Virus record (IMG/VR): IMGVR_UViG_3300033153_006865
Span: 1,035-65,034 of that record
DNA length: 64,000 bases
Direction: 5' to 3' (one strand)
Source of the DNA: a virus
Taxonomy: Duplodnaviria; Heunggongvirae; Uroviricota; Caudoviricetes
In this document: piece by piece, positions 1-64,000 of the stretch
How positions within the stretch are numbered: position 1 is the first letter of the stretch
Layout: the number at the start of each line of letters is the position of its first letter
Made by a program: the position numbers and the translations under genes
Notes under the pieces: model-generated
The model's input: only the letters and a program-made list of their open reading frames with translations
The model's database searches: none
Told to the model about the DNA's origin: nothing

Positions 1-2
1 AT

Positions 3-284
3 TTGGTCGAGTATCCACCTGAACCTGGTGGAAAACGAAATCACCCAGACCATGAGGGTTATATCTCAATGTCTCCAAAAGATGTTTTTGATAAATACTA
101 TAGAAAATCAGGATCCTTTTATGATAGATTAGTAATTGAACATCTCGATTTATCTGAAAAGATAAACAAATTGTACGGAGCTCTGAAGGGAGATAAAGTC
201 CCCGAAGATCAGTTTGAAATCCTTGAACGCCAACTTGAGGCAATGGGGGATTATCAATTCATCCTCAAAGAAAGATTAAACTAA
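3..284 (+). CDS. hypothetical protein (5'-truncated at window edge)
   Basis: ORF open to the window start; no recognisable motifs. Confidence 0.35.
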   Translation: MVEYPPEPGGKRNHPDHEGYISMSPKDVFDKYYRKSGSFYDRLVIEHLDLSEKINKLYGALKGDKVPEDQFEILERQLEAMGDYQFILKERLN

Positions 285-365
285 TAGATGAAGCCTCGGA
301 TTATCCCGGGGCTTTTCCGTATGTAATAGAAATAAAGTTACTGTTTTCTTGTTTTTCCGGATTTA

Positions 366-566
366 ATGTTTTACATTCGCCGTATGTTTAATATACCAAC
401 AGAGGAAGAAATGATAGTGATCCGGGAAGAGGAGGGGCGAATAACTAGGCTGGAGGTCGATAGCAAGATACTTCAACATCTCAGGGATCACGTTATGACA
501 TCCGATGTTGTAAAGACATATATCGATAAGAATAGAAAAAGATTAAACAAAAAAGAGGGGATATGA
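366..566 (+). CDS. hypothetical small protein
   Basis: 66-aa ORF whose stop overlaps the DHFR start (ATGA overlap). Confidence 0.3.
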   Translation: MFYIRRMFNIPTEEEMIVIREEEGRITRLEVDSKILQHLRDHVMTSDVVKTYIDKNRKRLNKKEGI

Positions 567-1081
567 GAACGAACTTAATAGTGGCAACCGGAATCAATGG
601 GGAAATTGGAAAAGATAATGATCTCCTATGGAAGAAGCAGCGTGCTGATATGGCAATGTTCAAAACATTGACTAATGGTGCAACTGTTGTGATGGGGAGA
701 AACACCTGGGAGTCTATCCCTGAGAAGTATAGACCACTGCCGAATAGGATTAATATCGTTGTTTCTACAACACTTAAAAATATTGAGGGTGCAATCGTAG
801 TAGCCTCGATAGAAGGGGCAATTGACAGAGCGAAAGAGGTCAATACTACCGAATTATGGTTCATGGGTGGGGAACGAATCTACGAAGAAGCAATTAGAAT
901 GTGCGATCGTCTGTCAATTACTATGATACATAAGGAGTTCCCAGACGCAGATGTCTTCCTTGAAGAAGCAATCAACCCAACAGAATTTGGATTCGAATTA
1001 GTATCATCATCATCAAAGTTTTCAGCAGATGATGGAAATGAGCATGATTACACATTTGAAATGTGGGAGAAAGTAATATAA
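563..1081 (+). CDS. folA: dihydrofolate reductase
   Basis: 172 aa with N-terminal LIVA..NG.IG.DN.LLW and VVMGRNTWESIP...RPLPNR.NIVVS, the classic DHFR fold signature. Confidence 0.9.
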   Translation: MRTNLIVATGINGEIGKDNDLLWKKQRADMAMFKTLTNGATVVMGRNTWESIPEKYRPLPNRINIVVSTTLKNIEGAIVVASIEGAIDRAKEVNTTELWFMGGERIYEEAIRMCDRLSITMIHKEFPDADVFLEEAINPTEFGFELVSSSSKFSADDGNEHDYTFEMWEKVI

Positions 1082-1113
1082 AGTAAAAACGTTTAAACTA
1101 AAACTTAAGAGAT

Positions 1114-1479
1114 ATGAAAAAATTTGTTACAATACTTCTGGTACTTATTGGGTCTATATCATTTGGACAAGTGAATATGGATGTTATTATTGAGTCTGGA
1201 GATACTATAGTCCACAAGGATTTAATAATGTTGGCTCCACGCCTTGATACATCTTCAAATGTTTTAACAATGGAACATTTCTTTGAGGGCGGTTCAACAA
1301 TTACTGCTAAGTACTCGTTAAAAAACGAAGCCGAGGTAGGGGAATCTTTAGTCTTACTAGCTGAGAATAGTACAGGTAACTTGGTATACATTATAATCAG
1401 CAGTAATGGAAAGGCGATAAGAGTTGCAGCTCCAGATATGTCGTATGTCCAATACAATGGAAAAGGCATCATTTGGTAA
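1114..1479 (+). CDS. secreted hypothetical protein
   Basis: N-terminal signal peptide MKKFVTILLVLIGSISFGQ. Confidence 0.5.
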   Translation: MKKFVTILLVLIGSISFGQVNMDVIIESGDTIVHKDLIMLAPRLDTSSNVLTMEHFFEGGSTITAKYSLKNEAEVGESLVLLAENSTGNLVYIIISSNGKAIRVAAPDMSYVQYNGKGIIW

Positions 1480-1501
1480 TATAATTCTAATTAAGGACCA
1501 A

Positions 1502-2035
1502 ATGGAATCTAAGAAAAAGTTGAATAGAATTGGTAGGATAATGACCTACCTTCTACGACACAACCCAAAACAAGGACAACTGGATATGTCAAACCAAGGA
1601 TGGGTTCCGGTATCCCAACTTAAGAAGTCATTAAAGATAAATCAAGATGACCTAGATTATATTGTTTCAAACGATAATAATGGCAGATTTTCATTTTACT
1701 CAAACAGGGGAATGGTACGAGCAAATCAAGGTCACAGCCTCCCCTTTGTAAAAATAAAGTATGATAAGTTTCTCCCAACGGGACCTTTGTATCATGGGAC
1801 TGCAACAAAAAATATTAGCCCTATCCTACGGGGCGGTATTGAAAAGTTGAATCGTACACATGTACATTTATCTCATGATAGGGAGACAGCCACTACTGTG
1901 GGTAGTAGACATGGAGCTCCACTAACCTTGAAGATAGATGCAGTACAAATGCACAAAGACGGGGTTGAGATTTTTATCAGCGAAAACAATGTTGTTTTAA
2001 CAGAGTATGTTGATCCAAAATATATTGTACTATAA
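1502..2035 (+). CDS. RNA 2'-phosphotransferase Tpt1/KptA family
   Basis: Motifs RIGRIMTYLLRHNP...GWVPV, RANQGHS and HGT...VHLS match the KptA/Tpt1 family. Start taken at the internal ATG 1502 to avoid overlap with the upstream gene. Confidence 0.75.
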   Translation: MESKKKLNRIGRIMTYLLRHNPKQGQLDMSNQGWVPVSQLKKSLKINQDDLDYIVSNDNNGRFSFYSNRGMVRANQGHSLPFVKIKYDKFLPTGPLYHGTATKNISPILRGGIEKLNRTHVHLSHDRETATTVGSRHGAPLTLKIDAVQMHKDGVEIFISENNVVLTEYVDPKYIVL

Positions 2036-2048
2036 AAAACACGAAACT

Positions 2049-2156
2049 ATGAGTTACCAAAAATGTCCAATTTGTTGTGGGTCAGGGAGGGAGAGTATAA
2101 TAAATGGGGGCTCAGTTCCATGCCCAACCTGTAACGGCTCGTCAATAATAGATTAG
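2049..2156 (+). CDS. small zinc-ribbon protein (35 aa, below ORF-track cutoff)
   Basis: MSYQKCPICCGSGRE...PCPTCNG with two CxxC pairs; fills an intergenic gap. Confidence 0.3.
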   Translation: MSYQKCPICCGSGRESIINGGSVPCPTCNGSSIID

Positions 2157-2194
2157 GTAAAGATCTACTTAAAATAAGTAGAGGTGGATTTTCA

Positions 2195-2326
2195 ATGACA
2201 GGGACTTACGCTGAGCTGGTCCAATATTTTAAAACTACAGGATACGAAAAGGTAAGGGTTTCCACTATTGTAAATGCAGTAACAAGAAAAATAAATATTT
2301 ATAAACATAAAATAGAAAAACTATGA
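2195..2326 (+). CDS. hypothetical small protein (43 aa)
   Basis: ORF whose stop overlaps the start of the next gene (ATGA). Confidence 0.25.
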   Translation: MTGTYAELVQYFKTTGYEKVRVSTIVNAVTRKINIYKHKIEKL

Positions 2327-3138
2327 GTCGTTATTTCCTGGATACAGAGTTCCATGAATATCCTAAGAAAAGGCTATTCGGAAAAGCAATTAATACTATA
2401 GATCTCATTTCTATTGGAATGGTGTCTGAAGATGGACGTGAATACTATGCCATCTCAAAAGACTTTAACCTAAAGGATGCTTGGAATAGCTGGCAACCAA
2501 AATCACAAAGAGTTAGTGATACTAATTTCATCACAATTAAAGAATATTGGCTTAGAGAGAATGTGCTGTTGCCAGTATTGAAAGATTTAATGAACCTAGA
2601 GCACATTGATATGTTTGGCACCCCCATTATGGAGTGGGAATGGGAGACTATTGATACATCAATAAAAGGGATGAGCTATAGATATTTAAAAAGGTTACTG
2701 AAAAAATACGGTAAATCAAACAAAGAAATAGCTGAAGAGATAATTAAATTCACGGAGCCCAGATTAACAGGAAAAGTATTGTTAGTTGATCCTCCGATAA
2801 ACGAATATGACAACACCCCTATTGAATTCTATGCTTATTACGCTGACTATGACTGGGTGGTATTTTGCTGGCTATTTGGTAGGATGATTGATCTTCCGGA
2901 CGGTTTCCCGATGTATTGCAAAGACCTGAAACAGATTTCTGATGAGGTCTATGAAGAGAAGAAAAAGTCTTACTATGGTAACTCTAAGGAACAGGCAATA
3001 AAACATTCTGGAGTATTTTTAAATAAGATGAGCGACCATTTAGATTATCCCAGACAACAAAACGAACATAACGCATTGGATGATGCCAAATGGGATTTTG
3101 AATTATATAAATTTTTAACCGGAATAAAAACAAGATGA
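2323..3138 (+). CDS. DEDDh-family 3'-5' exonuclease
   Basis: Exo I YFLDTEF, Exo II YYADYDWVVF, Exo III HNALDDA (H-x4-D). Confidence 0.7.
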   Translation: MSRYFLDTEFHEYPKKRLFGKAINTIDLISIGMVSEDGREYYAISKDFNLKDAWNSWQPKSQRVSDTNFITIKEYWLRENVLLPVLKDLMNLEHIDMFGTPIMEWEWETIDTSIKGMSYRYLKRLLKKYGKSNKEIAEEIIKFTEPRLTGKVLLVDPPINEYDNTPIEFYAYYADYDWVVFCWLFGRMIDLPDGFPMYCKDLKQISDEVYEEKKKSYYGNSKEQAIKHSGVFLNKMSDHLDYPRQQNEHNALDDAKWDFELYKFLTGIKTR

Positions 3139-3332
3139 AATTGAGAAGATTGTGGATAGAGTTTCTACTTTGGAGACTGTCAAACCAGTACACCCAATTG
3201 GATATCGACCTTGTGTGTGGAACACGTGGGATGAGTAAGTCATTAGACTACTCGGCCTACAAAGTCAGAAAAGATAAACTGAGTAAGAAACATATCATTT
3301 TATTAGAACGTTTAAAAGATCTCCAACAATAA
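3135..3332 (+). CDS. hypothetical protein
   Basis: 65-aa ORF, start and stop overlap neighbouring genes. Confidence 0.3.
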   Translation: MKLRRLWIEFLLWRLSNQYTQLDIDLVCGTRGMSKSLDYSAYKVRKDKLSKKHIILLERLKDLQQ

Positions 3333-3844
3333 TGGAAAATAAATATTACACACCGGAGGAAGAAGAATTCCATGTAGGACTTGAGTACGAATATAGACAT
3401 ATTCTATGGTTGGTGACGGCAACCATAACGAAACACCCCTTTTATAATGATGACCGATGTGTTGAGCATGGCGAGTTAAAACAAAAAGATGGACTTAGGA
3501 CTTTCTATGCTTGGATAACTCAAACGTTTACCGAGAGGGGTGTTTTAAATAAAGGGGAATATCGAGTTAAACGCCTCGACAGAGAAGATATAGAGAGTTT
3601 GGGGTGGGAGTGCATTGAAACTGAAAAATCTCCATTCACACATAATTTACTACATAAATTCTACAAGAACAAGGAAGAAGGATTTAATACAGGTTCAAAT
3701 TACTACATAGACTTAATGGATTCAAATATAGTAAAAATTACTATAGATATCTACGGTGAGTATGGCACTACCATCCAGCTAATGGAATTCATTATCAAGA
3801 ATAAATCCGAACTTAAACGTATCCTCAAACAAATAGGAATATGA
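3332..3844 (+). CDS. hypothetical protein
   Basis: 170-aa ORF in an operon-like array. Confidence 0.45.
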   Translation: MENKYYTPEEEEFHVGLEYEYRHILWLVTATITKHPFYNDDRCVEHGELKQKDGLRTFYAWITQTFTERGVLNKGEYRVKRLDREDIESLGWECIETEKSPFTHNLLHKFYKNKEEGFNTGSNYYIDLMDSNIVKITIDIYGEYGTTIQLMEFIIKNKSELKRILKQIGI

Positions 3845-4146
3845 GCAAGGAAGTAATATTTGGATTTGAAGACAGCCTCGGTAAAAGAATAGGTTATTCT
3901 GTATGGTGCCCCGGATGTGAGAGATATCATGGAATATGGGTGTATAGCCCAAATCCAACTACTGGAGCAAAATGGAAGTTCAACGGGAATCTGGTAAAAC
4001 CTACATTCAGTCCCAGTTTACATGTTGAGCGAGGAACAAAGAGTACCTGCCACAGTTACATCCGGGACGGCAACTGGGAGTTTCTTCCTGACTGCCACCA
4101 CAAACTAAAGGGCCAGACAGTCCCACTTGTTCCAATAAGAGATTAA
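3841..4146 (+). CDS. Cys/His-rich putative zinc-binding protein
   Basis: CPGCERYHG...CHSY...DCHH conserved Cys/His pattern. Confidence 0.45.
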   Translation: MSKEVIFGFEDSLGKRIGYSVWCPGCERYHGIWVYSPNPTTGAKWKFNGNLVKPTFSPSLHVERGTKSTCHSYIRDGNWEFLPDCHHKLKGQTVPLVPIRD

Positions 4147-4166
4147 TTTAAAACCAAATAAAAACT

Positions 4167-4376
4167 ATGAGTAATAAAAAACAAACAGCAAAAGTAGTAT
4201 GTAAGTTTAACAACGGAGAGAAAATGGAAATAGCCATCTTGGATGAAGGAGCTGATTTTTCAATGTCTATCAAACAACCAAACCCAAATCCAGAAATGTT
4301 TGAAACAACTTCCTCCATCACATTCACCTCTCCTGGTGGAGAAACATTTGAAATAAGTGTAGAGTTATCTGATTAA
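4167..4376 (+). CDS. hypothetical protein
   Basis: 69-aa ORF followed by a terminator. Confidence 0.4.
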   Translation: MSNKKQTAKVVCKFNNGEKMEIAILDEGADFSMSIKQPNPNPEMFETTSSITFTSPGGETFEISVELSD

Positions 4377-4420
4377 ATACAGATAATCATTAGTATCTGC
4401 TCTACAGCAGATAATTCACC

Positions 4421-4452
4421 AATCCCCATTACATAACGTTTTGGGGATTTTT
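4421..4452 (+). terminator. intrinsic terminator hairpin
   Basis: aatcccca-(13 nt loop)-tggggatt followed by ttt; preceded by a second hairpin tatctgct/agcagata at 4393..4412. Confidence 0.6.
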
Positions 4453-4524
4453 AAACAAAATTAAGTTCTATATGGAAAACAAAGAATTAATACATTACGG
4501 TTTTGGATCAGAATATCTCCCAAA

Positions 4525-5514
4525 ATGGGTACGAAGCAAGCGTTAAGAGAGATATACCAAAACTTTCTAGACTTTGGTCAATATAATGAAGAGATGATTA
4601 ACTTGACTGAATCAGGGACGCCTGATAGAGTGTTAGTCAAATTGTCTAGTGAATACAATCCGGAGAATTTAGAATTCCTGAGGATAGGCAATTCAAATAA
4701 AAACGGGAATTCAAGTGCCATTGGAAAACACGGAGAAGGATTAAAGATGGCTTTCCTTATTCTGCTCAGACAAGGGGATGGGATAAGGATAACGACTGAC
4801 AAATACATTATTGAGCCCTGTTTCTACGATTCCGGGAGTATTGGAAAGTGTTTTGGGGTACAATATACCCACCACGAAGAAGAGCATAAGTTCACTTTAG
4901 AATTTGAGTGCCCTAAATCTGACTTCTTGGATTTTCACCAGGGTATTATAGGGGAGGATGATTACCTATTTACACTTCCTGGTCATGGAAGTGTGGTCAA
5001 TAAGGAGAAGGGAAATATTTATTCAGGAGGACTGTTTGTATGCAACTTAAAGAATTTCACCCAATCCTACGACATCCCACCTAACTATCTCCCGTTGGAC
5101 AGAGATAGGGAAGTCCCAAGATCATTTGATGTGGCCTACCACAGCTCCAAAGTGGCTGAGGCATTCGACCAGTGGGATATCGAAGATATTGGAGCAAATG
5201 ACACATCGTATATAGACAAGGTTCCAGCAAGGGTAAAAGAGAAGATCCGCCCTGTTCGGGTCGGTAACAGTGTGGAATTTGTAGCCAAGGATAAAAACAA
5301 TCAAGATAAAGTAATTACTAACTCCGCCATCACAGATGTTTTAAAACGGGATAATTTTTTCCAAAAAGCAATTAAGAAGATTAAGCATGCCATTATTAAA
5401 AATCTAGGTTTGTATGATCTATTGGTCTCATTTCAAGAGAAGCATGTGCATAGCCAAGAAGCTATTGAGGATTTTAAAGATATCCTTGCTATGGTCAAAA
5501 AGTCTAGTAAGTAA
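4525..5514 (+). CDS. GHKL (Hsp90/His-kinase/MutL-type) ATPase-like protein
   Basis: N-box-like EIYQNFLDFG and G-box-like IGNSNKNG...GKHGEGLKMAF spaced as in a Bergerat fold. Confidence 0.5.
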   Translation: MGTKQALREIYQNFLDFGQYNEEMINLTESGTPDRVLVKLSSEYNPENLEFLRIGNSNKNGNSSAIGKHGEGLKMAFLILLRQGDGIRITTDKYIIEPCFYDSGSIGKCFGVQYTHHEEEHKFTLEFECPKSDFLDFHQGIIGEDDYLFTLPGHGSVVNKEKGNIYSGGLFVCNLKNFTQSYDIPPNYLPLDRDREVPRSFDVAYHSSKVAEAFDQWDIEDIGANDTSYIDKVPARVKEKIRPVRVGNSVEFVAKDKNNQDKVITNSAITDVLKRDNFFQKAIKKIKHAIIKNLGLYDLLVSFQEKHVHSQEAIEDFKDILAMVKKSSK

Positions 5515-5532
5515 CTGGTATCTGTTGTGGGC

Positions 5533-5596
5533 CTGCATAATCACGTTATGCAGATATTATAAGATTCTCCTTACATAATGTTTGGGGGATTTTTGT
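5533..5596 (+). terminator. terminator region (hairpin plus GGGGATTTTT element)
   Basis: ctgcataa-tcacg-ttatgcag hairpin, then ttacataatgtttgggggattttt, which repeats the element at 4431..4452. Confidence 0.4.
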
Positions 5597-5606
5597 AAAG
5601 TAAACT

Positions 5607-6155
5607 ATGAAAAGTAAAAGATTAATATACGCATTAAAATGCCCCATCACTGATGAGATACACTACATTGGTAAAACAATACAGGGGATGACCAAGCCAC
5701 TACAACATCTGAGTAAAAGTCATTCTGATAAAGTAAAAGCTTGGGTAGGAGAGTTAAAAGAACTGGCACATGCCCCAAAGATTCAAATATTAGAAAACCT
5801 GAGTAGTGTTGATGACCTAGATAGTAGAGAAAGATATTGGATTAGAAAGAGTGTGGAGAATGGAGATTTACTTCTTAACGATTGTCTGGTATCCCCAATT
5901 ACCATAAGCAGGTCCCTTGAGAAATTGATGGGGAGCGATAGAGGTAGGGAGATGGAAGTGATCGGGAAATTTGTTAAGGAGAGAAGGAAATTAACCGGAC
6001 TCTCTCAAGAGAGGTTTGCAGATATGACAGGCATAGCCTTAACGGTTGTCCGTAAAATTGAACAAGGTAAATCAAATCTCAGTCTTAAAAGCCTTTTACA
6101 AACCCTCGAGATGTTTGGATGTACCATCGGTATACAGAAAATCAATAGGGATTAA
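5607..6155 (+). CDS. GIY-YIG endonuclease with C-terminal XRE-type HTH
   Basis: LIYALKCP...HYIGKT (GIY/YIG), RERYWIRK and LLN, plus C-terminal LSQERFADMTGIALTVVRKIEQGK helix-turn-helix. Confidence 0.7.
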   Translation: MKSKRLIYALKCPITDEIHYIGKTIQGMTKPLQHLSKSHSDKVKAWVGELKELAHAPKIQILENLSSVDDLDSRERYWIRKSVENGDLLLNDCLVSPITISRSLEKLMGSDRGREMEVIGKFVKERRKLTGLSQERFADMTGIALTVVRKIEQGKSNLSLKSLLQTLEMFGCTIGIQKINRD

Positions 6156-6333
6156 AATTAGGCTCGTCAGGAGACCTTCTCCCAATCCACGTATAAACAG
6201 ACCACATATTGTCTAAAGAGCTACCCTAATAGCCAGAATGGGCTAAATATTGTCTGTATAGACACTATGGTAGCAAGTTATCATCTTTTAATTAGGTTAG
6301 GTTTAAATATGTTATACTTTTATAAAAAATCTT

Positions 6334-6669
6334 ATGATAAGAATCTATAATAATAGAATATTCATCCCAACTTTTACAGAACATGTAAAATGGCTGATTG
6401 AGAACTCAACCCACGAGTTGTACATAGTCTATTTAAACAGTAAGAACCTGGAGAAGGAGGAAGTTAATAAGCATAACTATATTCGACTATGTAAGGAAAT
6501 TGACAGGTGCAGGGAAAAACAAATTGGGGGAGATCAAATATTTATGGTGGAGGATATAGGGGAACTAACAATGACCCATACAAGAAACTCTTATCAAGAG
6601 GTGGGTATAAATTACAGCTCCTCTATTGAAGATTTTAGGCATCTCCGGTTTGGGAGTAAAGACTATTGA
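6334..6669 (+). CDS. hypothetical protein
   Basis: 111-aa ORF. Confidence 0.4.
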   Translation: MIRIYNNRIFIPTFTEHVKWLIENSTHELYIVYLNSKNLEKEEVNKHNYIRLCKEIDRCREKQIGGDQIFMVEDIGELTMTHTRNSYQEVGINYSSSIEDFRHLRFGSKDY

Positions 6670-6872
6670 CAAAAGAGCTAATCTTTTGGGTTGCCCTAAC
6701 TCTGTGACAAAATTAAATAAAACTACTCTTATTCTATTACAAGGATCGGCTGGGCAGTCCCCACCCTAACAACAATCCAATTAGATTATCTATTATCATA
6801 CTTATCAGGTTGGCCAGATCCAACCTATCCTAAGTGATACGCAATGGTTCGTAAATATCCGAATGTGACCCT

Positions 6873-6931
6873 TAGTAAACACATATTGCATAATAAACTA
6901 GTATGGGCTATTATGCAATATGTGTTTACTA
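6873..6931. repeat. perfect 21-23 bp inverted repeat with 13-nt spacer
   Basis: gtaaacacatattgcataata ... tattatgcaatatgtgtttac, immediately 3' of the convergent HNH gene. Confidence 0.85.
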
Positions 6932-6933
6932 CT

Positions 6934-7431
6934 TCAATATGACATGAAGTAATCACCCATTTCAATCTCTACTTCGGTTCTTCTGTCCTGGGCCTGCTGT
7001 AAAGTATCAAACACTTCTCGTATTACATTTTTTATGCGTAGAGTATATCTACTCCCTCTTTTCTCAATGCAATAAGTACCATCTTTGAATCTATCAGTAT
7101 CCTTCAGCCTATTGAGTCTGTGGGATATAATTTGGGAATTCACTAATCTGTTGTCTTCCTTAATTTTATTTATATGATCGGTAACATACCGTCTACCATC
7201 TGGATGAGACCTATGTGGGAGAAACGTGTTTGTAACCATATTATGGATAAACATATATCCCTTATGGGTATCAACTGTTTTATACCCATCCTTATGTACT
7301 CTTCCAACTAAATATCTCCCAGTAGATATATTCTTAATCCTACCTAAAGTACTTACTAGGTATACATTATCTAGCTTTGGTACAAAATCCCATTCTTCCA
7401 TAATGTAAATATAAGGATTATTTTTAAGCAC
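6934..7431 (-). CDS. HNH homing endonuclease (NUMOD4/HNH_3-type, I-HmuI-like)
   Basis: WDFVP..YLVSTLGRIKN..TGR...GY..V-H..V...F....V.HIN.IK.DN...N; opposite strand to neighbours. Confidence 0.7.
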   Translation of the reverse strand: MLKNNPYIYIMEEWDFVPKLDNVYLVSTLGRIKNISTGRYLVGRVHKDGYKTVDTHKGYMFIHNMVTNTFLPHRSHPDGRRYVTDHINKIKEDNRLVNSQIISHRLNRLKDTDRFKDGTYCIEKRGSRYTLRIKNVIREVFDTLQQAQDRRTEVEIEMGDYFMSY

Positions 7432-8778
7432 TCTTATTTATTTTACAAATATCCCGTGTAAAAATAAGAAATTGGGCTGTTTCTATGCTGTTTGGACAGT
7501 TTATATGTTGGGGAGATATATGTCTGTAACCCTTACTACTATTGGGCTGTATAAATTATATGCAAATAATTAGCAAGTATGAAAGTGAGATTGGGTGAAT
7601 TTTTATATGTTTAGTACCACCTACACCCAAACTCCCCCACCCTATTAGAGTTTTGCCCCAACCCCCTATACATTTGAAAAACCAACTTTTCAAAATTTCA
7701 TCCTACAAAACGGAACCACCTATTTTAGTATTTATATTTTATACTCTCTTAATATCTATATACTACCCATAAAGTATCTGAATACTAACCTATCTACTAC
7801 ACACACATAACTATAAAACTACCTACTATTTATGTACATATATACTATAATAATATATTAAATTTAATTTAATTGCGTTTTTATATTGTTTATCCAACTA
7901 ATTGTTGTATATTAGCATAAGCGAATGAGGGGAACGTCCCTATTAACATTTACTAAGTTCTTTTTATATTTTTACCCAATAAGCAAATAGCATACTAGGA
8001 CACAATAGACCAGTCGTCCCCATTGTGAGGACGTGAAATTAATGGTTTGGAAATCGACAAAGCTTTACAGTGTTGAGGGTAAAAATATTAAAAGATTATT
8101 TTAATTCTATACCGTTTTAATTAGGTTTATTGAATTAAAAGAATTATATTTACATAAGCGTTACAAAGGTAACCATTTAGTAAAATTGACATAGGGATAA
8201 CAATATTTTTTTAATAATAACTTGCAAATTATTTGCAGTTCTTATTTATTTTCCTTATATTTGTTAAGAGTTACAAAGGTGGCTTTAATAACATTAGTTC
8301 ATTGACATACCGATTAATCACTTAAGTAGTGACGGGATTAACATTAATACTTTAAGCTTTATTAATATGGGTGCAACGCTCATTTAAGTTTGACGAACTT
8401 ACGAAATGTAAGTTATTATATTAATGCCTTTCTTTATACGGTGGTTCTATTCCTTGAAAGGTCAATTAAGAGTCGTAAGGCTTGAAAGTTGGGGGTTTGG
8501 TTAAGTGTGGCGTAATGTCCAAGGTTTGATAATAAAGAACTGATAGGTAGCCAGGGGTTGAATTCCCTTCATTAGACGTATAGAGAAGACTATACGCAAC
8601 AAAATTATATAATCTGTGCCCTTGTAGTGGTGCTAAAGGATTGAAAGCAAAACTACAAAGCTTTATTGAACGTCATGTTTAATAAAGCCCTAAGTCGTTA
8701 GACAGAATAATATTTGGCAAAGTGTCAAAATCCGTATAGGGTTGAACAAAGAAAATTTTACAAATTAATATAATTGTT
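7432..8778. other. 1.35 kb ORF-free structured region (candidate origin, early-promoter hub or large ncRNA)
   Basis: No ORF of 60 aa or more on either strand. C-rich tracts 7620..7670, extreme AT tract 7700..7900, many local hairpins 7920..8720, repeated GTTACAAAGGT...TTGACATA modules. Confidence 0.5.
8187..8225 (+). promoter_or_regulatory. sigma70-like promoter candidate
   Basis: TTGACA, 17-nt spacer, T/A-rich -10; preceded by GTTACAAAGGT at 8160. A second copy sits at 8271 (GTTACAAAGGT) and 8304 (TTGACA). Confidence 0.3.
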
Positions 8779-9186
8779 ATGAAAAATTCTAAAAATAGTG
8801 CATCGAACGAAAATAAATTAACTGGGCAACAAAAATTAGAGCTTAGAATAGCTAATTTAAAAGAAAGGTCTAAGAAAGAGGGGCTAAACCTTAATGAAAC
8901 TAAGATATTAGCCAATGCTGAGGAAAAAATTGACTGTAAGAGTGCAAGTCGTGTATATAAAGTAATGGACGCTTTGAATAAAACTAAAAAGGGATCTTTA
9001 TTGGGTGGTTCTAAGTTCCCTAGCTTCAAAACGTTCAAAGGATTGCTACCAGAGGGTAAAACATTGTTTAGTGCATGGGATGGGTTCGGAGTTTTGGTAA
9101 AATGTAACAAAAAGGCTGCTATGAAGTCGAAAGTAGACGCTCAAGGCGGTGTTATAGTGGGGAATAATGAATTATTATCTGCATAG
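8779..9186 (+). CDS. hypothetical protein (first gene after the ORF-free region)
   Basis: 135-aa Lys-rich ORF. Confidence 0.5.
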   Translation: MKNSKNSASNENKLTGQQKLELRIANLKERSKKEGLNLNETKILANAEEKIDCKSASRVYKVMDALNKTKKGSLLGGSKFPSFKTFKGLLPEGKTLFSAWDGFGVLVKCNKKAAMKSKVDAQGGVIVGNNELLSA

Positions 9187-9196
9187 TTGTGTATTA

Positions 9197-9241
9197 GTGG
9201 GGTTTTACGTGTAAATGCTTAAGTGGTAACGTAAAACCCCC
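9197..9241 (+). terminator. hairpin (12-bp stem)
   Basis: ggggttttacgt-(18 nt)-acgtaaaacccc directly after the stop of the 8779 gene. Confidence 0.5.
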
Positions 9242-9801
9242 AAATTACCGTTAAAATAGTAATGTTTTAAAATGTATAAGACTATATTAATCGCTTGTAT
9301 AATGGTAATATTGTTACTAAGGTTTTTAGTCAGGAATTTAAAACAAATAAAAATAATCAAATCACATTCTTATTTTAAATGGCAATATAAGAGTGTATAA
9401 ACCCATACGATTTAGTTAGTGTTTACCTATTAGTATAAGTATGTCTTATAGGTAAAGAATGAACTTTGGTTTAATCAAGGATGGATCTTACTTGCCGCTA
9501 AATTTGTTAAAACTTTTATTATGTTAGATATACAAATATTTTTAAGCTTCCCTTTAAAGTATAACAAGGGAGTTATCTTAAGAGGGCATTTTATTGTCTT
9601 TACGAACACAGAAATTCTTGCTGGATTGAATTAATAGTTCCCCATTCGCTTAAGACGTGGTATTCAATTACAAATTTGGGCAAAGGCGTTACGCCACATT
9701 TAAGTCGATGGGGGACTATAACCCTACGTTTTAACAACTCAAAATCTATTCGTCTAGTTGTTGAGTTCAACGGCTATTAGCCATCATTAAATATTATTGT
9801 T

Positions 9802-10056
9802 ATGAGAGATATTAAAGAATTATTAGAAGTAGTCAGAGGAGTAATTATCTTGGATCACTTTAAATACGGACTATGTAAAGAATTGCGTGATTTAACGTGG
9901 AGGTCTGAAATCTCACTAAATGAGTCTTTTATAGTAGATGACTACTTCAGGGAAAATCTACCAGGAAGAATATTTCGCTACAATAATGAGCCAGCAGATG
10001 AACCAGACCAATTTTGTTGGAGGGTGGGGGAAAGGAGCCCAGGCTTAAATGGTTAG
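9802..10056 (+). CDS. hypothetical protein
   Basis: 84-aa ORF. Confidence 0.35.
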   Translation: MRDIKELLEVVRGVIILDHFKYGLCKELRDLTWRSEISLNESFIVDDYFRENLPGRIFRYNNEPADEPDQFCWRVGERSPGLNG

Positions 10057-10093
10057 ATGAACATATTATTAAGAATACTAAATAAGCACTATC

Positions 10094-10198
10094 ATGCGAG
10101 ACCTACTCAAACATATCTTTAGACCAGTGAATAATTTAGAAAGGGGATTGGTAGTAGTAGCCCTTATAATATTGGGAATTATAATTGCAAATATTTAA
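10094..10198 (+). CDS. small membrane peptide (34 aa, below ORF-track cutoff)
   Basis: ATG embedded in the AAGCACTATCATG start motif; hydrophobic GLVVVALIILGIIIANI. Confidence 0.35.
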   Translation: MRDLLKHIFRPVNNLERGLVVVALIILGIIIANI

Positions 10199-10273
10199 TT
10201 AGTTACTTATAGACTAGAGTAGGATATAGGAGTTAATCAGGGTAAGTCTTATTCGCCCCGAAAAATTAATACG

Positions 10274-10507
10274 ATGGGAATTAAAGTAGATATTAGTTAC
10301 AGCTGGTCTTGTGACGCAGGAGTTGAAATACCTGAAGCACATAAAGAGGCATTGAAAGAAGATGTAGAAAGTAGAATTTTTGAAATGTTAAAGGGAGGAA
10401 ACAACCAAGGGGAGTTAAACACAACAGTAAGGTTTGGTAAAGATATAGTGCCAGAAGAAGACGAAGAAGAAGGACTTCAATACAGCGGTTGGTGGTTTTA
10501 TTCATAG
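10274..10507 (+). CDS. acidic hypothetical protein
   Basis: 77-aa ORF with EEDEEEG. Confidence 0.4.
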   Translation: MGIKVDISYSWSCDAGVEIPEAHKEALKEDVESRIFEMLKGGNNQGELNTTVRFGKDIVPEEDEEEGLQYSGWWFYS

Positions 10508-10514
10508 AGAAATT

Positions 10515-10574
10515 CGCAGTCACGGTTGCAAATAGTAATAAGCTATTTGGGTGGTTCGAATCCACCGATTGCGA
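10515..10574 (+). ncRNA. tRNA-like element lacking a D-arm (acceptor stem + hairpin + canonical T-arm)
   Basis: Acceptor CGCAGTC pairs 7/7 (one G-U) with GATTGCG. T-arm GGTGG-TTCGAAT-CCACC. Internal 7-bp hairpin CAAATAG-TAATAAG-CTATTTG. Discriminator A. Only 60 nt. Confidence 0.4.
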
Positions 10575-10610
10575 CTAACAGGCGTTATGCCAACTAAAAC
10601 CAAAAAACAA

Positions 10611-10985
10611 ATGAGAAATTTATTATTAGTTATTGCAGTTATTTTTACCGTAGGAATCTGTCACTCACAAGGTGTGTATGAAGTAGATACAAGTTATGTA
10701 GCAACTGAAAACTATTCCTATAAACCCAGTATCAAATTAATTGATGCAACTCTTATTTCAGACAGATTGGATGAAAATAGAATTTGTTTACAGGAGTTGA
10801 AAGATACATTTAATAATCTTTCCTACTATGCTAAGTTATCCAGTGTCCAAAAAATAAAGCTGAATAAAAGAGTTGATTCTTATAAAAAGTGGGAGTCAAA
10901 GACAGATCTAAGTATAGAAAGTAATTATTCCTACGCATATAATTATCTTGATGACTCCATTGACTTAATGAAATCTTACAAGTAA
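10611..10985 (+). CDS. secreted hypothetical protein
   Basis: Signal peptide MRNLLLVIAVIFTVGICHSQ. The ORF track extends upstream to 10551 over the tRNA-like element, so the start is ambiguous (10587 or 10611). Confidence 0.5.
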   Translation: MRNLLLVIAVIFTVGICHSQGVYEVDTSYVATENYSYKPSIKLIDATLISDRLDENRICLQELKDTFNNLSYYAKLSSVQKIKLNKRVDSYKKWESKTDLSIESNYSYAYNYLDDSIDLMKSYK

Positions 10986-11034
10986 TATCATAACACTATC
11001 ATCAGTTCACTCAGTTGTTAGTGTCCAGGGCGTT

Positions 11035-11304
11035 ATGCCACCATTAAACTCATATACTATGTACTATCAATTACACGATGCGGAGAGCGAAGAAATACTT
11101 GGAACTGTTAAAGTCAGGAACGAGAAAGAATGCCAACTTAAAGGCATTTCTCACAGCAACGAAGTTTCAGAAAGTTGGGACGATTTTAATAGGTGCGAAG
11201 AGTCTGAAAATGACCACAGGGATGTTGGGGCGTTTGTTGAATGGAACAATGAAAATAGGGTCACACAGTTGGATCGTATTTACTTAGAGTATTGTCAACC
11301 TTAA
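11035..11304 (+). CDS. hypothetical protein
   Basis: 89-aa ORF. Confidence 0.4.
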   Translation: MPPLNSYTMYYQLHDAESEEILGTVKVRNEKECQLKGISHSNEVSESWDDFNRCEESENDHRDVGAFVEWNNENRVTQLDRIYLEYCQP

Positions 11305-11750
11305 ATATTTATAAATCAAAACCAACAGTTATGAACAGGAAAGGCAGAATCTTAAATAGTGCACTCCTTAAACAGGGGAAGTATGACCGTAAAGGTAAGA
11401 GCTATATGGACCTTTACCATAACAGAGTGTTAAATAAAAGGATAGAGGATTTGATTGTTAAATCTCATGTATTAGCTATTAGAACAAGAATAAGAAAGTT
11501 TATAGATGAGTGCTACAACAGCTTCAAAGACATAGACGAAATTGTAGGGGACCTCTATCCAATGACAGATAGTTGGTTTATAGACCTCGAATGTTTTGAT
11601 ATGGGGTTTGGAGAACTTACTGATAAGGACATCGACAAATATGACCTAGACTTCTGTTTGTACATACCTGAAATAAGAGAGTGTGTAAAAGAGATTGTCA
11701 TTATGGAGATACGAAAAATTGAATCGGGTACATTAAGTATGAATCTTTAA
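11292..11750 (+). CDS. hypothetical protein
   Basis: 152-aa ORF. Confidence 0.45.
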   Translation: MSTLNIYKSKPTVMNRKGRILNSALLKQGKYDRKGKSYMDLYHNRVLNKRIEDLIVKSHVLAIRTRIRKFIDECYNSFKDIDEIVGDLYPMTDSWFIDLECFDMGFGELTDKDIDKYDLDFCLYIPEIRECVKEIVIMEIRKIESGTLSMNL

Positions 11751-11762
11751 AACAGAGATGTT

Positions 11763-12323
11763 ATGAGAAATATAGCAACAATAGTAGAACATTATCTAGT
11801 GGCTGCCCTTTGGACAAATGAGATTGATAATATGTCAGTTAAGTGTAACATGGACAGGAAGGCAATAGAGGACGCCACATTACAAGTACAATGTTTCTTA
11901 GGTGCAGCATCGGCACTGCTTACAGAAGAGTGGACAGACGAACAGATAGGTCATGATTTATGGCTTACTCGTGGTGGACATGGTGCAGGATTTTGGGACA
12001 GGGGTTTACCTAATGGCGATAAGCTTACAGAGATTTGTAAACTGTTTGAGTTTCACGGACATGTATGGGTAGACAATGATAAAGAGATTGTTTACATAGA
12101 GGGAGATGAGCAATCAATTAATTTGTTTGAACACTACGAACTACTTCCACATAATGTGCAAGATGTTTTGATGGAGTTTGGAGAGGTCGAAGATACTTAT
12201 GAAGACTGTGCAAATCTTATAACAAGACTTGAAACAGTTGGATATACTTGTAGCTACTACCTTAACACAGAACCTTTTGATTTAAGATTAAATCAAGAGC
12301 CAGACTTTAAAGGACATTCATAA
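11763..12323 (+). CDS. hypothetical protein
   Basis: 186-aa ORF. Confidence 0.45.
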   Translation: MRNIATIVEHYLVAALWTNEIDNMSVKCNMDRKAIEDATLQVQCFLGAASALLTEEWTDEQIGHDLWLTRGGHGAGFWDRGLPNGDKLTEICKLFEFHGHVWVDNDKEIVYIEGDEQSINLFEHYELLPHNVQDVLMEFGEVEDTYEDCANLITRLETVGYTCSYYLNTEPFDLRLNQEPDFKGHS

Positions 12324-12356
12324 ACTAATAATCACTATCATTAAAAACTTACTACT

Positions 12357-12578
12357 ATGAATGGGTACAGAACAGACGAACAATTTGAAACTATATGTGA
12401 AAATATGGTAAATGGTAACTGGAGTGACGCAGCTCAAAATTGTGTTGACTTTGGCTTCTACGCTAATGATTTGAGCAACAAACAAGAAGAATACGAAGAT
12501 GCTGGAATGAACCCAATTACTGATAGAATGGACTTCGCCACCCTTTGTGAAATGGCTACGGAATTAAGACATAAGTAA
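12357..12578 (+). CDS. hypothetical protein
   Basis: 73-aa ORF. Confidence 0.4.
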   Translation: MNGYRTDEQFETICENMVNGNWSDAAQNCVDFGFYANDLSNKQEEYEDAGMNPITDRMDFATLCEMATELRHK

Positions 12579-12604
12579 AATTAATTATTACTAAAACTAT
12601 TACA

Positions 12605-13351
12605 ATGGAGTATTTAGAACAAGCAAAAAGTTTTTTAGAAACTACGAACACAACGTTTAAGGCAGAATATTTAGAACACGGTCTTCATTTCGAAGGTGAC
12701 AAAGAAAAAAGAGCTATTTACAAGATAACACTTTCAAATAAAGAAGGTGAGTTTTGTTTTGATTTTGGGCAAAGTATAGAGGACAGCTTTAAAAAAGAAA
12801 TGGGACCACAAAGGGATATATTGGAGACTATAAATGTTTATGCGGGGCTAGAGACAGCTTCTTCTTCATGTGGTCATTCCTTTAAGCTTAAAAAAGAGGA
12901 GGGGTTTAATCTTAGTGATGTCCGTTTTCAGGAATTAGCTTCTGATTTAGAAACAGAATACTACAGAAAAATAAGTAATAGGAATGAAAAATTACTTGAA
13001 AAGTTTAATAAAGGTGAAATTAGTCGTAATCTAATGAACGCAAAAAAAGACGGAGGAAATCTCGGATCTGGTGCTTTTACCCAATGCATTCAAAATGCAA
13101 TTAAAAGAGAATTAAACAAAGAAGTTGAAACAGCTGGTGAGTTCTTGCAAATTACACCGACTGAGTATGACGTACTCACTTGTTTAACTAAGTATGATCC
13201 AGAAACGTTTGAAGACTTTTGTAGTGAGTTTGGATATGATGAAGACAGTAGAAAGGCTGAAAAGATATACAAAGCAGTTGTAAACGAATACAATAATGTT
13301 GCGATGCTGTGGAATGACTCAGAAATTGAATTGTTAAGTGAGATACAATAA
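12605..13351 (+). CDS. hypothetical protein
   Basis: 248-aa ORF. Confidence 0.5.
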   Translation: MEYLEQAKSFLETTNTTFKAEYLEHGLHFEGDKEKRAIYKITLSNKEGEFCFDFGQSIEDSFKKEMGPQRDILETINVYAGLETASSSCGHSFKLKKEEGFNLSDVRFQELASDLETEYYRKISNRNEKLLEKFNKGEISRNLMNAKKDGGNLGSGAFTQCIQNAIKRELNKEVETAGEFLQITPTEYDVLTCLTKYDPETFEDFCSEFGYDEDSRKAEKIYKAVVNEYNNVAMLWNDSEIELLSEIQ

Positions 13352-13432
13352 CAGTCGTTTGAGCGACTCAAAACTTCATTAAGCTCAAAGCGTCCCACTT
13401 AGGTGGGGGTTGAACCATTAATAATCACTATC

Positions 13433-13648
13433 ATGAGCAAATACTTTGAAATATCAGGACATTGGAAAGATGACAAAACCGAGTTTGAAGGCTTAATAGT
13501 CAAAGAATTTGATGATGTCGACGAAGATACAGACGATTTAATTTTCTTCTACGGAATGGGTGAGAAGGATTTAAAAGAAGCCGTGGAGCATAAAGAAGAA
13601 ACGGCATTGGAGTTTGTTATAGAATCTTACAAAGAAACCAACCTTTAA
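13433..13648 (+). CDS. acidic hypothetical protein
   Basis: Start chosen at the ATG inside TAATCACTATCATG (13422..13435). Confidence 0.45.
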   Translation: MSKYFEISGHWKDDKTEFEGLIVKEFDDVDEDTDDLIFFYGMGEKDLKEAVEHKEETALEFVIESYKETNL

Positions 13649-13659
13649 AAATTTGAGTT

Positions 13660-14196
13660 ATGAAAACCATTAAAATAACAGTTTATAAGTTCGATGAACT
13701 TTCAAAAAGGATACAACAGTTAGCTATTGAAAAGCTGTATGGCATAAATGTAGACTATGCTTGGTGGGGGACTACCTATGAAGATGCTAAAACAATCGGT
13801 CTAGAGATAGAGAGTTTTGAGCTTGACAGAAATAGACATTGTTCTGGCGGTATTATGTACTCAGGGAATGAAACATCTAATTTAATATTGGAGAACCACG
13901 GAGAAAAATGTCAGACTACAGCCCTTGCAATAGGTTTTCGTTCTCGATGGGATAACTTAGTATCTGAATTTTCAGATGGTGTGAAAACTGATGAGGTAAC
14001 AGAAGAAAACGAACAAGAATTTGACGAAAAAGCCGATGAACTAGAAAAGGAGTTTGAGAACGATTTGTTAAGTGAGTACGCTAATATACTACAAAAAGAA
14101 TCTGAATATCTAATGAGTGAAGAGGCTATAATCGAATCAATCAAAGCGAATGATTATGACTTCACTGATGACGGAGAAATATACCTTATTAAATAA
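13660..14196 (+). CDS. acidic hypothetical protein
   Basis: 178-aa ORF. Confidence 0.45.
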   Translation: MKTIKITVYKFDELSKRIQQLAIEKLYGINVDYAWWGTTYEDAKTIGLEIESFELDRNRHCSGGIMYSGNETSNLILENHGEKCQTTALAIGFRSRWDNLVSEFSDGVKTDEVTEENEQEFDEKADELEKEFENDLLSEYANILQKESEYLMSEEAIIESIKANDYDFTDDGEIYLIK

Positions 14197-14204
14197 GCAC
14201 TATC

Positions 14205-14510
14205 ATGAAAAACACTGCTGAGAATAATAAATTGATTGCGAAGTTTATTAAATTAGGGTTCGCTCAAGATCCAAGAGGTAGTTCACCTCTATTTTATACT
14301 AGAAATAATTTAGATTACAAATCCAGTGAACTGAAATTTCATTCATCATGGGATTGGTTAATGCCAGTAGTAAGTGAAGTTGGTAAATCTTCTGACGAAA
14401 ACACCCTAGAAATAATAAAGGATATTGAGTATGGCTTGATTAACGTATCCATAGGCAATGTATATGAAGGGGTGATAGAATTTATCAAATGGTACAACGA
14501 AAACAAATAA
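14205..14510 (+). CDS. paralog-family protein (copy 1 of 4)
   Basis: Shares KLIAKFI, SSWDWLMPVV and GVIEFIKWYNENK blocks with the ORFs at 17051, 20364 and 22624. Start within AAGCACTATCATG. Confidence 0.55.
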   Translation: MKNTAENNKLIAKFIKLGFAQDPRGSSPLFYTRNNLDYKSSELKFHSSWDWLMPVVSEVGKSSDENTLEIIKDIEYGLINVSIGNVYEGVIEFIKWYNENK

Positions 14511-14511
14511 T

Positions 14512-14748
14512 ATGAAAACATTCCCCAACAAATTAGAGCTGAGGATCCACACCTTAAACCTCCTTGCATTCACAGAGATGGAACACATCTTAGATGAGGA
14601 AGAAATAGCGGAACGACTAACAACTGAAGCGTTTGAGGCTGCAAAGGAATTTGGATTCGACTTCGAAGATGAAGAGCATAGAGAGTACCTCTTAAAAGCA
14701 ACAACACCGGAGTCTCTTAAATATTTAATAGAGCAGTTAGAAAAATAA
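14512..14748 (+). CDS. acidic hypothetical protein
   Basis: 78-aa ORF. Confidence 0.4.
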   Translation: MKTFPNKLELRIHTLNLLAFTEMEHILDEEEIAERLTTEAFEAAKEFGFDFEDEEHREYLLKATTPESLKYLIEQLEK

Positions 14749-14779
14749 GGCAATATTGCCGTCATCAATAATCACTATC

Positions 14780-15016
14780 ATGACAGAATTTATAGTAGAA
14801 CTAGTTAAGCTGAAAGAGGAAAAATTGAAAATCCTACTGGCGTTTGCAATTGTGGCTATAGTATTAAGTGGGACAGCAGTAGGATTTTCAATTCTCACAG
14901 AACCTCATCAATATAATTACTACATTGATATTGACCAAGAACACGGTGTAATTATCAATAACGATACTATTCAGCTAGAGCAGTTGGAAGAATACATCAT
15001 TGAAGATAATATTTGA
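14780..15016 (+). CDS. membrane hypothetical protein
   Basis: Start within AATCACTATCATG; one TM helix. Confidence 0.45.
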   Translation: MTEFIVELVKLKEEKLKILLAFAIVAIVLSGTAVGFSILTEPHQYNYYIDIDQEHGVIINNDTIQLEQLEEYIIEDNI

Positions 15017-15019
15017 ATT

Positions 15020-15295
15020 ATGGAAATAAGATATATAAAACTATTAACATACAACCAAGCTTGTGATGTAATAAAATTTGTAAATAATAACGATATCCAT
15101 GACTATGCTAATCCAACAACCGGTGGAGTGTCAGTCCAATCTATAGATTTTAAACCAATTGAAAAATTTATTAAGGACAAAGGATGGCAACATGAATGGA
15201 GCGAAGTACCTCCACATAAGGTAAATGAAAAAATAGTCGAGAGTCTAAAAGACGATATTCTAACAAAAGAAAAAAAGGTTTATAACGGCTATTGA
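15020..15295 (+). CDS. hypothetical protein
   Basis: 91-aa ORF. Confidence 0.45.
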   Translation: MEIRYIKLLTYNQACDVIKFVNNNDIHDYANPTTGGVSVQSIDFKPIEKFIKDKGWQHEWSEVPPHKVNEKIVESLKDDILTKEKKVYNGY

Positions 15296-15341
15296 CGGAT
15301 CGTATGGCATAGACCCCATATCCAATTGTGATTCATACAGA

Positions 15342-15497
15342 ATGGGTGTTACCAAGTTAGAGTATGATGAGGACAACAATACGTTGAATGTCTATCTTAG
15401 AAGACCTGGGCTATTAATTGGTAAAGCAGGCTCAAATATAAATAAATTAAAAGAATATTTAGGGGCCGAAATTCATATACATGAGGTCATCTTTTAA
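15342..15497 (+). CDS. KH-domain mini-protein (51 aa, below ORF-track cutoff)
   Basis: RPGLLIGKAGSNINKLKEYLGAEI contains the KH GxxG loop (IGKAG). Confidence 0.35.
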   Translation: MGVTKLEYDEDNNTLNVYLRRPGLLIGKAGSNINKLKEYLGAEIHIHEVIF

Positions 15498-15510
15498 TAG
15501 CAATAAAACG

Positions 15511-15534
15511 AATCACTATCATTTCGTTTCATTA
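15511..15534 (+). promoter_or_regulatory. hairpin presenting the TCACTATCAT motif in its loop
   Basis: aaacgaa-TCACTATCAT-ttcgttt. Confidence 0.4.
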
Positions 15535-15697
15535 CGGGTTTGTGACTAAAGGCTGTTAAGCCACAAAAAGGAGGGAGCATGAAGAAATAATTATTTAAAC
15601 TTGCAAACTAAAAAGTAGGCACAAAAATGTTCTACGACCAAACAAAAAGGAAGAGCAGGAAACGTAAGCCTCTCCATTTTACTTAAAACTCAATATT

Positions 15698-15940
15698 ATG
15701 AATACACCAATCTATAATTTAGAATTGAAAATGAAAGACAGCATTCCAGAGGAAAGCAGACAACTTTTCAAAGCCATAACTTGGAACAGCCTATTGGAGA
15801 ATTTAAAACCAAAGGATTTTTCATTATCAACTGTGGCGTGTGTTAATACCTATAATAGACTTGCTACTATAGTTGAAAATGAAGGTACTATTACTATACA
15901 ATGCCCCACATCCGGTTCAGAATTAATAATAACTTACTAA
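15698..15940 (+). CDS. hypothetical protein
   Basis: 80-aa ORF. Confidence 0.4.
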   Translation: MNTPIYNLELKMKDSIPEESRQLFKAITWNSLLENLKPKDFSLSTVACVNTYNRLATIVENEGTITIQCPTSGSELIITY

Positions 15941-15957
15941 TTAACCATATAAAAGTT

Positions 15958-16125
15958 ATGAAAAGAATACTCATTATAATCTATTTATTGATAATGGGTA
16001 TCCTATCTTATTTCATGCTGATATTAGTCAGCTCTGTGGCAGCCTTCTTACTAGTACTAACCTGTGTAGTAAGAAGGAAACAGTCATGGTACGAAGATAA
16101 GGAGGTGCCTCCATTATTATACTGA
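15958..16125 (+). CDS. small membrane protein
   Basis: MKRILIIIYLLIMGILSYFMLILVSSVAAFLLVL. Confidence 0.4.
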   Translation: MKRILIIIYLLIMGILSYFMLILVSSVAAFLLVLTCVVRRKQSWYEDKEVPPLLY

Positions 16126-16211
16126 ATGCCTGAGACACTCGAATAGAAAGAGAAAACCAGCAGGTAGCCTTTGCAAGTAACTGGTCACTTTTATTAACTA
16201 AATCTAACATT

Positions 16212-16409
16212 ATGCGGATATATTATATAATCCTTATTGCAATGTTTTTAGAGATTCTAGTTATCGAAGTAATATTATTAGAAACATATGTGAGTCTAGA
16301 TCCGAAGCCATACAGAAGCTTTGGTAATTGGCTCCTTTCTATTTACAACGATAAAGAACCTCATCCATTGACAAAGAGTGCGCCTGAAGTACATTCTCCC
16401 AAAGAGTGA
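16212..16409 (+). CDS. small membrane protein
   Basis: hydrophobic N-terminus. Confidence 0.35.
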   Translation: MRIYYIILIAMFLEILVIEVILLETYVSLDPKPYRSFGNWLLSIYNDKEPHPLTKSAPEVHSPKE

Positions 16410-16596
16410 GAATAGAAAACCAGCAGGTATGTAGTCACAAATAACTGGTCGCTATGAAGAACCCCAACACGGGGATAAAAAGGAATCGCCCACCTAACAG
16501 TAGGAATCAGAGGCGATTATATAGAAAGTACGGAAATCCCCTAATAAACTGGGGGATTTCTGCCAAGCCTGTTAAGGCACCATTAAAATTAAGACC

Positions 16597-16794
16597 ATGA
16601 AAAATAGATACACATTCGATGTAATACACCGAGACAGTTTTCCAAGACAATTCCAAGTCAGATTTGCAAACCAAAATGATGACGAAGGGGATGTTTTTGA
16701 CTCGCTCAAAGGTTGTCTAAAAGTTTTGGACAAAAGCATGAGCTTTGATGTGTTTATATCACTAGAAGTAATGAGAGATTTTGTAAAACTTTAA
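16597..16794 (+). CDS. hypothetical protein
   Basis: 65-aa ORF; its stop codon TAA abuts the start motif of the next gene. Confidence 0.4.
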   Translation: MKNRYTFDVIHRDSFPRQFQVRFANQNDDEGDVFDSLKGCLKVLDKSMSFDVFISLEVMRDFVKL

Positions 16795-16806
16795 ATCACT
16801 ATCATG
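16793..16806 (+). promoter_or_regulatory. start-codon-embedded conserved motif AAATCACTATCATG
   Basis: One of at least 9 copies: 10084, 13422, 14195, 14770, 16793, 17595, 18574, 19296, 20713. Confidence 0.6.
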
Positions 16807-17040
16807 AAAACAATCAAGGTACAGAGCGATGAACACAATATACATATAGATTGTCCAGAATGTGATATGTGGGAGCAATTGGGGGGGGGGGTGGACGACC
16901 CCCGAAAGAGGTTAAATGTATTACCTATAATCAAATGGCTGCCTGGTGAAGACGATTCACATGAAGAGTCAATTCATAAATGTGTTGGCTGTGAAACAGA
17001 ATTTAAGGTTGAATGGGATTATAGTAATCCAATAAATTAA
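16804..17040 (+). CDS. zinc-ribbon protein containing an in-frame G10 tract
   Basis: CPECD...CVGCE; GGGGGGGGGG at 16878..16887 encodes GGG. Confidence 0.45.
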   Translation: MKTIKVQSDEHNIHIDCPECDMWEQLGGGVDDPRKRLNVLPIIKWLPGEDDSHEESIHKCVGCETEFKVEWDYSNPIN

Positions 17041-17050
17041 AAACATAGGT

Positions 17051-17377
17051 ATGGAAACTGCTGAAGAGAGTAACAAGATTATTGACTTATTCATGGCTGA
17101 ATTTGAAGAGCATGAATCAGACAGACTTAATATTATTAATGACCTACTAGTTAAAGGCCACACACCAAATAGGTATGATGAGTCTTGGAGTTGCCTAATG
17201 CCAGTAATAGCAGCAATGAACTTTGAATGTAGGATATTGGACGGTGCAGCCGACCAATATGAATCAGTTGTCCAAACGATAGAAGATGCTATTTGGACTG
17301 ATGACATAAGCCAAGCGTTCGAAGCGGTAGTTGAATTTATAAAATGGCACAATGAAAACAATAACGATAAGAGCTAG
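17051..17377 (+). CDS. paralog-family protein (copy 2 of 4)
   Basis: ESWSCLMPVI and AVVEFIKWHNEN. Confidence 0.55.
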   Translation: METAEESNKIIDLFMAEFEEHESDRLNIINDLLVKGHTPNRYDESWSCLMPVIAAMNFECRILDGAADQYESVVQTIEDAIWTDDISQAFEAVVEFIKWHNENNNDKS

Positions 17378-17609
17378 GTACCAACCCTCTAGTAAAGCCC
17401 ACATATTCCTCTCTTCTTCACCAAGGACTTACAAAGGAGACTTTCTCAATAGTATGATAAGCCTACCAAAATCACAGGTGGAAATCATAGAAGTTAAGGA
17501 AATAGCTATGAGTTTGAAAGAGGTAACTGTGAGTATGCCGGAATGGTTATATGACACACTTCCGTTTGGAGAATCTGAGTGGGGTAAAAAACTAAAATCA
17601 CTATCATGA
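17352..17609 (+). CDS. hypothetical protein
   Basis: 85-aa ORF. Confidence 0.35.
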   Translation: MKTITIRARYQPSSKAHIFLSSSPRTYKGDFLNSMISLPKSQVEIIEVKEIAMSLKEVTVSMPEWLYDTLPFGESEWGKKLKSLS

Positions 17610-17827
17610 AGAATTATATTTTAATGCACACTCATAAACATGGGATAACTTATTACTTATTCAGAAGTAATAGAGCATTTTCAGGGTACTATGATGAAGA
17701 GAACGAGGAACCTGATTTCGAGCTACAACAAGTGCTTTCTGGGTTAGGCATATATTACGAGCCCGATAGAAATGAGAGTCTAGAAATAGAACAAGGTGTG
17801 GAAGGGTTAAAAGAATTTAAATTTTAA
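17606..17827 (+). CDS. hypothetical protein
   Basis: Start within AAATCACTATCATG. Confidence 0.45.
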   Translation: MKNYILMHTHKHGITYYLFRSNRAFSGYYDEENEEPDFELQQVLSGLGIYYEPDRNESLEIEQGVEGLKEFKF

Positions 17828-17895
17828 TTATTACAGAACTGAAATAACCTTGCAAAAACTTGCAGGAGATTTAAATTTACATTACATTTGTTATT

Positions 17896-18576
17896 ATGAA
17901 ATTCCTCACTAAAGCAAAATCAAAGAATAGTTTGAGTACATGGATATTGTATCTCAATCCTGCCGAGCAAAATAGTAAAGGTATAAATCTATGTCCATTT
18001 GCATCGAAAGGTTGTCTGGTATCTTGTATTCATACAGCAGGAAGTGGCGGATTAGATATTGTAAAGGAAGCAAGAGCAAGAAGGACTGAACTTTTAGTGA
18101 AGAATCGCAGACAGTTTTACATGCAATTGGCAAAAGAGATACTTAGTAAAGTTGCTTATTACCAACGTAAGAATCAAATGATTGCTTTTAGGCTAAATGG
18201 TACGAGTGATATCGACCATGCTAAGGCTTTAAAAGTGTATGCTGGATTGGAGATTGAAGACCTTCACGGTAAAGCTGTGTTCTTTGATTTTACAAAAAGT
18301 ATTCACATGGCTGTAAAATACAAAGACTCCCCTAACTATATCCTTACGTTTTCAAGAGCTGAGGATAATCAAGAGCATGTATTAACAGCGATGGAGTATA
18401 ATATAAATGTATCTGTTGTGTTCTCAAATAAACCCCCAAAAGAATTTTTAGGAAAGTCTGTTATAGATGGGGGCCAAAACGGGATTATGATGATTTATAA
18501 CAGGAATGTAATAATAGGAATATTGGCTAAGGGTGCTGCCAGAAAAGATACTACAGGATTCACTATACAAAACTAA
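17896..18576 (+). CDS. Cys-motif hypothetical protein
   Basis: 226 aa with CPFASKGCLVSC. Confidence 0.45.
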   Translation: MKFLTKAKSKNSLSTWILYLNPAEQNSKGINLCPFASKGCLVSCIHTAGSGGLDIVKEARARRTELLVKNRRQFYMQLAKEILSKVAYYQRKNQMIAFRLNGTSDIDHAKALKVYAGLEIEDLHGKAVFFDFTKSIHMAVKYKDSPNYILTFSRAEDNQEHVLTAMEYNINVSVVFSNKPPKEFLGKSVIDGGQNGIMMIYNRNVIIGILAKGAARKDTTGFTIQN

Positions 18577-18583
18577 CACTATC

Positions 18584-18970
18584 ATGAAAAAAGAAAAGCA
18601 ATATCTAAAAGACCACTGTATTAAAATCTATGCTGGTAACAATCATATCCATATGGATGATGTAGCAGAGGCCATGAAAGGGTTTTCAGAGCAACAACTT
18701 GAAGAGAAAGAGGGACACTACCAAGGAGCCTACAACGGCCTTAAGTTCAAATTTGATGAGGCAGAAGAAAAGCTTAAGAAAGCAAACAAAACTTCTAACT
18801 ACTGGATGAAGTCAAGTCTTTCAGCAGAAGATGCTGTAAAAGAACGAGACAACCAAATCAAGCTTTTGAATGATGCCTTGAAAGAACTCAACGATTTAGT
18901 GATACAGCAAGAGCCTACTCATAGTTGGAAAAGGTATGATGATTTAATCACTAGTAGCCCTATTTCATAG
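18584..18970 (+). CDS. hypothetical protein
   Basis: Start within TAACACTATCATG; coiled-coil-like. Confidence 0.45.
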   Translation: MKKEKQYLKDHCIKIYAGNNHIHMDDVAEAMKGFSEQQLEEKEGHYQGAYNGLKFKFDEAEEKLKKANKTSNYWMKSSLSAEDAVKERDNQIKLLNDALKELNDLVIQQEPTHSWKRYDDLITSSPIS

Positions 18971-19108
18971 AATTGTAATAAAGAAAACTTAAATTAAAAT
19001 ACAGGGGGTACAGTATAGGAAGACGTGAGTGTAAACTTTGATCGGAATTGCCTAGTTCAATATGCAAGAAATTGAGCTGCACCCTTATTTAAAACTAACA
19101 ATTGAATT

Positions 19109-19294
19109 ATGAATGAGTGTGATGTAAAAAGACTAGCTCAAGTTTTAGCTGTGCAAGCCGAGATTGAAGGTATGAAAGCCTTCAACAAACAAAGGGAAAT
19201 TCAAGATGAGAGCCCAGGATACAACCAAAAGGATTTTAATGATATGGCAGATCAATTAAACAACTTAGGCCACTCACACAATGACCAGTTATAA
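19109..19294 (+). CDS. hypothetical protein
   Basis: 61-aa ORF. Confidence 0.35.
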   Translation: MNECDVKRLAQVLAVQAEIEGMKAFNKQREIQDESPGYNQKDFNDMADQLNNLGHSHNDQL

Positions 19295-19305
19295 TAATCA
19301 CTATC

Positions 19306-20343
19306 ATGGGTAAAAAAGATAAAGTAATTCAGACATTGGAGCAAGCGAAGGCACTACTTGGGGATATTCAATCCTACGACAAGTTCATTGTATGTTTCTC
19401 CGGAGGAAAAGATTCCATTGCTCTTTTCTTATACTTATTAGAGTTAGGAATAGAAAAAAGCAAGATTGAGCTTTGGCACCACGATATTGATGGTGAGCTT
19501 AAAGTTGGAGAAAGTAATTTTATGGACTGGCCTATCACTAAGCCTTACTGCAAAGCATTTGCAAAAGCTTTCAATGTACCCATTTATTTCTCCTGGAGGG
19601 AAGGAGGGTTCAAACGTGAGATGTTGCGAGAGAATCAGCCCACAGGTGATACTCTTTTTGAGGATGAAAATCACAATATTATTCGCATAGAGAGCCGAAA
19701 AGGAGATCGGTATAATAACACAAGACTTAAGTTTCCACAAGTAACTGCAGATCTTTCTACACGCTGGTGTAGTGCGTACCTTAAGATTGACATCTGTGCA
19801 AGCGCCATTCGTAATCAAGATAGGTTCAAAGGGATAAAAACTCTGGTACTAACTGGTGAACGAGGAGAGGAAAGTAAGGCAAGAGGGACATACAACATTG
19901 TAGAACCAGATAGAAGTGATCTCAGGGATGGAAGAACTCCTAGATATGTCGATCATTACCGGCCTATAAGAGATTGGACAGAACGAGAAATTTGGGAAAT
20001 AATTGAACGATGGTCGGTCCGACCCCATCCTGCATATGTCCTTGGATTTGGGAGGGTAAGTTGTATGAAATGTATTTTTGGCAATGCCAACCAATTTGCA
20101 AGCGCAGCAAAGATTGACCCAGCTGGAACAAAAGATGTTTCAAATTACGAAAAAACCTTCGGTGTTACAATTAAAAGAAAAGAGTCTGTTGATGAATTAA
20201 TTGCAAAAGGTACTCCATATGAAATGGATAAACAAATGAGGCAATTAGCAATGGAGAAGGAGTATCCCCTGAACATAATAATGAGGCATGACGCATGGGA
20301 GTTACCATCAGGGGCTTATGGAGAAAGTTGTGGACCAACTTAA
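19306..20343 (+). CDS. PP-loop ATPase of the PAPS-reductase family
   Basis: FIVCFSGGKDSIAL (SGGxDS PP-loop); 345 aa; start within AATCACTATCATG. Confidence 0.7.
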   Translation: MGKKDKVIQTLEQAKALLGDIQSYDKFIVCFSGGKDSIALFLYLLELGIEKSKIELWHHDIDGELKVGESNFMDWPITKPYCKAFAKAFNVPIYFSWREGGFKREMLRENQPTGDTLFEDENHNIIRIESRKGDRYNNTRLKFPQVTADLSTRWCSAYLKIDICASAIRNQDRFKGIKTLVLTGERGEESKARGTYNIVEPDRSDLRDGRTPRYVDHYRPIRDWTEREIWEIIERWSVRPHPAYVLGFGRVSCMKCIFGNANQFASAAKIDPAGTKDVSNYEKTFGVTIKRKESVDELIAKGTPYEMDKQMRQLAMEKEYPLNIIMRHDAWELPSGAYGESCGPT

Positions 20344-20363
20344 TAATTATAAATTGAAAGTAG

Positions 20364-20714
20364 ATGAAAAGAACTGAAGAACATAAAATGATCGCTGAGT
20401 TCATGGGAAAAGAGGTTGAACTTATTGACGGAGTATATAAAGAGGTTGGAAAGGATATCCATCCCCAACCTTTATACTACCATGATTCATGGAGTTGGTT
20501 AATGGAAGTAGTTGAGAGGATTGACAAAACACCGACAGTAACCAGCACAGAAGAGGAAAAATATTATTACTGCGTATCTTTAATGGGATCCCAAGTTGAA
20601 GTATTAGACCCCAAAGCAAACACTCTTATCATCAATATAAAGATAGATGAGACGGACTGGAAGAAATCAACATATGAAGCGGTAGTTGCATTTATTACTT
20701 GGTATAACCTTTAA
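20364..20714 (+). CDS. paralog-family protein (copy 3 of 4)
   Basis: MIAEFMGK, DSWSWLMEVV and AVVAFITWYN. Confidence 0.55.
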   Translation: MKRTEEHKMIAEFMGKEVELIDGVYKEVGKDIHPQPLYYHDSWSWLMEVVERIDKTPTVTSTEEEKYYYCVSLMGSQVEVLDPKANTLIINIKIDETDWKKSTYEAVVAFITWYNL

Positions 20715-20723
20715 ATCATTATC

Positions 20724-20924
20724 ATGAAGATTAACATACCAATAATGCAAGTCGGGCCTCCTCCAGGACATGGACCACCACCTTGGGCACCTCCTGGGGG
20801 TAACTGCTGGCCACCTCCGTGTGTTGACATCGTGTCAAACTCAGTTATAATACTTCTAGTATTAACAGCAATATTCATAGCTTGGAAAAAGATAAGAAAC
20901 AATAAAATAGATGGCATTAATTAG
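20724..20924 (+). CDS. Pro/Gly-rich single-TM peptide
   Basis: GPPPGHGPPPWAPPGGNCWPPPC followed by a TM helix; start within AAATCATTATCATG. Confidence 0.4.
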   Translation: MKINIPIMQVGPPPGHGPPPWAPPGGNCWPPPCVDIVSNSVIILLVLTAIFIAWKKIRNNKIDGIN

Positions 20925-21141
20925 AAAAACTTACGACAGACTTAAGAAGAGAGGTTTACATACTAAACAAGTATTTAGAATTCTTCAAGGAGCAGGATTT
21001 ACATTTTCACAAAGAACATTACAGAATTATCTAGATGATGAGTTCTTGACTTGCAAGGACGATGACATTAAAAAGGCTATTACCGGAATTATTAAAAACT
21101 ATGATGAACTTGTAGCTAACCTTAAAAAAGAATTCACATGA
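20911..21141 (+). CDS. hypothetical protein
   Basis: 76-aa ORF. Confidence 0.4.
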   Translation: MALIRKTYDRLKKRGLHTKQVFRILQGAGFTFSQRTLQNYLDDEFLTCKDDDIKKAITGIIKNYDELVANLKKEFT

Positions 21142-21243
21142 AATTTGCATTAATAGGATTACTCATTTTTGGCTTTCTTGTCGCAATATTTGACGATAAA
21201 ACAGCCAAGAAAAATAAAGACAACACCAACTAAATTTAAAGTC

Positions 21244-21504
21244 ATGGGTAAGAAGGACGACAGACTAACACAGGATGCTATAAATTCTTTAGTAGAAGAA
21301 TTTTCAGAGCGGGATTTGGCTGACCTTGTTGAACCATATCGTGAGATAGGTAAGAAGGAAATTAGAACATCACCTAATAAACCTGTTGAATCACGGATAG
21401 CTGATCACTGGTTGGAGTTTTGTGATCTAAGACACACAGCCTCGAAATTTGAAATTAGAACCGGAGAGGTATTATTAATTTTGGAAAAACAAGGAATACT
21501 ATGA
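21244..21504 (+). CDS. hypothetical protein
   Basis: Internal ATG chosen. The ORF track start at 21169 encodes a hydrophobic leader, so the start is ambiguous. Confidence 0.35.
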   Translation: MGKKDDRLTQDAINSLVEEFSERDLADLVEPYREIGKKEIRTSPNKPVESRIADHWLEFCDLRHTASKFEIRTGEVLLILEKQGIL

Positions 21505-21944
21505 AAAATCTATTTAAAGCACTATCATTGGTCGTTGTTTTATCTACAAATATGGTGGGTCAAGATACTATTATTGTAGACACCTTTTCTGTGGAAGCTC
21601 TCAAAATTTACTTGGAGGAGGTCAATGTAAGATATCCAGATATTATATTTGCGCAGGCTGTCCTAGAATCAAAGAACTTTACATCGGATGTTTTTAAAGA
21701 TAACCATAATTTAATGGGGATGAAATGTGCAGCATCTAGACCCTATACCCACCTGGGAGTAAGTAACAGAGGGCATGCAGTCTATGCGTCATGGCGTATG
21801 AGTGTGTTGGATTATGTAATCTATCAATCTTGTTATACAAGGGGCTTGAAAACTGAAGAAGAGTATCTTAAGTTTTTAGGACATAGTTATGCTACGGATC
21901 CTAGGTATGTAGAAAAGCTAAAAAGTATAATGGGACAAAAATAA
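21501..21944 (+). CDS. secreted peptidoglycan N-acetylglucosaminidase (FlgJ-like)
   Basis: Signal peptide plus AQAVLESKNFTS...NLMGMK glucosaminidase signature. Confidence 0.6.
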   Translation: MKNLFKALSLVVVLSTNMVGQDTIIVDTFSVEALKIYLEEVNVRYPDIIFAQAVLESKNFTSDVFKDNHNLMGMKCAASRPYTHLGVSNRGHAVYASWRMSVLDYVIYQSCYTRGLKTEEEYLKFLGHSYATDPRYVEKLKSIMGQK

Positions 21945-21949
21945 ACACT

Positions 21950-22627
21950 ATGTCAAACTACAAACCTCTGCCAAAAGAAATAAATGGACTAAAGATTATT
22001 AAAGATTTAGGCAGAATATACCCTACCGAGAAGTCAAAGAGAAAGGAGAGGTTCGCAATTCTATTGTGTAGGTGTGGAGAAGAGTTTAGGGCCAGAACAG
22101 ATAGTATTAAAAATGGGAGTACAACATCTTGTGGATGTGTACAAAGGTCATTAACCGCTGAGAGGTCTATTACACATAACTTATCCAAACACCCACTATA
22201 CAAGACGTGGGGGAATATGAAGAGGCGTTGCTACAATAAAAATAGAGAAGATTATGATAACTACGGAGGCCGGGGTATTAAGGTCTGTGACAGGTGGTTA
22301 GACTCTTTTCCAAACTTCCTGTCTGATATGGGGGTAAAACCTTCTAAATCCCACTCTCTTGACAGAAAAGAAAATGACGGGGATTACACCCCTGAAAATT
22401 GTAGATGGGCCACAAAAGAAGAGCAGACACTTAACCAACGTATAATGAAAACAAACAAGACAGATTTTGTTGGTATATCCTTTAGTGGAGGTAAACTTAG
22501 ATCGGTTATTTACTACAAAGAGAGGCAAACCCACCTGGGAACATTTGACACTCCTGAAGAAGCTGCAAGAGTAAGAGATAAATATATTATTGACAATAAT
22601 TTACCCCATAAACTATCAAAACTATGA
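21950..22627 (+). CDS. AP2-domain homing endonuclease
   Basis: LYKTWGNMKRRCYN...YGGRGIKVCDRW..FPNFLSDMG nuclease module plus C-terminal AP2 (GISFSGGKLRSVIYYK..HLGTFDTPEEAARVRD). Confidence 0.7.
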   Translation: MSNYKPLPKEINGLKIIKDLGRIYPTEKSKRKERFAILLCRCGEEFRARTDSIKNGSTTSCGCVQRSLTAERSITHNLSKHPLYKTWGNMKRRCYNKNREDYDNYGGRGIKVCDRWLDSFPNFLSDMGVKPSKSHSLDRKENDGDYTPENCRWATKEEQTLNQRIMKTNKTDFVGISFSGGKLRSVIYYKERQTHLGTFDTPEEAARVRDKYIIDNNLPHKLSKL

Positions 22628-23046
22628 ATATTAAAGAAGCAAACAAACTAATATCTGAATATATGTATCCAGATTGGGTACATCCAGAGGACACATCAGA
22701 ACATATTACACCTCTCCTAGAAGCTGTTGGAGGAAGCTATGCTGTTCTTGCCAGACTATTAGATGAGGATTATGAAAGTTTAAACTTTCATAACTCATGG
22801 AGCTCTTTGATGAAAGTAGTAATTAAGATCACCAACTTCAAATTTGTAGGTGATCTTAATGGAGACCACGCCTACTTTAGAACATTTGGAATGAAGACAA
22901 AAGGGACTGATCTATATATGGTAAGAATAAATAGATTTAAGGTGCACACAGCTGAAGAGTTTATCGATGCAGCCTATGCAGCAGTAGTAGAATTTATTAA
23001 TTGGTACAACGAAAACAAAAATGATGACGGACAAGTTAGTAGCTGA
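22624..23046 (+). CDS. paralog-family protein (copy 4 of 4)
   Basis: KLISEYM, NSWSSLMKVV and AAVVEFINWYNENKND. Confidence 0.55.
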   Translation: MNIKEANKLISEYMYPDWVHPEDTSEHITPLLEAVGGSYAVLARLLDEDYESLNFHNSWSSLMKVVIKITNFKFVGDLNGDHAYFRTFGMKTKGTDLYMVRINRFKVHTAEEFIDAAYAAVVEFINWYNENKNDDGQVSS

Positions 23047-23335
23047 GAGATACCTCTCAAAAATAGATAGGGCAAAAATAAATGGAGTAGACTTCGACCT
23101 AAGCTTTAATGAGTTTAAAGCACTCATGAACATAAAGAAGTGTCAGATAACTGGAAAGGTTTTCACCACACACGGAGACAATGCAATTTCCCTAGACAGA
23201 CTTGATAATTATAAAGGCTATATAAAAAGCAATGTGATTGCATGTACAAAAAGAATCAACACCCTAAAAGGGAATCTTACCCCTAGTGAAATTAAAGCAA
23301 TTTATAAACTCTTGTTAAAACAAAAATTGGTATGA
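23024..23335 (+). CDS. small HNH-like endonuclease
   Basis: ISLDRLDNYKGY...NV.ACT..IN.LKGN. Confidence 0.45.
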   Translation: MTDKLVAERYLSKIDRAKINGVDFDLSFNEFKALMNIKKCQITGKVFTTHGDNAISLDRLDNYKGYIKSNVIACTKRINTLKGNLTPSEIKAIYKLLLKQKLV

Positions 23336-23871
23336 AAAAGCAACTTATTTTTATCGATAATGATCGAGAGGATCTAACAAAGGAAGACCTTGATTACGTT
23401 CAGTACGCATTGGAATACTTTAACCTGCATGATGATGTTATCAAGACGGAGAATATTAAATTGATTTCTAACTTTAGAGGCTTGGAGAGACGGGAGGCAG
23501 CCGAGATGTTATTTGACACCAATAATGTGATTTGCACCTATAGTATGTACACTGGAACTCATTATAATTCTCTTGGACAAATGCAGAGATTTTTAGCAGC
23601 AGCAGGTAGAAGTGATATTAAGGGGTGCTTTAATATAGATTGTAGTGGTAACATTTGTGAAGCATTGACTAGAATTATACGGGATAATAAAAATGCATTC
23701 TATATACTGAAGGCAATAGAAAATAATTACATCCTGACTACACACAGAGAGCCAGGAGAAAAGACCATAGGTAAAAGGCTAAGAGTAGATCTTGAATCCG
23801 ACGCATACTCTCCATTCAGATTTGAAGATATTGACTTACCAAAATTACTAAAATGTAAAACGGCAGAATGA
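23332..23871 (+). CDS. hypothetical protein
   Basis: 179-aa ORF. Confidence 0.45.
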   Translation: MKKQLIFIDNDREDLTKEDLDYVQYALEYFNLHDDVIKTENIKLISNFRGLERREAAEMLFDTNNVICTYSMYTGTHYNSLGQMQRFLAAAGRSDIKGCFNIDCSGNICEALTRIIRDNKNAFYILKAIENNYILTTHREPGEKTIGKRLRVDLESDAYSPFRFEDIDLPKLLKCKTAE

Positions 23872-24248
23872 TTATGGAAAATCTAATAACAAGAGAAAAC
23901 TTTAAAAAGTACTTTAAATTACCTTTAGTACATGATGAGTATGCACCATGTATGGTTTGGGACTCTGATGATAACAGAGCACTTGATTTTACCTTTGATG
24001 ATAAAGAGAATCAAGTTAAGATAGTAAAACTACTAAATGGTGAACTGGATAAAGAGTCCTATATAAAAGGAGAGTTCACACACAAAGGAGGAGAGATTTA
24101 CCTAGACGGCTCAAAACTATTAATGGTAAGATCCTGGGGTAGACTAACAGGAACTGGAGGAGGTCTCGGATTAAGCACAGATAAAGCTGCAGAAATTCAA
24201 GATGGATTCTGTGACTGGATTATAAACACATTAAAAGGAGAGCCATGA
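23868..24248 (+). CDS. hypothetical protein
   Basis: 126-aa ORF. Confidence 0.45.
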   Translation: MIMENLITRENFKKYFKLPLVHDEYAPCMVWDSDDNRALDFTFDDKENQVKIVKLLNGELDKESYIKGEFTHKGGEIYLDGSKLLMVRSWGRLTGTGGGLGLSTDKAAEIQDGFCDWIINTLKGEP

Positions 24249-24667
24249 AAGACAACAAGTTAATACCAATGACCGACTACGTGTTGGAGCAAGAAAAGCA
24301 ATGGTATGAAATGACACCGGCAGAGGTAATGGGGATTTTCAACTATGCAAATTTTCTAAAGTTACTTTTAAAACTTTGGATGTTTGTTCCTTGTGATGTA
24401 GATGTTTTGAAAGAGCCTGACGAAGATAATTCTAAATATTGGAATGTGACTGCTGACGGAAATTTCAATCATGGTTTATTTAATGAAGATATTGAGCAAT
24501 ATCAACAAGCAAAAGAGCGTGTATTATTCCATTCAATGGAAGAACTTCCTAGAACTAAGCGTCAGTTTTTAAGTTGGACTTCGTATAATAATTATAAGAC
24601 AGTGGAATGTATTATTAAGTACAATGTCACCCTAACCCCTAACGCTTTAAAACAAATAGGATTATGA
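24245..24667 (+). CDS. hypothetical protein
   Basis: 140-aa ORF. Confidence 0.45.
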   Translation: MKDNKLIPMTDYVLEQEKQWYEMTPAEVMGIFNYANFLKLLLKLWMFVPCDVDVLKEPDEDNSKYWNVTADGNFNHGLFNEDIEQYQQAKERVLFHSMEELPRTKRQFLSWTSYNNYKTVECIIKYNVTLTPNALKQIGL

Positions 24668-25297
24668 AAACAGTTAACTATTTTAATGGGTGTGCCGGCC
24701 TAGGTGCGAACGTACACCTACTAAAGAAAAATGTAAACGTCACATCAGTAGAGATGTTTCCAAAAATCGCAGACGCAAATAAGTTGATGCACCCAGAGCA
24801 TGAAGTTATAACAGACGATGCGTTTAAGTATTTTCAGGATAACCATGAGAATTTTGATTTTGCTTGGTTCTCCCCCTAATTGTCAAAGTCATACCAGAAT
24901 GGTAAAGGCAACACGTCACAAAGTAAATAGGATGCCAGACATGACTGGGTTGTATGGAACTATAGTATTTCTACAACATTTTTATAAAGGTGATTGGATA
25001 GTAGAAAATGTAGTACCTTTTTATGAACCGTTAATAAAACCTACACTAAGAGTAGGGAGGCACTTGTTTTGGAGCAACAAACCCCTGTTTGGAATAGAGG
25101 ATATTAAACGTCCTAAGGGGTTTATAAATAATACAAATACAGAGGGGGCTAAGGAACTAAAAAAGTGGTTGGGGATGGAGTATGAGAAGAACCTTTACTA
25201 TAAGGGTAACCACTGCCCTGCACAAGTCTGGCGGAATTGTGTACATCCGTTGGTTGGAGAGCAACTATATGATTGTATACAGTCACAACGAGGCTGA
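24664..25297 (+). pseudogene. C5-cytosine-methyltransferase-like gene split at a C5 homopolymer
   Basis: N-terminal part NYFNGCAGLGANV (motif I-like) stops at 24879. The next frame continues SPPNCQSH (motif IV-like) and ENVV (motif VI). The break is at ccccc 24872..24876. Confidence 0.4.
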
Positions 25298-25386
25298 AAC
25301 AATTATACAGGAGTATTGATATTTCTGTCCAAAATAATAGGTTTTTATCGATATAGTTTTTATATTTGACCAAAGAAAAATAAATC

Positions 25387-26805
25387 ATGAAGAAGATATT
25401 ACTAGAAATTAAAGCAGCCCGAGGAAGTGTTAAAAAGACAGTGTTGGAAAAATATAAAGGTAGTGATACTCTAATGAGGATTTTATACCTGGCTACCTCG
25501 AATAAAATAACTTTTGGGATTAAAAAAATTCCCGACTATGTGCGATTGCAAACCACTATTACACTTCCTGAGGCCCTTGAAGAACTAAAGCCTTTAATTA
25601 GTAGAGAGGTTACTGGAGACGCTGCGATTGGACAGTTAACACATGTCTTAGGAATGTTGAATGAGGATGATGCATTTGTTCTTGAAAGGATAATTGATAA
25701 AAATTTACAAATCGGCCTCCAGGCAAATTCTATTAATAAAGTAATACCTGGACTGATAGAGAAAACTTCTTACCAAGGCTGTCAACCCTTTTCAAAAAAG
25801 AAGATATTAAAGATATTAGAAAACGGCCCCGCGTTGCTGCAGACTAAGGAAGATGGGTTTTTCTTAGACTGTTTAGTAGGTGGAGATTTTGTAGGACTTT
25901 CTACAAGGTCTGGAGAAATTATAAACCTTGGAGGGGCTGCATTTGTGAATGAACTTGAAAAAATACAAGTAAAAGAACCTTTTGTATTAAATGGCGAACT
26001 TTTACTTAAATCTATCCCTAAGAGATCTATTGCAAATGGTATTCTTTTATCAGTATCTGATATTTTAACCAAAGCTGGAGAACGGACTCAAAAGGAGACA
26101 GATAAGAAGATTGAAAAATTACTAAAAGATATTCCAGAAGAGTTGGGATGGGCAGCCTTAAAAGACATCCTAGATGATACTATGTATTCAATATGGGATC
26201 TTCTTACTAAGAAAGCCTATGATGAAGAATATTCTGAGGTGAGGGCTGATGAACGTTTCCTTCACGCACGTGCTTTAATAGAAAAGTTTGAATTGAAGAG
26301 TACTAGATTAGTAGATTGGAAAATTGTCACCACTTACTCAGAGGCTATGGAGTATTTCCAACAGAAGCTTTCAGAAGGTAAAGAAGGTGCAGTAATCAAA
26401 CAAAAAGATAGTCCGTGGAGGTCTGGTAAACATTCGAACAATATAAAACTGAAGTTAGAGATGGAGTCTGAAATGATTATTGTTGGATTCCAGTTCGGAA
26501 AAACCGGAACCAAAAATGAGAATGTATATTCATCACTACATGTAGAATCAAGTGACGGAATAGTCACTGCCACTCCATCTGGTATGACAGAAAAATTAAT
26601 GGACGAGATAACAGCAGATCCAGAAAAATACAGAGGGGCTATTGTAACAGTAAAGTGCTATGGCCTGTCAGAGAATAAGGAAGGGGAAAAGTCAATGATG
26701 TCACCTAGTGTTGTTGAGATTAGAAGAGATAGAACTGAAGCTGATAACTACGAAGAAATTTTAGCTATAGAAAATGCGGCAAAAGGCTTGCAAGTCTCAG
26801 TATAA
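25387..26805 (+). CDS. ATP-dependent DNA ligase (T4-type)
   Basis: N-terminal domain matches T4 DNA ligase (KILLEI...G..KK..LEKYKG...L.R.LYLA; LTG.AAI..LT). Motif I TKEDG, NGELLL, EGAVIK, KLKLE. Confidence 0.85.
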   Translation: MKKILLEIKAARGSVKKTVLEKYKGSDTLMRILYLATSNKITFGIKKIPDYVRLQTTITLPEALEELKPLISREVTGDAAIGQLTHVLGMLNEDDAFVLERIIDKNLQIGLQANSINKVIPGLIEKTSYQGCQPFSKKKILKILENGPALLQTKEDGFFLDCLVGGDFVGLSTRSGEIINLGGAAFVNELEKIQVKEPFVLNGELLLKSIPKRSIANGILLSVSDILTKAGERTQKETDKKIEKLLKDIPEELGWAALKDILDDTMYSIWDLLTKKAYDEEYSEVRADERFLHARALIEKFELKSTRLVDWKIVTTYSEAMEYFQQKLSEGKEGAVIKQKDSPWRSGKHSNNIKLKLEMESEMIIVGFQFGKTGTKNENVYSSLHVESSDGIVTATPSGMTEKLMDEITADPEKYRGAIVTVKCYGLSENKEGEKSMMSPSVVEIRRDRTEADNYEEILAIENAAKGLQVSV

Positions 26806-26917
26806 ATATCTACATTTGAATTAAATTATAAAGAGTCCCACCGGCTTCTCATAAGAACAGCTCAACAAGGTTTATATACTGTGTGCATGCGGTGTGTTAT
26901 TAATGGGGCATTTTACT

Positions 26918-26946
26918 AACTACATTTGTCACAATTATTGACGTGA
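26918..26946. repeat. 7-bp inverted repeat TGTCACA...TGTGACA in an intergenic region
   Basis: tgtcacaattattgacgtgatgtgtgaca. Confidence 0.5.
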
Positions 26947-26974
26947 TGTGTGACAGATTTTAACCTACTTAACT

Positions 26975-27238
26975 ATGAAAAAAGCACTTAAACCTGGAGA
27001 TGACTTTACTGAGAACAAGCCCTTTTGGAAGTGGCTAGTCTCTGGCTCACAAATAATGATGTTGTTTGGAATGATATTCTTTGCATGGGTTGCTGCCTCA
27101 CCTTGGATAAACGGCAATAAAGATCACAAGATTTCTATCTGTATAGTAGGGTTGTTTATGGTGTGGGTGATGTATGCTTTAGCTAGAAATTTATATAAAA
27201 CAATGCAGAGAGGAGAAACTTGGAGGTTTAAAATTTGA
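26975..27238 (+). CDS. membrane protein
   Basis: Two hydrophobic helices. Confidence 0.4.
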   Translation: MKKALKPGDDFTENKPFWKWLVSGSQIMMLFGMIFFAWVAASPWINGNKDHKISICIVGLFMVWVMYALARNLYKTMQRGETWRFKI

Positions 27239-27241
27239 CAC

Positions 27242-27918
27242 ATGAGGGAGTTGAAACCATTACCAAAAGAGATAAACGGTATTAAGGTTGTTAAAGATTA
27301 TGGGACTATCTTCCCTACCGAGACTTCTAAAGAAAGGAAGAGGTATGCTACATTTTTATGTAGGTGTGGTGCTGAGTTTAAGGTCAGAGTCTCTAGTGTG
27401 AAGAATGGTGACACTACCTCTTGTGGCTGTTTAAAGACCAAATTATTTTTGAGACAATTGTCAAACATGGGTTACATAGGCACCCTCTATACAATACGTG
27501 GTCTAACATGAAGAAGAGATGTTATAATATAACCAATAAGGACTACAAACATTATGGAGAAAGAGGAGTAGAGGTTTGTGACAGGTGGTCAAACTCTTTC
27601 CCAAATTTTCTAGAGGATATGGGTGAAAAACCATCACAAAAACACTCTCTTGATAGAGAAGATAATGATGGAGATTACACACCAGAAAATTGTAGGTGGG
27701 CAACAAAAACTCAGCAAAATATTAATCAAAGGGTACGTAAAAATGCCTCTGGTTATACAGGAGTTGTTGTTAACCGTGGAAAATGGAAATCCCGTGTATC
27801 TTATAAGGGCAAAGTAAATCACATCGGCACTTACGACACTATAGAAGAGGCAGTAAAATCGAGGAATAGTTACATAATCAAAAATAATTTACCACACAAA
27901 ATTCAAGAATATGGATGA
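27242..27918 (+). pseudogene. AP2-domain homing endonuclease, frameshifted paralog of 21950..22627
   Basis: Same architecture, split across two frames (27242..27511 and 27421..27918) with the break near the T5 run at 27446..27450. Confidence 0.6.
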
Positions 27919-28129
27919 AGATAGACTAAACAAGATAGATGAGTCTCTCACTATAATTACGATTAGAAAAGATGGGCTATGTCTAGATTGGACCCTCTCT
28001 AAAATTAAATTCAATGGCCACGGCCATGCTGTTTCTGAAAAAGAAATAGTTTTTAAATCAGATGGACTGGCTGAAGAATTGGAAGAACTTTACACAGATC
28101 TCGGCCACAATGTCGATGTTATAAGATAA
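27911..28129 (+). CDS. hypothetical protein
   Basis: 72-aa ORF. Confidence 0.35.
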   Translation: MDEDRLNKIDESLTIITIRKDGLCLDWTLSKIKFNGHGHAVSEKEIVFKSDGLAEELEELYTDLGHNVDVIR

Positions 28130-28365
28130 TAAATTATGGAAAATAGTAGACAACATTACTGGACAGATATAGAGTCGGGGGGTTAGATTTCCTTGCCCTA
28201 AGAAGTATTATGATGTTATGACGAAGATGTGGGAAGACGTAAGACCAAAACTTCTGAAAGGGGGTAATAGATTTGGAACCTTATTAATTTTTGGAACTGG
28301 TGGAGAAATGACTGACGAGAGAAAGGAGAATTTATCTAGTCAACCTTAAATTAAAAACAGAAATC

Positions 28366-28518
28366 ATGGAAAAAGCATGGGTAGTAATATTGAAACAAGG
28401 AAATAAAAGTCAATTTAGTTTCTTTTGTAGAGCTAAGGATGAAGAAGCGGCTAGGGAGTATGCTTTAAAGGTTTACGAAGGTCATTATGTAGTTGGCTCT
28501 TACCTAGACTACGAATAG
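28366..28518 (+). CDS. small hypothetical protein (50 aa)
   Basis: Unlisted ORF in an intergenic gap. Confidence 0.25.
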   Translation: MEKAWVVILKQGNKSQFSFFCRAKDEEAAREYALKVYEGHYVVGSYLDYE

Positions 28519-28538
28519 ACCCACTAAAGAAATAAATT

Positions 28539-28775
28539 ATGGAAGAAGATTTAATAACACTAGAAACAGCCAAGCTGGCGAAGGAAAAGGGGTTTAATGA
28601 AAGGTGCCGCTTTATAATGAGGGACAGTGATTCTATAAAGCCAGACAAACTTTCTGACTTTATAGATAGAGAGTTTACTACTAACTCCGGATGTGCAGAC
28701 AATGATTATGCAATTCCAACCCAACCCCTTTTACAGAAATGGCTAAAACTAAACATGGACTATATGCTTATTTAG
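28539..28775 (+). CDS. hypothetical protein
   Basis: 78-aa ORF. Confidence 0.4.
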   Translation: MEEDLITLETAKLAKEKGFNERCRFIMRDSDSIKPDKLSDFIDREFTTNSGCADNDYAIPTQPLLQKWLKLNMDYMLI

Positions 28776-28939
28776 ATTGGGTAAATCAAGAAGCAATCAT
28801 TGTTGATTATAAAAATCACGAAGGAAAAGTGATGTTTAAAAAGACCCTCTGGGATTTAGTAGTCGATTATGAAACTGATGAAGAGGCTTTAGAAGAGCTA
28901 CTAAAAGAAGCGTTGAAACTCACACCAAAAGAACAATAA
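28739..28939 (+). CDS. hypothetical protein
   Basis: 66-aa ORF. Confidence 0.35.
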   Translation: MAKTKHGLYAYLDWVNQEAIIVDYKNHEGKVMFKKTLWDLVVDYETDEEALEELLKEALKLTPKEQ

Positions 28940-29055
28940 GTTTATTAGATATGGAAAAACAAGGAAGAGATTTAATAATAGGAATGGCAATAGGGATACT
29001 AACTCTAGCTGCCGTTCTTACAGCATTTTATTCTAGCATCTAAATTAACAGTATA

Positions 29056-29287
29056 ATGATAAATCTAAAAAAAAAAATTAAGTCTGATCGAGAGGGAAAT
29101 CAAAATCTTACAATCAGTTGTTGACGATGCAAAGAAGCGTGTTAAGAAAAATCTTGAAAACGACTGGTACGTCAAAGAGAATATAAAGGATTGTTCTATT
29201 AATGGCACTAAGGAAAGTGCGGCTGTCAAAAATCAATTCAAAATGTTTAATTACCAAGTTGGTAAAATCTTGAAATCATATGAGTAG
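29056..29287 (+). CDS. small protein whose reading frame changes at an A11 tract
   Basis: ATG at 29056, then A11 at 29067..29077. The only long ORF (about 70 codons, to 29287) is in the +1 frame and has no start codon of its own. Confidence 0.35.
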
Positions 29288-29510
29288 TATAGAATTTGGC
29301 TTTAGAATAAAGCTGTTAAAGGAACTTTACAGAGAGTTTAATGAGCGAACCAATTGCGCTGGGCTGTGTGAAGCAGCAGAATTTCTTTCTAAACGAGAGT
29401 ACCCTGCCAAGTGTACCTCAGTCAGAATAATACTGATAGGGATTATTGAGGATTTGCAACCAAAAACTTGTTATAAAAACCCGCCCCGAATTCTATTGGA
29501 AACCATATAA
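29280..29510 (+). CDS. hypothetical protein
   Basis: 76-aa ORF. Confidence 0.35.
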   Translation: MSSIEFGFRIKLLKELYREFNERTNCAGLCEAAEFLSKREYPAKCTSVRIILIGIIEDLQPKTCYKNPPRILLETI

Positions 29511-29578
29511 ACGATGGCCCCGTAACAGAGCCATGAAAAAACTAATTAAAAAGTACGAACTTAAGATAAAAACACTCA

Positions 29579-29818
29579 ATGACTGAAGAATCATTAGGGT
29601 ACAGAATACTGCTGAACTTCTGTTGGACTGAGATAGAGGCCGACCTAGACGCTCTAGGGGACGAAGAATTATTAGAGATACACCAAACATGTACCAGAGA
29701 ATTTGCTATCGAGAATAGGCTCTTCTGTGAGTGGTTAGAGTTTACATCTTATTTACGTTCCGAGTTAAAGCAACGAGGACTGTACAAAATTAAAAATAAA
29801 CAACATGGATACATTTAA
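29579..29818 (+). CDS. hypothetical protein
   Basis: 79-aa ORF. Confidence 0.4.
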   Translation: MTEESLGYRILLNFCWTEIEADLDALGDEELLEIHQTCTREFAIENRLFCEWLEFTSYLRSELKQRGLYKIKNKQHGYI

Positions 29819-30338
29819 CTATTTAATAATCGCACTGGTAATTTGCCTTATAGCTTTAGGAATTTTGCTACACAGAATCCGGAAAACTGGTAAAAAAGAG
29901 AAGAAGTTAATGCCAATTGAATTAACTATGTATGAGAAAGCATGGATTAAGTTCTCAAAAGGTCATTTCAAGGATATGTTGAGAACTGATGCCAGCAGCT
30001 GGGTAGAGTCAGCAAAACCACTATTTAAACAGATTTATGGATGGGATCCAGACGAGGGTAATAATATGAAGGATTTTAGATCGTGCCTGTTTAATAAGTT
30101 ATACTCAATACATTATAAGATAGCCGAGGGTGCTTGGTCTAGGGAAAGAGTTACCCTAGATGTATTTAAACAAGCCTTTAGTCACACTGAACGCAGAGAT
30201 TATGATCTACCAATAGAACGGGCCATTGCTGAATTATTAGGGGAGATCAAATGTAATACAGTAATTGAGGATGGATTTCATAGATACAACCTAGACCTTA
30301 CTGATGAGGAGATGAGTAAGCTAATTCCTGTCAACTAA
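29805..30338 (+). CDS. membrane-anchored hypothetical protein
   Basis: N-terminal TM helix. Confidence 0.45.
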   Translation: MDTFNYLIIALVICLIALGILLHRIRKTGKKEKKLMPIELTMYEKAWIKFSKGHFKDMLRTDASSWVESAKPLFKQIYGWDPDEGNNMKDFRSCLFNKLYSIHYKIAEGAWSRERVTLDVFKQAFSHTERRDYDLPIERAIAELLGEIKCNTVIEDGFHRYNLDLTDEEMSKLIPVN

Positions 30339-30706
30339 CTTAATTTATTCTGTTTTCTCTTCTTGATTAACCCCAACCCCCAAAAAATATAGAATGGAAC
30401 TATTAAAATCAAACAAGATAATACTGTTATAAAACTTAGCGCCAAAAATGCAACTACAAGCTTTGCCGGTCTATAGCTTTCGTTTTTATCCTTTAGATAA
30501 GAGTCATAACAATGATTTATCCCATCCAATGGATAGAAAGTTGCATCAACAATAAATTGCATAACTAGCCAGTACAGTACTACTTTTGTATCCGGGCTAC
30601 TTGCAAAGTATCCAATCCTACCAGATATTGTTGCATCTGGATTTCCTCCTGCTATAGCATTGCCAAGCTGGTCAATTGCTATAAGTACTCTTTTTAAATA
30701 GCTCAT
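30335..30706 (-). CDS. membrane protein with GGxPDxTIS motif (lone opposite-strand gene)
   Basis: RVLIAIDQLGNAIAGGNPDATISGRIGY plus two C-terminal TM helices. It is the only - strand gene inside the + block, with 4-nt convergent stop overlap. Confidence 0.5.
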   Translation of the reverse strand: MSYLKRVLIAIDQLGNAIAGGNPDATISGRIGYFASSPDTKVVLYWLVMQFIVDATFYPLDGINHCYDSYLKDKNESYRPAKLVVAFLALSFITVLSCLILIVPFYIFWGLGLIKKRKQNKLS

Positions 30707-30879
30707 AATATTTCTCTTAAACTGTGTTAGTAGTGGCTGGATTGTAAATGTACACCAAAATTTTAAACCTGACAAATACATTGATTATTATACCCTAAAA
30801 GATTTAAATCGATAATATATTTGTTTAGTATGATAATCATCACTACATTTGCAGGACATAACCAATAAAACAATAAACT

Positions 30880-31344
30880 ATGAAAAATTTAATCGTTGTC
30901 TTAATACTCTTGACAAGTCTATTAGGATCAGCCCAACAATATTTCGACCAAAAACCAGATTTTTTAGGTATAGAGGTATTAGTAATCACCACTGGCGACA
31001 CCTCAGACAATTATTACTCAGAAATTGCTTGGCCTATCGGGGATTCTAGTTTTATACATACACATTATAATAATGTGGTCTGTATGACTAGGTCAGAGAG
31101 TGGAGAGAGCGTTAATAGGTTTCTTATAATTGAAGGATACGGCAGTGAGTTTTATTTTGCACACACCCACACTTGGTCCACCTGTACTGTATTGCCTGAT
31201 TGTAGAGAAGGAATTATAACCGACCCAGAGGAAGTATATGGCACAATAGAATTAGACTATAGAGATATGGAAATTCGAGTGACATACTTCTGGAAAAGAG
31301 GTACAGAAGTCAAAGTATTTCCTATACTTAAAATTTTTATTTAG
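30880..31344 (+). CDS. secreted hypothetical protein
   Basis: Signal peptide MKNLIVVLILLTSLLGSAQQ. Confidence 0.5.
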   Translation: MKNLIVVLILLTSLLGSAQQYFDQKPDFLGIEVLVITTGDTSDNYYSEIAWPIGDSSFIHTHYNNVVCMTRSESGESVNRFLIIEGYGSEFYFAHTHTWSTCTVLPDCREGIITDPEEVYGTIELDYRDMEIRVTYFWKRGTEVKVFPILKIFI

Positions 31345-31405
31345 TTTCTCTTGCACAATTGAGAATTAATATTTATGTTTGCAGCCAACTAAAGAAATTT
31401 AAATC

Positions 31406-31612
31406 ATGAAAACAGAAGATCGTATTTTAGTTAAGATACTTACAATTTTAGGGCTTATATTTGGGGTGTTTGTAGGAGCACTTTTTATAGCAAAGGCACC
31501 TGGCCCATTTAAAATATCTGGTGCAGCAATAGCCATAATATGTATTTGGGGTTCCATAAAAGTTATGAGAGCCATTAGTAAAAATAGAAAACAAAACAAA
31601 AAACAACAGTAA
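31406..31612 (+). CDS. two-TM small membrane protein
   Basis: 68 aa, two hydrophobic helices, basic tail. Confidence 0.45.
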   Translation: MKTEDRILVKILTILGLIFGVFVGALFIAKAPGPFKISGAAIAIICIWGSIKVMRAISKNRKQNKKQQ

Positions 31613-31613
31613 A

Positions 31614-32435
31614 ATGAAAAGATTTATTTATCTATTATCAGCAATCTTAATGATTGGAATGACAACAACATCATGTACAACGGTAGAACCTGGTGACGAG
31701 GGATTTTACAATTATTACTCCGCTGGAGTTGACACCGCTGTCACTGAGACAAACGGAACACACTGGCATGCACCTTGGACCGACATGATTACAATGTCAG
31801 TTAGACAAGAAGCTATCGACTATGACAACGCTGGGCTAAAAGATGCCGATGGTGTTAAATTAACAGTTGATTATAGCGCAGGTATTCGAGCTATAAAAGG
31901 AAAGACTCCTCAATTATACTTATTACATGGTGACACCTATGTCGATGGATTTGTTCAAGCTAAAGTAACATCAGCAGTTAAAGATGTTTTTGGTAAATAT
32001 AGTTATGTAGATATTCTTGGGGCAAAAAGAGATATAGTTGAAGATGAAATTGAAGCACTTATATCAATTGAATTTGAAGGTAATTTTATTACTCTTGACT
32101 ATGTAGAAATTATGGATATACAACTTCCTAACTCTATACAAGATCAAATTACAGCAAAAGAAACACAGGAACAAAGAAATCTTACAGCTGAAAAGAAGAA
32201 AGCTGAAGAGGGTTTTTTAGCGGATGCTCGAATCGAAAAATCGAGAGGGGACTCTTCATTGGTAGTGTCTGCACGTTTTGAGGCAGAAGCTATTGAAGAA
32301 ATTAGTAAACAAATTGCTAAGTCTCCTTCATATATTGAATATATCAAATGGGCAGGATTTGCTGATGGAAAAGGTTCGCCTTTTGGGGAAAATAATGTTT
32401 TCGGTACTGCAGGTATCTTGAAACAGATAAAATAA
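31614..32435 (+). CDS. SPFH (band-7/HflC-like) domain lipoprotein
   Basis: Lipobox ...TTTSC plus SPFH signature (VEPGDEG, VDYSAGIRAI, DIQLPNSIQDQITAKE, Glu/Ala-rich coiled tail). Confidence 0.65.
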   Translation: MKRFIYLLSAILMIGMTTTSCTTVEPGDEGFYNYYSAGVDTAVTETNGTHWHAPWTDMITMSVRQEAIDYDNAGLKDADGVKLTVDYSAGIRAIKGKTPQLYLLHGDTYVDGFVQAKVTSAVKDVFGKYSYVDILGAKRDIVEDEIEALISIEFEGNFITLDYVEIMDIQLPNSIQDQITAKETQEQRNLTAEKKKAEEGFLADARIEKSRGDSSLVVSARFEAEAIEEISKQIAKSPSYIEYIKWAGFADGKGSPFGENNVFGTAGILKQIK

Positions 32436-32457
32436 AACATAGTACATATATTAATTT

Positions 32458-32490
32458 AAAGCCATCTCATAACGGGATGGCTTTCTTTTA
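32458..32490 (+). terminator. rho-independent terminator
   Basis: gccatc-(9 nt)-gatggc followed by tttcttttt. Confidence 0.7.
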
Positions 32491-32522
32491 CCTACTAATT
32501 ATTCAATTTTTTAAGAGATTGT

Positions 32523-32927
32523 TTGGATTTATTAGAAATAATAAGTATATTTGAAAATATGACTTACAAAAAAGTACCAAAAATTAAAAGGGATGAGGGT
32601 GGAAGCTATCCCATGACAATTATGCAACAGGCCAATGCAGCTCCAAAGATGGAGGAAGGGTTATACATGATTGCTACAGAAGCTAACCATCAAATGGGAG
32701 AGTTACACAGAGAGTTCGGAGAAATGAGTGTGGAAAACCTTTGTTTTGTAACAAAAGAGACCGAAGATCATTACATTGGAGCATGGATTACTGGATATGG
32801 TTTCTTTAATGTAATGTACCCTAAAAAATCCACTAGAAGATTGACCAAAGAAGAGGTGGAGTATTTTAGAACAAAGAGCGTACGATTGGCTAATTACACT
32901 CCTGTCCAACTAAAAGATGTTAAGTGA
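32523..32927 (+). CDS. hypothetical protein
   Basis: 134-aa ORF. Confidence 0.45.
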   Translation: MDLLEIISIFENMTYKKVPKIKRDEGGSYPMTIMQQANAAPKMEEGLYMIATEANHQMGELHREFGEMSVENLCFVTKETEDHYIGAWITGYGFFNVMYPKKSTRRLTKEEVEYFRTKSVRLANYTPVQLKDVK

Positions 32928-33409
32928 CCACTAAAATTCAGCAGATGAAAATAAATAATGTAGTCGAATTTGTAAAATTCATTGAAGGGTTAGGATTTCA
33001 TTCAGATACGAAAATGAGGTCGTATAGAAATACAGATAAAGGCCTCCGTATATTAATTACCAATCTAAGTTTCAAAGTTTTTGGGAATGGCGTTAAATAT
33101 TTTGGAGAAATATCTTTCATGTCTATGAGCATTGTTGAAAATAAAGAGGTGATTGAAAAGGTATTAGACACAATGGAGCATCACACAAATGTATTAACTA
33201 ACAACAGCCTTGGTAAAATTACACTAGAAGAATATTTAATTGATGTCGGAATAAGAGCATCAGACAACGGCCACGTCATTTACAATGAAGAACGTGAACT
33301 ACTTAAAGATAATGTTGAATATTTTTCAAAGTGTCATAAAACAGGACTAAGTGCATGCAAAGCCCTTCTATTCTTCGGGGACTATTTAAAAGGAGATTAT
33401 AATATTTAA
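32924..33409 (+). CDS. hypothetical protein
   Basis: 161-aa ORF. Confidence 0.45.
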   Translation: MTTKIQQMKINNVVEFVKFIEGLGFHSDTKMRSYRNTDKGLRILITNLSFKVFGNGVKYFGEISFMSMSIVENKEVIEKVLDTMEHHTNVLTNNSLGKITLEEYLIDVGIRASDNGHVIYNEERELLKDNVEYFSKCHKTGLSACKALLFFGDYLKGDYNI

Positions 33410-33418
33410 AAATTTACT

Positions 33419-33601
33419 ATGAAAATTAAATGCCCACATTGCCTCGCTGAAAACTCATTGGGTGCTTCAGACTTCTTAAATGAATTTGTACCCCATGCGG
33501 AAATATTAAATATCCAGGTTGTTTGTTCAAGCTGTGGTGAAGAAATTCACACAATTGATGTTGCACTAGATTTTGAATTGAAAGAATTAATTGTAGATTA
33601 A
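33419..33601 (+). CDS. zinc-ribbon protein
   Basis: CPHC...CSSCG. Confidence 0.4.
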   Translation: MKIKCPHCLAENSLGASDFLNEFVPHAEILNIQVVCSSCGEEIHTIDVALDFELKELIVD

Positions 33602-33692
33602 ATCCACGAGTATGACAACAGACGAAATGCTTGGCAATGGTTGGAATATTGACACTATTGTACATATCCTAAGCAGTATTAATAAGTGAACT

Positions 33693-33875
33693 ATGGAGAA
33701 AGAAAAGAAGATAGAAATCGGAGATTGGTATGAGGTATGCAGTGTTCACATTGCTCCAGATATCTATTCCTGCTCCTCTTATAAAATAGAGACAGAAGAG
33801 GATATCAAACGGTTGGAAGGCCTTAAGACATCAAAGCGACACAAGTTTAAACTAATAGAAAATCCAAATGAGTGA
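33693..33875 (+). CDS. hypothetical protein
   Basis: 60-aa ORF. Confidence 0.3.
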   Translation: MEKEKKIEIGDWYEVCSVHIAPDIYSCSSYKIETEEDIKRLEGLKTSKRHKFKLIENPNE

Positions 33876-34209
33876 CATAAAGAATAAATTCGTGATAACG
33901 CAAGATAAGAAATTGATCATCGGTAGGTGTATATTTCACAAGGAATTGGATGAAAACCCAGTAGGTGGAGGTTCATGGTACTACGAAAGTGAGACCAACC
34001 GTTTATTTCTGTGGGGTAAAAGTCAGGACTTTGGACGAGTTACTCAACAGGAGGTCAATAAATCTGAATTGCAAGGTTCGATAGGGAGATCAGATCCACC
34101 AGTAGAGATTGTGTTCGAACAGGATGAAAATCTGGAAGCATATGAAGTATTACACAGTCATATGAGTTACAAAGTTGCTACAATTGCATGCCAATGTGGT
34201 TTTCTATAG
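33868..34209 (+). CDS. hypothetical protein
   Basis: 113-aa ORF. Confidence 0.4.
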   Translation: MSDIKNKFVITQDKKLIIGRCIFHKELDENPVGGGSWYYESETNRLFLWGKSQDFGRVTQQEVNKSELQGSIGRSDPPVEIVFEQDENLEAYEVLHSHMSYKVATIACQCGFL

Positions 34210-34213
34210 GATT

Positions 34214-34834
34214 ATGGACTATAATGAAACATACATACAATGCGCTTTTTCACAGGTACTTAAAAGCCTTCAAAGCGGAGCTCCTATGAAGGAAGCCTTT
34301 AAGGAGCTGCAGATTAGTCCCAATGGTCTCAAGTCCCGTCTTACCGATTCACAAAACCAAACCTTAAAAGAAGTCTCAGTTAGAATTCTTTGTAGAAAGG
34401 TGGAGTTTTTTGGTAAAACTCTTGGAGTAACAGAGATTTGTAGGGCTATAGGCTATAGTGAGGAACGGACTAAATGGGTAATTACTAGGCTTGATAAAGG
34501 GGTATTATTTAGAGAAATTGTCAAAACAAGCCCCCACCGAGGTGGTAGAAGAAGGACTTTAACAGATGCCGAGAAGCAAACACTCTTAACTCAGATGAAA
34601 GCTGGGATGAGTGTGATAGAAATGGTAGACAAGACTTCAATACCCCTCCGTACCATTAATAGAGAGTGGAATGATATTGTAAAACTTTGGAGAACTGACA
34701 CTCCAGTCAATGAACTTGATAGCAGAACAATCGTATGGCCTTCTCTCACACTTTATCCCCATGAAGGACTATGTAAACTTGAGAAAGATTTATTCATCAA
34801 TAAGGTATTTTTGGATCTGCCATACCACAAATAA
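34214..34834 (+). CDS. HTH-containing putative DNA-binding protein
   Basis: Internal start chosen to avoid overlap. Arg-rich HTH-like segments (SPHRGGRRRTLTDAEKQTLLTQMKAGMSVIEM). Confidence 0.4.
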   Translation: MDYNETYIQCAFSQVLKSLQSGAPMKEAFKELQISPNGLKSRLTDSQNQTLKEVSVRILCRKVEFFGKTLGVTEICRAIGYSEERTKWVITRLDKGVLFREIVKTSPHRGGRRRTLTDAEKQTLLTQMKAGMSVIEMVDKTSIPLRTINREWNDIVKLWRTDTPVNELDSRTIVWPSLTLYPHEGLCKLEKDLFINKVFLDLPYHK

Positions 34835-34845
34835 AAACAAATTAT

Positions 34846-35424
34846 ATGCACTTAAAATCAGTCTGTATTATAAAAGATGATCACTGTTATTTTGACAAAG
34901 GGTTTGAAATAAAAGATCTACAAAATATCACATTATTAGTAGGTGACCAAGGCTGTGGTAAGTCTTCTTTGTTGGGAATGCTAAGGAAGAATGAGGGATT
35001 GTCTGTAAAAATGTACCACAATAATACTGTCAGTAGTATGTTTTTTGACTTTGAGCATATGAATCCAAGGGTTATACCAAGCCACGAACTTGCAAATCCA
35101 GACGGGTCCAGTCGATTATTTGGTGTTGGGGAGAAACTACTCTCTAAATGGAAATCACATGGAGAGACTTTAAAATACTACTCAGTAGACAATTTAAGGA
35201 GGATGAAAGATTCAGTGGTATTATTTGATGAGCCCGAGAGTTCCCTTTCATTAAGAAGTCAGTACGAGCTGATAAAATCATGTAATATTGCGATAGAGAA
35301 TAATTGCCAGTTAATTATAGCCACTCACTGTCTTCCTTTAATAGCATCACAAGAACAAGTGTATTCAATGGAACACAAGGAATGGATGAAATCAAAAGAT
35401 TTTATAAAAACTCAAAAACTTTAG
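34846..35424 (+). CDS. ABC/SMC-type ATPase (AAA_21-like), minimal
   Basis: Walker A GDQGCGKSS, Walker B VVLFDEPESSLS, switch ATH. Confidence 0.55.
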   Translation: MHLKSVCIIKDDHCYFDKGFEIKDLQNITLLVGDQGCGKSSLLGMLRKNEGLSVKMYHNNTVSSMFFDFEHMNPRVIPSHELANPDGSSRLFGVGEKLLSKWKSHGETLKYYSVDNLRRMKDSVVLFDEPESSLSLRSQYELIKSCNIAIENNCQLIIATHCLPLIASQEQVYSMEHKEWMKSKDFIKTQKL

Positions 35425-35425
35425 C

Positions 35426-35824
35426 ATGGAAAATTTATTACTAGTACTTAGTATGATAGTGTTGGCTGTTTTAAGTGGAATGTTCGATGCAGTCTGTGAT
35501 ACTCTTATGCACCACTTCAATATATCTATTTTTAGTGGTAAAAGTAACTGGTGGAATCCTAAAGAATCGTGGAAATATAAATATAAACTCGATGATCCTA
35601 AAAACGGATCAAGGTTTCCGGGATCTACTACGGTCCTAGTCTTTACCACCGATGCATGGCATTTCTTTAAGTTTCTCAGAAAGACATGCGTGGAAACTGC
35701 TATGATGTTGCCACTGACACTTGTGTGGCCCTGGTGGACAGTTTTAGTAGGAGTTTTGGTGTTTAAAATTTGTTATGGAGCAGGCTTTCAACCCCTATAT
35801 AACAACTGGCTAATCAAGAGGTAA
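35426..35824 (+). CDS. membrane protein
   Basis: Several hydrophobic helices. Confidence 0.45.
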   Translation: MENLLLVLSMIVLAVLSGMFDAVCDTLMHHFNISIFSGKSNWWNPKESWKYKYKLDDPKNGSRFPGSTTVLVFTTDAWHFFKFLRKTCVETAMMLPLTLVWPWWTVLVGVLVFKICYGAGFQPLYNNWLIKR

Positions 35825-35956
35825 ACACTAAAAGATAACTATCGCACAACACGTTAAACTAATTCACGTCCGACATGCTGGGCTAATTTTCATATCCAGT
35901 TACTTACATAAAAGCTAAACAACTGGATATAAATAACATTTTAAAGCAATTTAACT

Positions 35957-36175
35957 ATGACAGTAAAGGAGGTAAAAATAGATGTAGAGTATATGTTTAA
36001 AAATAATATAGTTAAGACCGTGAAGAGGATTAGGAATAACCGAAAGGAGAAATGGCACTACGGATTTGGAACTAAACACCAAAAAATTCAACATAGAAAA
36101 GAGACTACTTTCCTACTAAATAATGGAATTGAAGTTTTTGCTAAAGAACTTAGTGTTACTACCCAGTTAATTTAA
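35957..36175 (+). CDS. hypothetical protein
   Basis: 72-aa ORF. Confidence 0.35.
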   Translation: MTVKEVKIDVEYMFKNNIVKTVKRIRNNRKEKWHYGFGTKHQKIQHRKETTFLLNNGIEVFAKELSVTTQLI

Positions 36176-36256
36176 CTAGTCAACAAAATAAGAAATAATA
36201 AAACTAATAGAGTAGAAACATAGTATCTGAAGAACAATTACAATAAAACATTAGTT

Positions 36257-36472
36257 ATGAGTACAACATTTGGAATAACAGTTCCCTCATCATATAATGA
36301 GGGAGAAACAGAAATAGTAGAAGTCGCTTTTAGAAGTGGGGGTATCCGGTGGAAAAATCCTTTGGCACAACTTTTACCTGATGATACTAAGGTAGAACCA
36401 TTAAATAATTCAGCGCAGGGGATTCATACTATTGGCGATATTAAAAAAGTAATTAATTCACAAAAACGTTAG
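36257..36472 (+). CDS. hypothetical protein
   Basis: 71-aa ORF. Confidence 0.35.
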   Translation: MSTTFGITVPSSYNEGETEIVEVAFRSGGIRWKNPLAQLLPDDTKVEPLNNSAQGIHTIGDIKKVINSQKR

Positions 36473-36474
36473 TT

Positions 36475-36726
36475 ATGAAGCTATTTAAAAAGAAAAAGAA
36501 CTATGGTTATTATTTTCAATATAATGGAGAGCTACAAAGAGTTGATGCCGATTCGATGCAGGAAGCTGTTGACATTATTTTTTGGCAATGGTTTTTGCGT
36601 GGGGCAAAACACACTATTATATATGAAAGTGGTAATGATCCGAATGGACTAATTGGAGACCATGAGCTAAAACACAATCGTAAATTCTTCCAACCGAGAA
36701 TTAAAGTAGAATTAATTACAAATTAA
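36475..36726 (+). CDS. hypothetical protein
   Basis: 83-aa ORF. Confidence 0.4.
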   Translation: MKLFKKKKNYGYYFQYNGELQRVDADSMQEAVDIIFWQWFLRGAKHTIIYESGNDPNGLIGDHELKHNRKFFQPRIKVELITN

Positions 36727-36745
36727 ACGTTAGTAAAATTAGACT

Positions 36746-36934
36746 ATGTCAGACTACTATGAAAGTGAAATTGAACCAATGTTTGGAAGGGGGTTTCTTG
36801 ATGATAATGAAAAGCACAGCCAACCTAAAAGTAGTGGAACAAGAGTATATTACAGCTGTAAAGTATGTGGTAAAGATGGTAGAATTGAGAAAGAGTGTTG
36901 CGGAGAGGTAAGAATTAAGTGCTACGATCTCTAA
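36746..36934 (+). CDS. zinc-ribbon protein
   Basis: CKVCGKDG...CCGE. Confidence 0.4.
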   Translation: MSDYYESEIEPMFGRGFLDDNEKHSQPKSSGTRVYYSCKVCGKDGRIEKECCGEVRIKCYDL

Positions 36935-37009
36935 TTAAACTGAATACTCTATAAATAGTAAAATATTTTAAAACTTTTCCTGAAATCGTATTGTTGGTTT
37001 CAGGAATTT

Positions 37010-37198
37010 TTGTATATTAGCGAAATGAAAGACGTACCGGAAAAAGATAGAAGATATTCCCTCAGAATGACACTTATGGGAAAGCAAGAGTTTTTAATAA
37101 ATTCTAAATCCTACCCGTATTGCCTAATGGTAAGAAAAGATAAAGAAAACCTAATCCAATTTAAAGATGCCTCGTTCGAAATTGTGAGGGTTTTATAA
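37010..37198 (+). CDS. hypothetical protein
   Basis: 62-aa ORF. Confidence 0.3.
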   Translation: MYISEMKDVPEKDRRYSLRMTLMGKQEFLINSKSYPYCLMVRKDKENLIQFKDASFEIVRVL

Positions 37199-38286
37199 TG
37201 GCTAGGAAAAAGACACATAAAGAATTTGTAGACCAACTAAGGGAGGTTCAACCTAATCTGACTGTTATAGGAGAGTATGCCAAGGATAGTAAAAAATTAC
37301 TTGTTAAAGATCATCTTGGGATAAGATACTCAACCTCTCCATCTAATCTATTACAGGGTAATAAGCCCTCTGCTGTGTTAGCGGTAGACAAAGACAATTG
37401 GTTTAGAGTAAGAAGTAAACAAATTCACGGAGAATCTTATGATCACTCTAGATCAAAATACTTAGGAGACTCTGTTAAAGTAGAGATTATCTGTCTAAGA
37501 CATGGGTCTTTTTGGCAGACTCCTGCATCACATCTAAAAGGTAGGGGATGTATGGAATGTGGGCATGTAGCTACAGCTAAAAGTAAAAGAAAAACTACAG
37601 ATGAGTTTATTTTAGAGGCGGAGAATATTCATCAGGGAGTCTATGACTACTCTAAGTCACAATATATTAACTCAAAGACAAAAATAAATATAATTTGTCC
37701 CAGTCACGGAGTATTTACACAGGTTCCAAACGATCACCTAAATGGTCACGGGTGCACTTCGTGCGCCTATGCGTCAAATAGTAAGACAACAGAACAATTT
37801 ATATACAAGGCGAATAAAATACATAAGGGTACATACTCCTACTATGATACTGTGTACACTTCATCTGCCTCTGAAGTAGTTATAACTTGTAAAATACATG
37901 GGGCTTTTAAACAAAAACCAAAGGTGCACCTAGAAGGACATGGGTGTAAGAAATGCGCCTCATACAACCATCCTGGATCCTATGCGTCTGTATGTAAATA
38001 TACCCCTGACCATTTGGTACCATTGTACATAATTAAATGTTCCTACAAGGACGAAGTTTTTTACAAAATTGGGCTGTCAATTGACTGTAGGACCAGATTT
38101 TATGGGATACCTTATGAAATAGAACTCCTTAAAATCATTGAAGGTCCTATAGGTAGGACCTATCCATTAGAGCAATCTCTAAAAAAGAAATACGCAATAT
38201 ATAAATATATACCTCAAAAGTATTTTGGTGGGTACACAGAGTGCTTTTCAGTAAACCCACTAAAATACTTTAAAGAATTAAAATAA
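37198..38286 (+). CDS. T5orf172 (GIY-YIG-like) endonuclease with triplicated zinc-ribbon repeats
   Basis: Three HG.F.Q.P..HL.G.GC..C repeats, then C-terminal YIIKC..YKIGLSID...E......F.GGYTECF T5orf172 signature. Paralog of 53758..54855. Confidence 0.7.
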   Translation: MARKKTHKEFVDQLREVQPNLTVIGEYAKDSKKLLVKDHLGIRYSTSPSNLLQGNKPSAVLAVDKDNWFRVRSKQIHGESYDHSRSKYLGDSVKVEIICLRHGSFWQTPASHLKGRGCMECGHVATAKSKRKTTDEFILEAENIHQGVYDYSKSQYINSKTKINIICPSHGVFTQVPNDHLNGHGCTSCAYASNSKTTEQFIYKANKIHKGTYSYYDTVYTSSASEVVITCKIHGAFKQKPKVHLEGHGCKKCASYNHPGSYASVCKYTPDHLVPLYIIKCSYKDEVFYKIGLSIDCRTRFYGIPYEIELLKIIEGPIGRTYPLEQSLKKKYAIYKYIPQKYFGGYTECFSVNPLKYFKELK

Positions 38287-38297
38287 AACCAAATAAT

Positions 38298-38894
38298 ATG
38301 TCAGAAGAAAAGAAAAGAGCAGCAATAGACTTCATTTCCCCCATAATAGCAGCAGCAGATGAACAAGATGCCCTAAATGTTATTGTAGAAATAGGAGAGC
38401 TCTTAGGGATATCTGAAAGCTATACTAAATTACAATCTATTAAGGTTGAATTAGATAAGTTTAATGTCAGATTTAAGGCGATCAGAGGTAGAATAGAAGC
38501 TATGTCTCGACCATATGTAATAGAGGATCTACTTGATATTAGATTGGACCTCTCTTTATTATTATCTGAACTGGTAGATAGTGGTTTAGTATATGAGGCA
38601 AACAAACTAAAGATATTTTTTGAGAATCGTGAACGGGGAGCAAAATCGGAGGCTTTTATGTTCATAAAGAGTAGTGAGGAGTTGATGAAAGAATTAGGCA
38701 GTAAATCGATTGAGGCTGTAAAAACTAGAAGTGGGGATACTCCTCCCCTACTTGAATGGAATAGGTGTAATTCAGCTGCATATGGAAACTTCACGCTACT
38801 AAGATCTACTCAAAGCTCAATAGAGCAAGTCATACACTCTGTGAGTAGTTTGTTGAACTCGGAATTGACAATAAAAAAAATTGACGCAAAGTAA
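38298..38894 (+). CDS. hypothetical protein
   Basis: 198-aa ORF. Confidence 0.45.
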   Translation: MSEEKKRAAIDFISPIIAAADEQDALNVIVEIGELLGISESYTKLQSIKVELDKFNVRFKAIRGRIEAMSRPYVIEDLLDIRLDLSLLLSELVDSGLVYEANKLKIFFENRERGAKSEAFMFIKSSEELMKELGSKSIEAVKTRSGDTPPLLEWNRCNSAAYGNFTLLRSTQSSIEQVIHSVSSLLNSELTIKKIDAK

Positions 38895-38949
38895 TAGGAT
38901 TATTCAAAATTAATATTATCTTTACAAACAAGTTAAAACCAAATAGTAA

Positions 38950-40227
38950 ATGAAAAATTTAAGAGAGATAGACTCCAGTAAGGTAGTTGCACTTGACATT
39001 GAAACCTGCAGAATCTACGAGAAACTAAAAGATGCGCCTGAAGATATGCAGACAGCGTGGAGTTATAAAAACAAAGACAAGGGCAGGATTCTTGAGTTCA
39101 AGGAATTAGAGCTACTATGGGATGAACAATCTGCCCTATTTCCAGAATTTGCCAAGATAATTTCTGTATCAATGGTATTTAAATCCGATGATGGAAGACT
39201 ACTTTGCCAGAACTTTACATCAACAGATGAAAAGTTTATCTTAGAAGGGTTGTCAAACATGTTTACCAGAATGCAGGCAAAAGATCGTAATTACAGACTT
39301 ATAGGGCATTCAAGTCTATACTTCGATTTCCCTTGGATAGCTAAACGTTGTATAATAAATGGACTACCAGTTCTAGACATGATTGATAACTACGGGGTTA
39401 AGCCTTGGCTGGCTACTAACCTTGACACTAACCAAATTTGGAAAGGTGGGTACACTGGACCAGGTTCTTCATTAGTAGCCCTTTGTTCAGCTTTAGGCTT
39501 GGAGATATCAAAAGACGATATGGTAGGCTCAGATGTAGCAGATCACTACTTTGCTGGAAATTTAGCTGGCATCGGGAAATATTGTGACAAAGACACAATC
39601 GCTACATTCAATGTGTTCTTAAGATTCAAAGGAGAGGAGCCATTCCTATTTGCTGATGTTGTCCACCTTGGAGAACAGACAGTAGAAGAGGTTAAAGAGG
39701 AAGCAGCTAATCAGCCAGTTATCCCCGTACTGACTCGAATATTCAGATCTAAGGGGTTTACTGAAGAGGATAAGCAGGAACTTGAAGCTATATTTCTTGA
39801 CCCCAAGAAAACATTCCGGAAAAAAGAATGGGCTCAATTAGATTACCTATTGACAACCTTGTACCAAAATAACAAGATTATGCAATCTGATAAACCAGAT
39901 GTGCTGAAAGAGAAGGCTGCCGAAGTGAAGGACTTTATTGAAGTCATGAAGTACTCAAAGATTAATGAGCCGGGAGATGCTAAAAAATTAGGCGAGGCTC
40001 CTAAAGATGGACCAGTATTAGGAACTCAGGTAAAAGAGGTAACTACACCAGTACCAGCAGCAAAACCTGAGTCAGCTGTACCAAAGATGTCAGCAGCATT
40101 TGTAGAAGCCTTGCCTTTTGTACCACCTACACCAGCATCAATAGTGGCGGGTCCATCATCAGAGGCATTACCTCCAGCACCTGTACCTGCAGTAGAAAAA
40201 GCAGAGACGAAAGAAGAAACTAAGTAA
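38950..40227 (+). CDS. RNase-H-fold 3'-5' exonuclease (PolB-exo-like) with Pro/Ala-rich tail
   Basis: VVALDIETCRI Exo I-like motif, YFDFPWIAKR; C-terminal PVPAAKPESAVP...PPAPVPAV low-complexity tail. Confidence 0.5.
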   Translation: MKNLREIDSSKVVALDIETCRIYEKLKDAPEDMQTAWSYKNKDKGRILEFKELELLWDEQSALFPEFAKIISVSMVFKSDDGRLLCQNFTSTDEKFILEGLSNMFTRMQAKDRNYRLIGHSSLYFDFPWIAKRCIINGLPVLDMIDNYGVKPWLATNLDTNQIWKGGYTGPGSSLVALCSALGLEISKDDMVGSDVADHYFAGNLAGIGKYCDKDTIATFNVFLRFKGEEPFLFADVVHLGEQTVEEVKEEAANQPVIPVLTRIFRSKGFTEEDKQELEAIFLDPKKTFRKKEWAQLDYLLTTLYQNNKIMQSDKPDVLKEKAAEVKDFIEVMKYSKINEPGDAKKLGEAPKDGPVLGTQVKEVTTPVPAAKPESAVPKMSAAFVEALPFVPPTPASIVAGPSSEALPPAPVPAVEKAETKEETK

Positions 40228-40250
40228 AACCTATTTAAAAATAAAATCAA

Positions 40251-40988
40251 ATGCCAAAATTAAAATTTGAAACCTATGATTGTCTTAGAACGGACAATCC
40301 TAAATTCCAACACTTAGTTGGTAAAGCTAAAATGTCCTACTCAGCTTACACTAGTTGGAAGGAATTAAAATATAGAGGAGAATTCATTGCACAGAAATTT
40401 TTAAAAGAAGTAGTTGCTGGTGGAATGTTTGCTGACTATGGCTCTGCCTGTGGAGAATTTATAGAGCACTCAGGTGATGTCGCTAAAGTAAGAGCTGAAA
40501 TCGCTCATCTATTATCTGAAAGTGATATAGCTATATTAACAGGAGTTGTGGATTCAGCCACTGAGGGTTCTGAATACGAACGAGAAATTGTCCTTGATAG
40601 AGGAGATTATGTTATTCACGGATTCATTGATGAATGTTCTATCCTAGATGATGCATCTCTTTTTGTAAAGGATTTCAAAACTGGTAATGATAAAAAAGTA
40701 AAGATGTATTCTGACTTTAAGCAGTACCAACAAACTGGTCTATATGCCCATGCTCTGATTCAGGAAGGTGAACATGTAGGAGGATGTGGAGTAGTATTAC
40801 TTGATCGTAAAGGTAACAATACTACAGTTGGGGATAAGAATGTTCTTAGACTTACTGGGACTATTACTGATGTTCCTACTCCTTATGATCCAGAGGCTAC
40901 AGAAGCTTGGCTTAAAAAAGATTTTGATAAGGTGGCTAAAGAGATTTCTGATTTCAGACGCTTTTATAATAAATTCTTTCCAGTATGA
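40251..40988 (+). CDS. RecB-family PD-(D/E)xK nuclease
   Basis: HGFIDE..., LFVKDFKTG (D-x-K), QQTGLYAHAL (QxxxY). Confidence 0.55.
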   Translation: MPKLKFETYDCLRTDNPKFQHLVGKAKMSYSAYTSWKELKYRGEFIAQKFLKEVVAGGMFADYGSACGEFIEHSGDVAKVRAEIAHLLSESDIAILTGVVDSATEGSEYEREIVLDRGDYVIHGFIDECSILDDASLFVKDFKTGNDKKVKMYSDFKQYQQTGLYAHALIQEGEHVGGCGVVLLDRKGNNTTVGDKNVLRLTGTITDVPTPYDPEATEAWLKKDFDKVAKEISDFRRFYNKFFPV

Positions 40989-41215
40989 TTGGATTAATAT
41001 ACCAACACATTAGGACTTCCAATGCTTATGAGGTATTGGATACTCCTGATGGTAAGATAGAAGGATTAGGCTGGGTAGAGGGAGTCTACTATAAGTCAGT
41101 GGTTTCTGGGAAGATGTACTGGTCACCACTAAAAAGATTTGATAAAAAATTCAGGCTTCTCGAAGAGTCAGAGAGTAATTCGGGCTTTAGTGATCCAGAA
41201 GAAATTTTACCATAA
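40985..41215 (+). CDS. hypothetical protein
   Basis: 76-aa ORF. Confidence 0.4.
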   Translation: MIGLIYQHIRTSNAYEVLDTPDGKIEGLGWVEGVYYKSVVSGKMYWSPLKRFDKKFRLLEESESNSGFSDPEEILP

Positions 41216-41230
41216 AATAAAACCAACAAA

Positions 41231-41758
41231 ATGAATAAAGATTTAGAAAAAGAATTAGGTGATGTCGTGGACAAACATCTATCAAAAGTAGGAGCTGATG
41301 CTTTAAAAAGAAGGCTAGATGATGCTGATGGAATGGAAATCAAATTAGCAGCAAATAAGGAAGCTAAAAAGGACTCTGATAAAAAGATCATTGATTTACA
41401 AACAGCACTCGAAGGAAAGACAAAACAATACGATGAACTTAAGAAGAGTGAAGACCACGTTGAAAATGAAAATCTAAGACTTGAAGAATTGAAAAGGGCA
41501 CTCTCTGAACAAGCTCAAACAATGGAGGTGACACTTCTTAAAAAGGAGTTGGAAATGACTCTTTCTTCAAAAGAAGAAACTAAGTCTTTAATAAATGTTG
41601 TGTTCAAGAATGCCACAGTTAGAGAATCAGTTCTTACTACTGGTGGGGAACAAATGGGTATGACTGCATACGATGAGAAAATTGGCATGCATATTTGGGT
41701 TCCAACAGGTGCTCCAGACCCTAACAAAACTGAAACAAAAACGACTGAAAAATTGTAA
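41231..41758 (+). CDS. coiled-coil hypothetical protein
   Basis: Lys/Glu-rich heptad-like sequence. Confidence 0.45.
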   Translation: MNKDLEKELGDVVDKHLSKVGADALKRRLDDADGMEIKLAANKEAKKDSDKKIIDLQTALEGKTKQYDELKKSEDHVENENLRLEELKRALSEQAQTMEVTLLKKELEMTLSSKEETKSLINVVFKNATVRESVLTTGGEQMGMTAYDEKIGMHIWVPTGAPDPNKTETKTTEKL

Positions 41759-41787
41759 ATTTTAAACCAAAAATAAATAGTAAAATC

Positions 41788-42279
41788 ATGAAAGAAGAAA
41801 CAAATGAAAATGTGGGACCAGGAGCATTAGCTGAAGAGTCGAAACAGCCAGCAGTAAATCCTTTAGTATTAATGATGAACAGACAAAAGGAATTAGCATT
41901 AGAGATGGAAGCTAAAAGTCTTGCTCTTGAGCAAAATGGATTTGGTGGACACACTTATGCTCCTGGAGTAATGGTAGAAGTAGAGGGTACTTGGTTAGCA
42001 GGAGTTAGTAACTTCATCGCTAAATTAAGTAGCAACATCCAGGTATTACAGGCATCGTTGATCCAACAGGATACATTATGTACTGGTATTGTAACTACTG
42101 GATTGGAGTACCAAAATGAGATTGTAAGTCTACACACTAAAAATTGTGAGGCTGGATTGACAATCACTAAAGAGGCAGCTCAAGCACTTGCTGCTAAGGA
42201 GGATATTACTGAAGTTGTACCAACTGTTAAAAAGGTTGTTCCCGCACCAGAGGTAGAAGAGGGTGTTGCAGATATGTAG
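41788..42279 (+). CDS. hypothetical protein
   Basis: 163-aa ORF. Confidence 0.45.
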   Translation: MKEETNENVGPGALAEESKQPAVNPLVLMMNRQKELALEMEAKSLALEQNGFGGHTYAPGVMVEVEGTWLAGVSNFIAKLSSNIQVLQASLIQQDTLCTGIVTTGLEYQNEIVSLHTKNCEAGLTITKEAAQALAAKEDITEVVPTVKKVVPAPEVEEGVADM

Positions 42280-42369
42280 TACACGGATATTACCTAATCA
42301 CAATCCCTCAGGAATTTTTTCTTGGGGGATTTTTTTGTTTATACCAATAATTATTCTTACATTCGCATT

Positions 42370-42759
42370 ATGGAAAATGAATTTTACGTGGGTCAGAAAA
42401 TATGTTGTGTTAATTCTGTGTTTGACCACAACCAGAATTTCTTCGACACATACTTTCAAGAGTTGCCTGAGGAGAATATAACTTACACAGTTAGAGAAGT
42501 GGATGGAGAGAGTGTTCTTCTGGAGGAAATTATCAATAAACCTCGTCCATTTAGTCTGGGAGGGACGGTAGTTCAGTTAGAACCCGGTTTCAACACAAAG
42601 AGATTTGTCCCACTTGATACAAAAGAAGAAAGTGATTCGTATGCTGATAGCATACTTAAAAACCTAGAGGAAGGATTTACTGAAGTTAGAGAATTAACTG
42701 GTGTAGAGGACGAAGGCTACAAAACTGATTTTTCACCTGAGAGATTTGATAAAGTATGA
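42370..42759 (+). CDS. hypothetical protein
   Basis: Internal start MENEFY chosen; the ORF track starts at 42322. Confidence 0.4.
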   Translation: MENEFYVGQKICCVNSVFDHNQNFFDTYFQELPEENITYTVREVDGESVLLEEIINKPRPFSLGGTVVQLEPGFNTKRFVPLDTKEESDSYADSILKNLEEGFTEVRELTGVEDEGYKTDFSPERFDKV

Positions 42760-43280
42760 GCAGTAGAATTTATGATCTTAATCGTAGGAGGTCTTTAATA
42801 GGCAAAGCTAAAGTAATATACGATAGCCAAGTTAAGTCTACTAAGAAGAAAGGCCATCCCCCAATGGAGTATAATAAAAAAGAGTTTGTAGACTGGCTAA
42901 TATCACAACCGGAATATTTAAAACTTCACAAAGCTTGGGTGAAATCTGGATATGATATGTGGCTGGCCCCATCTTGTGACCGTCTCGATGATTACTTAGG
43001 ATACACTTTTAAGAATCTCCGAATAGTAACTTGGAAGGTTAATTATGACAAAGGTAATAATGATACAAAATCAGGTATTAATAATAAACGTAATAAGGCA
43101 GTAGTAAAATTAAGATTGAATCAAGAATTTGTTGAAGAACTCCACTCCTTAGCTGAGGCACTTAGAGTGACAGGAGTGCGTAATATAGGTCAGGTCTGTA
43201 GTGGCAACAGACCATTAGCTGGGGGTTTTAAATGGATGTTTAAAGAAGATTACGAAAAATTAAAAATAGATAAGAAATGA
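42756..43280 (+). CDS. degenerate-HNH homing-endonuclease-like protein with NUMOD-type C-terminal motif
   Basis: APSCDRLDDYLGY..NLRIVTWKVN (HNH-like fold) and C-terminal IGQVCSGNRPLAGGFKW. Paralog of 60653..61285. Confidence 0.55.
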   Translation: MSSRIYDLNRRRSLIGKAKVIYDSQVKSTKKKGHPPMEYNKKEFVDWLISQPEYLKLHKAWVKSGYDMWLAPSCDRLDDYLGYTFKNLRIVTWKVNYDKGNNDTKSGINNKRNKAVVKLRLNQEFVEELHSLAEALRVTGVRNIGQVCSGNRPLAGGFKWMFKEDYEKLKIDKK

Positions 43281-43460
43281 TTAGGAAGCACGGATGCTAA
43301 AGACCTTCAAGGATTAATGACCCTTATTAATTAGGTCACCGAGGGTTAGCGGTCTATCGTACCTTAGATTGAGGTTTCCAGGTTTGTTAGAATACAAGCC
43401 AATAGGTGTAAAAATCTAACTCTCGTGCTTCCTTTTTGTAATTTAAAAACAATAGAAATT

Positions 43461-43958
43461 ATGTCAAATGAATCACAAGTCGCAAAAGCTTTAATTTTTG
43501 CAGAAAAACACCACGGAAACCAAAGGTATGGTGACCATCCTTATATTGTCCACTTAACACTTGTATTAGGTGTAGGAATAGAATTGGGGTTTCCAGATTC
43601 TGTTTTGGCTGGATGCGTCTTACATGATACTCTAGAAGACACACCTGTATCATACAACGATATTAAAAAAGTATTTGGAGCCCAAGTTGCTGATATTGTT
43701 TATACCTGCACGGATGAATTGGGTAAGAACAGGACTGAGAGAAAATTAAAAATCTATGAAAAACTGAGATTAAATGAGTTGGCACTTTGTACTAAATTGT
43801 GTGATCGAATTGCAAACGTTAGGTTTTCAAAAATGACTGGGTCAAAAATGTGGCACATGTATCAAGAAGAACATGAGAAGTTTGCCGAAAAACTCTATGA
43901 TGGAAATCAGGCTGGCCTAGAGCACGCATGGAGAACTCTTGAAAGAGAGTTTATATAG
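43461..43958 (+). CDS. HD-domain (SpoT/RelA-type) alarmone hydrolase-like protein
   Basis: ALIFAEKHHGNQRYGDHPYIVH...LAGCVLHDTLEDT matches the (p)ppGpp hydrolase HD signature. Confidence 0.6.
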   Translation: MSNESQVAKALIFAEKHHGNQRYGDHPYIVHLTLVLGVGIELGFPDSVLAGCVLHDTLEDTPVSYNDIKKVFGAQVADIVYTCTDELGKNRTERKLKIYEKLRLNELALCTKLCDRIANVRFSKMTGSKMWHMYQEEHEKFAEKLYDGNQAGLEHAWRTLEREFI

Positions 43959-44183
43959 ATATGAGAGCTCTCTTCGGAGGGCTTTTCTTTTACTTATTAG
44001 TTGCAAATTTTTTGCAAGTGTTCACACTGGGCCTCTGTTCACGACCAAAATGGACACGTTTGTGGGAGCTGTTCATTATTTGTGCTTGTTCGAGAAACAT
44101 GAACAGTCACTTAAAATATACAAGAAAACTATAGGATAATCCATTTTCAATTCTTATATTTACCCCGAATCAAAAACTAACAA

Positions 44184-44669
44184 ATGACATTATTTAAGAA
44201 AAAAGATTGTATTGACACATTCAGTGAGATGGTGGGGGATGTTGCCCACTTCCACAACACCTTTAAAATTACCAATAGGTATCAACCAAATTCGAATATT
44301 GGACCAATTGAGGTTGCACTACGTTACAAACTAGCTAAAGAAGAATTAGATGAATACCTAGAAGCAGCAAGGGAAGGAAACATGGTTGAAATAATAGGCG
44401 CTCTTGGAGACCAACTATACATCCTATTAGGCACTATAATGACACACGGTATGCAAAATATAATTGCTCCAGTATTTGAGGCTATTCAAAAATCTAATAT
44501 GAGTAAATTAGATGAGAATGGAAATACTGTAGTGAGGGAAGATGGAAAGATTTTAAAAAGCAATCTGTATACTCCCCCAACAAATGATATCAAAGAGATA
44601 ATCCGGAAAGAGTTAAATGAACCGGTAATTGACGTAATTGACTTTAACCAGTGCAGAGAAAGTATATAA
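44184..44669 (+). CDS. MazG-like all-alpha NTP pyrophosphohydrolase
   Basis: EELDEYLEAAREGNMVEIIGALGDQLYILLG. Confidence 0.5.
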   Translation: MTLFKKKDCIDTFSEMVGDVAHFHNTFKITNRYQPNSNIGPIEVALRYKLAKEELDEYLEAAREGNMVEIIGALGDQLYILLGTIMTHGMQNIIAPVFEAIQKSNMSKLDENGNTVVREDGKILKSNLYTPPTNDIKEIIRKELNEPVIDVIDFNQCRESI

Positions 44670-44698
44670 AGAAGATTAATTAAAACTAAAAAATAAAG

Positions 44699-45826
44699 AT
44701 GAAAAATTATTTAGATCTATTACAGGATATTACAGATAATGGATGTGTAAAGGGTGAAGCCAGAGATAATATGCCAACAACTAGGAGCTTGTTTGGGAGA
44801 CAAATGAGACATAACCTACAAGATGGATTTCCTCTTCTTACGACAAAAAAGATGTTTTGGAATGGAATAGTCACAGAACTTTTTTGGTTTTTGAGAGGAG
44901 AGACTAACATTAAGTCTTTGGTAGATAATGGATCAAACTTCTGGAATCAGGATTCTTATAATTTTTACTTAAAAAAGGTTGGACAGTTTAGTAAAAGTAA
45001 TGAGGAACCCCCATTTAGTTTACTCCTAGATTCTCCCAATGAGAATAAACTTAGGTCCTATACTTTCGAGGAGTTCATTCTTTTAATAAAAGATGGTACA
45101 CTGCTTAAATATGAAGATTATACTTTAGGTGACTGTGGTTTCCAATACGGTAAAACTTGGAGGAATTGGGGAGGTGACGGAAAGACCGATCAGATCATGG
45201 AGTTAATTAAATCATTGAGAAATTCTCCAATGTCCAGAAGACATATTATTTCTGCATGGGATCCTGCTAATCTAGATAAGGTGGCGCTCCACCCATGTCA
45301 TGCCTTGTTTCAATTTAACTGTAGACCTTTATCTTTTGTTGACAGGGCTATTATTTATGAGAAAAAATATAATACGGGTATATCACCAGACGACCAGAAT
45401 GATGAGTTCCTGGATAAGTTCGGTATTCCCAAACACTACCTTGACTGTCAAATGTACCAAAGAAGTGCTGACACATTCTTAGGTGTTCCGTTTAATATTG
45501 CATCGTATGCATTATTGACTCACATAATGGGAGCTCTTTGTAATATGATTCCGGGAGAGTTTATTCATTCATTCGGGGATGCGCATATCTACAGTAATCA
45601 TGAGGACCAGGTAGCAGAGCAATTAACCAGAGGACCTTATCCTCTTCCAAAGCTTGATATTATGACGATTCAAGGTTTACACGAATTATCTCTAGAAGCT
45701 GTTGAACTATTCTTCAAACATGCTGATAAAACAGACTTCCAATTGGTTGATTATAAATATCACCCAGCAATTAAAGCAGAGCTGTCCACAGGGATGAAAA
45801 CTAAAGTTGAAGAAAATGAAGTATAA
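44699..45826 (+). CDS. thyA: thymidylate synthase (ThyA-type, with an insertion of about 60 aa)
   Basis: LLTTKK..W..I..ELFWFLRGETN; catalytic HPCHALFQFN; YQRSADTFLGVPFNIASYALL, where Asn marks dUMP specificity. Confidence 0.85.
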   Translation: MKNYLDLLQDITDNGCVKGEARDNMPTTRSLFGRQMRHNLQDGFPLLTTKKMFWNGIVTELFWFLRGETNIKSLVDNGSNFWNQDSYNFYLKKVGQFSKSNEEPPFSLLLDSPNENKLRSYTFEEFILLIKDGTLLKYEDYTLGDCGFQYGKTWRNWGGDGKTDQIMELIKSLRNSPMSRRHIISAWDPANLDKVALHPCHALFQFNCRPLSFVDRAIIYEKKYNTGISPDDQNDEFLDKFGIPKHYLDCQMYQRSADTFLGVPFNIASYALLTHIMGALCNMIPGEFIHSFGDAHIYSNHEDQVAEQLTRGPYPLPKLDIMTIQGLHELSLEAVELFFKHADKTDFQLVDYKYHPAIKAELSTGMKTKVEENEV

Positions 45827-45869
45827 GTTTGTAGTAAAAATAGTATATCTTTTCTTCCAGGAGGGGAAG

Positions 45870-46253
45870 ATGAATAAAATAACGGAGCATTTACTAGTTC
45901 AAGAATTGACGTTCGGATCCGCAGAAGAGGCTGCGTATCATTATGCAAAGGACAGAATTACAACTGACTTTAGTGTTGAGGCAATTTCCAGAGTATCCTT
46001 TCAAGAAATGTTTGATAACGATGAGGATGAAAACTTCTATGAGATCAAAGTCAAAGCGGTGATGATTTCAGATGAGGAGTTCAAGGAAAAAGAAAGCACA
46101 GTCAACTTTTTAATCCGGGCAAAATCCACTAAGGATGCTATTAATATCCTTGAAGAAAAAATTGATGATTGGTATAATGGATTCAGTATAGTTGCTACCA
46201 AGCAATCTGTTATTTTTGAGATTTGTCCACCGGTGCCGGTAAAGTCGGATTAG
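45870..46253 (+). CDS. hypothetical protein
   Basis: Start at the ATG preceded by AGGAGG; the ORF track start at 45807 overlaps thyA. Confidence 0.4.
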   Translation: MNKITEHLLVQELTFGSAEEAAYHYAKDRITTDFSVEAISRVSFQEMFDNDEDENFYEIKVKAVMISDEEFKEKESTVNFLIRAKSTKDAINILEEKIDDWYNGFSIVATKQSVIFEICPPVPVKSD

Positions 46254-46254
46254 T

Positions 46255-47037
46255 ATGGACTATAAAGATGATAAGGTGTGGCTCATGCAAGGTGATGCCG
46301 TAGAGAGGATGAGGGAGATACCAACAGGTAGTGTAGATTTAATATTTGCAGATATTCCTTACGGTATGACGGCAAATGACTGGGATATAATAATTCCGTT
46401 TCTTGGGATGTGGGAGCAAATACATAGGATTACGAAAATAGATGCAGCAATATGTCTAATGGCTGCATCTCCTTTTGATAAACTTTTGGGGGCATCGAAT
46501 ATAAAAGAGTTGAAATATGAGTGGATATGGCAAAAGAATAAGTCTTCTGGCCATTTGAATGTCAATAAAAGACCAATGAGGAATCATGAAAATATTTTAA
46601 TATTTTATAGAAAGCAGCCAATATACAACAGTCAAAAAACAAAAGGGCATAAAATGTCTAATTCAGCAAATAGGTCAAGTATCGGGAGTAATTATGGAAA
46701 AGCAGGATTGACGTCATACAAAACATCAACTGAAAGGCACCCACTCACAATATTACCAATTCCGGTAATTAACAACGATGGGTCTGGGGAGGAAAAGATA
46801 CATCCAACACAAAAACCAATACAGTTACCAGAACATTTTATTAAGACATACTCAAATGAGGGAGATACTGTATGTGATTTTACCATGGGTAGAGGAGGAA
46901 CAGTTGAAGCTGCAGTAAAATTAAACAGAAAAGTAATAGGTATTGATAATGGTAAGTGTGAGAAAGAGGGTCACAAGTACTTTAATATGAATTGGACTGA
47001 CATTGTATATAGAGATTTAAGGGAAAGGGTCTTATAA
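46255..47037 (+). CDS. DNA N6-adenine/N4-cytosine methyltransferase (beta class)
   Basis: Motif IV DIPYG near the N-terminus and motif I DFTMGRGGT near the C-terminus, i.e. beta permutation. Confidence 0.75.
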   Translation: MDYKDDKVWLMQGDAVERMREIPTGSVDLIFADIPYGMTANDWDIIIPFLGMWEQIHRITKIDAAICLMAASPFDKLLGASNIKELKYEWIWQKNKSSGHLNVNKRPMRNHENILIFYRKQPIYNSQKTKGHKMSNSANRSSIGSNYGKAGLTSYKTSTERHPLTILPIPVINNDGSGEEKIHPTQKPIQLPEHFIKTYSNEGDTVCDFTMGRGGTVEAAVKLNRKVIGIDNGKCEKEGHKYFNMNWTDIVYRDLRERVL

Positions 47038-47121
47038 GTACGGGGATATAAGTTAGATTACCGGTTAACCAACCGTTGGCCTCATAATTAGTTTTGTGGG
47101 GTCTTCTTTTTGTCCAGGTTT

Positions 47122-47154
47122 ATCTAGACATGAAAAATCCCCAACCAAATTAAT
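47122..47154 (-). terminator. terminator hairpin at strand-convergence point
   Basis: atcccca-(14 nt)-tggggat with a T-run on the - strand (aaaaa on +). Confidence 0.55.
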
Positions 47155-47186
47155 GACTGGGGATCTATTTACTTTTAGTAAATTAA

Positions 47187-47384
47187 CTAAACCTCATTCA
47201 ATGTGAAGTATCTAACTACTACTTCAGCTTCATAAGATTCATGACTCTTCCAAGCAAGAACTGTTATGTATAAAACATATTCTAATCCCGACTCTCCTAT
47301 ATTATGTTGCCTATTAATTTTAAAGTTGTTGAAGCCAAAATAATCTTTAATCATTATAGCTGCATAATCTAACGTGCTTGCCAC
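47187..47384 (-). CDS. hypothetical protein
   Basis: 65-aa ORF in the convergence zone; weak. Confidence 0.2.
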   Translation of the reverse strand: MASTLDYAAIMIKDYFGFNNFKINRQHNIGESGLEYVLYITVLAWKSHESYEAEVVVRYFTLNEV

Positions 47385-47538
47385 TCCTATGACATCCTTT
47401 TCATTATCGCTCTTATCTATTGTCTCTATTACGTAGAATATTTTATCTTTAGGTCAAGTATTTAACTGTTTGGCCAACAAAGTAGAATAGTCTTCCGTTC
47501 TTATCTATATATAGCATTTGTTAGGTTTTGTTGGGTAG

Positions 47539-48080
47539 TTAGATTCTATTTAATGACTCTTTTGCCTTTAATTGTTGTAGTGCAGCTTGCTGTGTACATA
47601 ACTTCAAGCAACATACCCCTTCACAAACATAGCATTCTATGTCTTGACTCTCATGTATACCTTCGTTACTAATTTTAGAACCACAATGGGGACAAACAAT
47701 TTCATCTGTATATTCGCAATCAGGTTCATTCCCGTCTAATTTTTCAAACGCTTCTCTTCTTATTTCTGAGTCTTTAGCTTCTTTACACGGGTTGCAAATC
47801 CATCCTTTTTTACCCCCCCCCAAACACTATTTCCTTTTACGTCCTTCCTTTTGGTCTGACAACTTCTACACCTGTCATGCTCCTCACATTCAATATAGCT
47901 CATCCAGTCTCTAGGCTCACCATTGCATTCACGACAACCGCTAACCCAATACCATTTACTATCAATTAACTCAGCGTACATTGCTTTGTCTTCATGTTTA
48001 AGAGATAAATCACAATTACCTAGACCAATAAATGACCTATCATCTTTATTCCCTTCTCTAAAAAAACTGAGTGCTGCCAC
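47539..48080 (-). CDS. Cys-rich zinc-finger protein interrupted at a G9 tract (two ORF-track pieces)
   Basis: 47760..48080 (CRECNGE...CRSCQ) and 47539..47823 (CNPCK...CPHCG...CYVCEGVCC) overlap exactly at GGGGGGGGG (C9 at 47813..47821 on +). The downstream piece lacks an ATG. Confidence 0.4.
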
Positions 48081-48144
48081 TTCTAACCCTTTGCATTGTA
48101 GGAGTCAATCTTTTATCGTTTATTAATTCTTGTGTCTTCATAAC

Positions 48145-48681
48145 TTACTTATAATATTTATACATGACACTTCTATACATATCTAATAAAACTTTATCAG
48201 ATACTTTATCCATGTGGAACCTTTTTGGTTTCTTTATCTGGGTACAGATTACTCTCGTATAATCCTTGTAATTCATACTGATCTCCTCTGCATAAATTAA
48301 ACCCGCATAATCCGGTACTTCTTCAATTGATATTAAATCTTTAGGGCACACGAAGAAAAAGTAGTTTACAAATGGTTTCTGTATTTCCTCCCATTCTTCA
48401 TAAATCCCTTCATTAGTAGTTTTACAATGCCCAGTCCACTTTCTTCTGGAGATTAACTCCCCGACCATTCGTTTATGTTTGGCTACTTTGTTTCTAAAGT
48501 CTGCTTTGAAATCGGACTTGCTCACTTTAATCTCATACTCTGTTATGAACAGACTCTTATTAACTGAAAGAAAATCAGCCTCACCAACACCTGGAATACA
48601 CATAGTATTTGAACACATATATTTATGCCCTTTATCGTTAGCGAAATTGAATAACGACTTTATTATTTTTTGTTCTGTCAT
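48145..48681 (-). CDS. putative PD-(D/E)xK nuclease
   Basis: GEADFLSV...ITEYEIKVS (D...E-x-K). Confidence 0.4.
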   Translation of the reverse strand: MTEQKIIKSLFNFANDKGHKYMCSNTMCIPGVGEADFLSVNKSLFITEYEIKVSKSDFKADFRNKVAKHKRMVGELISRRKWTGHCKTTNEGIYEEWEEIQKPFVNYFFFVCPKDLISIEEVPDYAGLIYAEEISMNYKDYTRVICTQIKKPKRFHMDKVSDKVLLDMYRSVMYKYYK

Positions 48682-48865
48682 TTATTGCTGGAATTTAAAA
48701 TCTCTTTGGCTAATTCTAACCCCTCCCTGCCATCAAAAGAGTTGTGTACTATCAAAACGCCTCCTTCTCCTATTTTTACTTCTGGATTGCATCTACACAT
48801 AGAACTTTCCTTGTGCTCTTCTAAATCATCTGTTGGCAGTAGGTGCCAAATGTTTTCTTCCATAT

Positions 48866-49393
48866 TTATCCAGGCGCAAGTTCAGTATGATCTAGGGGGT
48901 TATAAACCTTTACTGTTTTAAAATGTGTCATCTTAGCAATTGGCCAGACGGAGTCAAACTCTTGTTCTGTGTCGTCATCAAACTTACACATACAATTCTT
49001 TTTACCCTCTATGTCAAATAGATCTTCATTACCTATGAATTCAATCCAATCATCCACATTTACTGTTGATGCTTTAGGATTGGTCCTATTAATCCTATCT
49101 ATTTCAGCAGCTATTAATGCACCTGCCTTGACTAGTTGTCTAACTGGGTCTTCTGGTGTCGGTTTGAACCACTCAAAATCAAATGGCCACAAGCTGGTAG
49201 AATAATCCTTAAATATGCGCTTCCAGTCATCAGACGCCTCGGAGTGTTTTGAGGCAGCGACATCTAAAGCATACGATGCGGCTGCAGTGGATAGGCACAT
49301 GTCTGTATGGGACTCATCATGAAAACTGTCCCAGCCCTCTTTTTCAATTTGACGAGTTCTTTCATCTGCTATTAATTCTGTTCCTGTCTTCAT
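48866..49393 (-). CDS. hypothetical protein
   Basis: 175-aa ORF. Confidence 0.45.
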   Translation of the reverse strand: MKTGTELIADERTRQIEKEGWDSFHDESHTDMCLSTAAASYALDVAASKHSEASDDWKRIFKDYSTSLWPFDFEWFKPTPEDPVRQLVKAGALIAAEIDRINRTNPKASTVNVDDWIEFIGNEDLFDIEGKKNCMCKFDDDTEQEFDSVWPIAKMTHFKTVKVYNPLDHTELAPG

Positions 49394-49420
49394 AATTAAA
49401 TTTGTTAAAGATTTTGTTAA

Positions 49421-49915
49421 TTATATTTCTCTCCAGAGTTTTACATTCTTAATTTCAAAATCTCTGTTGTCGTAGAAATCATTAAATTCTGATCCATCTA
49501 AAGCTCCAGAATAGACTCTTCCAATATTTCGTGCACCTGACTCATCTTCTACAAGGACAAATTCGCTTCTTTTACCATCCCACATTCCTGTTTGTGTACA
49601 GATTGGATAACTGTCTTCAACATTTTTCCACCCATTCGCCTCGACTAGCTTTTTATTCTCTTCTTTCAACTCTTGACATTGTTGGTGAATTGCTCTCAAC
49701 ACCTTAGTTGCTGCAAAATCATTTATCCATTTAATATCATCTATGAAGGTTAAGATAACTCCCTCCCCTCTGTTTAGATCATACAACATTCCATCAATAG
49801 GTTGTTTTATGAATTCATTTAAAGACATTGATTGGAGGCCATCTCCTGACGCTACTGAAATATTGCCTTCTTTGTAGCCTTGGATTACTAGATCTTTTAT
49901 TTTTGATATTTCCAT
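49421..49915 (-). CDS. hypothetical protein
   Basis: 164-aa ORF. Confidence 0.45.
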   Translation of the reverse strand: MEISKIKDLVIQGYKEGNISVASGDGLQSMSLNEFIKQPIDGMLYDLNRGEGVILTFIDDIKWINDFAATKVLRAIHQQCQELKEENKKLVEANGWKNVEDSYPICTQTGMWDGKRSEFVLVEDESGARNIGRVYSGALDGSEFNDFYDNRDFEIKNVKLWREI

Positions 49916-50577
49916 TATATTATAAATTTAGGTGTGAATCCCCCTTGGTGAGTTCCTGGCACAGGAATCATATTATCCCCTGTTTGATCTACTTCAAAGT
50001 TATCTTGAATTAATTTATACCAATTATTCTTTGGAGTCTTCTTGGGGTCAACTAAAACATGAAACCCTCCTCTAGTTTCTATTAGTGTATAACTCTCTCT
50101 AGGGATAATTTGATTTAGGTCTTCAAAATCAATTTCTTTTGTATCAAAATCAAAATCTACATAACAACTTCTTGACTTACTTTTTTGAATACATGACAAT
50201 GCCTCTGCATGGATATTATAATTATTAGCATCACTCTGAATTAATTTTAATGATTTATTAATTAATTCAAAGGTGGCCTTCTTCATATCTCTTGGATTAG
50301 GATTGATATAAAAAGCTAAAGCTTCTTGAGGTGCTGTTCTTTCTCTTAAAGTATATGAATCAATACTGACCTCAAGTTGCTTTATTTTTTCAAATAGCCT
50401 TTCCTTATTGGATGTGAATCTTCTTAGTTGAGTTTTGTCATTCGACTTTATTAGATCAGTACAATACTTCTTCCTTGCAAATAACGAACAGTAGTACTTT
50501 TCATTATCCTCTAATTCAGGCAGCCAGTTAATAAACTCCTTCAACTTTTCTTCGTCTGTTATTATTGTATAATTCAT
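49915..50577 (-). CDS. AEP (primase-polymerase)-like domain protein, second copy
   Basis: YVDFDFD (DxD) and TRGGFHVLV (sGGxH) spaced about 30 aa apart, as in the prim-pol at 62761..63750. Confidence 0.45.
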   Translation of the reverse strand: MNYTIITDEEKLKEFINWLPELEDNEKYYCSLFARKKYCTDLIKSNDKTQLRRFTSNKERLFEKIKQLEVSIDSYTLRERTAPQEALAFYINPNPRDMKKATFELINKSLKLIQSDANNYNIHAEALSCIQKSKSRSCYVDFDFDTKEIDFEDLNQIIPRESYTLIETRGGFHVLVDPKKTPKNNWYKLIQDNFEVDQTGDNMIPVPGTHQGGFTPKFII

Positions 50578-50692
50578 AATTTCAGTTTATTTTAGTGCTC
50601 AAGAGTCACCTCCTCATTTTCAAGCACTCCATCGGTTAAATCAAATACATCTCCGCAATTAGCACAAGGTGTTGGCATTTCTTGATACATGT

Positions 50693-50974
50693 CTATTTTG
50701 TTTTTACCAATTTACTTGCATTTTCTATTAACTTGAATGTATAATCTGTTTTAAAATTTCCTTCGAGTTCATCAATCAGTGATACGATCATTTCTTTCAA
50801 TGTTTCAATATCCTCCACCATCACTCCATAATTGCCATTCAAGAGTTTAAATGCTTTTCTAGATATCTCTTCATCTAGAATTAATAAATCGATTACCTCC
50901 AACTGTCTTGGAGACAAATTGTGGAATAATACATGCCCAAATTCTGGGTGTGGTAATTTAGTCTCTGTTGCCAT
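50693..50974 (-). CDS. hypothetical protein
   Basis: 93-aa ORF. Confidence 0.4.
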   Translation of the reverse strand: MATETKLPHPEFGHVLFHNLSPRQLEVIDLLILDEEISRKAFKLLNGNYGVMVEDIETLKEMIVSLIDELEGNFKTDYTFKLIENASKLVKTK

Positions 50975-51249
50975 TACTTAAATTTTATTGGGTGTATTGC
51001 CGTCACTTCTGCCAGTTTCTGAAGAGTGGTAAATCCACCTAGTCCTATAGCTTCAGAAAAATACTCCTGTTCTGGTTTTTTCTCTAGAAAATCTGAGTAA
51101 TCGAAAATATAATTTTCAACTCCTACTGCTCCTCCAGCTTCTTGACATCTATCTTTATGGAAATCTGATTCAAAGAAATCTTCGCTTCTAGTCCAATTAA
51201 TATACTTCCTCAAAGTTATTAGGTGGCTTATTCCAAATCTATTTTTCAT
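50974..51249 (-). CDS. hypothetical protein
   Basis: 91-aa ORF. Confidence 0.4.
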   Translation of the reverse strand: MKNRFGISHLITLRKYINWTRSEDFFESDFHKDRCQEAGGAVGVENYIFDYSDFLEKKPEQEYFSEAIGLGGFTTLQKLAEVTAIHPIKFK

Positions 51250-51259
51250 AATTTTTATT

Positions 51260-51409
51260 TTCCTGGTTTACTCACTCTATGTTCATGCTTACAATTATTG
51301 CAGACAGAAGAGAATGCTACCCCTCTTTGAAAAAGATGGACCATCATTGGAATTAATCCAACCGGCTTATTGCATTTGTGACATGGGAAGATTACTATAT
51401 TCATATACT
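51260..51409 (-). CDS. small zinc-ribbon protein (49 aa, below cutoff)
   Basis: MNIVIFPCHKCNKP...CNNCKHEH. Confidence 0.25.
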
Positions 51410-51633
51410 TGGTTTATGTTCTTCTAAATTTAGTGCACAATCAATCGCCCCCTGTGAGGCGAACTCATTACTTAGAAATATATCAGGTATGTCTTGTATT
51501 TGATAGGGCCAATCGTTTACGATCACCCAATCACCTATCTTTTTTTCTTCATCCATAACTCCCACTTATAATTATTTATTTTTGCTAAAGTAGTGATAAA
51601 TTCTGGAGTGGCAACACAATTAACAGAAAAGTT

Positions 51634-53064
51634 TTAAACTTCTCCCATTATTGTCTGACGAATTGCCTCTTTACAACGATTCACTAATCCAGGTCCATAC
51701 TTGGAAGTATCTGCATTCTCAATATACCACAGTAGATAACCTTGATGATTTTCGGCTATCCAAGTGAGCTTTTTACCTTTGTGTTTGCCAAAAGGGATTA
51801 TACCTAAATCAGTCTTACCTTTAACTATACCGTTGTGTTTATCTTTTAAATCCTGTCTGGTTATGTTAATCTGCCCCCCAATTGGAACACCTGTTACAAC
51901 CTTATCCCCTGCAAAAACTGTCCAGCCCTTGTTGTACTCAACATTTTCTATAGATAGTAATCTTGGATGTCCTAACCTACTTACATTCCCACAACAATCC
52001 ACGAATACAAAATCCTTCTTTCCCTCAGCTATTCTAACGCCCCTACCATAAATTTGATAGGCTACAGCTAAACTATTTGTAGGCCTTCCTAATATAATTG
52101 CATCTAACTCAGGACAATCAAAACCTTTATCTAGCGTAGCGAAGTTAAACATAATCTTCAACTCCCCTTCTTGGAACCTTCGTATATTCTCTTCCCTGTC
52201 TTTTTTCTTTGTTGATCCGGTTATCATAGCAGCTACCTCTCTGCCAAACCCTTTAGGCCCATTACACCAATTCACAAATACCTCTGCATTTTGTACTGAA
52301 TCTACAAATACAAGAATCCTATCCCGCTGGCCTGAATCAATTAATTGCTTTAGTCTTACACAGATAGATCTGTTGACTCCATTTGACTCATTAGCCCTTA
52401 TTACAGTCTCTTCCTTGTAAGCACTTCCTGTGGTATTTAATTCCAATTCTGTCTCATCATATATCCAACTCTCATCAACTGATGGAGCCCAGAATCCAAG
52501 ATCAATTATCTCTGATATTTGCTGAACATATCCAATTTCTGCAAAATATCTAGGGCGGGTACGGTTTAACATCTTCAAAGTAGATCCGCCAAATGAGTTG
52601 TATAACCTAAAAGGGGTTGCAGTAAATCCAATTGATTTATAAGGTCTAATCCTACTGGTAAATCTCATGAACTGTGATCCCCTGTCTGGAGAGGCCTTGA
52701 AGTGACACTCATCTGTAATTAACAGAATGTTCTTAATCTTGGACAGATTTTCAGCCTCCTTTATTATTGATCCCATGGTGGCATAAGTTATATGTCCCAA
52801 CTCTTTTACACCTAGAGATGCACTATATACAGAACATTCTCCACCAAGTAGCTTAAACTTCTCAACATTTTGGGCTAAGAGTTCCTTGGATGGTTGAAGT
52901 ACTACAATGGGTCCATCATGCACTTTTGCTATTCCAGCAATTACCCAAGATTTACCACTGCCTGTGGGAAGGACAGCAACTATTGGCTTTGCCGAAGTGC
53001 CTTGTATATATTTTATACATACATCAACACACTCTTGTTGGTAATCTCTTAAGGCTGCTTTCAT
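51634..53064 (-). CDS. SF2 DEAD/DEAH-box (ResIII-type) DNA helicase
   Basis: LRDYQ, Walker A LPTGSGKS, DEAH-like ITDECH. Confidence 0.8.
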   Translation of the reverse strand: MKAALRDYQQECVDVCIKYIQGTSAKPIVAVLPTGSGKSWVIAGIAKVHDGPIVVLQPSKELLAQNVEKFKLLGGECSVYSASLGVKELGHITYATMGSIIKEAENLSKIKNILLITDECHFKASPDRGSQFMRFTSRIRPYKSIGFTATPFRLYNSFGGSTLKMLNRTRPRYFAEIGYVQQISEIIDLGFWAPSVDESWIYDETELELNTTGSAYKEETVIRANESNGVNRSICVRLKQLIDSGQRDRILVFVDSVQNAEVFVNWCNGPKGFGREVAAMITGSTKKKDREENIRRFQEGELKIMFNFATLDKGFDCPELDAIILGRPTNSLAVAYQIYGRGVRIAEGKKDFVFVDCCGNVSRLGHPRLLSIENVEYNKGWTVFAGDKVVTGVPIGGQINITRQDLKDKHNGIVKGKTDLGIIPFGKHKGKKLTWIAENHQGYLLWYIENADTSKYGPGLVNRCKEAIRQTIMGEV

Positions 53065-53138
53065 AATAAGTGGTCTATTTTTCTCTGTTTGAGAGTATAG
53101 TAATGTTTGTAGAGTACCTTTGCTCGTTCATATTTTCC

Positions 53139-53741
53139 TTATTTCTCATTCTCTTCTTTATTTTTATGTTCTGGCTCTTGTTGCTTTTCGAATTCTATAA
53201 TTCGTGGCCATTTCCTACGGGCTAGGTCTTGCATCATGAAAGGAATGGGCTCATTGCCATGTAGTGAAATTACAACAGAATCATCCTCCTCACCATCATT
53301 AATCTCTCTTAACGTATGTTCTGCCTTATTAATATCCTCAAGTACTAGAGAACGAAGTTTCACCTCCTCTTCCTGTTTCTTAAGAACTGCTTTTGCTTGT
53401 TTGTCGGTAAGGTTCTCTTCAACTAGTTCCATCCATGATACGTCTTCTGAATAAACAGAGTACCTTTCATCCAATATAGTAAAGAAAGTCCTAAGAAGCT
53501 TTAGTGAGTTTTTGACCCTAGTGTTGTTTAGATCCTCTGTCTTCTCTGCCATTTTATAAAGCTTAGACATATTATCTATCGCCCTATTGTTTAACACCCT
53601 TTGGAGTGCATAGCTATCTGTCCTGCCCTTAATATTCTTAACTTCCAACCAGTTGTTGTCTCTGATGAACTTTAATTCTTTTTTGGCACCAGGTAATACC
53701 CGTGAGATAAAAGAATCTATTTCTGTTTTTACTTCTGACAT
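53139..53741 (-). CDS. acidic hypothetical protein
   Basis: 200-aa ORF. Confidence 0.45.
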   Translation of the reverse strand: MSEVKTEIDSFISRVLPGAKKELKFIRDNNWLEVKNIKGRTDSYALQRVLNNRAIDNMSKLYKMAEKTEDLNNTRVKNSLKLLRTFFTILDERYSVYSEDVSWMELVEENLTDKQAKAVLKKQEEEVKLRSLVLEDINKAEHTLREINDGEEDDSVVISLHGNEPIPFMMQDLARRKWPRIIEFEKQQEPEHKNKEENEK

Positions 53742-53757
53742 ATTGCAATATAATAAT

Positions 53758-54855
53758 TTATTTTAACTCTTCAAAATGTTCTAGTGGATTAATTGAAAAG
53801 CACTCAGTGTGGCCACCGAATTTTATATTTGGTGTATACTGGTGTTCTTTATATTTATCAATGCACAACTGCTCTAAGGGGAAGGTTTCATACAGCCTCC
53901 CTTCAATTAGTTTAAGATGCTCTACTTTATAAGGAAACGCTCTGTGCCTAACCTTATAATCTATGGACAGTCCTATCTTATAGAATACTTCACTATCAGA
54001 TGTGCACTTTACTACATAAAGAGGGACATGTTTATTAGGGTCTGATCTGAACACTGCTTCATATCCTCCTGGTATTCCTTCATCTCCACATTTTATACAT
54101 CCATGACCTTGGAGATGTTTACTAGGGTTTTGTTCAAATACACCATGATTATTACACTTAATTTTAACCTTCATCCTTGAAGTTAAATATTCAACGAATT
54201 GATAATCATATTTATTCCCATGAATTTCTATTGCTTTGTGTTTAAAACATTTATTTTTATCAACTGCTAGTTGTATTGTAGGTGCTGAGCCTTTTAACAT
54301 CCCTGATGGCGTCGCTAGGTATCTTATACCTCCTTTATCTTCAACTAATATTTTTGTGGTGGCTCCTTTAAAATCTCCGATAACGTTAAGCTCTGGATGT
54401 ATACACTTTAATTTCTTAGTAAAGTTAGCCTTCTCCCTCTGTGAGGCTGGAGGTGTATTACATGAACATTTACTACACCCATGTCCTAGAAGATGGTTGC
54501 TAGGAGTCTGGGAGAATAAACCATGTGTCTTACACACTATCTCCACTTTTTTACTGCAGAGCTCATATCTAATGTGGGAATAATCATATTTATCTCCGTG
54601 TACCAGCCTACTTTTTACTATAAAACACTCTGTTTTATCTACAGCGGCTCCAATCGATGGTGCTGACCCCCTTAATAAATTTGTTGGTAGGCACATATAT
54701 TCAGTACCTAGTTTATCTACTACTTTTAATAGTGTTTTAGAGTGGGTGTATCTTCCAACCACAGTGAGTCCAGGTTGGACACTTTTCAACCTTGTTACAA
54801 ACTCAATATGTGTCCTTTTTACTTCCCATGGTGTAAAGATACAAATTAATCTCAT
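53758..54855 (-). CDS. T5orf172 (GIY-YIG-like) endonuclease with zinc-ribbon repeats; paralog of 37198..38286
   Basis: Repeated HG.F.Q.P..HL.GHGC..C and C-terminal VPLYVVKC..SEVFYKIGLSIDY...GGHTECF. Inserted between the polymerase and helicase genes. Confidence 0.7.
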   Translation of the reverse strand: MRLICIFTPWEVKRTHIEFVTRLKSVQPGLTVVGRYTHSKTLLKVVDKLGTEYMCLPTNLLRGSAPSIGAAVDKTECFIVKSRLVHGDKYDYSHIRYELCSKKVEIVCKTHGLFSQTPSNHLLGHGCSKCSCNTPPASQREKANFTKKLKCIHPELNVIGDFKGATTKILVEDKGGIRYLATPSGMLKGSAPTIQLAVDKNKCFKHKAIEIHGNKYDYQFVEYLTSRMKVKIKCNNHGVFEQNPSKHLQGHGCIKCGDEGIPGGYEAVFRSDPNKHVPLYVVKCTSDSEVFYKIGLSIDYKVRHRAFPYKVEHLKLIEGRLYETFPLEQLCIDKYKEHQYTPNIKFGGHTECFSINPLEHFEELK

Positions 54856-54866
54856 TAAATCAAAAA

Positions 54867-56876
54867 TTAATGGACCTCTGCATAATTTTTTCCAACCATC
54901 ACGTCAATTTCTATTTCAAAAGGAAAATTAAAAATTTTATTTACTTGTTGCATACTTTCTCTAAGGATTAGTTCTGTCTTTTCAATATCCTCTGGGTTAT
55001 TTTTCGCATATAGTCCGACCTCATCATGAAACTGCATTATGGGTTTTATGCCCCTCTGTATCATTTCGTAGCACCAATAGTCAAATACTTTTACGCCTGC
55101 ATTTTGATTCAATACAGAGAATCTAAGGTGGTCAGAGGTTAATAATAGCCACAACTTTGATATTGGATTATATATAAACTCCCTACCATCTGAAATAGTT
55201 TTCGTCCTCTGGTCAGCTGCATATTGTTTTACTGCCCAATTTATCTCCCAGTACGCATCTAGTAATTTCTTTGCTTCTTTATAGGTTCTCCCAATACTCT
55301 CTGAAAGTTTTTGGGCTCCTACTCCATAAACACTAGAGTAGTTTACTGTTTTGGCCGATGCTCTTGTCTTGTTAATGTCTTCAAATAAGTGGTGGTGTTC
55401 CTCATAATTCATACCAACCCATTCCTGTAATTCAGGATCTGCTTGTAACTCACTAATCAATTCAGCAGTGATCTCCTCTTTTCTGTGAACCTTTTCAAAT
55501 CTTTTGAACCACCTATAGAATTTTACTTCCTCAGCAGTTAACATATCTGCCTTTACTCCAATCTCAAGATGACTGTCATATCCAGTACCACTCATAGAAT
55601 TTACATAATCTGGATCATAAGGAAATATTGCTGCTTTCTTTGTCTGATCTTCCAAAGAGCTTATGTCAGAACCTACTAATACATAACCTTCTGGGGCCAC
55701 CATAACAGACCTAACAAACTCGCCATAGGCTGCTGTTGGTTTTGGTAAATTTTGAAAACCTCCACCATGTTTGAGCCTAAGAGTTTTAGCAAACCCATTT
55801 GCTCTGGCTGGCATATATCCATTCTCATCTACTGTTTTTAAGAATTTAGTTAAGTATCCCAGACGATGCTGAGCCACAGACAATCCACTAAGAGCTTGTA
55901 GAGATGGATTACTTTCAATAAGTCTGTCAATGTCCCTACAAAGAGTTTTCTCATCGTCGTCATTCTTCAATTGTGGTACTTTATCCCCAGTGCTGGTACT
56001 TTTCTTGTAAACACTTGGTTCCCATCCCAGAGTAAATAAGTACGTCTTCATCTGTGCTACAGATTGTGGGTTTGGTTCTATGTATTTTGTAGTTACAATA
56101 ACTTCCCCATCATACTCATGAGGATAGCCTATTTGGTCCATTAAATCGAACCACTTCTGGCCTGTATTACTCATAGTGCCGTCCTTTTTAAAGGGTTTTG
56201 CAGGTCTTTTTCTCTTTGCTGTTACAGGAACTTCGGGCATTAACTTTTTAAGCTCCTCGACTTTCTCGTCCACAATAGCTTGTAAGATGTCTGAATTCTT
56301 TTGGCATTGGACTACATCTATTAACACCTGGTTCTCGTCTTGTATAACAAGACACTCCATCTTGAAGTTTGAGTAGTTTATTACCTTTTCAATCTCTGCG
56401 TCAGTGTCGTAAAGCTCTCTTAAAACACCTAAGAATTTAACCCACATTCCAATCTGTAATTTGGTATCAACCTCACAACGTTCTTTATACTCCTCGTAGG
56501 AGAGGCCCTTCCAATCTTCAATCTCTACTTTACCTACTTCATCTCCATACATTTCTTTTGCCCACGCAGCGACTCCGTGTTGCATCTTATCTGGATATAA
56601 CATCCAACTTAAAGATAAAGTATCAATGATTGTACAGTTTACTGTATAGCCTAGCTTTTCAAACGCACGTTTATCATATGGTAATCCATTGTGGAATGCT
56701 AACACTTTTTCTGGGTCTCCTAATAGACTTTGAATACTGTCTCGGTCATTGGTTGATCTAATCTCCCAGACATTTTGTTCATTGACAAATCCTATAGAAA
56801 GTACATGGCACTTTGTAAGGTCTTCAAGTAAAGAGTCAAATTCTGCGTCGGCTATGATTACACTATTTAAATTCAT
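54867..56876 (-). CDS. family A DNA polymerase (T7-like, with 3'-5' exonuclease)
   Basis: Exo I IIADAEFDSL, Exo II AFHNGLPYD; pol motif A GSDISSLE, motif B RASAKTVNYSSVYGVG, motif C QFHDEV. Confidence 0.85.
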   Translation of the reverse strand: MNLNSVIIADAEFDSLLEDLTKCHVLSIGFVNEQNVWEIRSTNDRDSIQSLLGDPEKVLAFHNGLPYDKRAFEKLGYTVNCTIIDTLSLSWMLYPDKMQHGVAAWAKEMYGDEVGKVEIEDWKGLSYEEYKERCEVDTKLQIGMWVKFLGVLRELYDTDAEIEKVINYSNFKMECLVIQDENQVLIDVVQCQKNSDILQAIVDEKVEELKKLMPEVPVTAKRKRPAKPFKKDGTMSNTGQKWFDLMDQIGYPHEYDGEVIVTTKYIEPNPQSVAQMKTYLFTLGWEPSVYKKSTSTGDKVPQLKNDDDEKTLCRDIDRLIESNPSLQALSGLSVAQHRLGYLTKFLKTVDENGYMPARANGFAKTLRLKHGGGFQNLPKPTAAYGEFVRSVMVAPEGYVLVGSDISSLEDQTKKAAIFPYDPDYVNSMSGTGYDSHLEIGVKADMLTAEEVKFYRWFKRFEKVHRKEEITAELISELQADPELQEWVGMNYEEHHHLFEDINKTRASAKTVNYSSVYGVGAQKLSESIGRTYKEAKKLLDAYWEINWAVKQYAADQRTKTISDGREFIYNPISKLWLLLTSDHLRFSVLNQNAGVKVFDYWCYEMIQRGIKPIMQFHDEVGLYAKNNPEDIEKTELILRESMQQVNKIFNFPFEIEIDVMVGKNYAEVH

Positions 56877-56881
56877 GGTTT

Positions 56882-57349
56882 TTACTTTTGTCGGCCCTCG
56901 CCCAATTCAATATTTTTTAGTAGTTTGTCAACAGCAGTCTTAACAACTTCTAAGTCTGACTTTGTTCCTCCAGCTATCTTTTTTCCTAAAAGGCCATTTA
57001 TTCCTAATATGTTGAGCTTGTCGTCTGCTGATACCTTTATATCCAACATACCTTCTGATTTGAAAACGCCTGTATTTACAAGCTTTATAGAAGCCGATCC
57101 TCTACTAGGGGTCTCATCGATAATTTCTTTAAACCCTTGGTCAACAAGATAAGCTCGAATACCTGTAATATTTGAACTCTTAACAATTAAGTTGAGATTA
57201 TTTACTTGGTTAATATCTATCAATTCCGCCCTATAAAGTATGTACGAACCATAAATTTCCGCCCCAAAGTATAGGTTTGTCCCTCTAATAATTTCTTCTA
57301 GTTTTTTCATGTGGTAATTATAGTAAAAATTTTTGATATAACAACACAA
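56882..57349 (-). CDS. hypothetical protein
   Basis: 155-aa ORF. Confidence 0.45.
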   Translation of the reverse strand: MCCYIKNFYYNYHMKKLEEIIRGTNLYFGAEIYGSYILYRAELIDINQVNNLNLIVKSSNITGIRAYLVDQGFKEIIDETPSRGSASIKLVNTGVFKSEGMLDIKVSADDKLNILGINGLLGKKIAGGTKSDLEVVKTAVDKLLKNIELGEGRQK

Positions 57350-57354
57350 ATCCC

Positions 57355-57396
57355 CAGAAACTTTCCCGAGGGTTTGGATTTTTTGTTGTATTATTT
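57355..57396. repeat. GGGGATTT-type terminator cassette, copy A
   Basis: acaaatccccagaaactttcccgagggtttggatttttt; related copies at 57985 and 58349. Confidence 0.55.
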
Positions 57397-57939
57397 GTTA
57401 ATTAAGTAATTCCACGCTTTCCATGTGTACTTAATTTGATGTTTGGCATCATCAAGTCCGTAATGGGGAATTCCAGTAACAGGCTCTGCTGCCTTAAATT
57501 GTGGGGCCATGGCTTCAACTGTTCTCACATCTCTTTCAAGACGGAAGTTCCAGAATTGGTCTTCGGATCCAACCTTACGAGCTGCGTTCTCTATTATACC
57601 TACATCAAATCTAGGCGACCTTCCCCACAGGCATAACTCTTCAGCTCCATTATTTTCTATGAATTGTTTAAAAAGGAGAAGTCCTGCTGCGATACCAACC
57701 CTCCTTAACTCTCCTCCAAATACCATTTTTCTGGCAGACTCACTTTGATTCATCCACCATGTTATTGTGGACCCATTTACTTCCAACCCTAAATCCAGGC
57801 AGCTTTGAGTATCAATATCTACGTGAAATTCTGCACCGGTTTCTCCTGTGTGAATATCGAATACCACGGCTGATATTGACAAAATTACTGAATTGTTTCC
57901 CTTTCCTAGAGTCTCAATGTCCAACATTGCATCTTTCAT
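57391..57939 (-). CDS. DEDDh 3'-5' exonuclease
   Basis: Exo I MLDIETLG, Exo III HYGLDDAKH (H-x4-D). Confidence 0.7.
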   Translation of the reverse strand: MKDAMLDIETLGKGNNSVILSISAVVFDIHTGETGAEFHVDIDTQSCLDLGLEVNGSTITWWMNQSESARKMVFGGELRRVGIAAGLLLFKQFIENNGAEELCLWGRSPRFDVGIIENAARKVGSEDQFWNFRLERDVRTVEAMAPQFKAAEPVTGIPHYGLDDAKHQIKYTWKAWNYLINK

Positions 57940-57984
57940 ATTATTAGTTTTAGTTAGGTTTCAAAATTACATAAACTTATTCAT

Positions 57985-58023
57985 ATAAACAAAGAAATCC
58001 CCGAGAAAATTTTCTCGGGGATT
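57985..58023. terminator. perfect palindromic terminator (cassette copy B)
   Basis: aaatccccgagaaaa|ttttctcggggattt. Confidence 0.6.
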
Positions 58024-58044
58024 AAATTTTAATTATGAGAATAC

Positions 58045-58287
58045 CTATTCTCCTAAGAAAGCGTTTGCGTTCTTAATAATTTTATAATTAGAATCCATTT
58101 GGGCGGAAATCTCATTGTTTATTTGTTCAATCTCTTGAATGGCTGATTCATTATCGTTTCGGGTAATGAATGCTGCATTGTTCAATTCTACAAGAGAGTC
58201 TCTAAACCTTCTAAATTCCGAAACAGCTGCATTTGATTTCTTTGAAAAAAGGTCAGCTATTGCCTTCCTACTAAGTTTTCCTAACAT
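58045..58287 (-). CDS. hypothetical protein
   Basis: 80-aa ORF flanked by cassette copies B and C. Confidence 0.4.
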   Translation of the reverse strand: MLGKLSRKAIADLFSKKSNAAVSEFRRFRDSLVELNNAAFITRNDNESAIQEIEQINNEISAQMDSNYKIIKNANAFLGE

Positions 58288-58348
58288 GTTTTTATTTTTT
58301 AAGTGGTTAATATATTAATATGGTGCAAGGTTAAGAATAATTTTTGGT

Positions 58349-58387
58349 ATAAACAAAGAAATCCCCGAGAAACTTTCCCGAGGATTT
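58349..58387. repeat. terminator cassette, copy C
   Basis: ataaacaaagaaatccccgagaaactttcccgaggattt. Confidence 0.55.
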
Positions 58388-58581
58388 AAGTCAATTCTAA
58401 AAGTCCTATGAAAGGTCATTAGAATTATGTGTGGTAACAGCTATGTTGGAGTGTGAGTTTGAGCTTTGCCTCTAATGGGCCGCAATTCTAATTAATCCAA
58501 CTCTTCTACTGTTCAACCACGGATCAAATGTAGTTATAATTTATTTAATCTCCAAATTTCATATGAAGATTACCAATACTA

Positions 58582-59382
58582 TTAACCTTTTGGTACTTCT
58601 CTTTCCATGACAAGCTGTCTACAAGCTGCGTAGAAACCACATCCTGGAGTTTCCCCAGCCATATTTGAAATATCATCAATGCTCAACAATCTTTTATAGG
58701 TTAATGAAACTTCGAATGCTGCATCATAACTAGCAAAGTTTAAAATATCCCCTGGTGTACCAGGGGACTCTGAATCTACAATTTCTCCTACCTTTACACC
58801 ACTTGTGTATACTACGAAATACTCATCATCTTCATAAATAGATTTTCCATCCTCAGTTATAAGTATGGGATCCTTTTCCTCTGGTTGACTCTCTTTTTCA
58901 GAGGCTTCAACGAGGGCTATAATATCCCCCTCTAAAAACTTGAATCCTGCAACTATACAATCATTTTCGTGCACAATTATACTGTCTCCCACGCTTAATA
59001 TAAAATCAGTGGAATCTTCCACAGCTGTGATTTCGTATCTGTCCGACCCAAAAAACTCCTCTTCGCCATCCATAATTCGAACAAGGTTTAGATCCGAAGT
59101 CATGTAGATATTGAAAGCTACTAATGTATATTCTATTTTTAAAATTTTGTCGATAAAAGAGTATACCTTGTCTATAGTAACCTCATCACATTCATCACAT
59201 TTAGATATCGGCCCTTCTTTTACAGCGTGTTGAGGTTCTCCCCCACCGTAAATACCCAACCTCTTCATTAATTCAGAAGGACTGTTAAATACTGCCATTA
59301 AGGACTCAGTATCAGAGTTTAATAGGTGTGATAAACGACTCTTTAGTATGTCGGCTTTCAGTTCAATTTTTTCTTTTTCCAT
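58582..59382 (-). CDS. hypothetical protein
   Basis: 266-aa ORF. Confidence 0.5.
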   Translation of the reverse strand: MEKEKIELKADILKSRLSHLLNSDTESLMAVFNSPSELMKRLGIYGGGEPQHAVKEGPISKCDECDEVTIDKVYSFIDKILKIEYTLVAFNIYMTSDLNLVRIMDGEEEFFGSDRYEITAVEDSTDFILSVGDSIIVHENDCIVAGFKFLEGDIIALVEASEKESQPEEKDPILITEDGKSIYEDDEYFVVYTSGVKVGEIVDSESPGTPGDILNFASYDAAFEVSLTYKRLLSIDDISNMAGETPGCGFYAACRQLVMEREVPKG

Positions 59383-59393
59383 TGTCTTTGTTT

Positions 59394-60635
59394 TTAAAAT
59401 GGTGCTTCTACTACACCGGGTTTATTGTCATTACTTTGTTTACTTTCTAAATTTTCTTCTGGCTCCGGTTGTACATTATGTCCTTCCTCAAAACCATTTC
59501 CTCTTGCGGCCTCTAGCACTTTGTTATTAGGAATAACTATGGTCGTCATATCAAATTCTGGAGGACCAGTCTTTTTTGGTTTAAAAGTTGGAGCCTTTTT
59601 CTCAATCTTTGCCTCCTCAGAATAATACTGCTTGGTTATTTCATCTTCTTTTGTGAAATCAATAATATCACAGAACATCCTTGGTGCGGAAAAATCATCA
59701 TTCAATCTAATCTTTATATAATTATAATAAATCCTATTTCGTCCCTTTAAACGTACTGATTTATTATCAGTGCTATCATCAACGAAATGTTCAGATAAAT
59801 GATCATTCCTCTCACGATGTACACTAGTATACTCATCAAGTCCAACAACTTGTGGTATTACTTGGGTCATGATTAAGTCTGCAAACTGATATAAAGAATC
59901 TGTATTGTAGATATGGGATGAATTAGGTACATAACTCTTTGGGTTTGTTTTTACCTTTGCATCTATGCTGCCTCTCCAAGCCCTTTCTAATTCTCTGTTC
60001 AATTGAAAAAATATAATGAATGTAAGATTCTTGTGCTTCTTTTTCAGTTCGTTACATAGAGATAAAAACTCATCAATTTCCTTTTTAGTAAGGATTACAT
60101 GAATGTGATCTATTAGCACCACCACCTCATCTTGAGGTCCTTTTGCTATATAGTTCTCAATTAAATGTCTAAAATTCTCTCCTGTGACAACCTGGTCAAA
60201 GGTGAGTGCCCTTGGATCCATTAGGTTATTTATTGTCTGTGTCACCTTCTCCTTCTCCTCAGCATTGAATTTGTTATTGAGGATGTCTTTTATCCCCTTT
60301 CCTAGTTTCTGCTGCATCGCTCTCAAAACAGTGGACTTTAAAGTCATCTCCCAATCTAAATTCAACAGTCTTATATTAGCACCTTTATTCAAGGTTTCAT
60401 CTAGAAGACTTTTCTTTATTACAGCAGACGTATATGTCTTACCCTGACTTGGTCTGGCTCCTATAAATATCATCTGATTGGAGGCTCCTGATACTAGGGT
60501 ATTATCTAGATGCTCGATACCTAACTTCAGTAGAGGTATCTTTCCATGCTGGACATCAGCAATCTCTGCACATGCCTCAATGACTCTATTATCAGCCCCA
60601 GAAAGTATATTGTCTATTTCTTTTGTCGTTATCAT
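59394..60635 (-). CDS. DnaB-family replicative helicase (RecA-like C-terminal domain)
   Basis: GIEHLDNTL.G...QMIFIGARPSQGKT Walker A as in DnaB; Walker B VVLIDHIHVI. Confidence 0.7.
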   Translation of the reverse strand: MITTKEIDNILSGADNRVIEACAEIADVQHGKIPLLKLGIEHLDNTLVSGASNQMIFIGARPSQGKTYTSAVIKKSLLDETLNKGANIRLLNLDWEMTLKSTVLRAMQQKLGKGIKDILNNKFNAEEKEKVTQTINNLMDPRALTFDQVVTGENFRHLIENYIAKGPQDEVVVLIDHIHVILTKKEIDEFLSLCNELKKKHKNLTFIIFFQLNRELERAWRGSIDAKVKTNPKSYVPNSSHIYNTDSLYQFADLIMTQVIPQVVGLDEYTSVHRERNDHLSEHFVDDSTDNKSVRLKGRNRIYYNYIKIRLNDDFSAPRMFCDIIDFTKEDEITKQYYSEEAKIEKKAPTFKPKKTGPPEFDMTTIVIPNNKVLEAARGNGFEEGHNVQPEPEENLESKQSNDNKPGVVEAPF

Positions 60636-60652
60636 TAGTGCGAATGTAGTTA

Positions 60653-61285
60653 TTAATTTTGGTTTGTCCTAATGTTCTTCATTTTTTCATAGTCCTCTTT
60701 ATGCATCCATTTAAATCCCCCAGCTGTGCTTCTGTTGCCATTACAAACTTCTGAAATATTTGCATGGCCTATATTTGTTTGCCTGTAGGCTTCCTTCATT
60801 GAATAATATTCCTCAACAAACTCCAAGTCCAACGCTAACTGGACAATAGTCTTACTAGCCTTGTTATTGACACCACTTACCCTATCGAAATGGGATTTAT
60901 TTAGATTCTCCTTCCAAGTCTTGATTTCAATTCTTTCAAGGCTGTAGGGTTTATAGTCATCTGTCCTATCACACGATGGGGCTAGCCACCTACTGTAGTC
61001 AGACTCCACCCACTCTTTGTGGAGTCTTAGATACTTAGGCTGCTTGATAAGCCAATCAACAAGCTCCTCCTTTGTGAATTCGGGTAGGGTGTGGCCCCTT
61101 GTTTTTGAAGAACTTACCTGAGTATCGTAAATCTTTTTTGCCTTACCCGTCAAGGTCCTAATCCTGATAAACTTCACCTCGCCTGCACACTGCTTACACC
61201 AGGTATGGACACCTTCTGCATGATCTTTAGAATCATAAAAATCAGCCTTGTCCTTAGCTGCCCTACATTTTGTACATACTTTCAT
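60653..61285 (-). CDS. degenerate-HNH homing-endonuclease-like protein with N-terminal zinc finger; paralog of 42756..43280
   Basis: CTKC...CKQC; APSCDRTDDYKPY..RIEIKTWKEN; C-terminal ISEVCNGNRSTAGGFKW. Sits between the DnaB-like gene and the next gene. Confidence 0.6.
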   Translation of the reverse strand: MKVCTKCRAAKDKADFYDSKDHAEGVHTWCKQCAGEVKFIRIRTLTGKAKKIYDTQVSSSKTRGHTLPEFTKEELVDWLIKQPKYLRLHKEWVESDYSRWLAPSCDRTDDYKPYSLERIEIKTWKENLNKSHFDRVSGVNNKASKTIVQLALDLEFVEEYYSMKEAYRQTNIGHANISEVCNGNRSTAGGFKWMHKEDYEKMKNIRTNQN

Positions 61286-61287
61286 AA

Positions 61288-61863
61288 TTATTCTCCAATT
61301 TTCTCAAAACTTCTGTCAAAAAATTCCTGGTGTTTCAGGTAATACTGATAAAGCCTACATTGATCTAATGAAAATTTAGTCTGGAACACGTTCTGGGCCT
61401 TCCAAAATACATATTCTAATCTATGACTATACGCCTGTTCTCCAACATCATTTACAAATGATTGTATCAAGAAGGCAAGTTTATTTTTACTAATTCCAGT
61501 TTGGGCTCTTAGATTGGCCAAATTTATCTTTGACTGCTTCATGTTTCCAATCTGCTTATCCTCCTCTTTATACCTCTCTTTTATCCACTCGTATAATATC
61601 AAGTCTTCCTCTTCTACTTCTGCAATCTGAATATCTTCTAGAACTCGATTTCCTTTTTTGGTCAGCCTTATTTTTGTGCGCCAGTGGTCCTTTTTCTTAC
61701 CTTTTATCAGATGGATAAATTCTTCCTCTATCAATCTATTAACAATTATCTCAACAAAATGTGACTCGACTGGTTCATTCTTGTTCTGTTTAGCTAATTG
61801 AAGAGTCATGGCTTCAAAAGTAGATAAGTTTTTTGATTCAAGTAGTTTTAGATTAATATACAT
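61288..61863 (-). CDS. hypothetical protein
   Basis: 191-aa ORF. Confidence 0.45.
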   Translation of the reverse strand: MYINLKLLESKNLSTFEAMTLQLAKQNKNEPVESHFVEIIVNRLIEEEFIHLIKGKKKDHWRTKIRLTKKGNRVLEDIQIAEVEEEDLILYEWIKERYKEEDKQIGNMKQSKINLANLRAQTGISKNKLAFLIQSFVNDVGEQAYSHRLEYVFWKAQNVFQTKFSLDQCRLYQYYLKHQEFFDRSFEKIGE

Positions 61864-62215
61864 TTGGCCTTCTTAAATAAATTAATTCTCTTATACTCCT
61901 ATTATTCAAGGGGGTGTACCAAAGTATAATTCCTCCATGCTGTATACGACATACTATAGGTCTGAATCCATACAGGATCAGTAAAACGATTATTGTAAAT
62001 GCAATTCCCATTATTTATCTATTTATTAGTAATACTATGTTATCTTTGTAAATCTTTCTACTGCTACTTCGAACTCTATAAAACCCTCCTTACTCATTAG
62101 CATTGATGCCATGCCGGCAATACTCACTCTATATGAACCTTCAGCTATTTCCTTATCCAGCTTCGCTCTTAACTCTTTTTCCCAATCTTCCATTACTTAA
62201 ATATTATTAATAATG

Positions 62216-62758
62216 CTATGTTATATCTACTCCTATGTAATCAGCAAGTGCTACAAGCAACTTCGTTCTTTCTTTACATTGAGGAATTAATACTCTTAGT
62301 CTGGAGCATGACATTGCCCAAGCATTTTGAAATTCTAAATCTAGGGCATCAAACTTTAAAGAAAATAGCAACTCATCGAATCTAGTATGTTCGTCTACTG
62401 TGAGGTACACATAGTTATTCAGGTGTGCCTCTAAACTTGGGTGTCTTCCTTTGTCAAGCAAGTGGCAAACGTTTGCTCTAGTGGCATGTGAAATTCTTAT
62501 GCCTGTCTCCTCAGACATAAAACAAAGAGGTATGTGGAAATCAAAGAATACAGCTCTCCTTTCTGAACGTTCCTTGTTTTTCTTCTTAGTTTTGTCAGTG
62601 GTCTTCCTAATGGAAGTTCTTTTTTGGCTGTTCTTTTTTGATACACAGAATGTACAAACTTTCAATCCTTTATCTTCACCAGTTTTAATGGTGGTTCGAA
62701 TATTACAATCCTTGCCACATTTTTGGCAAGGAAGGGCTTTGCTTTTGATCTGTCCCAT
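62216..62758 (-). CDS. zinc-ribbon protein with possible HNH-like C-terminal region
   Basis: CQKCGKDC...CTFCV, then CH..DKG.HP....H..N...L...EH. Confidence 0.4.
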   Translation of the reverse strand: MGQIKSKALPCQKCGKDCNIRTTIKTGEDKGLKVCTFCVSKKNSQKRTSIRKTTDKTKKKNKERSERRAVFFDFHIPLCFMSEETGIRISHATRANVCHLLDKGRHPSLEAHLNNYVYLTVDEHTRFDELLFSLKFDALDLEFQNAWAMSCSRLRVLIPQCKERTKLLVALADYIGVDIT

Positions 62759-62760
62759 AA

Positions 62761-63750
62761 TTATTCCTTGTTTGAATTATAATATTGATTTAGTGCCTCG
62801 ATCCCCTCCTCTGTGGTGAAATCTCTCGATATACAATACATCTCGAATGGGCTGAAGGAATCCTTGTCATCCGTAGTAAGTGGATTAAACCCAAAAATCT
62901 TAGATACGCCTGTATCTGAATAGATATACATACTAAACAAGCTCCCAGATCCTACTCTCTTCATCCTGTAGTTTCCATTTGAATCTATGTCGTGTAATGT
63001 GAACATTCCAGTTTTTTCCACATATTCCACAACTTTTTCTGCTGTTATGTCTTCATTAAATTTCTTTAATATTGCAAAATTATTAACACCTGGCATAGGT
63101 GGTTTTGGCTTAATATATCGATAGTCCATCGAATACGCAATCATTAATAATTTATTGACCTCTTCTTTTGTAAATGAATTTAAGGCGGTTCCTTGATGTC
63201 TGCTGTAGCTTGGGTGTAAAAAAACTGCATAAGATCCTCGGCTCCGGGTTTCAATAACACACTGAACTGGCCTCCTCAAAAGCATTGCTGATGCAGTCTG
63301 GGAACTAGCCCCCAACCCTGTTATAGATTCATACCTATCCATAAGTTCCGGAATAAGTAAGGGTCTATGCATTATCTTTCTGGATTTATCCTCGTAGTCT
63401 GTTCTCAGATATACATGGAAGCCTCCAGATCTAGTTCTGTTGATTAACATCCTCTCCTTTAAATCCGGTGGTACATGAGACATATAAAGTTCCCAATCTT
63501 CTTCTGGAGTAAGAGATTTATCTAAATCAAAATCCAAGCAGATTAAATTTGAAATCTTACCAGTTATCACTACCACGCCACCTGCAGAGGAGAAATTAAC
63601 TACGGCTTCCTCATCTGTCATTAGCCTAGATTGGAACTCTTTCCACCTAATCTTTGGTAACTTGCTTCCGTCTAATGCTACCGGAATCACACTGATTCCT
63701 ATCGAGAGTAAGAATCTGGCCTCCTCTACATAGTTTGTCTTCTTTTCCAT
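62761..63750 (-). CDS. bifunctional primase-polymerase (AEP) N-terminal domain protein
   Basis: GISVIPV, ICLDFDLD (DxD), RSGGFHVYL (sGGxH). Confidence 0.7.
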   Translation of the reverse strand: MEKKTNYVEEARFLLSIGISVIPVALDGSKLPKIRWKEFQSRLMTDEEAVVNFSSAGGVVVITGKISNLICLDFDLDKSLTPEEDWELYMSHVPPDLKERMLINRTRSGGFHVYLRTDYEDKSRKIMHRPLLIPELMDRYESITGLGASSQTASAMLLRRPVQCVIETRSRGSYAVFLHPSYSRHQGTALNSFTKEEVNKLLMIAYSMDYRYIKPKPPMPGVNNFAILKKFNEDITAEKVVEYVEKTGMFTLHDIDSNGNYRMKRVGSGSLFSMYIYSDTGVSKIFGFNPLTTDDKDSFSPFEMYCISRDFTTEEGIEALNQYYNSNKE

Positions 63751-63753
63751 TCT

Positions 63754-63939
63754 CTACTTTAGTAAATACTCTCTCTTCTCTCTGGGAGAGAGTTGGTGTA
63801 TGTTCTCCTTATAATAAAATTTGTCTGACTCATACTTTTCCAATGCTGTTTGGTACGTATTTGATGCATCGACCTCACCAACCTGTGTAAAAGGAAATGA
63901 GCCAAGGCATAGTTTAGGCCCTTCTAGTCTAATATCCAC
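63754..63939 (-). CDS. hypothetical protein
   Basis: 61-aa ORF. Confidence 0.3.
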   Translation of the reverse strand: MDIRLEGPKLCLGSFPFTQVGEVDASNTYQTALEKYESDKFYYKENIHQLSPREKREYLLK

Positions 63940-64000
63940 ATCGTATCTATTGTTCGCACCTTCTGTCCGAGCACGGACTCCTGTATACCTACTAGAATTA

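Follow-up and report, generated by a model that had tools for sequence, protein, structure and literature searches.

A 13-nt motif joined to gene starts in the small-gene block of an uncultured phage: a candidate promoter for leaderless transcripts

The start-associated sequences (SAS) of Cluster K mycobacteriophages are 13-nt asymmetric repeats that occur in about 10-20 copies, all in one orientation, in the non-structural region of the genome, where they accompany the starts of unrelated genes, almost always ATG, and sometimes include the upstream stop codon; their function has not been established (PMC3203893). [quoted passage not shown] In Flavobacterium, the -7 box TAHHTTTG of sigma-A promoters occupies positions -12 to -5 and the start site follows 4-5 nt further on (PMC6847099, PMC9723704); in the leaderless promoters of Bacteroidota, the ATG stands at that distance from the box. 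The RegA operators and RegB sites of phage T4 are short RNA signals found mostly in the translation initiation regions of a subset of early genes and, in a few cases, elsewhere in intergenic RNA. The PeSL (promoter-early stem-loop) cassettes of T4-type phages are modules of about 50-70 nt with a sigma-70 promoter and a hairpin, which are repeated upstream of a normal leader between the small ORFan genes of a plastic early region and may be recombination points. T7-class promoters and the yeast mitochondrial nonanucleotide promoters have a short, highly conserved element abutting the start site, and T7, SP6 and K11 promoters share the sequence CACTATA.

The phage analysed here is uncultured, with a genome of about 130 kb, and its nearest cultured relatives are the Cellulophaga phages phi4:1 and phi17:2. 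[quoted passage not shown] A position-weight scan of the window revealed 13 same-strand copies of a motif with the consensus AA(T/G)CACTATCAT, or AAK-CACTATC-AT(G), in which the putative +1 is the A of AT. With a matrix covering -10 to +2, 13 hits of at least 16 bits were obtained, all on the plus strand between 10087 and 21529, and the minus strand elsewhere in the window gave two weaker hits only. The exact 10-mer CACTATCATG occurs eight times against 0.06 expected, and no 8-mer of the window is more strongly over-represented than CACTATCA (13 against 1.1). When one mismatch was allowed, 17 matches were found, compared with 4.1 +/- 2.0 in dinucleotide shuffles, a number reached in none of 100 shuffles; this excess bears out the recurrence noticed in an earlier note on this DNA. 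Outside 10087-21529, neither the window nor 19 kb of flanking sequence (L001, L002) contained a copy, so that the confinement to the block at 10-21.5 kb claimed in that note holds for about 83 of the approximately 130 kb. The block consists of small ORFan genes and has few host-type promoter boxes.

The information of the motif is confined to positions -10 to +3, each position from -30 to -11 carrying at most 0.66 bit, and positions +1 to +3 read ATG, ATT or ATC in every one of the 13 copies. In nine copies, the ATG opens an ORF. These are the nine start codons listed in the earlier note, and each forms the 3' end of CACTATCATG or, in the copy at 20717, of CATTATCATG; at 10094, 13433 and 14205 the independent JGI gene caller chose the same ATG. 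The other four copies lack the G and keep CACTATCAT perfect, differing only at +3, which indicates a constraint on the 9-mer and not on the start codon. Three of them are located in intergenic spacers (next gene 14-56 nt downstream, in one case about 175 nt) and the fourth inside an ORF. Degenerate copies had been reported at about 10993 and 12326; they exist, but at 10994 (ATC) and 12333 (ATT), and the copy at 21520 (ATT) had been missed. Another had been placed in a hairpin loop near 15516, which is correct as to the loop, but the hairpin itself is weak, with a 7-bp AT-rich stem around 15514 (-4.8 kcal/mol, z = -1.75). The genes starting at motif ATGs are not paralogs of one another and paralogs within the same block have diverged to 25-32% identity, so the identity of the motif copies appears to be maintained by selection. 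There is one copy per approximately 0.9 kb, or 2.5 genes, about a quarter of the block genes carrying it, a density that corresponds to an operon signal rather than a per-gene signal. The motif is a real gene-expression signal.

Table 1. Positions of the motif copies and neighbouring elements in the window.
Feature	Position	Strand	Context
Motif AAGCACTATCATG	10084..10096	+	ATG 10094, 34-aa ORF 10094-10198 (JGI call L002 19532-19636); upstream gene ends 37 nt earlier
Motif TAACACTATCATC, no ATG	10991..11003	+	Intergenic; next gene start 11035 or 11059
Motif AATCACTATCATT, no ATG	12330..12342	+	Intergenic, 14 nt before ATG 12357
Pistol ribozyme	13353..13414	+	Rfam RF02679
Motif AATCACTATCATG	13423..13435	+	ATG 13433, 71-aa gene 13433-13648 (JGI call L131 2436-2651)
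Motif AAGCACTATCATG	14195..14207	+	ATG 14205, 101-aa gene (JGI call L131 3208-3513), member of a four-copy paralog family; upstream TAA 14194-14196
Motif AATCACTATCATG	14770..14782	+	ATG 14780, 78-aa gene
Motif AATCACTATCATT, no ATG	15511..15523	+	Loop of weak hairpin; 201-nt non-coding gap, 175 nt before gene 15698
Motif AATCACTATCATG	16794..16806	+	ATG 16804, 78-aa gene; upstream TAA 16792-16794
Motif AATCACTATCATG	17596..17608	+	ATG 17606, 73-aa gene; TGA of upstream gene overlaps start (ATGA)
Host-type -7 box TACATTTG	17883..17898	+	5-nt spacer, then ATG of GP88-like gene (Pfam GP88)
Motif TAACACTATCATG	18574..18586	+	ATG 18584, 128-aa gene; upstream TAA 18574-18576
Motif AATCACTATCATG	19296..19308	+	ATG 19306, 345-aa PAPS-reductase-like gene
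Motif AATCATTATCATG, one mismatch	20714..20726	+	ATG 20724, 66-aa gene
Motif AAGCACTATCATT, no ATG	21517..21529	+	First codons (A-L-S-L, signal peptide) of glucosaminidase gene 21501-21944; internal ATG 21552 follows after 22 nt

The distance from the upstream stop to the start codon of the motif is 7-11 nt in five copies and -4 in one, while in three it amounts to 31, 37 and 81 nt. The TAA within the motif, described earlier as often being the upstream stop, has this role in five of the nine fused copies; in the other four the preceding gene ends 31-81 nt earlier or, in one case, in the ATGA overlap. Termination-reinitiation would need an upstream stop within a few nucleotides everywhere, and the three long gaps and the four copies without a start codon do not conform to this. 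Pure stop-start coupling is thus weakened, because four perfect copies lie off start codons and TAA is not the upstream stop in four of the nine fused ones. The leaderless promoter and the RNA-level role, which had been proposed together with it, are both retained, the latter in a broader form than a processing site.

Like the SAS, the motif forms a set of plus-strand copies (13) in an ORFan block, nine of them at the starts of non-paralogous genes. [quoted passage not shown] The likeness to the sigma-A leaderless promoters concerns spacing: if the element ends at C-5, it ends 4 nt before the ATG, with TATC as a spacer of the T-A-W-Y type and A as the start base. The element itself differs, as the motif has (A/T)(T/A)AAKCAC where the -7 box is expected at -12 to -5, T-7, T-6 and G-5 of the consensus (PMC6847099) being replaced by an invariant CAC; TA at -12/-11 stands in no fixed register, and the spacer and positions +1 and +2 are invariant. 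For these reasons, the motif cannot be a sigma-A consensus promoter.

Most likely, in a judgement that we hold with somewhat less than even confidence, the motif is a promoter off the host sigma-A consensus with its transcription start at the A of the ATG; a signal at the RNA level is nearly as likely. AAK-CACTATC-AT would be a class-specific promoter or initiator read on DNA by an RNA polymerase of non-primary-sigma specificity, and transcription would begin at the A after CACTATC. In nine of the 13 copies this A is the first base of ATG and the mRNA would be leaderless; the leader from the remaining copies would measure about 17-58 nt, and about 177 nt for the copy at 15514. A unit begun at one copy would comprise about 1-5 small early or middle genes, and in read-through transcripts the same sequence would provide an adequate A-rich translation initiation region. 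The motif is observed here together with its strand, position and geometry, and from this reading we infer a start site, a polymerase or specificity factor and a temporal class; that the block is one such class, as suggested earlier, is plausible.

The promoter reading is favoured by the limitation of conservation to -10 to +3, with nothing conserved further upstream, and by C(-1)A(+1), a typical start dinucleotide. Moreover, the invariant CAC at -7 to -5 takes the place of the TTG of the host box and is followed by the 4-nt spacer TATC and the ATG. In comparison loci of mostly SD-less phages, host-type boxes prefer the position 4 nt ahead of an ATG that opens an ORF: 20 cases remain there after de-duplication, whereas distances of 11-60 nt have on average 5.1 cases each and 17 at most. 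Mutated control boxes gave no such peak. The same arrangement of box, spacer and ATG was found at 17883 and 32546 of the window and in phi4:1, with spacers of 4-5 nt, and the 4-nt spacer has the consensus T-A-W-Y in 21 non-redundant host-type arrangements among the sequences compared. This geometry suggests that leaderless expression is well established among these phages. The block at 10-21.5 kb contains a single intergenic host-type box (17883), compared with ten at 7.6-9.5 kb and 25-33 kb. Several observations, however, count against a promoter. Positions -4 to +2 are invariant, which is unusual among sigma-dependent promoters, and the approximately 83 kb examined yielded neither a phage RNA polymerase nor a sigma-like factor. 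For the 1897-aa virion protein the sole match is to a crAss001-type 'RNAP subunit', limited to its C-terminal part, and the protein lacks the DxDxD motif. An upstream stop inside the motif in five of the nine fused copies and one ATGA overlap are typical of internal cistrons. In flavobacteria only 5.5% of mRNAs are leaderless (PMC9723704), and 87% of flavobacterial leaders are longer than 10 nt (PMC6847099).

According to the second reading, a serious one although we consider it somewhat less probable, the motif acts within the mRNA, at the translation initiation region or beside it, as a start-associated sequence for a specific phage or host factor that co-regulates a subset of early genes. 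This factor might control translation in the manner of T4 RegA, as a repressor or activator, or be an endoribonuclease in the manner of T4 RegB. Besides the nine of 13 copies fused to ATG and the close packing of stop and start, including the ATGA overlap, the A at -3, -6, -9 and -10, and often at -12 and -13, fits the initiation determinants of Bacteroidia (PMC6847099) and the profile of the 108 other phage genes. Such adenines would be expected if the sequence is present in mRNA, and they count against a promoter. The invariant pyrimidines C-7, C-5 and C-1, laid over the A pattern, suggest that a functional initiation region is, in addition, specifically recognised. The same 9-mer is found in an unrelated phage group (L167, L265 and L227) either directly in front of start codons or at a distance of exactly 3 nt (CACTATCATG, CACTATCATTATG), with the A periodicity kept. 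Orthologous genes of sister phages have other upstream modules at the same place. The properties shared with the SAS (13 nt, asymmetry, one orientation, the non-structural half, mostly ATG, a stop sometimes inside; PMC3203893) point in the same direction. Likewise, a Pistol ribozyme (RF02679; score 61.5 bits, gathering score 34.5, alignment over the full model 1-68) is predicted to cleave G^U at 13409/13410, 16 nt ahead of the motif core at 13426, so that a read-through RNA with the motif in its leader exists or is expected there. The earlier argument that the motif leaves no room for a 5' UTR is accordingly valid only if transcription starts at the motif, as a read-through RNA cleaved as predicted would retain a leader of 23 nt in front of gene 13433. 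If the motif were itself a cleavage site, on the other hand, this ribozyme would be redundant. Against an RNA-level signal stand also the four perfect copies off start codons, one of them 175 nt from any gene and one within an ORF, and the presence of the motif on only about a quarter of the block genes. No candidate RNA-binding regulator or nuclease was identified, and among phages, RNA regulators that recognise a specific sequence in several targets are far less common than class-specific promoters. The motif is invariant over 9-13 nt, unlike the degenerate RegA sites and the 4-nt GGAG cut by RegB, and no homologue of either protein came up in the general searches.

Two further explanations fare worse. 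The motif might be a passive 'house-style' stop-start spacer without a dedicated factor, kept identical by recombination or gene conversion and serving as a crossover point for small-gene cassettes, as considered for PeSL; we regard this as improbable. Other SD-less phage contigs do have start-fused motifs of their own on runs of small genes (L145 AAACTATATAATATG in nine copies, L143 five, L144 six, L164 nine), and between L265 and L222 one gene is 95% identical while the upstream sequences are completely different, with the breakpoint at the ATG. A sibling assembly holds the phage in two contigs, three of whose four ends fall inside the motif copies 10994 (end 10998) and 14773 (ends 14778 and 14782), the fourth (11057) lying 55 nt past the 9-mer of copy 10994. 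The resemblance to PeSL extends to a repeated module between small ORFan genes, but the motif has 13 nt, no obligatory hairpin and is fused to ATG. A search for deletion junctions found nothing in a collection that appears to be without this contig. A passive spacer does not agree with the four intact non-start copies or with TAA not being the upstream stop in four of the nine fused ones, and gene conversion alone leaves the strict strand bias, the confinement to the block and the shared 9-mer of the unrelated phage group unexplained. If the motif were a T7-class promoter, it would be read by a single-subunit RNA polymerase of the phage. CACTATC at -7 to -1 matches CACTATA of T7, SP6 and K11 in six of seven positions and in the same register to the putative start, and compact conservation beside the start site is typical of such polymerases. 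Yet the conserved span is 13 nt and not about 23 (-17 to +6), the specificity region at -17 to -8, including -12 to -8, is not conserved, the start base would be A where a G-rich +1 to +3 would be expected, and the mRNAs would be leaderless. No PF00940-type polymerase appeared in precomputed Pfam hits or scans of 83 of the approximately 130 kb, phi4:1 has no single-subunit RNAP annotated, and none was seen in the examined parts of the L167 group, which uses the same 9-mer. Membership in the T7 class, a resemblance that the earlier note had called speculative, is not supported, and we consider it very improbable.

Returning to the promoter reading, its widest form, which we consider doubtful, would put CACTATCAT at the core of a class of very compact initiator-type promoters (-10 to +2) not described before, which unrelated marine phages of Bacteroidota-type hosts would use to produce leaderless early or middle mRNAs. 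The factor would be a small phage sigma-like protein or a virion-borne polymerase, and the different start-fused motifs of L143, L144, L145 and L164 would be elements of the same kind with co-evolved specificity.

The motif is a true gene-expression signal, tied to one strand and to a single block of genes. The exact 10-mer, observed eight times, is expected 0.06 times, and matches to CACTATCATG with at most one mismatch numbered 17 against 4.1 ± 2.0 in dinucleotide shuffles, with none of 100 shuffles reaching 17. CACTATCA is the top over-represented 8-mer in the whole window. The logo of the 13 copies carries information solely from −10 to +3, with the A of ATG as +1; these positions read A, A, T/G, C, A, C, T, A, T, C, A, T, followed by G in 9/13, and no conservation was seen upstream of −10. 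A PWM scan with a threshold of at least 16 bits returned exactly 13 sites on the + strand, about one per 0.9 kb or per 2.5 genes, and two weaker − strand sites elsewhere. The sequence that the flanking loci L001 and L002 add to the window contains no site, so the confinement to the block described in the earlier note holds across window and flanks.

In nine of the 13 copies, the motif ATG opens an ORF of 34–345 aa, which confirms the nine fused starts described previously; independent JGI gene calls choose the motif ATG at 10094, 13433 and 14205. The four remaining copies, some of which the earlier note called degenerate, lack the ATG; CACTATCAT itself is perfect in them, AA at −10/−9 is kept and the sole difference falls at +3. 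Three are intergenic, with the next start 31 or 55 nt (copy 10994), 14 nt (copy 12333) or 175 nt (copy 15514) away, while the fourth falls within the signal-peptide codons of a glucosaminidase gene. Because these copies stay intact except at +3, the unit under selection is the 12-mer and not the start codon, and there is no strict tie to translation starts.

The block at 10–21.5 kb consists of small ORFans without a family match, except for GP88-like and PAPS-reductase-like genes and some members of PHROG families without a known function. The motif genes show no paralogy among one another, and the four-copy paralog family of this block has diverged to 25–32% identity; the identical motif copies are therefore not relics of recent duplication. 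This family has no Pfam or PHROG match, and its predicted structure (pLDDT 48) was too poor to use. It was found in 454 IMG/VR stretches, and the carrier loci are mostly SD-less. Among other elements of the block, GGGTGGTTCGAATCCACC resembles a tRNA T-arm with part of the acceptor stem and may be a tRNA remnant; it overlaps position 10551, where the next ORF may begin with GTG, and neither ARAGORN nor Rfam called a tRNA there. A repeat that may form a hairpin occurs in two successive intergenic spacers.

Coordinates of the motif copies (named by the position of the core) and of other features
Feature	Sequence	Position	Strand	Remark
Motif, exact CACTATCATG (n = 8)	window	10087, 13426, 14198, 14773, 16797, 17599, 18577, 19299	+	
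Motif, one mismatch (n = 5)	window	10994, 12333, 15514, 20717, 21520	+	same block
CACTATCATG in L167 group	L216	2762, 4541		
CACTATCATTATG in L167 group	L216; L265; L227	5367; 3068, 5446; 1739		
9-mer at other spacings in L167 group	L265; L227	6588; 552		10 and 22 nt
Contig-specific start-fused motifs	L145; L143; L144; L164	2106–5961; 8223–10314; 5681–7057; 8009–10725		×9; ×5; ×6; ×9
Box–spacer–ATG	window	17883–17898 (GP88-like gene), 32546–32561		5-nt spacers
Box–spacer–ATG	phi4:1	7472 (L125); ~102083		4 nt; 5 nt
Intergenic host-type boxes	window	7669, 8256, 9499; seven more at 25–33 kb	+	
Paralog family, ~100–140 aa	window	14205–14510, 17051–17377, 20364–20714, 22624–23046		SWxWLMPVV ... EFIKWYN
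Pistol ribozyme	window	13353–13414	+	Rfam RF02679
SD-like sequence and mini-ORF	window	15566–15590		AAAAGGAGGGAGCATGAAGAAATAA
tRNA-like GGGTGGTTCGAATCCACC	window	10549–10566		
Repeat AAACCAGCAGGTA...ACTGGTC	window	16154–16166, 16417–16429		
Nearly gene-free region (~2 kb)	window	6770–8780		
Perfect 23-bp inverted repeat	window	6873–6895 / 6909–6931		in gene-free region
HNH/NUMOD4-type homing-endonuclease genes	window	21950–22627, 27508–27918, 37198–38286	+	
HNH/NUMOD4-type homing-endonuclease gene	window	~6934–7401	−	
1,897-aa virion-type protein	L001	3603–9296		past right end of window
T5 A1-like protein	L002	4094–5674		

Pure stop–start coupling, offered in the earlier note, is insufficient as the whole explanation, since in only five fused copies does the preceding gene end at the TAA in the upstream part of the motif. 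In three copies it ends elsewhere, at gaps of 31, 37 and 81 nt, and in one the upstream gene runs through the motif and terminates at an overlapping ATGA. The window genes have no SD, and A is frequent upstream of them (63% at −3, ~51% at −5/−6 and 52–68% from −13 to −9). The same A-rich, SD-less pattern has been described in Flavobacterium johnsoniae (PMC6847099), and because the two match, the phage host is very probably a member of Bacteroidota. The motif adenines (−3, −6, −9, −10 and often −12/−13) coincide with the A-preferred positions of the phage and F. johnsoniae, and only 8–13% of the other 108 gene starts have a C where the motif carries C−7, C−5 and C−1. By its sequence, the motif is to be read as a workable initiation region overlaid with extra specific information. 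The 201-nt non-coding gap that holds copy 15514 also contains a strong SD-like sequence before a three-codon mini-ORF, which is odd for an otherwise SD-less genome.

Rfam gives a single match in the window, to a Pistol self-cleaving ribozyme that covers the full length of the model and scores 61.5 bits (gathering score 34.5). It is located in the spacer between the gene 12605–13351 and the motif gene 13433; none was found in the flanks, phi4:1 or eight related loci. According to the model alignment, cleavage would occur between G13409 and U13410, and the downstream RNA would keep a 23-nt leader containing copy 13426. Since the predicted ribozyme lies in that spacer, read-through RNA with processing is expected across at least this junction. 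The arrangement is compatible both with a ribozyme that forms 3′ ends next to a promoter and with one that insulates an initiation region.

In flavobacteria, the start site comes 4–5 nt after the −7 box TAHHTTTG, which lies at −12 to −5 (PMC6847099, PMC9723704). Across 158 related phage loci, mostly SD-less, such boxes favour a distance of 4 nt to an ORF-opening ATG: once duplicates were removed, 20 boxes had this distance, whereas each distance from 11 to 60 nt had 5.1 on average and 17 at most; four mutated control boxes gave no peak at 4 nt. All compared sequences, including L135–L208, yielded 21 non-redundant arrangements with a 4-nt spacer of consensus T-A-W-Y. Because the boxes cluster 4–5 nt before ORF-opening ATGs, leaderless expression from these putative host-type promoters is a regular architecture in these phages, and the layout seems common in phages of Bacteroidota-type hosts. 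The motif carries an invariant CAC at −7 to −5, the position of TTG in the host box, then the spacer TATC and the ATG. The motif block contains one intergenic host-type box only (17883). Sigma-70 consensus and intrinsic-terminator scans gave nothing associated with the motif. Boxes 7669 and 8256 lie in the nearly gene-free region upstream of the block, which shows a local GC-skew reversal and several inverted repeats and recalls the non-coding, repeat-rich stretches close to T5-like genome ends; a T5 A1-like protein is among those encoded by the phage. Homing-endonuclease genes are scattered over the early/replication region.

The window and flanks (~83 of ~130 kb) yielded neither a single-subunit RNAP nor a sigma factor nor any other polymerase; by analogy with phi4:1, the remaining ~47 kb presumably hold the structural module. 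The 1,897-aa virion-type protein, flanked by 843-aa and 1,620-aa proteins without a family match, is a homologue of phi4:1 gp35, and its residues ~1180–1735 are homologous to the crAss001-type "putative RNA-polymerase subunit". The catalytic DxDxD is absent from it, and no PDB sequence matched. The PDB sequence search with phi4:1 gp38 and gp42 likewise gave no match, and gp38, which has the sole DFDxD among the giant phi4:1 proteins, was unsupported by BLASTP against crAss-type RNAP.

Over its entire length the window is identical to a phage from JGI metagenomes. That phage is represented in sample 3300033148 by contigs of 126,544 bp and 3,785 bp and in another assembly by one contig of 130,346 bp. 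The smaller contig is exactly window 10998–14782, and the larger runs from 14778 round to 11057. Motif copies 10994 and 14773 contain three of the four contig ends, and the remaining end (11057) comes 55 nt after the 9-mer of copy 10994; this placement points to a structural variant, a coverage step or physical ends at motif copies. Among cultured phages, the Cellulophaga phages phi4:1 and phi17:2 are the nearest relatives (24% identity over the 1,897-aa protein, 33% over the T5 A1-like protein); phi4:1 lacks the motif, the paralog family and start-fused motifs of any kind. No close relative was found in INPHARED, IMG/VR or 5.8 billion proteins, among which no homologue of the GP88-like protein, other than the protein itself, exceeds 59% identity. 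Megablast of the motif block against phage genomes gave no match, none of the PAPS-reductase-like, GP88-like and ligase proteins led to a relative of the phage when scanned against IMG/VR, and a 15-mer motif scan of IMG/VR gave single chance matches only. P0006 and P0008 occur in the genomic context of unrelated phages that lack the motif.

The 9-mer CACTATCAT was also present at or near gene starts in the 14.8-kb contig L167/L216 and its DnaB-like-helicase-linked relatives L215, L221, L227 and L265. These are abundant uncultured phage contigs, the longest of ~60 kb, which have the paralog family alone in common with the window phage. At the tabulated CACTATCATG and CACTATCATTATG sites, the 9-mer lies 0 or 3 nt before the start codon. 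Many further matches in these loci are codons for Pro-Thr-Ile-Ile or Thr-Thr-Ile-Met whose synonymous positions vary freely among orthologues, and were left out as coding coincidences. Sister phages carry orthologous genes with differing upstream modules, e.g., CTAGAAATT-ATG, AAACTATATAAT-ATG and AAACTAAAAGAC-ATG, and a gene that L265 and L222 share at 95% identity has unrelated upstream sequence in the two, right up to the ATG. Other SD-less contigs have their own ATG-fused motifs of 13–17 nt on nearly every gene in small-gene runs, e.g., TTAAAACTATATAATATG and AATAGAAAYTATG, nine times each; one and the same gene family bears a different "house" motif per phage. Contig L200 has 17 cassettes of a classical −35/−10 plus hairpin.

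The reading weighed first, with a probability somewhat short of even, is a promoter unlike the host sigma-A consensus, which would start leaderless or short-leader mRNAs with a specificity of its own. The leaderless promoter of the earlier note is kept in this form, although no polymerase or factor was found for it in window and flanks. The intact copies away from start codons argue for a promoter, as do CAC in the place of TTG with a 4-nt spacer before ATG, the poverty of the block in host-type boxes and the spacing of the copies; the lack of any variation in the start region and the close, operon-like packing of the genes argue against it. That same packing favours a start-associated sequence acting at the RNA level, bound or cut by a specific factor, which we consider only slightly less likely. 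It is also favoured by the adenines in initiation-preferred positions with the specific cytosines on top, by the 0 or 3 nt spacing to starts in an unrelated phage group and by the ribozyme upstream of copy 13426, while the copies not at starts speak against it. The RNA-processing site proposed earlier survives in this bound-or-cut form, but motif-directed cleavage would be redundant at copy 13426, because Pistol would already cut there.

We consider it unlikely that the motif is a passive spacer maintained by recombination. A deletion-junction search for recombination between copies 10994 and 14773 gave no match, which carries no weight because the collection apparently lacks this contig. The earlier resemblance to T7-class promoters is not supported, and such a promoter is highly improbable. 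The literature search on the motif string and on Cellulophaga phage promoter motifs or transcriptomes found nothing relevant. The closest described analogue is the start-associated sequences (SAS) of Cluster K mycobacteriophages, which are alike in size, asymmetry, orientation, restriction to non-structural genes and ATG preference (PMC3203893). However, SAS contain an SD core and sit 3–7 bp upstream of the start (PMC3203893), whereas the present motif includes the start codon and belongs to a host type that ignores SD.

To our knowledge, the expression signals of Bacteroidota-infecting phages are almost unknown. Their hosts do not recognise SD sequences and have an unusual primary sigma factor. 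A motif with a built-in start codon offers a testable handle on temporal-class switching and on the reliance on leaderless mRNAs in such phages. If it is a promoter, it would define a new specificity and imply a further factor; if it acts on RNA, the mycobacteriophage SAS, themselves unexplained, would have in it a counterpart that works independently of SD. Under either reading, the motif is a dependable annotation marker of true start codons in these genomes.

Follow-up and report, generated by a model that had tools for sequence, protein, structure and literature searches.

The minihelix formed by the acceptor and T stems, together with the elbow of the tRNA, represents the unit recognised by RNase P, RNase Z, and the CCA-adding enzyme, and CCA acts as an anti-determinant of RNase Z. 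The t-elements of plant mitochondria do not decode and are substrates of both RNase P and RNase Z; mascRNA, embedded in the eukaryotic, nuclear MALAT1 transcript, is a tRNA-like fold of about 60 nt that is excised by the same two enzymes and given CCA. The metazoan mitochondrial tRNA-Ser(AGY) is a D-arm-less tRNA that decodes; its anticodon arm is a true one, with a 5-bp stem and a U33-containing loop of 7 nt, and it also has a variable region. G3.U70 is the alanine identity pair. In phage T7, the RNase III sites are structured RNAs lying between cistrons and giving defined mRNA ends. Plant mitochondrial t-elements are reported to contribute to both 5' and 3' mRNA end formation (PMC1920247), and another study deals with the mitochondrial tRNA punctuation model (PMC3790967). 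Furthermore, the bacterial Y RNA (YrlA), which is also found in phages, mimics the T arm, the D loop, and the acceptor region of tRNA (PMC4201824), and a survey deals with phage tRNA-like candidates in generic terms only (PMC10690425).

The locus considered in the present work belongs to a 64-kb stretch of DNA (the window, that is, the whole stretch that was analysed), which represents half of the genome, about 130 kb long, of an uncultured phage recovered from JGI metagenome 3300033148, with a GC content of about 36% and long co-directional gene blocks. Between two of its genes lies a compact element, the parts of which are listed in Table 1. The first-pass annotation of this DNA had described a tRNA-like element with an acceptor stem and a canonical T arm but no D stem, and this description is borne out by the sequence and by the MFE fold.

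Structure and genomic context of the element

Table 1. Parts of the tRNA-like element and the two genes flanking it, with their positions in the window.
Feature	Position	Strand	Basis
Upstream co-oriented ORF, 77 aa	10274..10507	+	Homologues in other phages
Acceptor-like stem, 5' strand CGCAGUC, 7 bp	10514..10521	+	Sequence; MFE fold; R2 acceptor-helix alignment with all pairs formed
Single-stranded 7-nt linker ACGGUUG	10522..10528	+	Unpaired in the MFE fold; relatives have AAUGGUU or AACGGUU here
Hairpin CAAAUAG/CUAUUUG, loop UAAUAAG, adjoining the T stem	10529..10549	+	Fold; Rfam alignment; covariation in relatives
Canonical T arm GGUGG-UUCGAAU-CCACC	10550..10566	+	Sequence
Acceptor-like stem, 3' strand GAUUGCG, plus A10574 (discriminator or eighth pair)	10567..10574	+	Sequence; fold; R2
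3' tail A-CUAA, of the family-typical form N-C-(not C)-A; CCA not encoded	10574..10578	+	Family tail statistics; R2 consensus end CUaa
Downstream co-oriented ORF (orphan), signal-peptide-like N terminus	10587..10985	+	In-frame ATG at 10587 or 10611

The two strands of the acceptor-like stem (CGCAGTC, 10515-10521, and GATTGCG, 10567-10573) form seven out of seven pairs, G5.U68 being the single G.U, and U10514-A10574 is a possible eighth pair. The T stem is stacked directly on the 3' acceptor strand, with a gap of 0 nt between it and the preceding hairpin, to which RNAfold adds a closing U.G pair, resulting in 8 bp and a 5-nt loop (AAUAA). The MFE structure is exactly the three-way junction of acceptor, hairpin, and T arm (-23.5 kcal/mol, 84% of the ensemble); the z-score of the fold is -4.2, and none of 200 shuffled sequences folded as well. 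As modelled, the element is an anticodon-less mimic of the top half of a tRNA, with a coaxial acceptor/T stack of about 12-13 bp and a GG linker replacing the D arm. This linker resembles either a D loop or the linker of the tmRNA tRNA-like domain (TLD), and its GG could establish a tertiary contact with the T loop.

The T-arm pattern has one match in the 64-kb window, at 10550..10566. A descriptor made of the T arm and an abutting acceptor stem with seven out of seven pairs occurs 0.14 times per shuffled 64-kb window, and 0.04 times when an inner hairpin of at least 6 bp is added; taken alone, without the evidence from its family, the structure is just moderately improbable. A chance origin is removed because the element belongs to a covarying family, as revealed by the R2 match, the relatives, and the covariation reported below.

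The element shares with canonical tRNAs a 7-bp acceptor stem stacked on a 5-bp T stem and a T loop of the type UUCRANY. As a canonical tRNA it was rejected: it has no D stem, its hairpin loop UAAUAAG has an A at position 33, and both ARAGORN and Rfam were negative. The relaxed and organellar ARAGORN modes that had been recommended as a check did not return this layout and gave other, badly paired models (-mt, -mtx, and -mtd proposed a TV-loop "mtRNA-Ser" in a different register, at 10522-10586). Likewise, the suggested Infernal comparison with tRNA models remained sub-threshold: nothing in Rfam 15 scored above its gathering threshold at the element, and the best tRNA-clan match was tRNA-Sec (18.5 bits vs. 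a gathering threshold of 47, with E = 0.3 over 301 nt), in whose alignment the D and anticodon arms are deleted and the hairpin is placed on the variable arm. The idea of a "D-arm-less tRNA", with the hairpin as its anticodon arm, does not hold, given the lack of a variable region, this placement by Rfam, and the loops of the relatives, which have neither U33 nor R37. Since the hairpin abuts the T stem, U33 and R37 are absent, and most relatives possess no hairpin, the element is anticodon-less and not merely D-arm-less. The first-pass annotation had also stated that the element should be given up if no small RNA was detected, no host tRNA 3' half matched, and covariance models scored below noise; dismissing it by this rule would have been wrong. 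The hairpin was also considered as an intrinsic terminator, and this was discarded in that no U tract follows it.

The element is intergenic; it starts 7 nt past the upstream stop (10507) and ends 12 nt before the ATG at 10587, and it lies on the same (+) strand as both ORFs. The public JGI gene call for the downstream ORF uses a GTG start at 10551 and runs through the T arm. Judging from the sequence, this call is probably (we would say almost certainly) wrong, the real start being downstream of the RNA, because a signal-peptide-like N terminus follows the in-frame ATGs found at 10587 and at 10611. Of the two options that had been considered for this ORF, the later start is the right one.

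A Bacteroidota-type promoter motif has 12 matches in the window vs. 4.4 expected, and the host of the phage is probably a member of the Bacteroidota. One of these matches (8232-8263) is located upstream of the gene block of the element, and no terminator-like site was found between the two, which suggests co-transcription. The search for tRNA or tmRNA genes in the whole 64-kb window (ARAGORN, default) retrieved none. Moreover, the phage harbors RNA-repair-type genes, that is, Tpt1/KptA (1424-2035), two Rv2179c-like 3'-5' exoribonucleases, and a protein with an ATP-dependent DNA ligase domain. The only above-threshold Rfam match in the window is a Pistol self-cleaving ribozyme (13353-13414, 61.5 bits), which follows a stop codon at a distance of 2 nt and is separated from the next called start by about 18 nt. 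It is placed 2.8 kb downstream of the element, within the same gene block and in an equivalent slot between genes.

Probing the 50,697 GenBank phage records with the 5-kb region around the element did not retrieve any relative at the level of DNA similarity, and an apparent IMG/VR relative (L001) was rejected as spurious, being GC-rich and unrelated. No homologues of the downstream ORF were found. The upstream 77-aa gene has homologues sharing 62-76% identity in ten loci; the element is absent from all ten, and no other neighbour is held in common. An analysis of covariation based on orthologues was therefore impossible, because the downstream gene is an orphan and the homologues of the upstream one are embedded in mosaics lacking the element. 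In one of these relatives, a tRNA-Arg unrelated in sequence to the element lies 2 kb away.

A widespread family of short tRNA-like elements in phages

The T-arm pattern TGGGTGGTTCGAWTCCAC was found at 29 loci in viral contigs, about eight of which are true tRNAs. Many of the other loci are short and ARAGORN-negative, and show an acceptor stem followed by a GG linker (AAUGGUU, ACGGUUG, or CUGGAUUC) and then by the T arm. Copies with different T arms share loci: four are clustered in 2.6 kb of L026, where at least two strict copies are present vs. 0.008 expected from shuffles, and two flank one ORF in L041, one on either side; no phage related to L026 was found. A scan of viral contigs with AATGGTT-N5-11-GGTTCGATTCC yielded at least 120 loci, and among the matches listed an acceptor stem of at least 5 bp exactly flanks the motif in 104 out of 128, the chance rate for such stems being estimated at no more than about 13% over the registers tried. 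These short elements (minis) have a length of 38-46 nt and are composed of an acceptor stem, a D-loop-like AAUGGUU or AACGGUU, and a T arm, with a linker that is nearly always 10 nt long. The lengths of T stem and acceptor trade off in such a way that the coaxial stack is held at 11-13 bp, and four to six pair types are found at every stem position (among the matches listed). The seed elements derive from fixed-motif searches followed by a filter on base pairing, and all the family counts are lower bounds; alignments were performed on subsets of equal geometry, MAFFT having misaligned the 5' strands of mixed lengths.

As for their position, an upstream same-strand ORF ends between -10 and +20 nt from the start of the mini in 43 out of 89 cases (92 unique elements examined, among the matches listed), and an opposite-strand ORF is equally near in four out of 80 (again among the matches listed); in many members, the stop codon and the acceptor stem share nucleotides. 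The tail is of the form N-C/U-(not C)-A, with C74 and A76 preferred (92 members). Since C at position 75 occurs in just two of the 92 members among the matches listed, an encoded CCA is avoided by the minis. One of the L041 copies precedes a terminator, the elements of Cellulophaga phage Calle and L033 follow one, and L091 contains a tandem array of near-identical copies. Most members of the family have no hairpin. The Rfam search on mini-containing loci gave no family at threshold; the best sub-threshold match was tmRNA with its 328-nt body deleted, which corresponds to the tRNA-like domain (19-20 vs. 47 bits), and the segment cuGGaUUC of the tmRNA model was aligned onto the linker of the relatives.

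The hairpin-bearing subclass emerged from the scan AATGGTT-N14-27-GGTTCGATTCC, in which 40 of the 108 matches listed are ordinary tRNAs. At least 14 distinct elements share the order acceptor, linker of 7-9 nt with AAUGGUU, hairpin at the T stem or a few nt from it, T arm, and acceptor. The nearest one listed is L186/L193, from an unrelated phage with a GC content of 30%, and reads UAGCAAUA AAUGGUU AACUAUG-AAUAAG-CAUAGUU ACAGG-UUCGAUU-CCUGU UAUUGCUA CUAA; it has in common with the window's element an 8-bp acceptor of similar sequence, the 7-nt linker, the 7-bp hairpin, the AAUAAG loop, and the CUAA tail. The acceptor signature N-G-Y-A-R-U / A-U-U-G-C is common to the copies of the window, L186, and Calle.

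A covariance model (R2) was built from five hairpin elements of unrelated contigs (L186, L200, L276, L282, and L207), none of which had been picked by similarity to the window. On the 64-kb window (both strands, filters off) it retrieved 10514-10578 with 29.4 bits, 19 out of 19 pairs formed, and an E-value of about 1.7e-6, which is rough owing to the shortened calibration. This is the only R2 match below E = 1 in the 64 kb, the next one scoring 10.3 bits. The same model recovered 135 elements from 100 other loci, many of which harbor two to seven copies, all lying on the same strand within a locus; true tRNAs score no higher than 22 bits. In L087 the order is ORF-mini-ORF-mini, four of the six minis begin 8-16 nt past the preceding stop, and five of the six copies possess the linker AACGGUU, similar to the ACGGUUG of the window. 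According to a model-fitted alignment of 21 elements, including that of the window (A8), 92.8% of the cells are paired vs. 42-48% in slid controls, and both sides have changed in 17 of the 19 pairs, comprising all seven pairs of the hairpin.

The window's element fits the traits of the subclass, that is, the GG linker after the acceptor, the ACUA tail, the intergenic and co-oriented position, and the short distance behind a stop. A second model (R1), representing hairpin-less 45-nt AAUGGUU minis, did not include the element among its matches in the window with E up to 10, because the 21-nt insertion and the ACGGUUG/UUCGAAU differences are too costly for a narrow model; membership thus rests on the hairpin subclass. 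The element is a hairpin-bearing member of a widespread phage family of mini tRNA-like elements, and its structure, family membership, covariation, and genomic placement are established by these analyses. Across the family, the helices, the T loop, and the GG linker are under selection.

Probing phage records with a 71-nt query of the element (blastn) retrieved mostly the T arms of real tRNAs, together with a look-alike of Cellulophaga phages Calle and phi38:1. The copy of Calle_1, a cultured phage, is unannotated and has the same layout as the window's element. The phi38:1 copy is decaying, with nine of 62 positions changed, no compensatory change, and 14.4 vs. 29.8 bits, which implies that individual copies can be dispensable. 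Look-alikes are also found inside phage tRNA clusters (L024, L031, and Calle). A metagenome scan for ACGGTTG..TGGGTGGTTCGAWTCC matched only the contig of L044 and did not return the window's own contig. A genome scan for ACGGTT..GGTTCGAWTCC..CTAA listed 120 matches, 111 of which are ordinary tRNA-Met, tRNA-Gln, or tRNA-Arg with ACGGTT in the anticodon arm; the pattern was badly designed, and the scan is uninformative on minis in cellular genomes.

Candidate roles of the element

Of the three roles proposed in the first-pass annotation, that of a processing signal for RNase P and RNase Z agrees best with the data, which comprise the intergenic, co-oriented, and post-stop position of the element, the operon-punctuating placement of its relatives, the avoidance of CCA, and the parallel offered by the Pistol ribozyme. 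We consider that the element is a functional RNA, a member of its family, whose most likely mechanism is the punctuation of a polycistronic message, and we give this interpretation about even chances. By analogy with known tRNA processing, transcription, the enzymes involved, and the effect on gene expression would most likely be as follows. The element would be transcribed within a polycistronic + strand message, and the tRNA end-maturation enzymes of the host would recognise the acceptor/T stack and the elbow. RNase P would cut the 5' side, an RNase Z-type enzyme would cut after the discriminator, and the CCA-adding enzyme may then act. In this way, the cistrons would be uncoupled, tRNA-like or defined mRNA ends would be generated, and an RNA of about 60 nt would be released.

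Punctuation by enzymatic cleavage is favoured because the acceptor/T stack with the elbow is a known recognition unit and because CCA blocks RNase Z. Since, in the many relatives whose acceptor stem overlaps the stop codon, an RNase P cut at the 5' side would truncate that codon, a role at the 3' end (3' processing or cap) fits better than 5' cleavage. The window contains one copy; the best examples of punctuation among the relatives contain several.

A different possibility is that the released RNA works in trans as a mimic of tRNA or TLD. It would then either engage, as a ligand or decoy, a protein binding the elbow and the acceptor end of tRNA (the candidates being SmpB, EF-Tu, the CCA-adding enzyme, tRNA-modifying enzymes, and host defence toxins that target tRNA) or be aminoacylated by a synthetase that ignores the anticodon. 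The best Rfam likeness of the minis, linker and ACNA tail included, is indeed the tRNA-like domain of tmRNA, and the window's element reproduces the whole TLD topology, its hairpin resembling P2. The acceptor signature shared by the window, L186, and Calle hints at sequence-specific recognition, and the RNA-repair-type genes of the phage, as well as the near-identical tandem copies of L091, would be in agreement with an action in trans; however, G3.U70 is absent from the element and generally from the family, the free variation of the stems argues against one partner reading the sequence across the whole family, and no binding partner is encoded beside the element. The systematic placement of one element per gene, right after the stops, points to a role in cis, and we regard the action in trans as unlikely. 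The element might also work in cis uncleaved, as a 3'-UTR or inter-cistronic fold that blocks 3' exonucleases or couples or insulates translation, with no involvement of tRNA enzymes. This is in line with the stop-codon overlap common in the family, owing to which ribosomes must unfold the elements, and with the adjacency to terminators (before one in L041, after one in Calle and L033). A plain hairpin would suffice for such a task, though, and the conservation of the exact T loop and of the GG linker, together with a stack held at 11-13 bp and an avoided CCA, indicates recognition as a tRNA; this scenario appears rather improbable.

Whether the element is a non-functional relic of a tRNA or tmRNA gene that has lost the D stem and the anticodon arm has to be considered in the light of the look-alikes found within phage tRNA clusters, the degenerating phi38:1 copy, and the tRNA-Arg close to one homologue of the upstream gene. 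That tRNA-Arg is unrelated in sequence, though, and the 64-kb window is devoid of tRNA genes; moreover, none of the 19 pairs is broken, and unrelated phages show this non-tRNA architecture again, with compensatory changes. The decay of a tRNA gene, as put forward in the first-pass annotation, is at odds with these findings, and we judge a relic very improbable. An attP core, or a tRNA 3' half duplicated by site-specific integration, was suggested by the T arm and the 3' acceptor strand, which resemble the usual attachment core. The exact 25-mer of the 3' half did not match in any of 185,579 species genomes, nor did the 26-mer in the viral contigs of IMG/VR; the element does have its 5' acceptor strand, and the 63 larger ORFs of the window did not include any integrase family. 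These data speak against the proposed attP or 3'-half remnant. A chance structure could be invoked on the basis of the descriptor alone (0.04-0.14 occurrences per shuffled window), and it is contradicted by the independent model R2, which scores the element at E of about 2e-6. Integration remnant or chance together seem extremely improbable.

Returning to the punctuation of messages, a broader proposal, to which we give somewhat less than even confidence, is that phage operons are punctuated by a large unrecognised class of 38-65-nt anticodon-less tRNA/TLD mimics (one to seven copies per gene block), which would hand messages to the RNase P, RNase Z, and CCA-adding enzyme of the host; the released CCA-tailed minis may be ligands or decoys for elbow- or TLD-binding proteins, e.g., SmpB. 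If true, many phages would use a compact tRNA mimic as a general punctuation of their messages. RNase III sites and self-cleaving ribozymes would be joined by a third type of signal for processing between phage cistrons, and the principle of tRNA punctuation would extend from organelles to bacterial viruses. It would, in turn, account for recurrent "orphan" T-arm matches and mis-called ORF starts in phage annotation, and would put at hand a module of 40-60 nt with which RNA processing could be programmed in bacteria. With a floating junction, a stack of 11-13 bp, and no D stem, the members of the family would also form a putative set of naturally minimised substrates for RNase P, RNase Z, and the CCA-adding enzyme.

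Comparison with described systems

While tRNA-like processing signals are already known, a compact, D-stem-less, anticodon-less, and abundant phage family appears to be undescribed within the literature searched: as far as the searchable literature reaches, no description of it was found in Rfam 15 or in the full texts searched.

The element shares with plant mitochondrial t-elements and with tRNA punctuation the occurrence of tRNA-like structures in longer transcripts adjoining protein genes and the proposed processing of mRNA by tRNA enzymes. It differs from the t-elements in belonging to phage operons, where processing is putative, and in having a canonical T loop, a D-loop-like linker, and a large covarying family. 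Similarly, mascRNA is a tRNA-like fold of about 60 nt inside a long transcript; its fold, however, is still a cloverleaf that includes a small anticodon-like arm, and it shows no sequence kinship to the phage element. The D-arm-less mitochondrial tRNAs have a small size and a short loop replacing the D arm, as the element does; in contrast to their anticodon arm, the hairpin of the window abuts the T stem, shows an A at "position 33", and is missing in the majority of the relatives.

Unlike the element, the tRNA-mimicking module of YrlA is carried on a Ro60-binding stem and is encoded beside rsr (PMC4201824); a YrlA/Ro RNA was rejected on the basis that the Rfam search gave no YrlA match at E up to 10 and that no TROVE/Ro family was found among the ORFs of the window. 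The RNase III sites of T7 and the Pistol ribozyme are, like the element, structured RNAs between phage cistrons, and rely on another enzyme or chemistry and on an unrelated fold.

The tRNA-like domain of tmRNA (RF00023, and the permuted RF04321) shows the same succession of parts, i.e., a 5' acceptor strand, a GG linker in place of the D arm, a helix on the 5' side of the T arm (represented by P2 in tmRNA and by the 8-bp hairpin in the element), a UUCGAxU T arm, and a 3' acceptor strand, and the Rfam model aligns family members end to end once its 328-nt body is deleted. On the other hand, the element has neither a tag reading frame nor pseudoknots, it has a 21-nt hairpin instead of the body, and the ARAGORN tmRNA search was negative. 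It also lacks G3.U70, its tail is CUA and not CCA, and its relatives score 19-20 bits against a gathering threshold of 47; furthermore, such elements are located between protein genes, often in several copies. The element appears to be a member of none of these known systems; judged by analogy, the closest ones in function would be plant mitochondrial t-elements, tRNA punctuation, and mascRNA, and the closest in shape would be the tmRNA TLD.

Similar elements in cultured phages and the probable host

Unannotated tRNA-like elements were found in two flavobacterial phages in culture, Cellulophaga phage Calle_1 and phi38:1 (Table); both share the architecture of the window element and are sited near the tRNA cluster of the respective phage. 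The phi38:1 copy carries nine changes in 62 nt, including T54 to C, none of which is compensatory, and the annotated ORF gp055 reads through it. The window itself contains 12 sites matching the Bacteroidota-type promoter motif TTTG-N17-23-TAnnTTTG, versus 4.4 expected, and no obvious Shine-Dalgarno sequence was seen at the gene starts that were read (10274 and 10587/10611). The window phage probably has a Bacteroidota host.

Coordinates of the features in the window and in the other viral loci (L handles; rc, reverse-complement coordinates)
Feature	Locus	Position	Strand	Detail
RNA 2'-phosphotransferase, Tpt1/KptA family	window	1424-2035	+	E = 3.7e-41
Rv2179c-like 3'-5' exoribonuclease	window	2323-3138	+	
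ORF with NUMOD4 motif	window	6934-7431	-	homing-endonuclease type
Promoter motif match, one of 12	window	8232-8263	+	
Pistol self-cleaving ribozyme, RF02679	window	13353-13414	+	Rfam, 61.5 bits (gathering threshold 34.5)
Pistol ribozyme	L040	8015-8089	-	59.5 bits
T-arm-containing structure	L040	7528-7545	-	about 105 nt
Intergenic structure, distant relative of window phage	L038	8626-8766	+	141 nt
Seven model R2 matches	L091	928-1779	-	spacing about 150-200 nt
Four minis	L026	rc 1135-3737	-	
Model R2 match	L134	rc 9369-9440	-	72 nt; GUGGAGC UAUGGUA ... CGGGCGGUUCGAUUCCCCCGGCUCCAC CAG
tRNA-like element, Calle_1	L005	1466-1527		MT732432.1, about 37292-37353
tRNA-like element, phi38:1	L007	1473-1538		

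Pistol ribozymes and RNA-repair-type genes

The Pistol ribozyme of the window, flanked by the ORF 12605-13351 and by the next one (start about 13433), and the tRNA-like element occupy an equivalent position, immediately 3' of a stop codon. In a second viral contig (L040), a structure containing a T arm, with imperfect acceptor pairing, lies about 470 nt downstream of a Pistol ribozyme on the same strand.

The window phage also harbors an RNA-repair-type gene set, consisting of the Tpt1/KptA gene (adjoining DHFR), two genes for Rv2179c-like proteins, the second of them elsewhere in the window, and a further gene, again elsewhere, whose product has an ATP-dependent DNA ligase domain. The NUMOD4 ORF is the lone minus-strand ORF within a plus-strand gene block, and is followed by about 1.3 kb (7431-8779) with little coding potential.

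Repeated and composite forms in other loci

The matches to model R2 (the covariance model built from hairpin-bearing relatives) in L091 represent a repeat array, not one element per gene: of the six matches that were read, out of seven, one has diverged and five are near-identical copies, with acceptor GCGAGCY and T stem GCAGG. In L026 the mini forms part of a cassette that recurs between cistrons and also comprises a hairpin and a leader; downstream of all three minis (of four) whose 3' flank was read, there is a small hairpin together with the conserved leader ACACAAACAAACA..AAGGAGA..ATG. The L134 match, sitting among ordinary minis, may be either a tRNA of unusual form or a family member with a long insert.

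Lastly, the L038 structure is closed by an 8-bp acceptor stem (CGCUAAGA/UCUUAGCG) and has a 3' T arm identical to that of the window element. A second T-arm module, further inside, matches the terminal parts of the Rfam tmRNA model (17.4 bits), and the whole resembles a tRNA-like RNA of nested or composite design.
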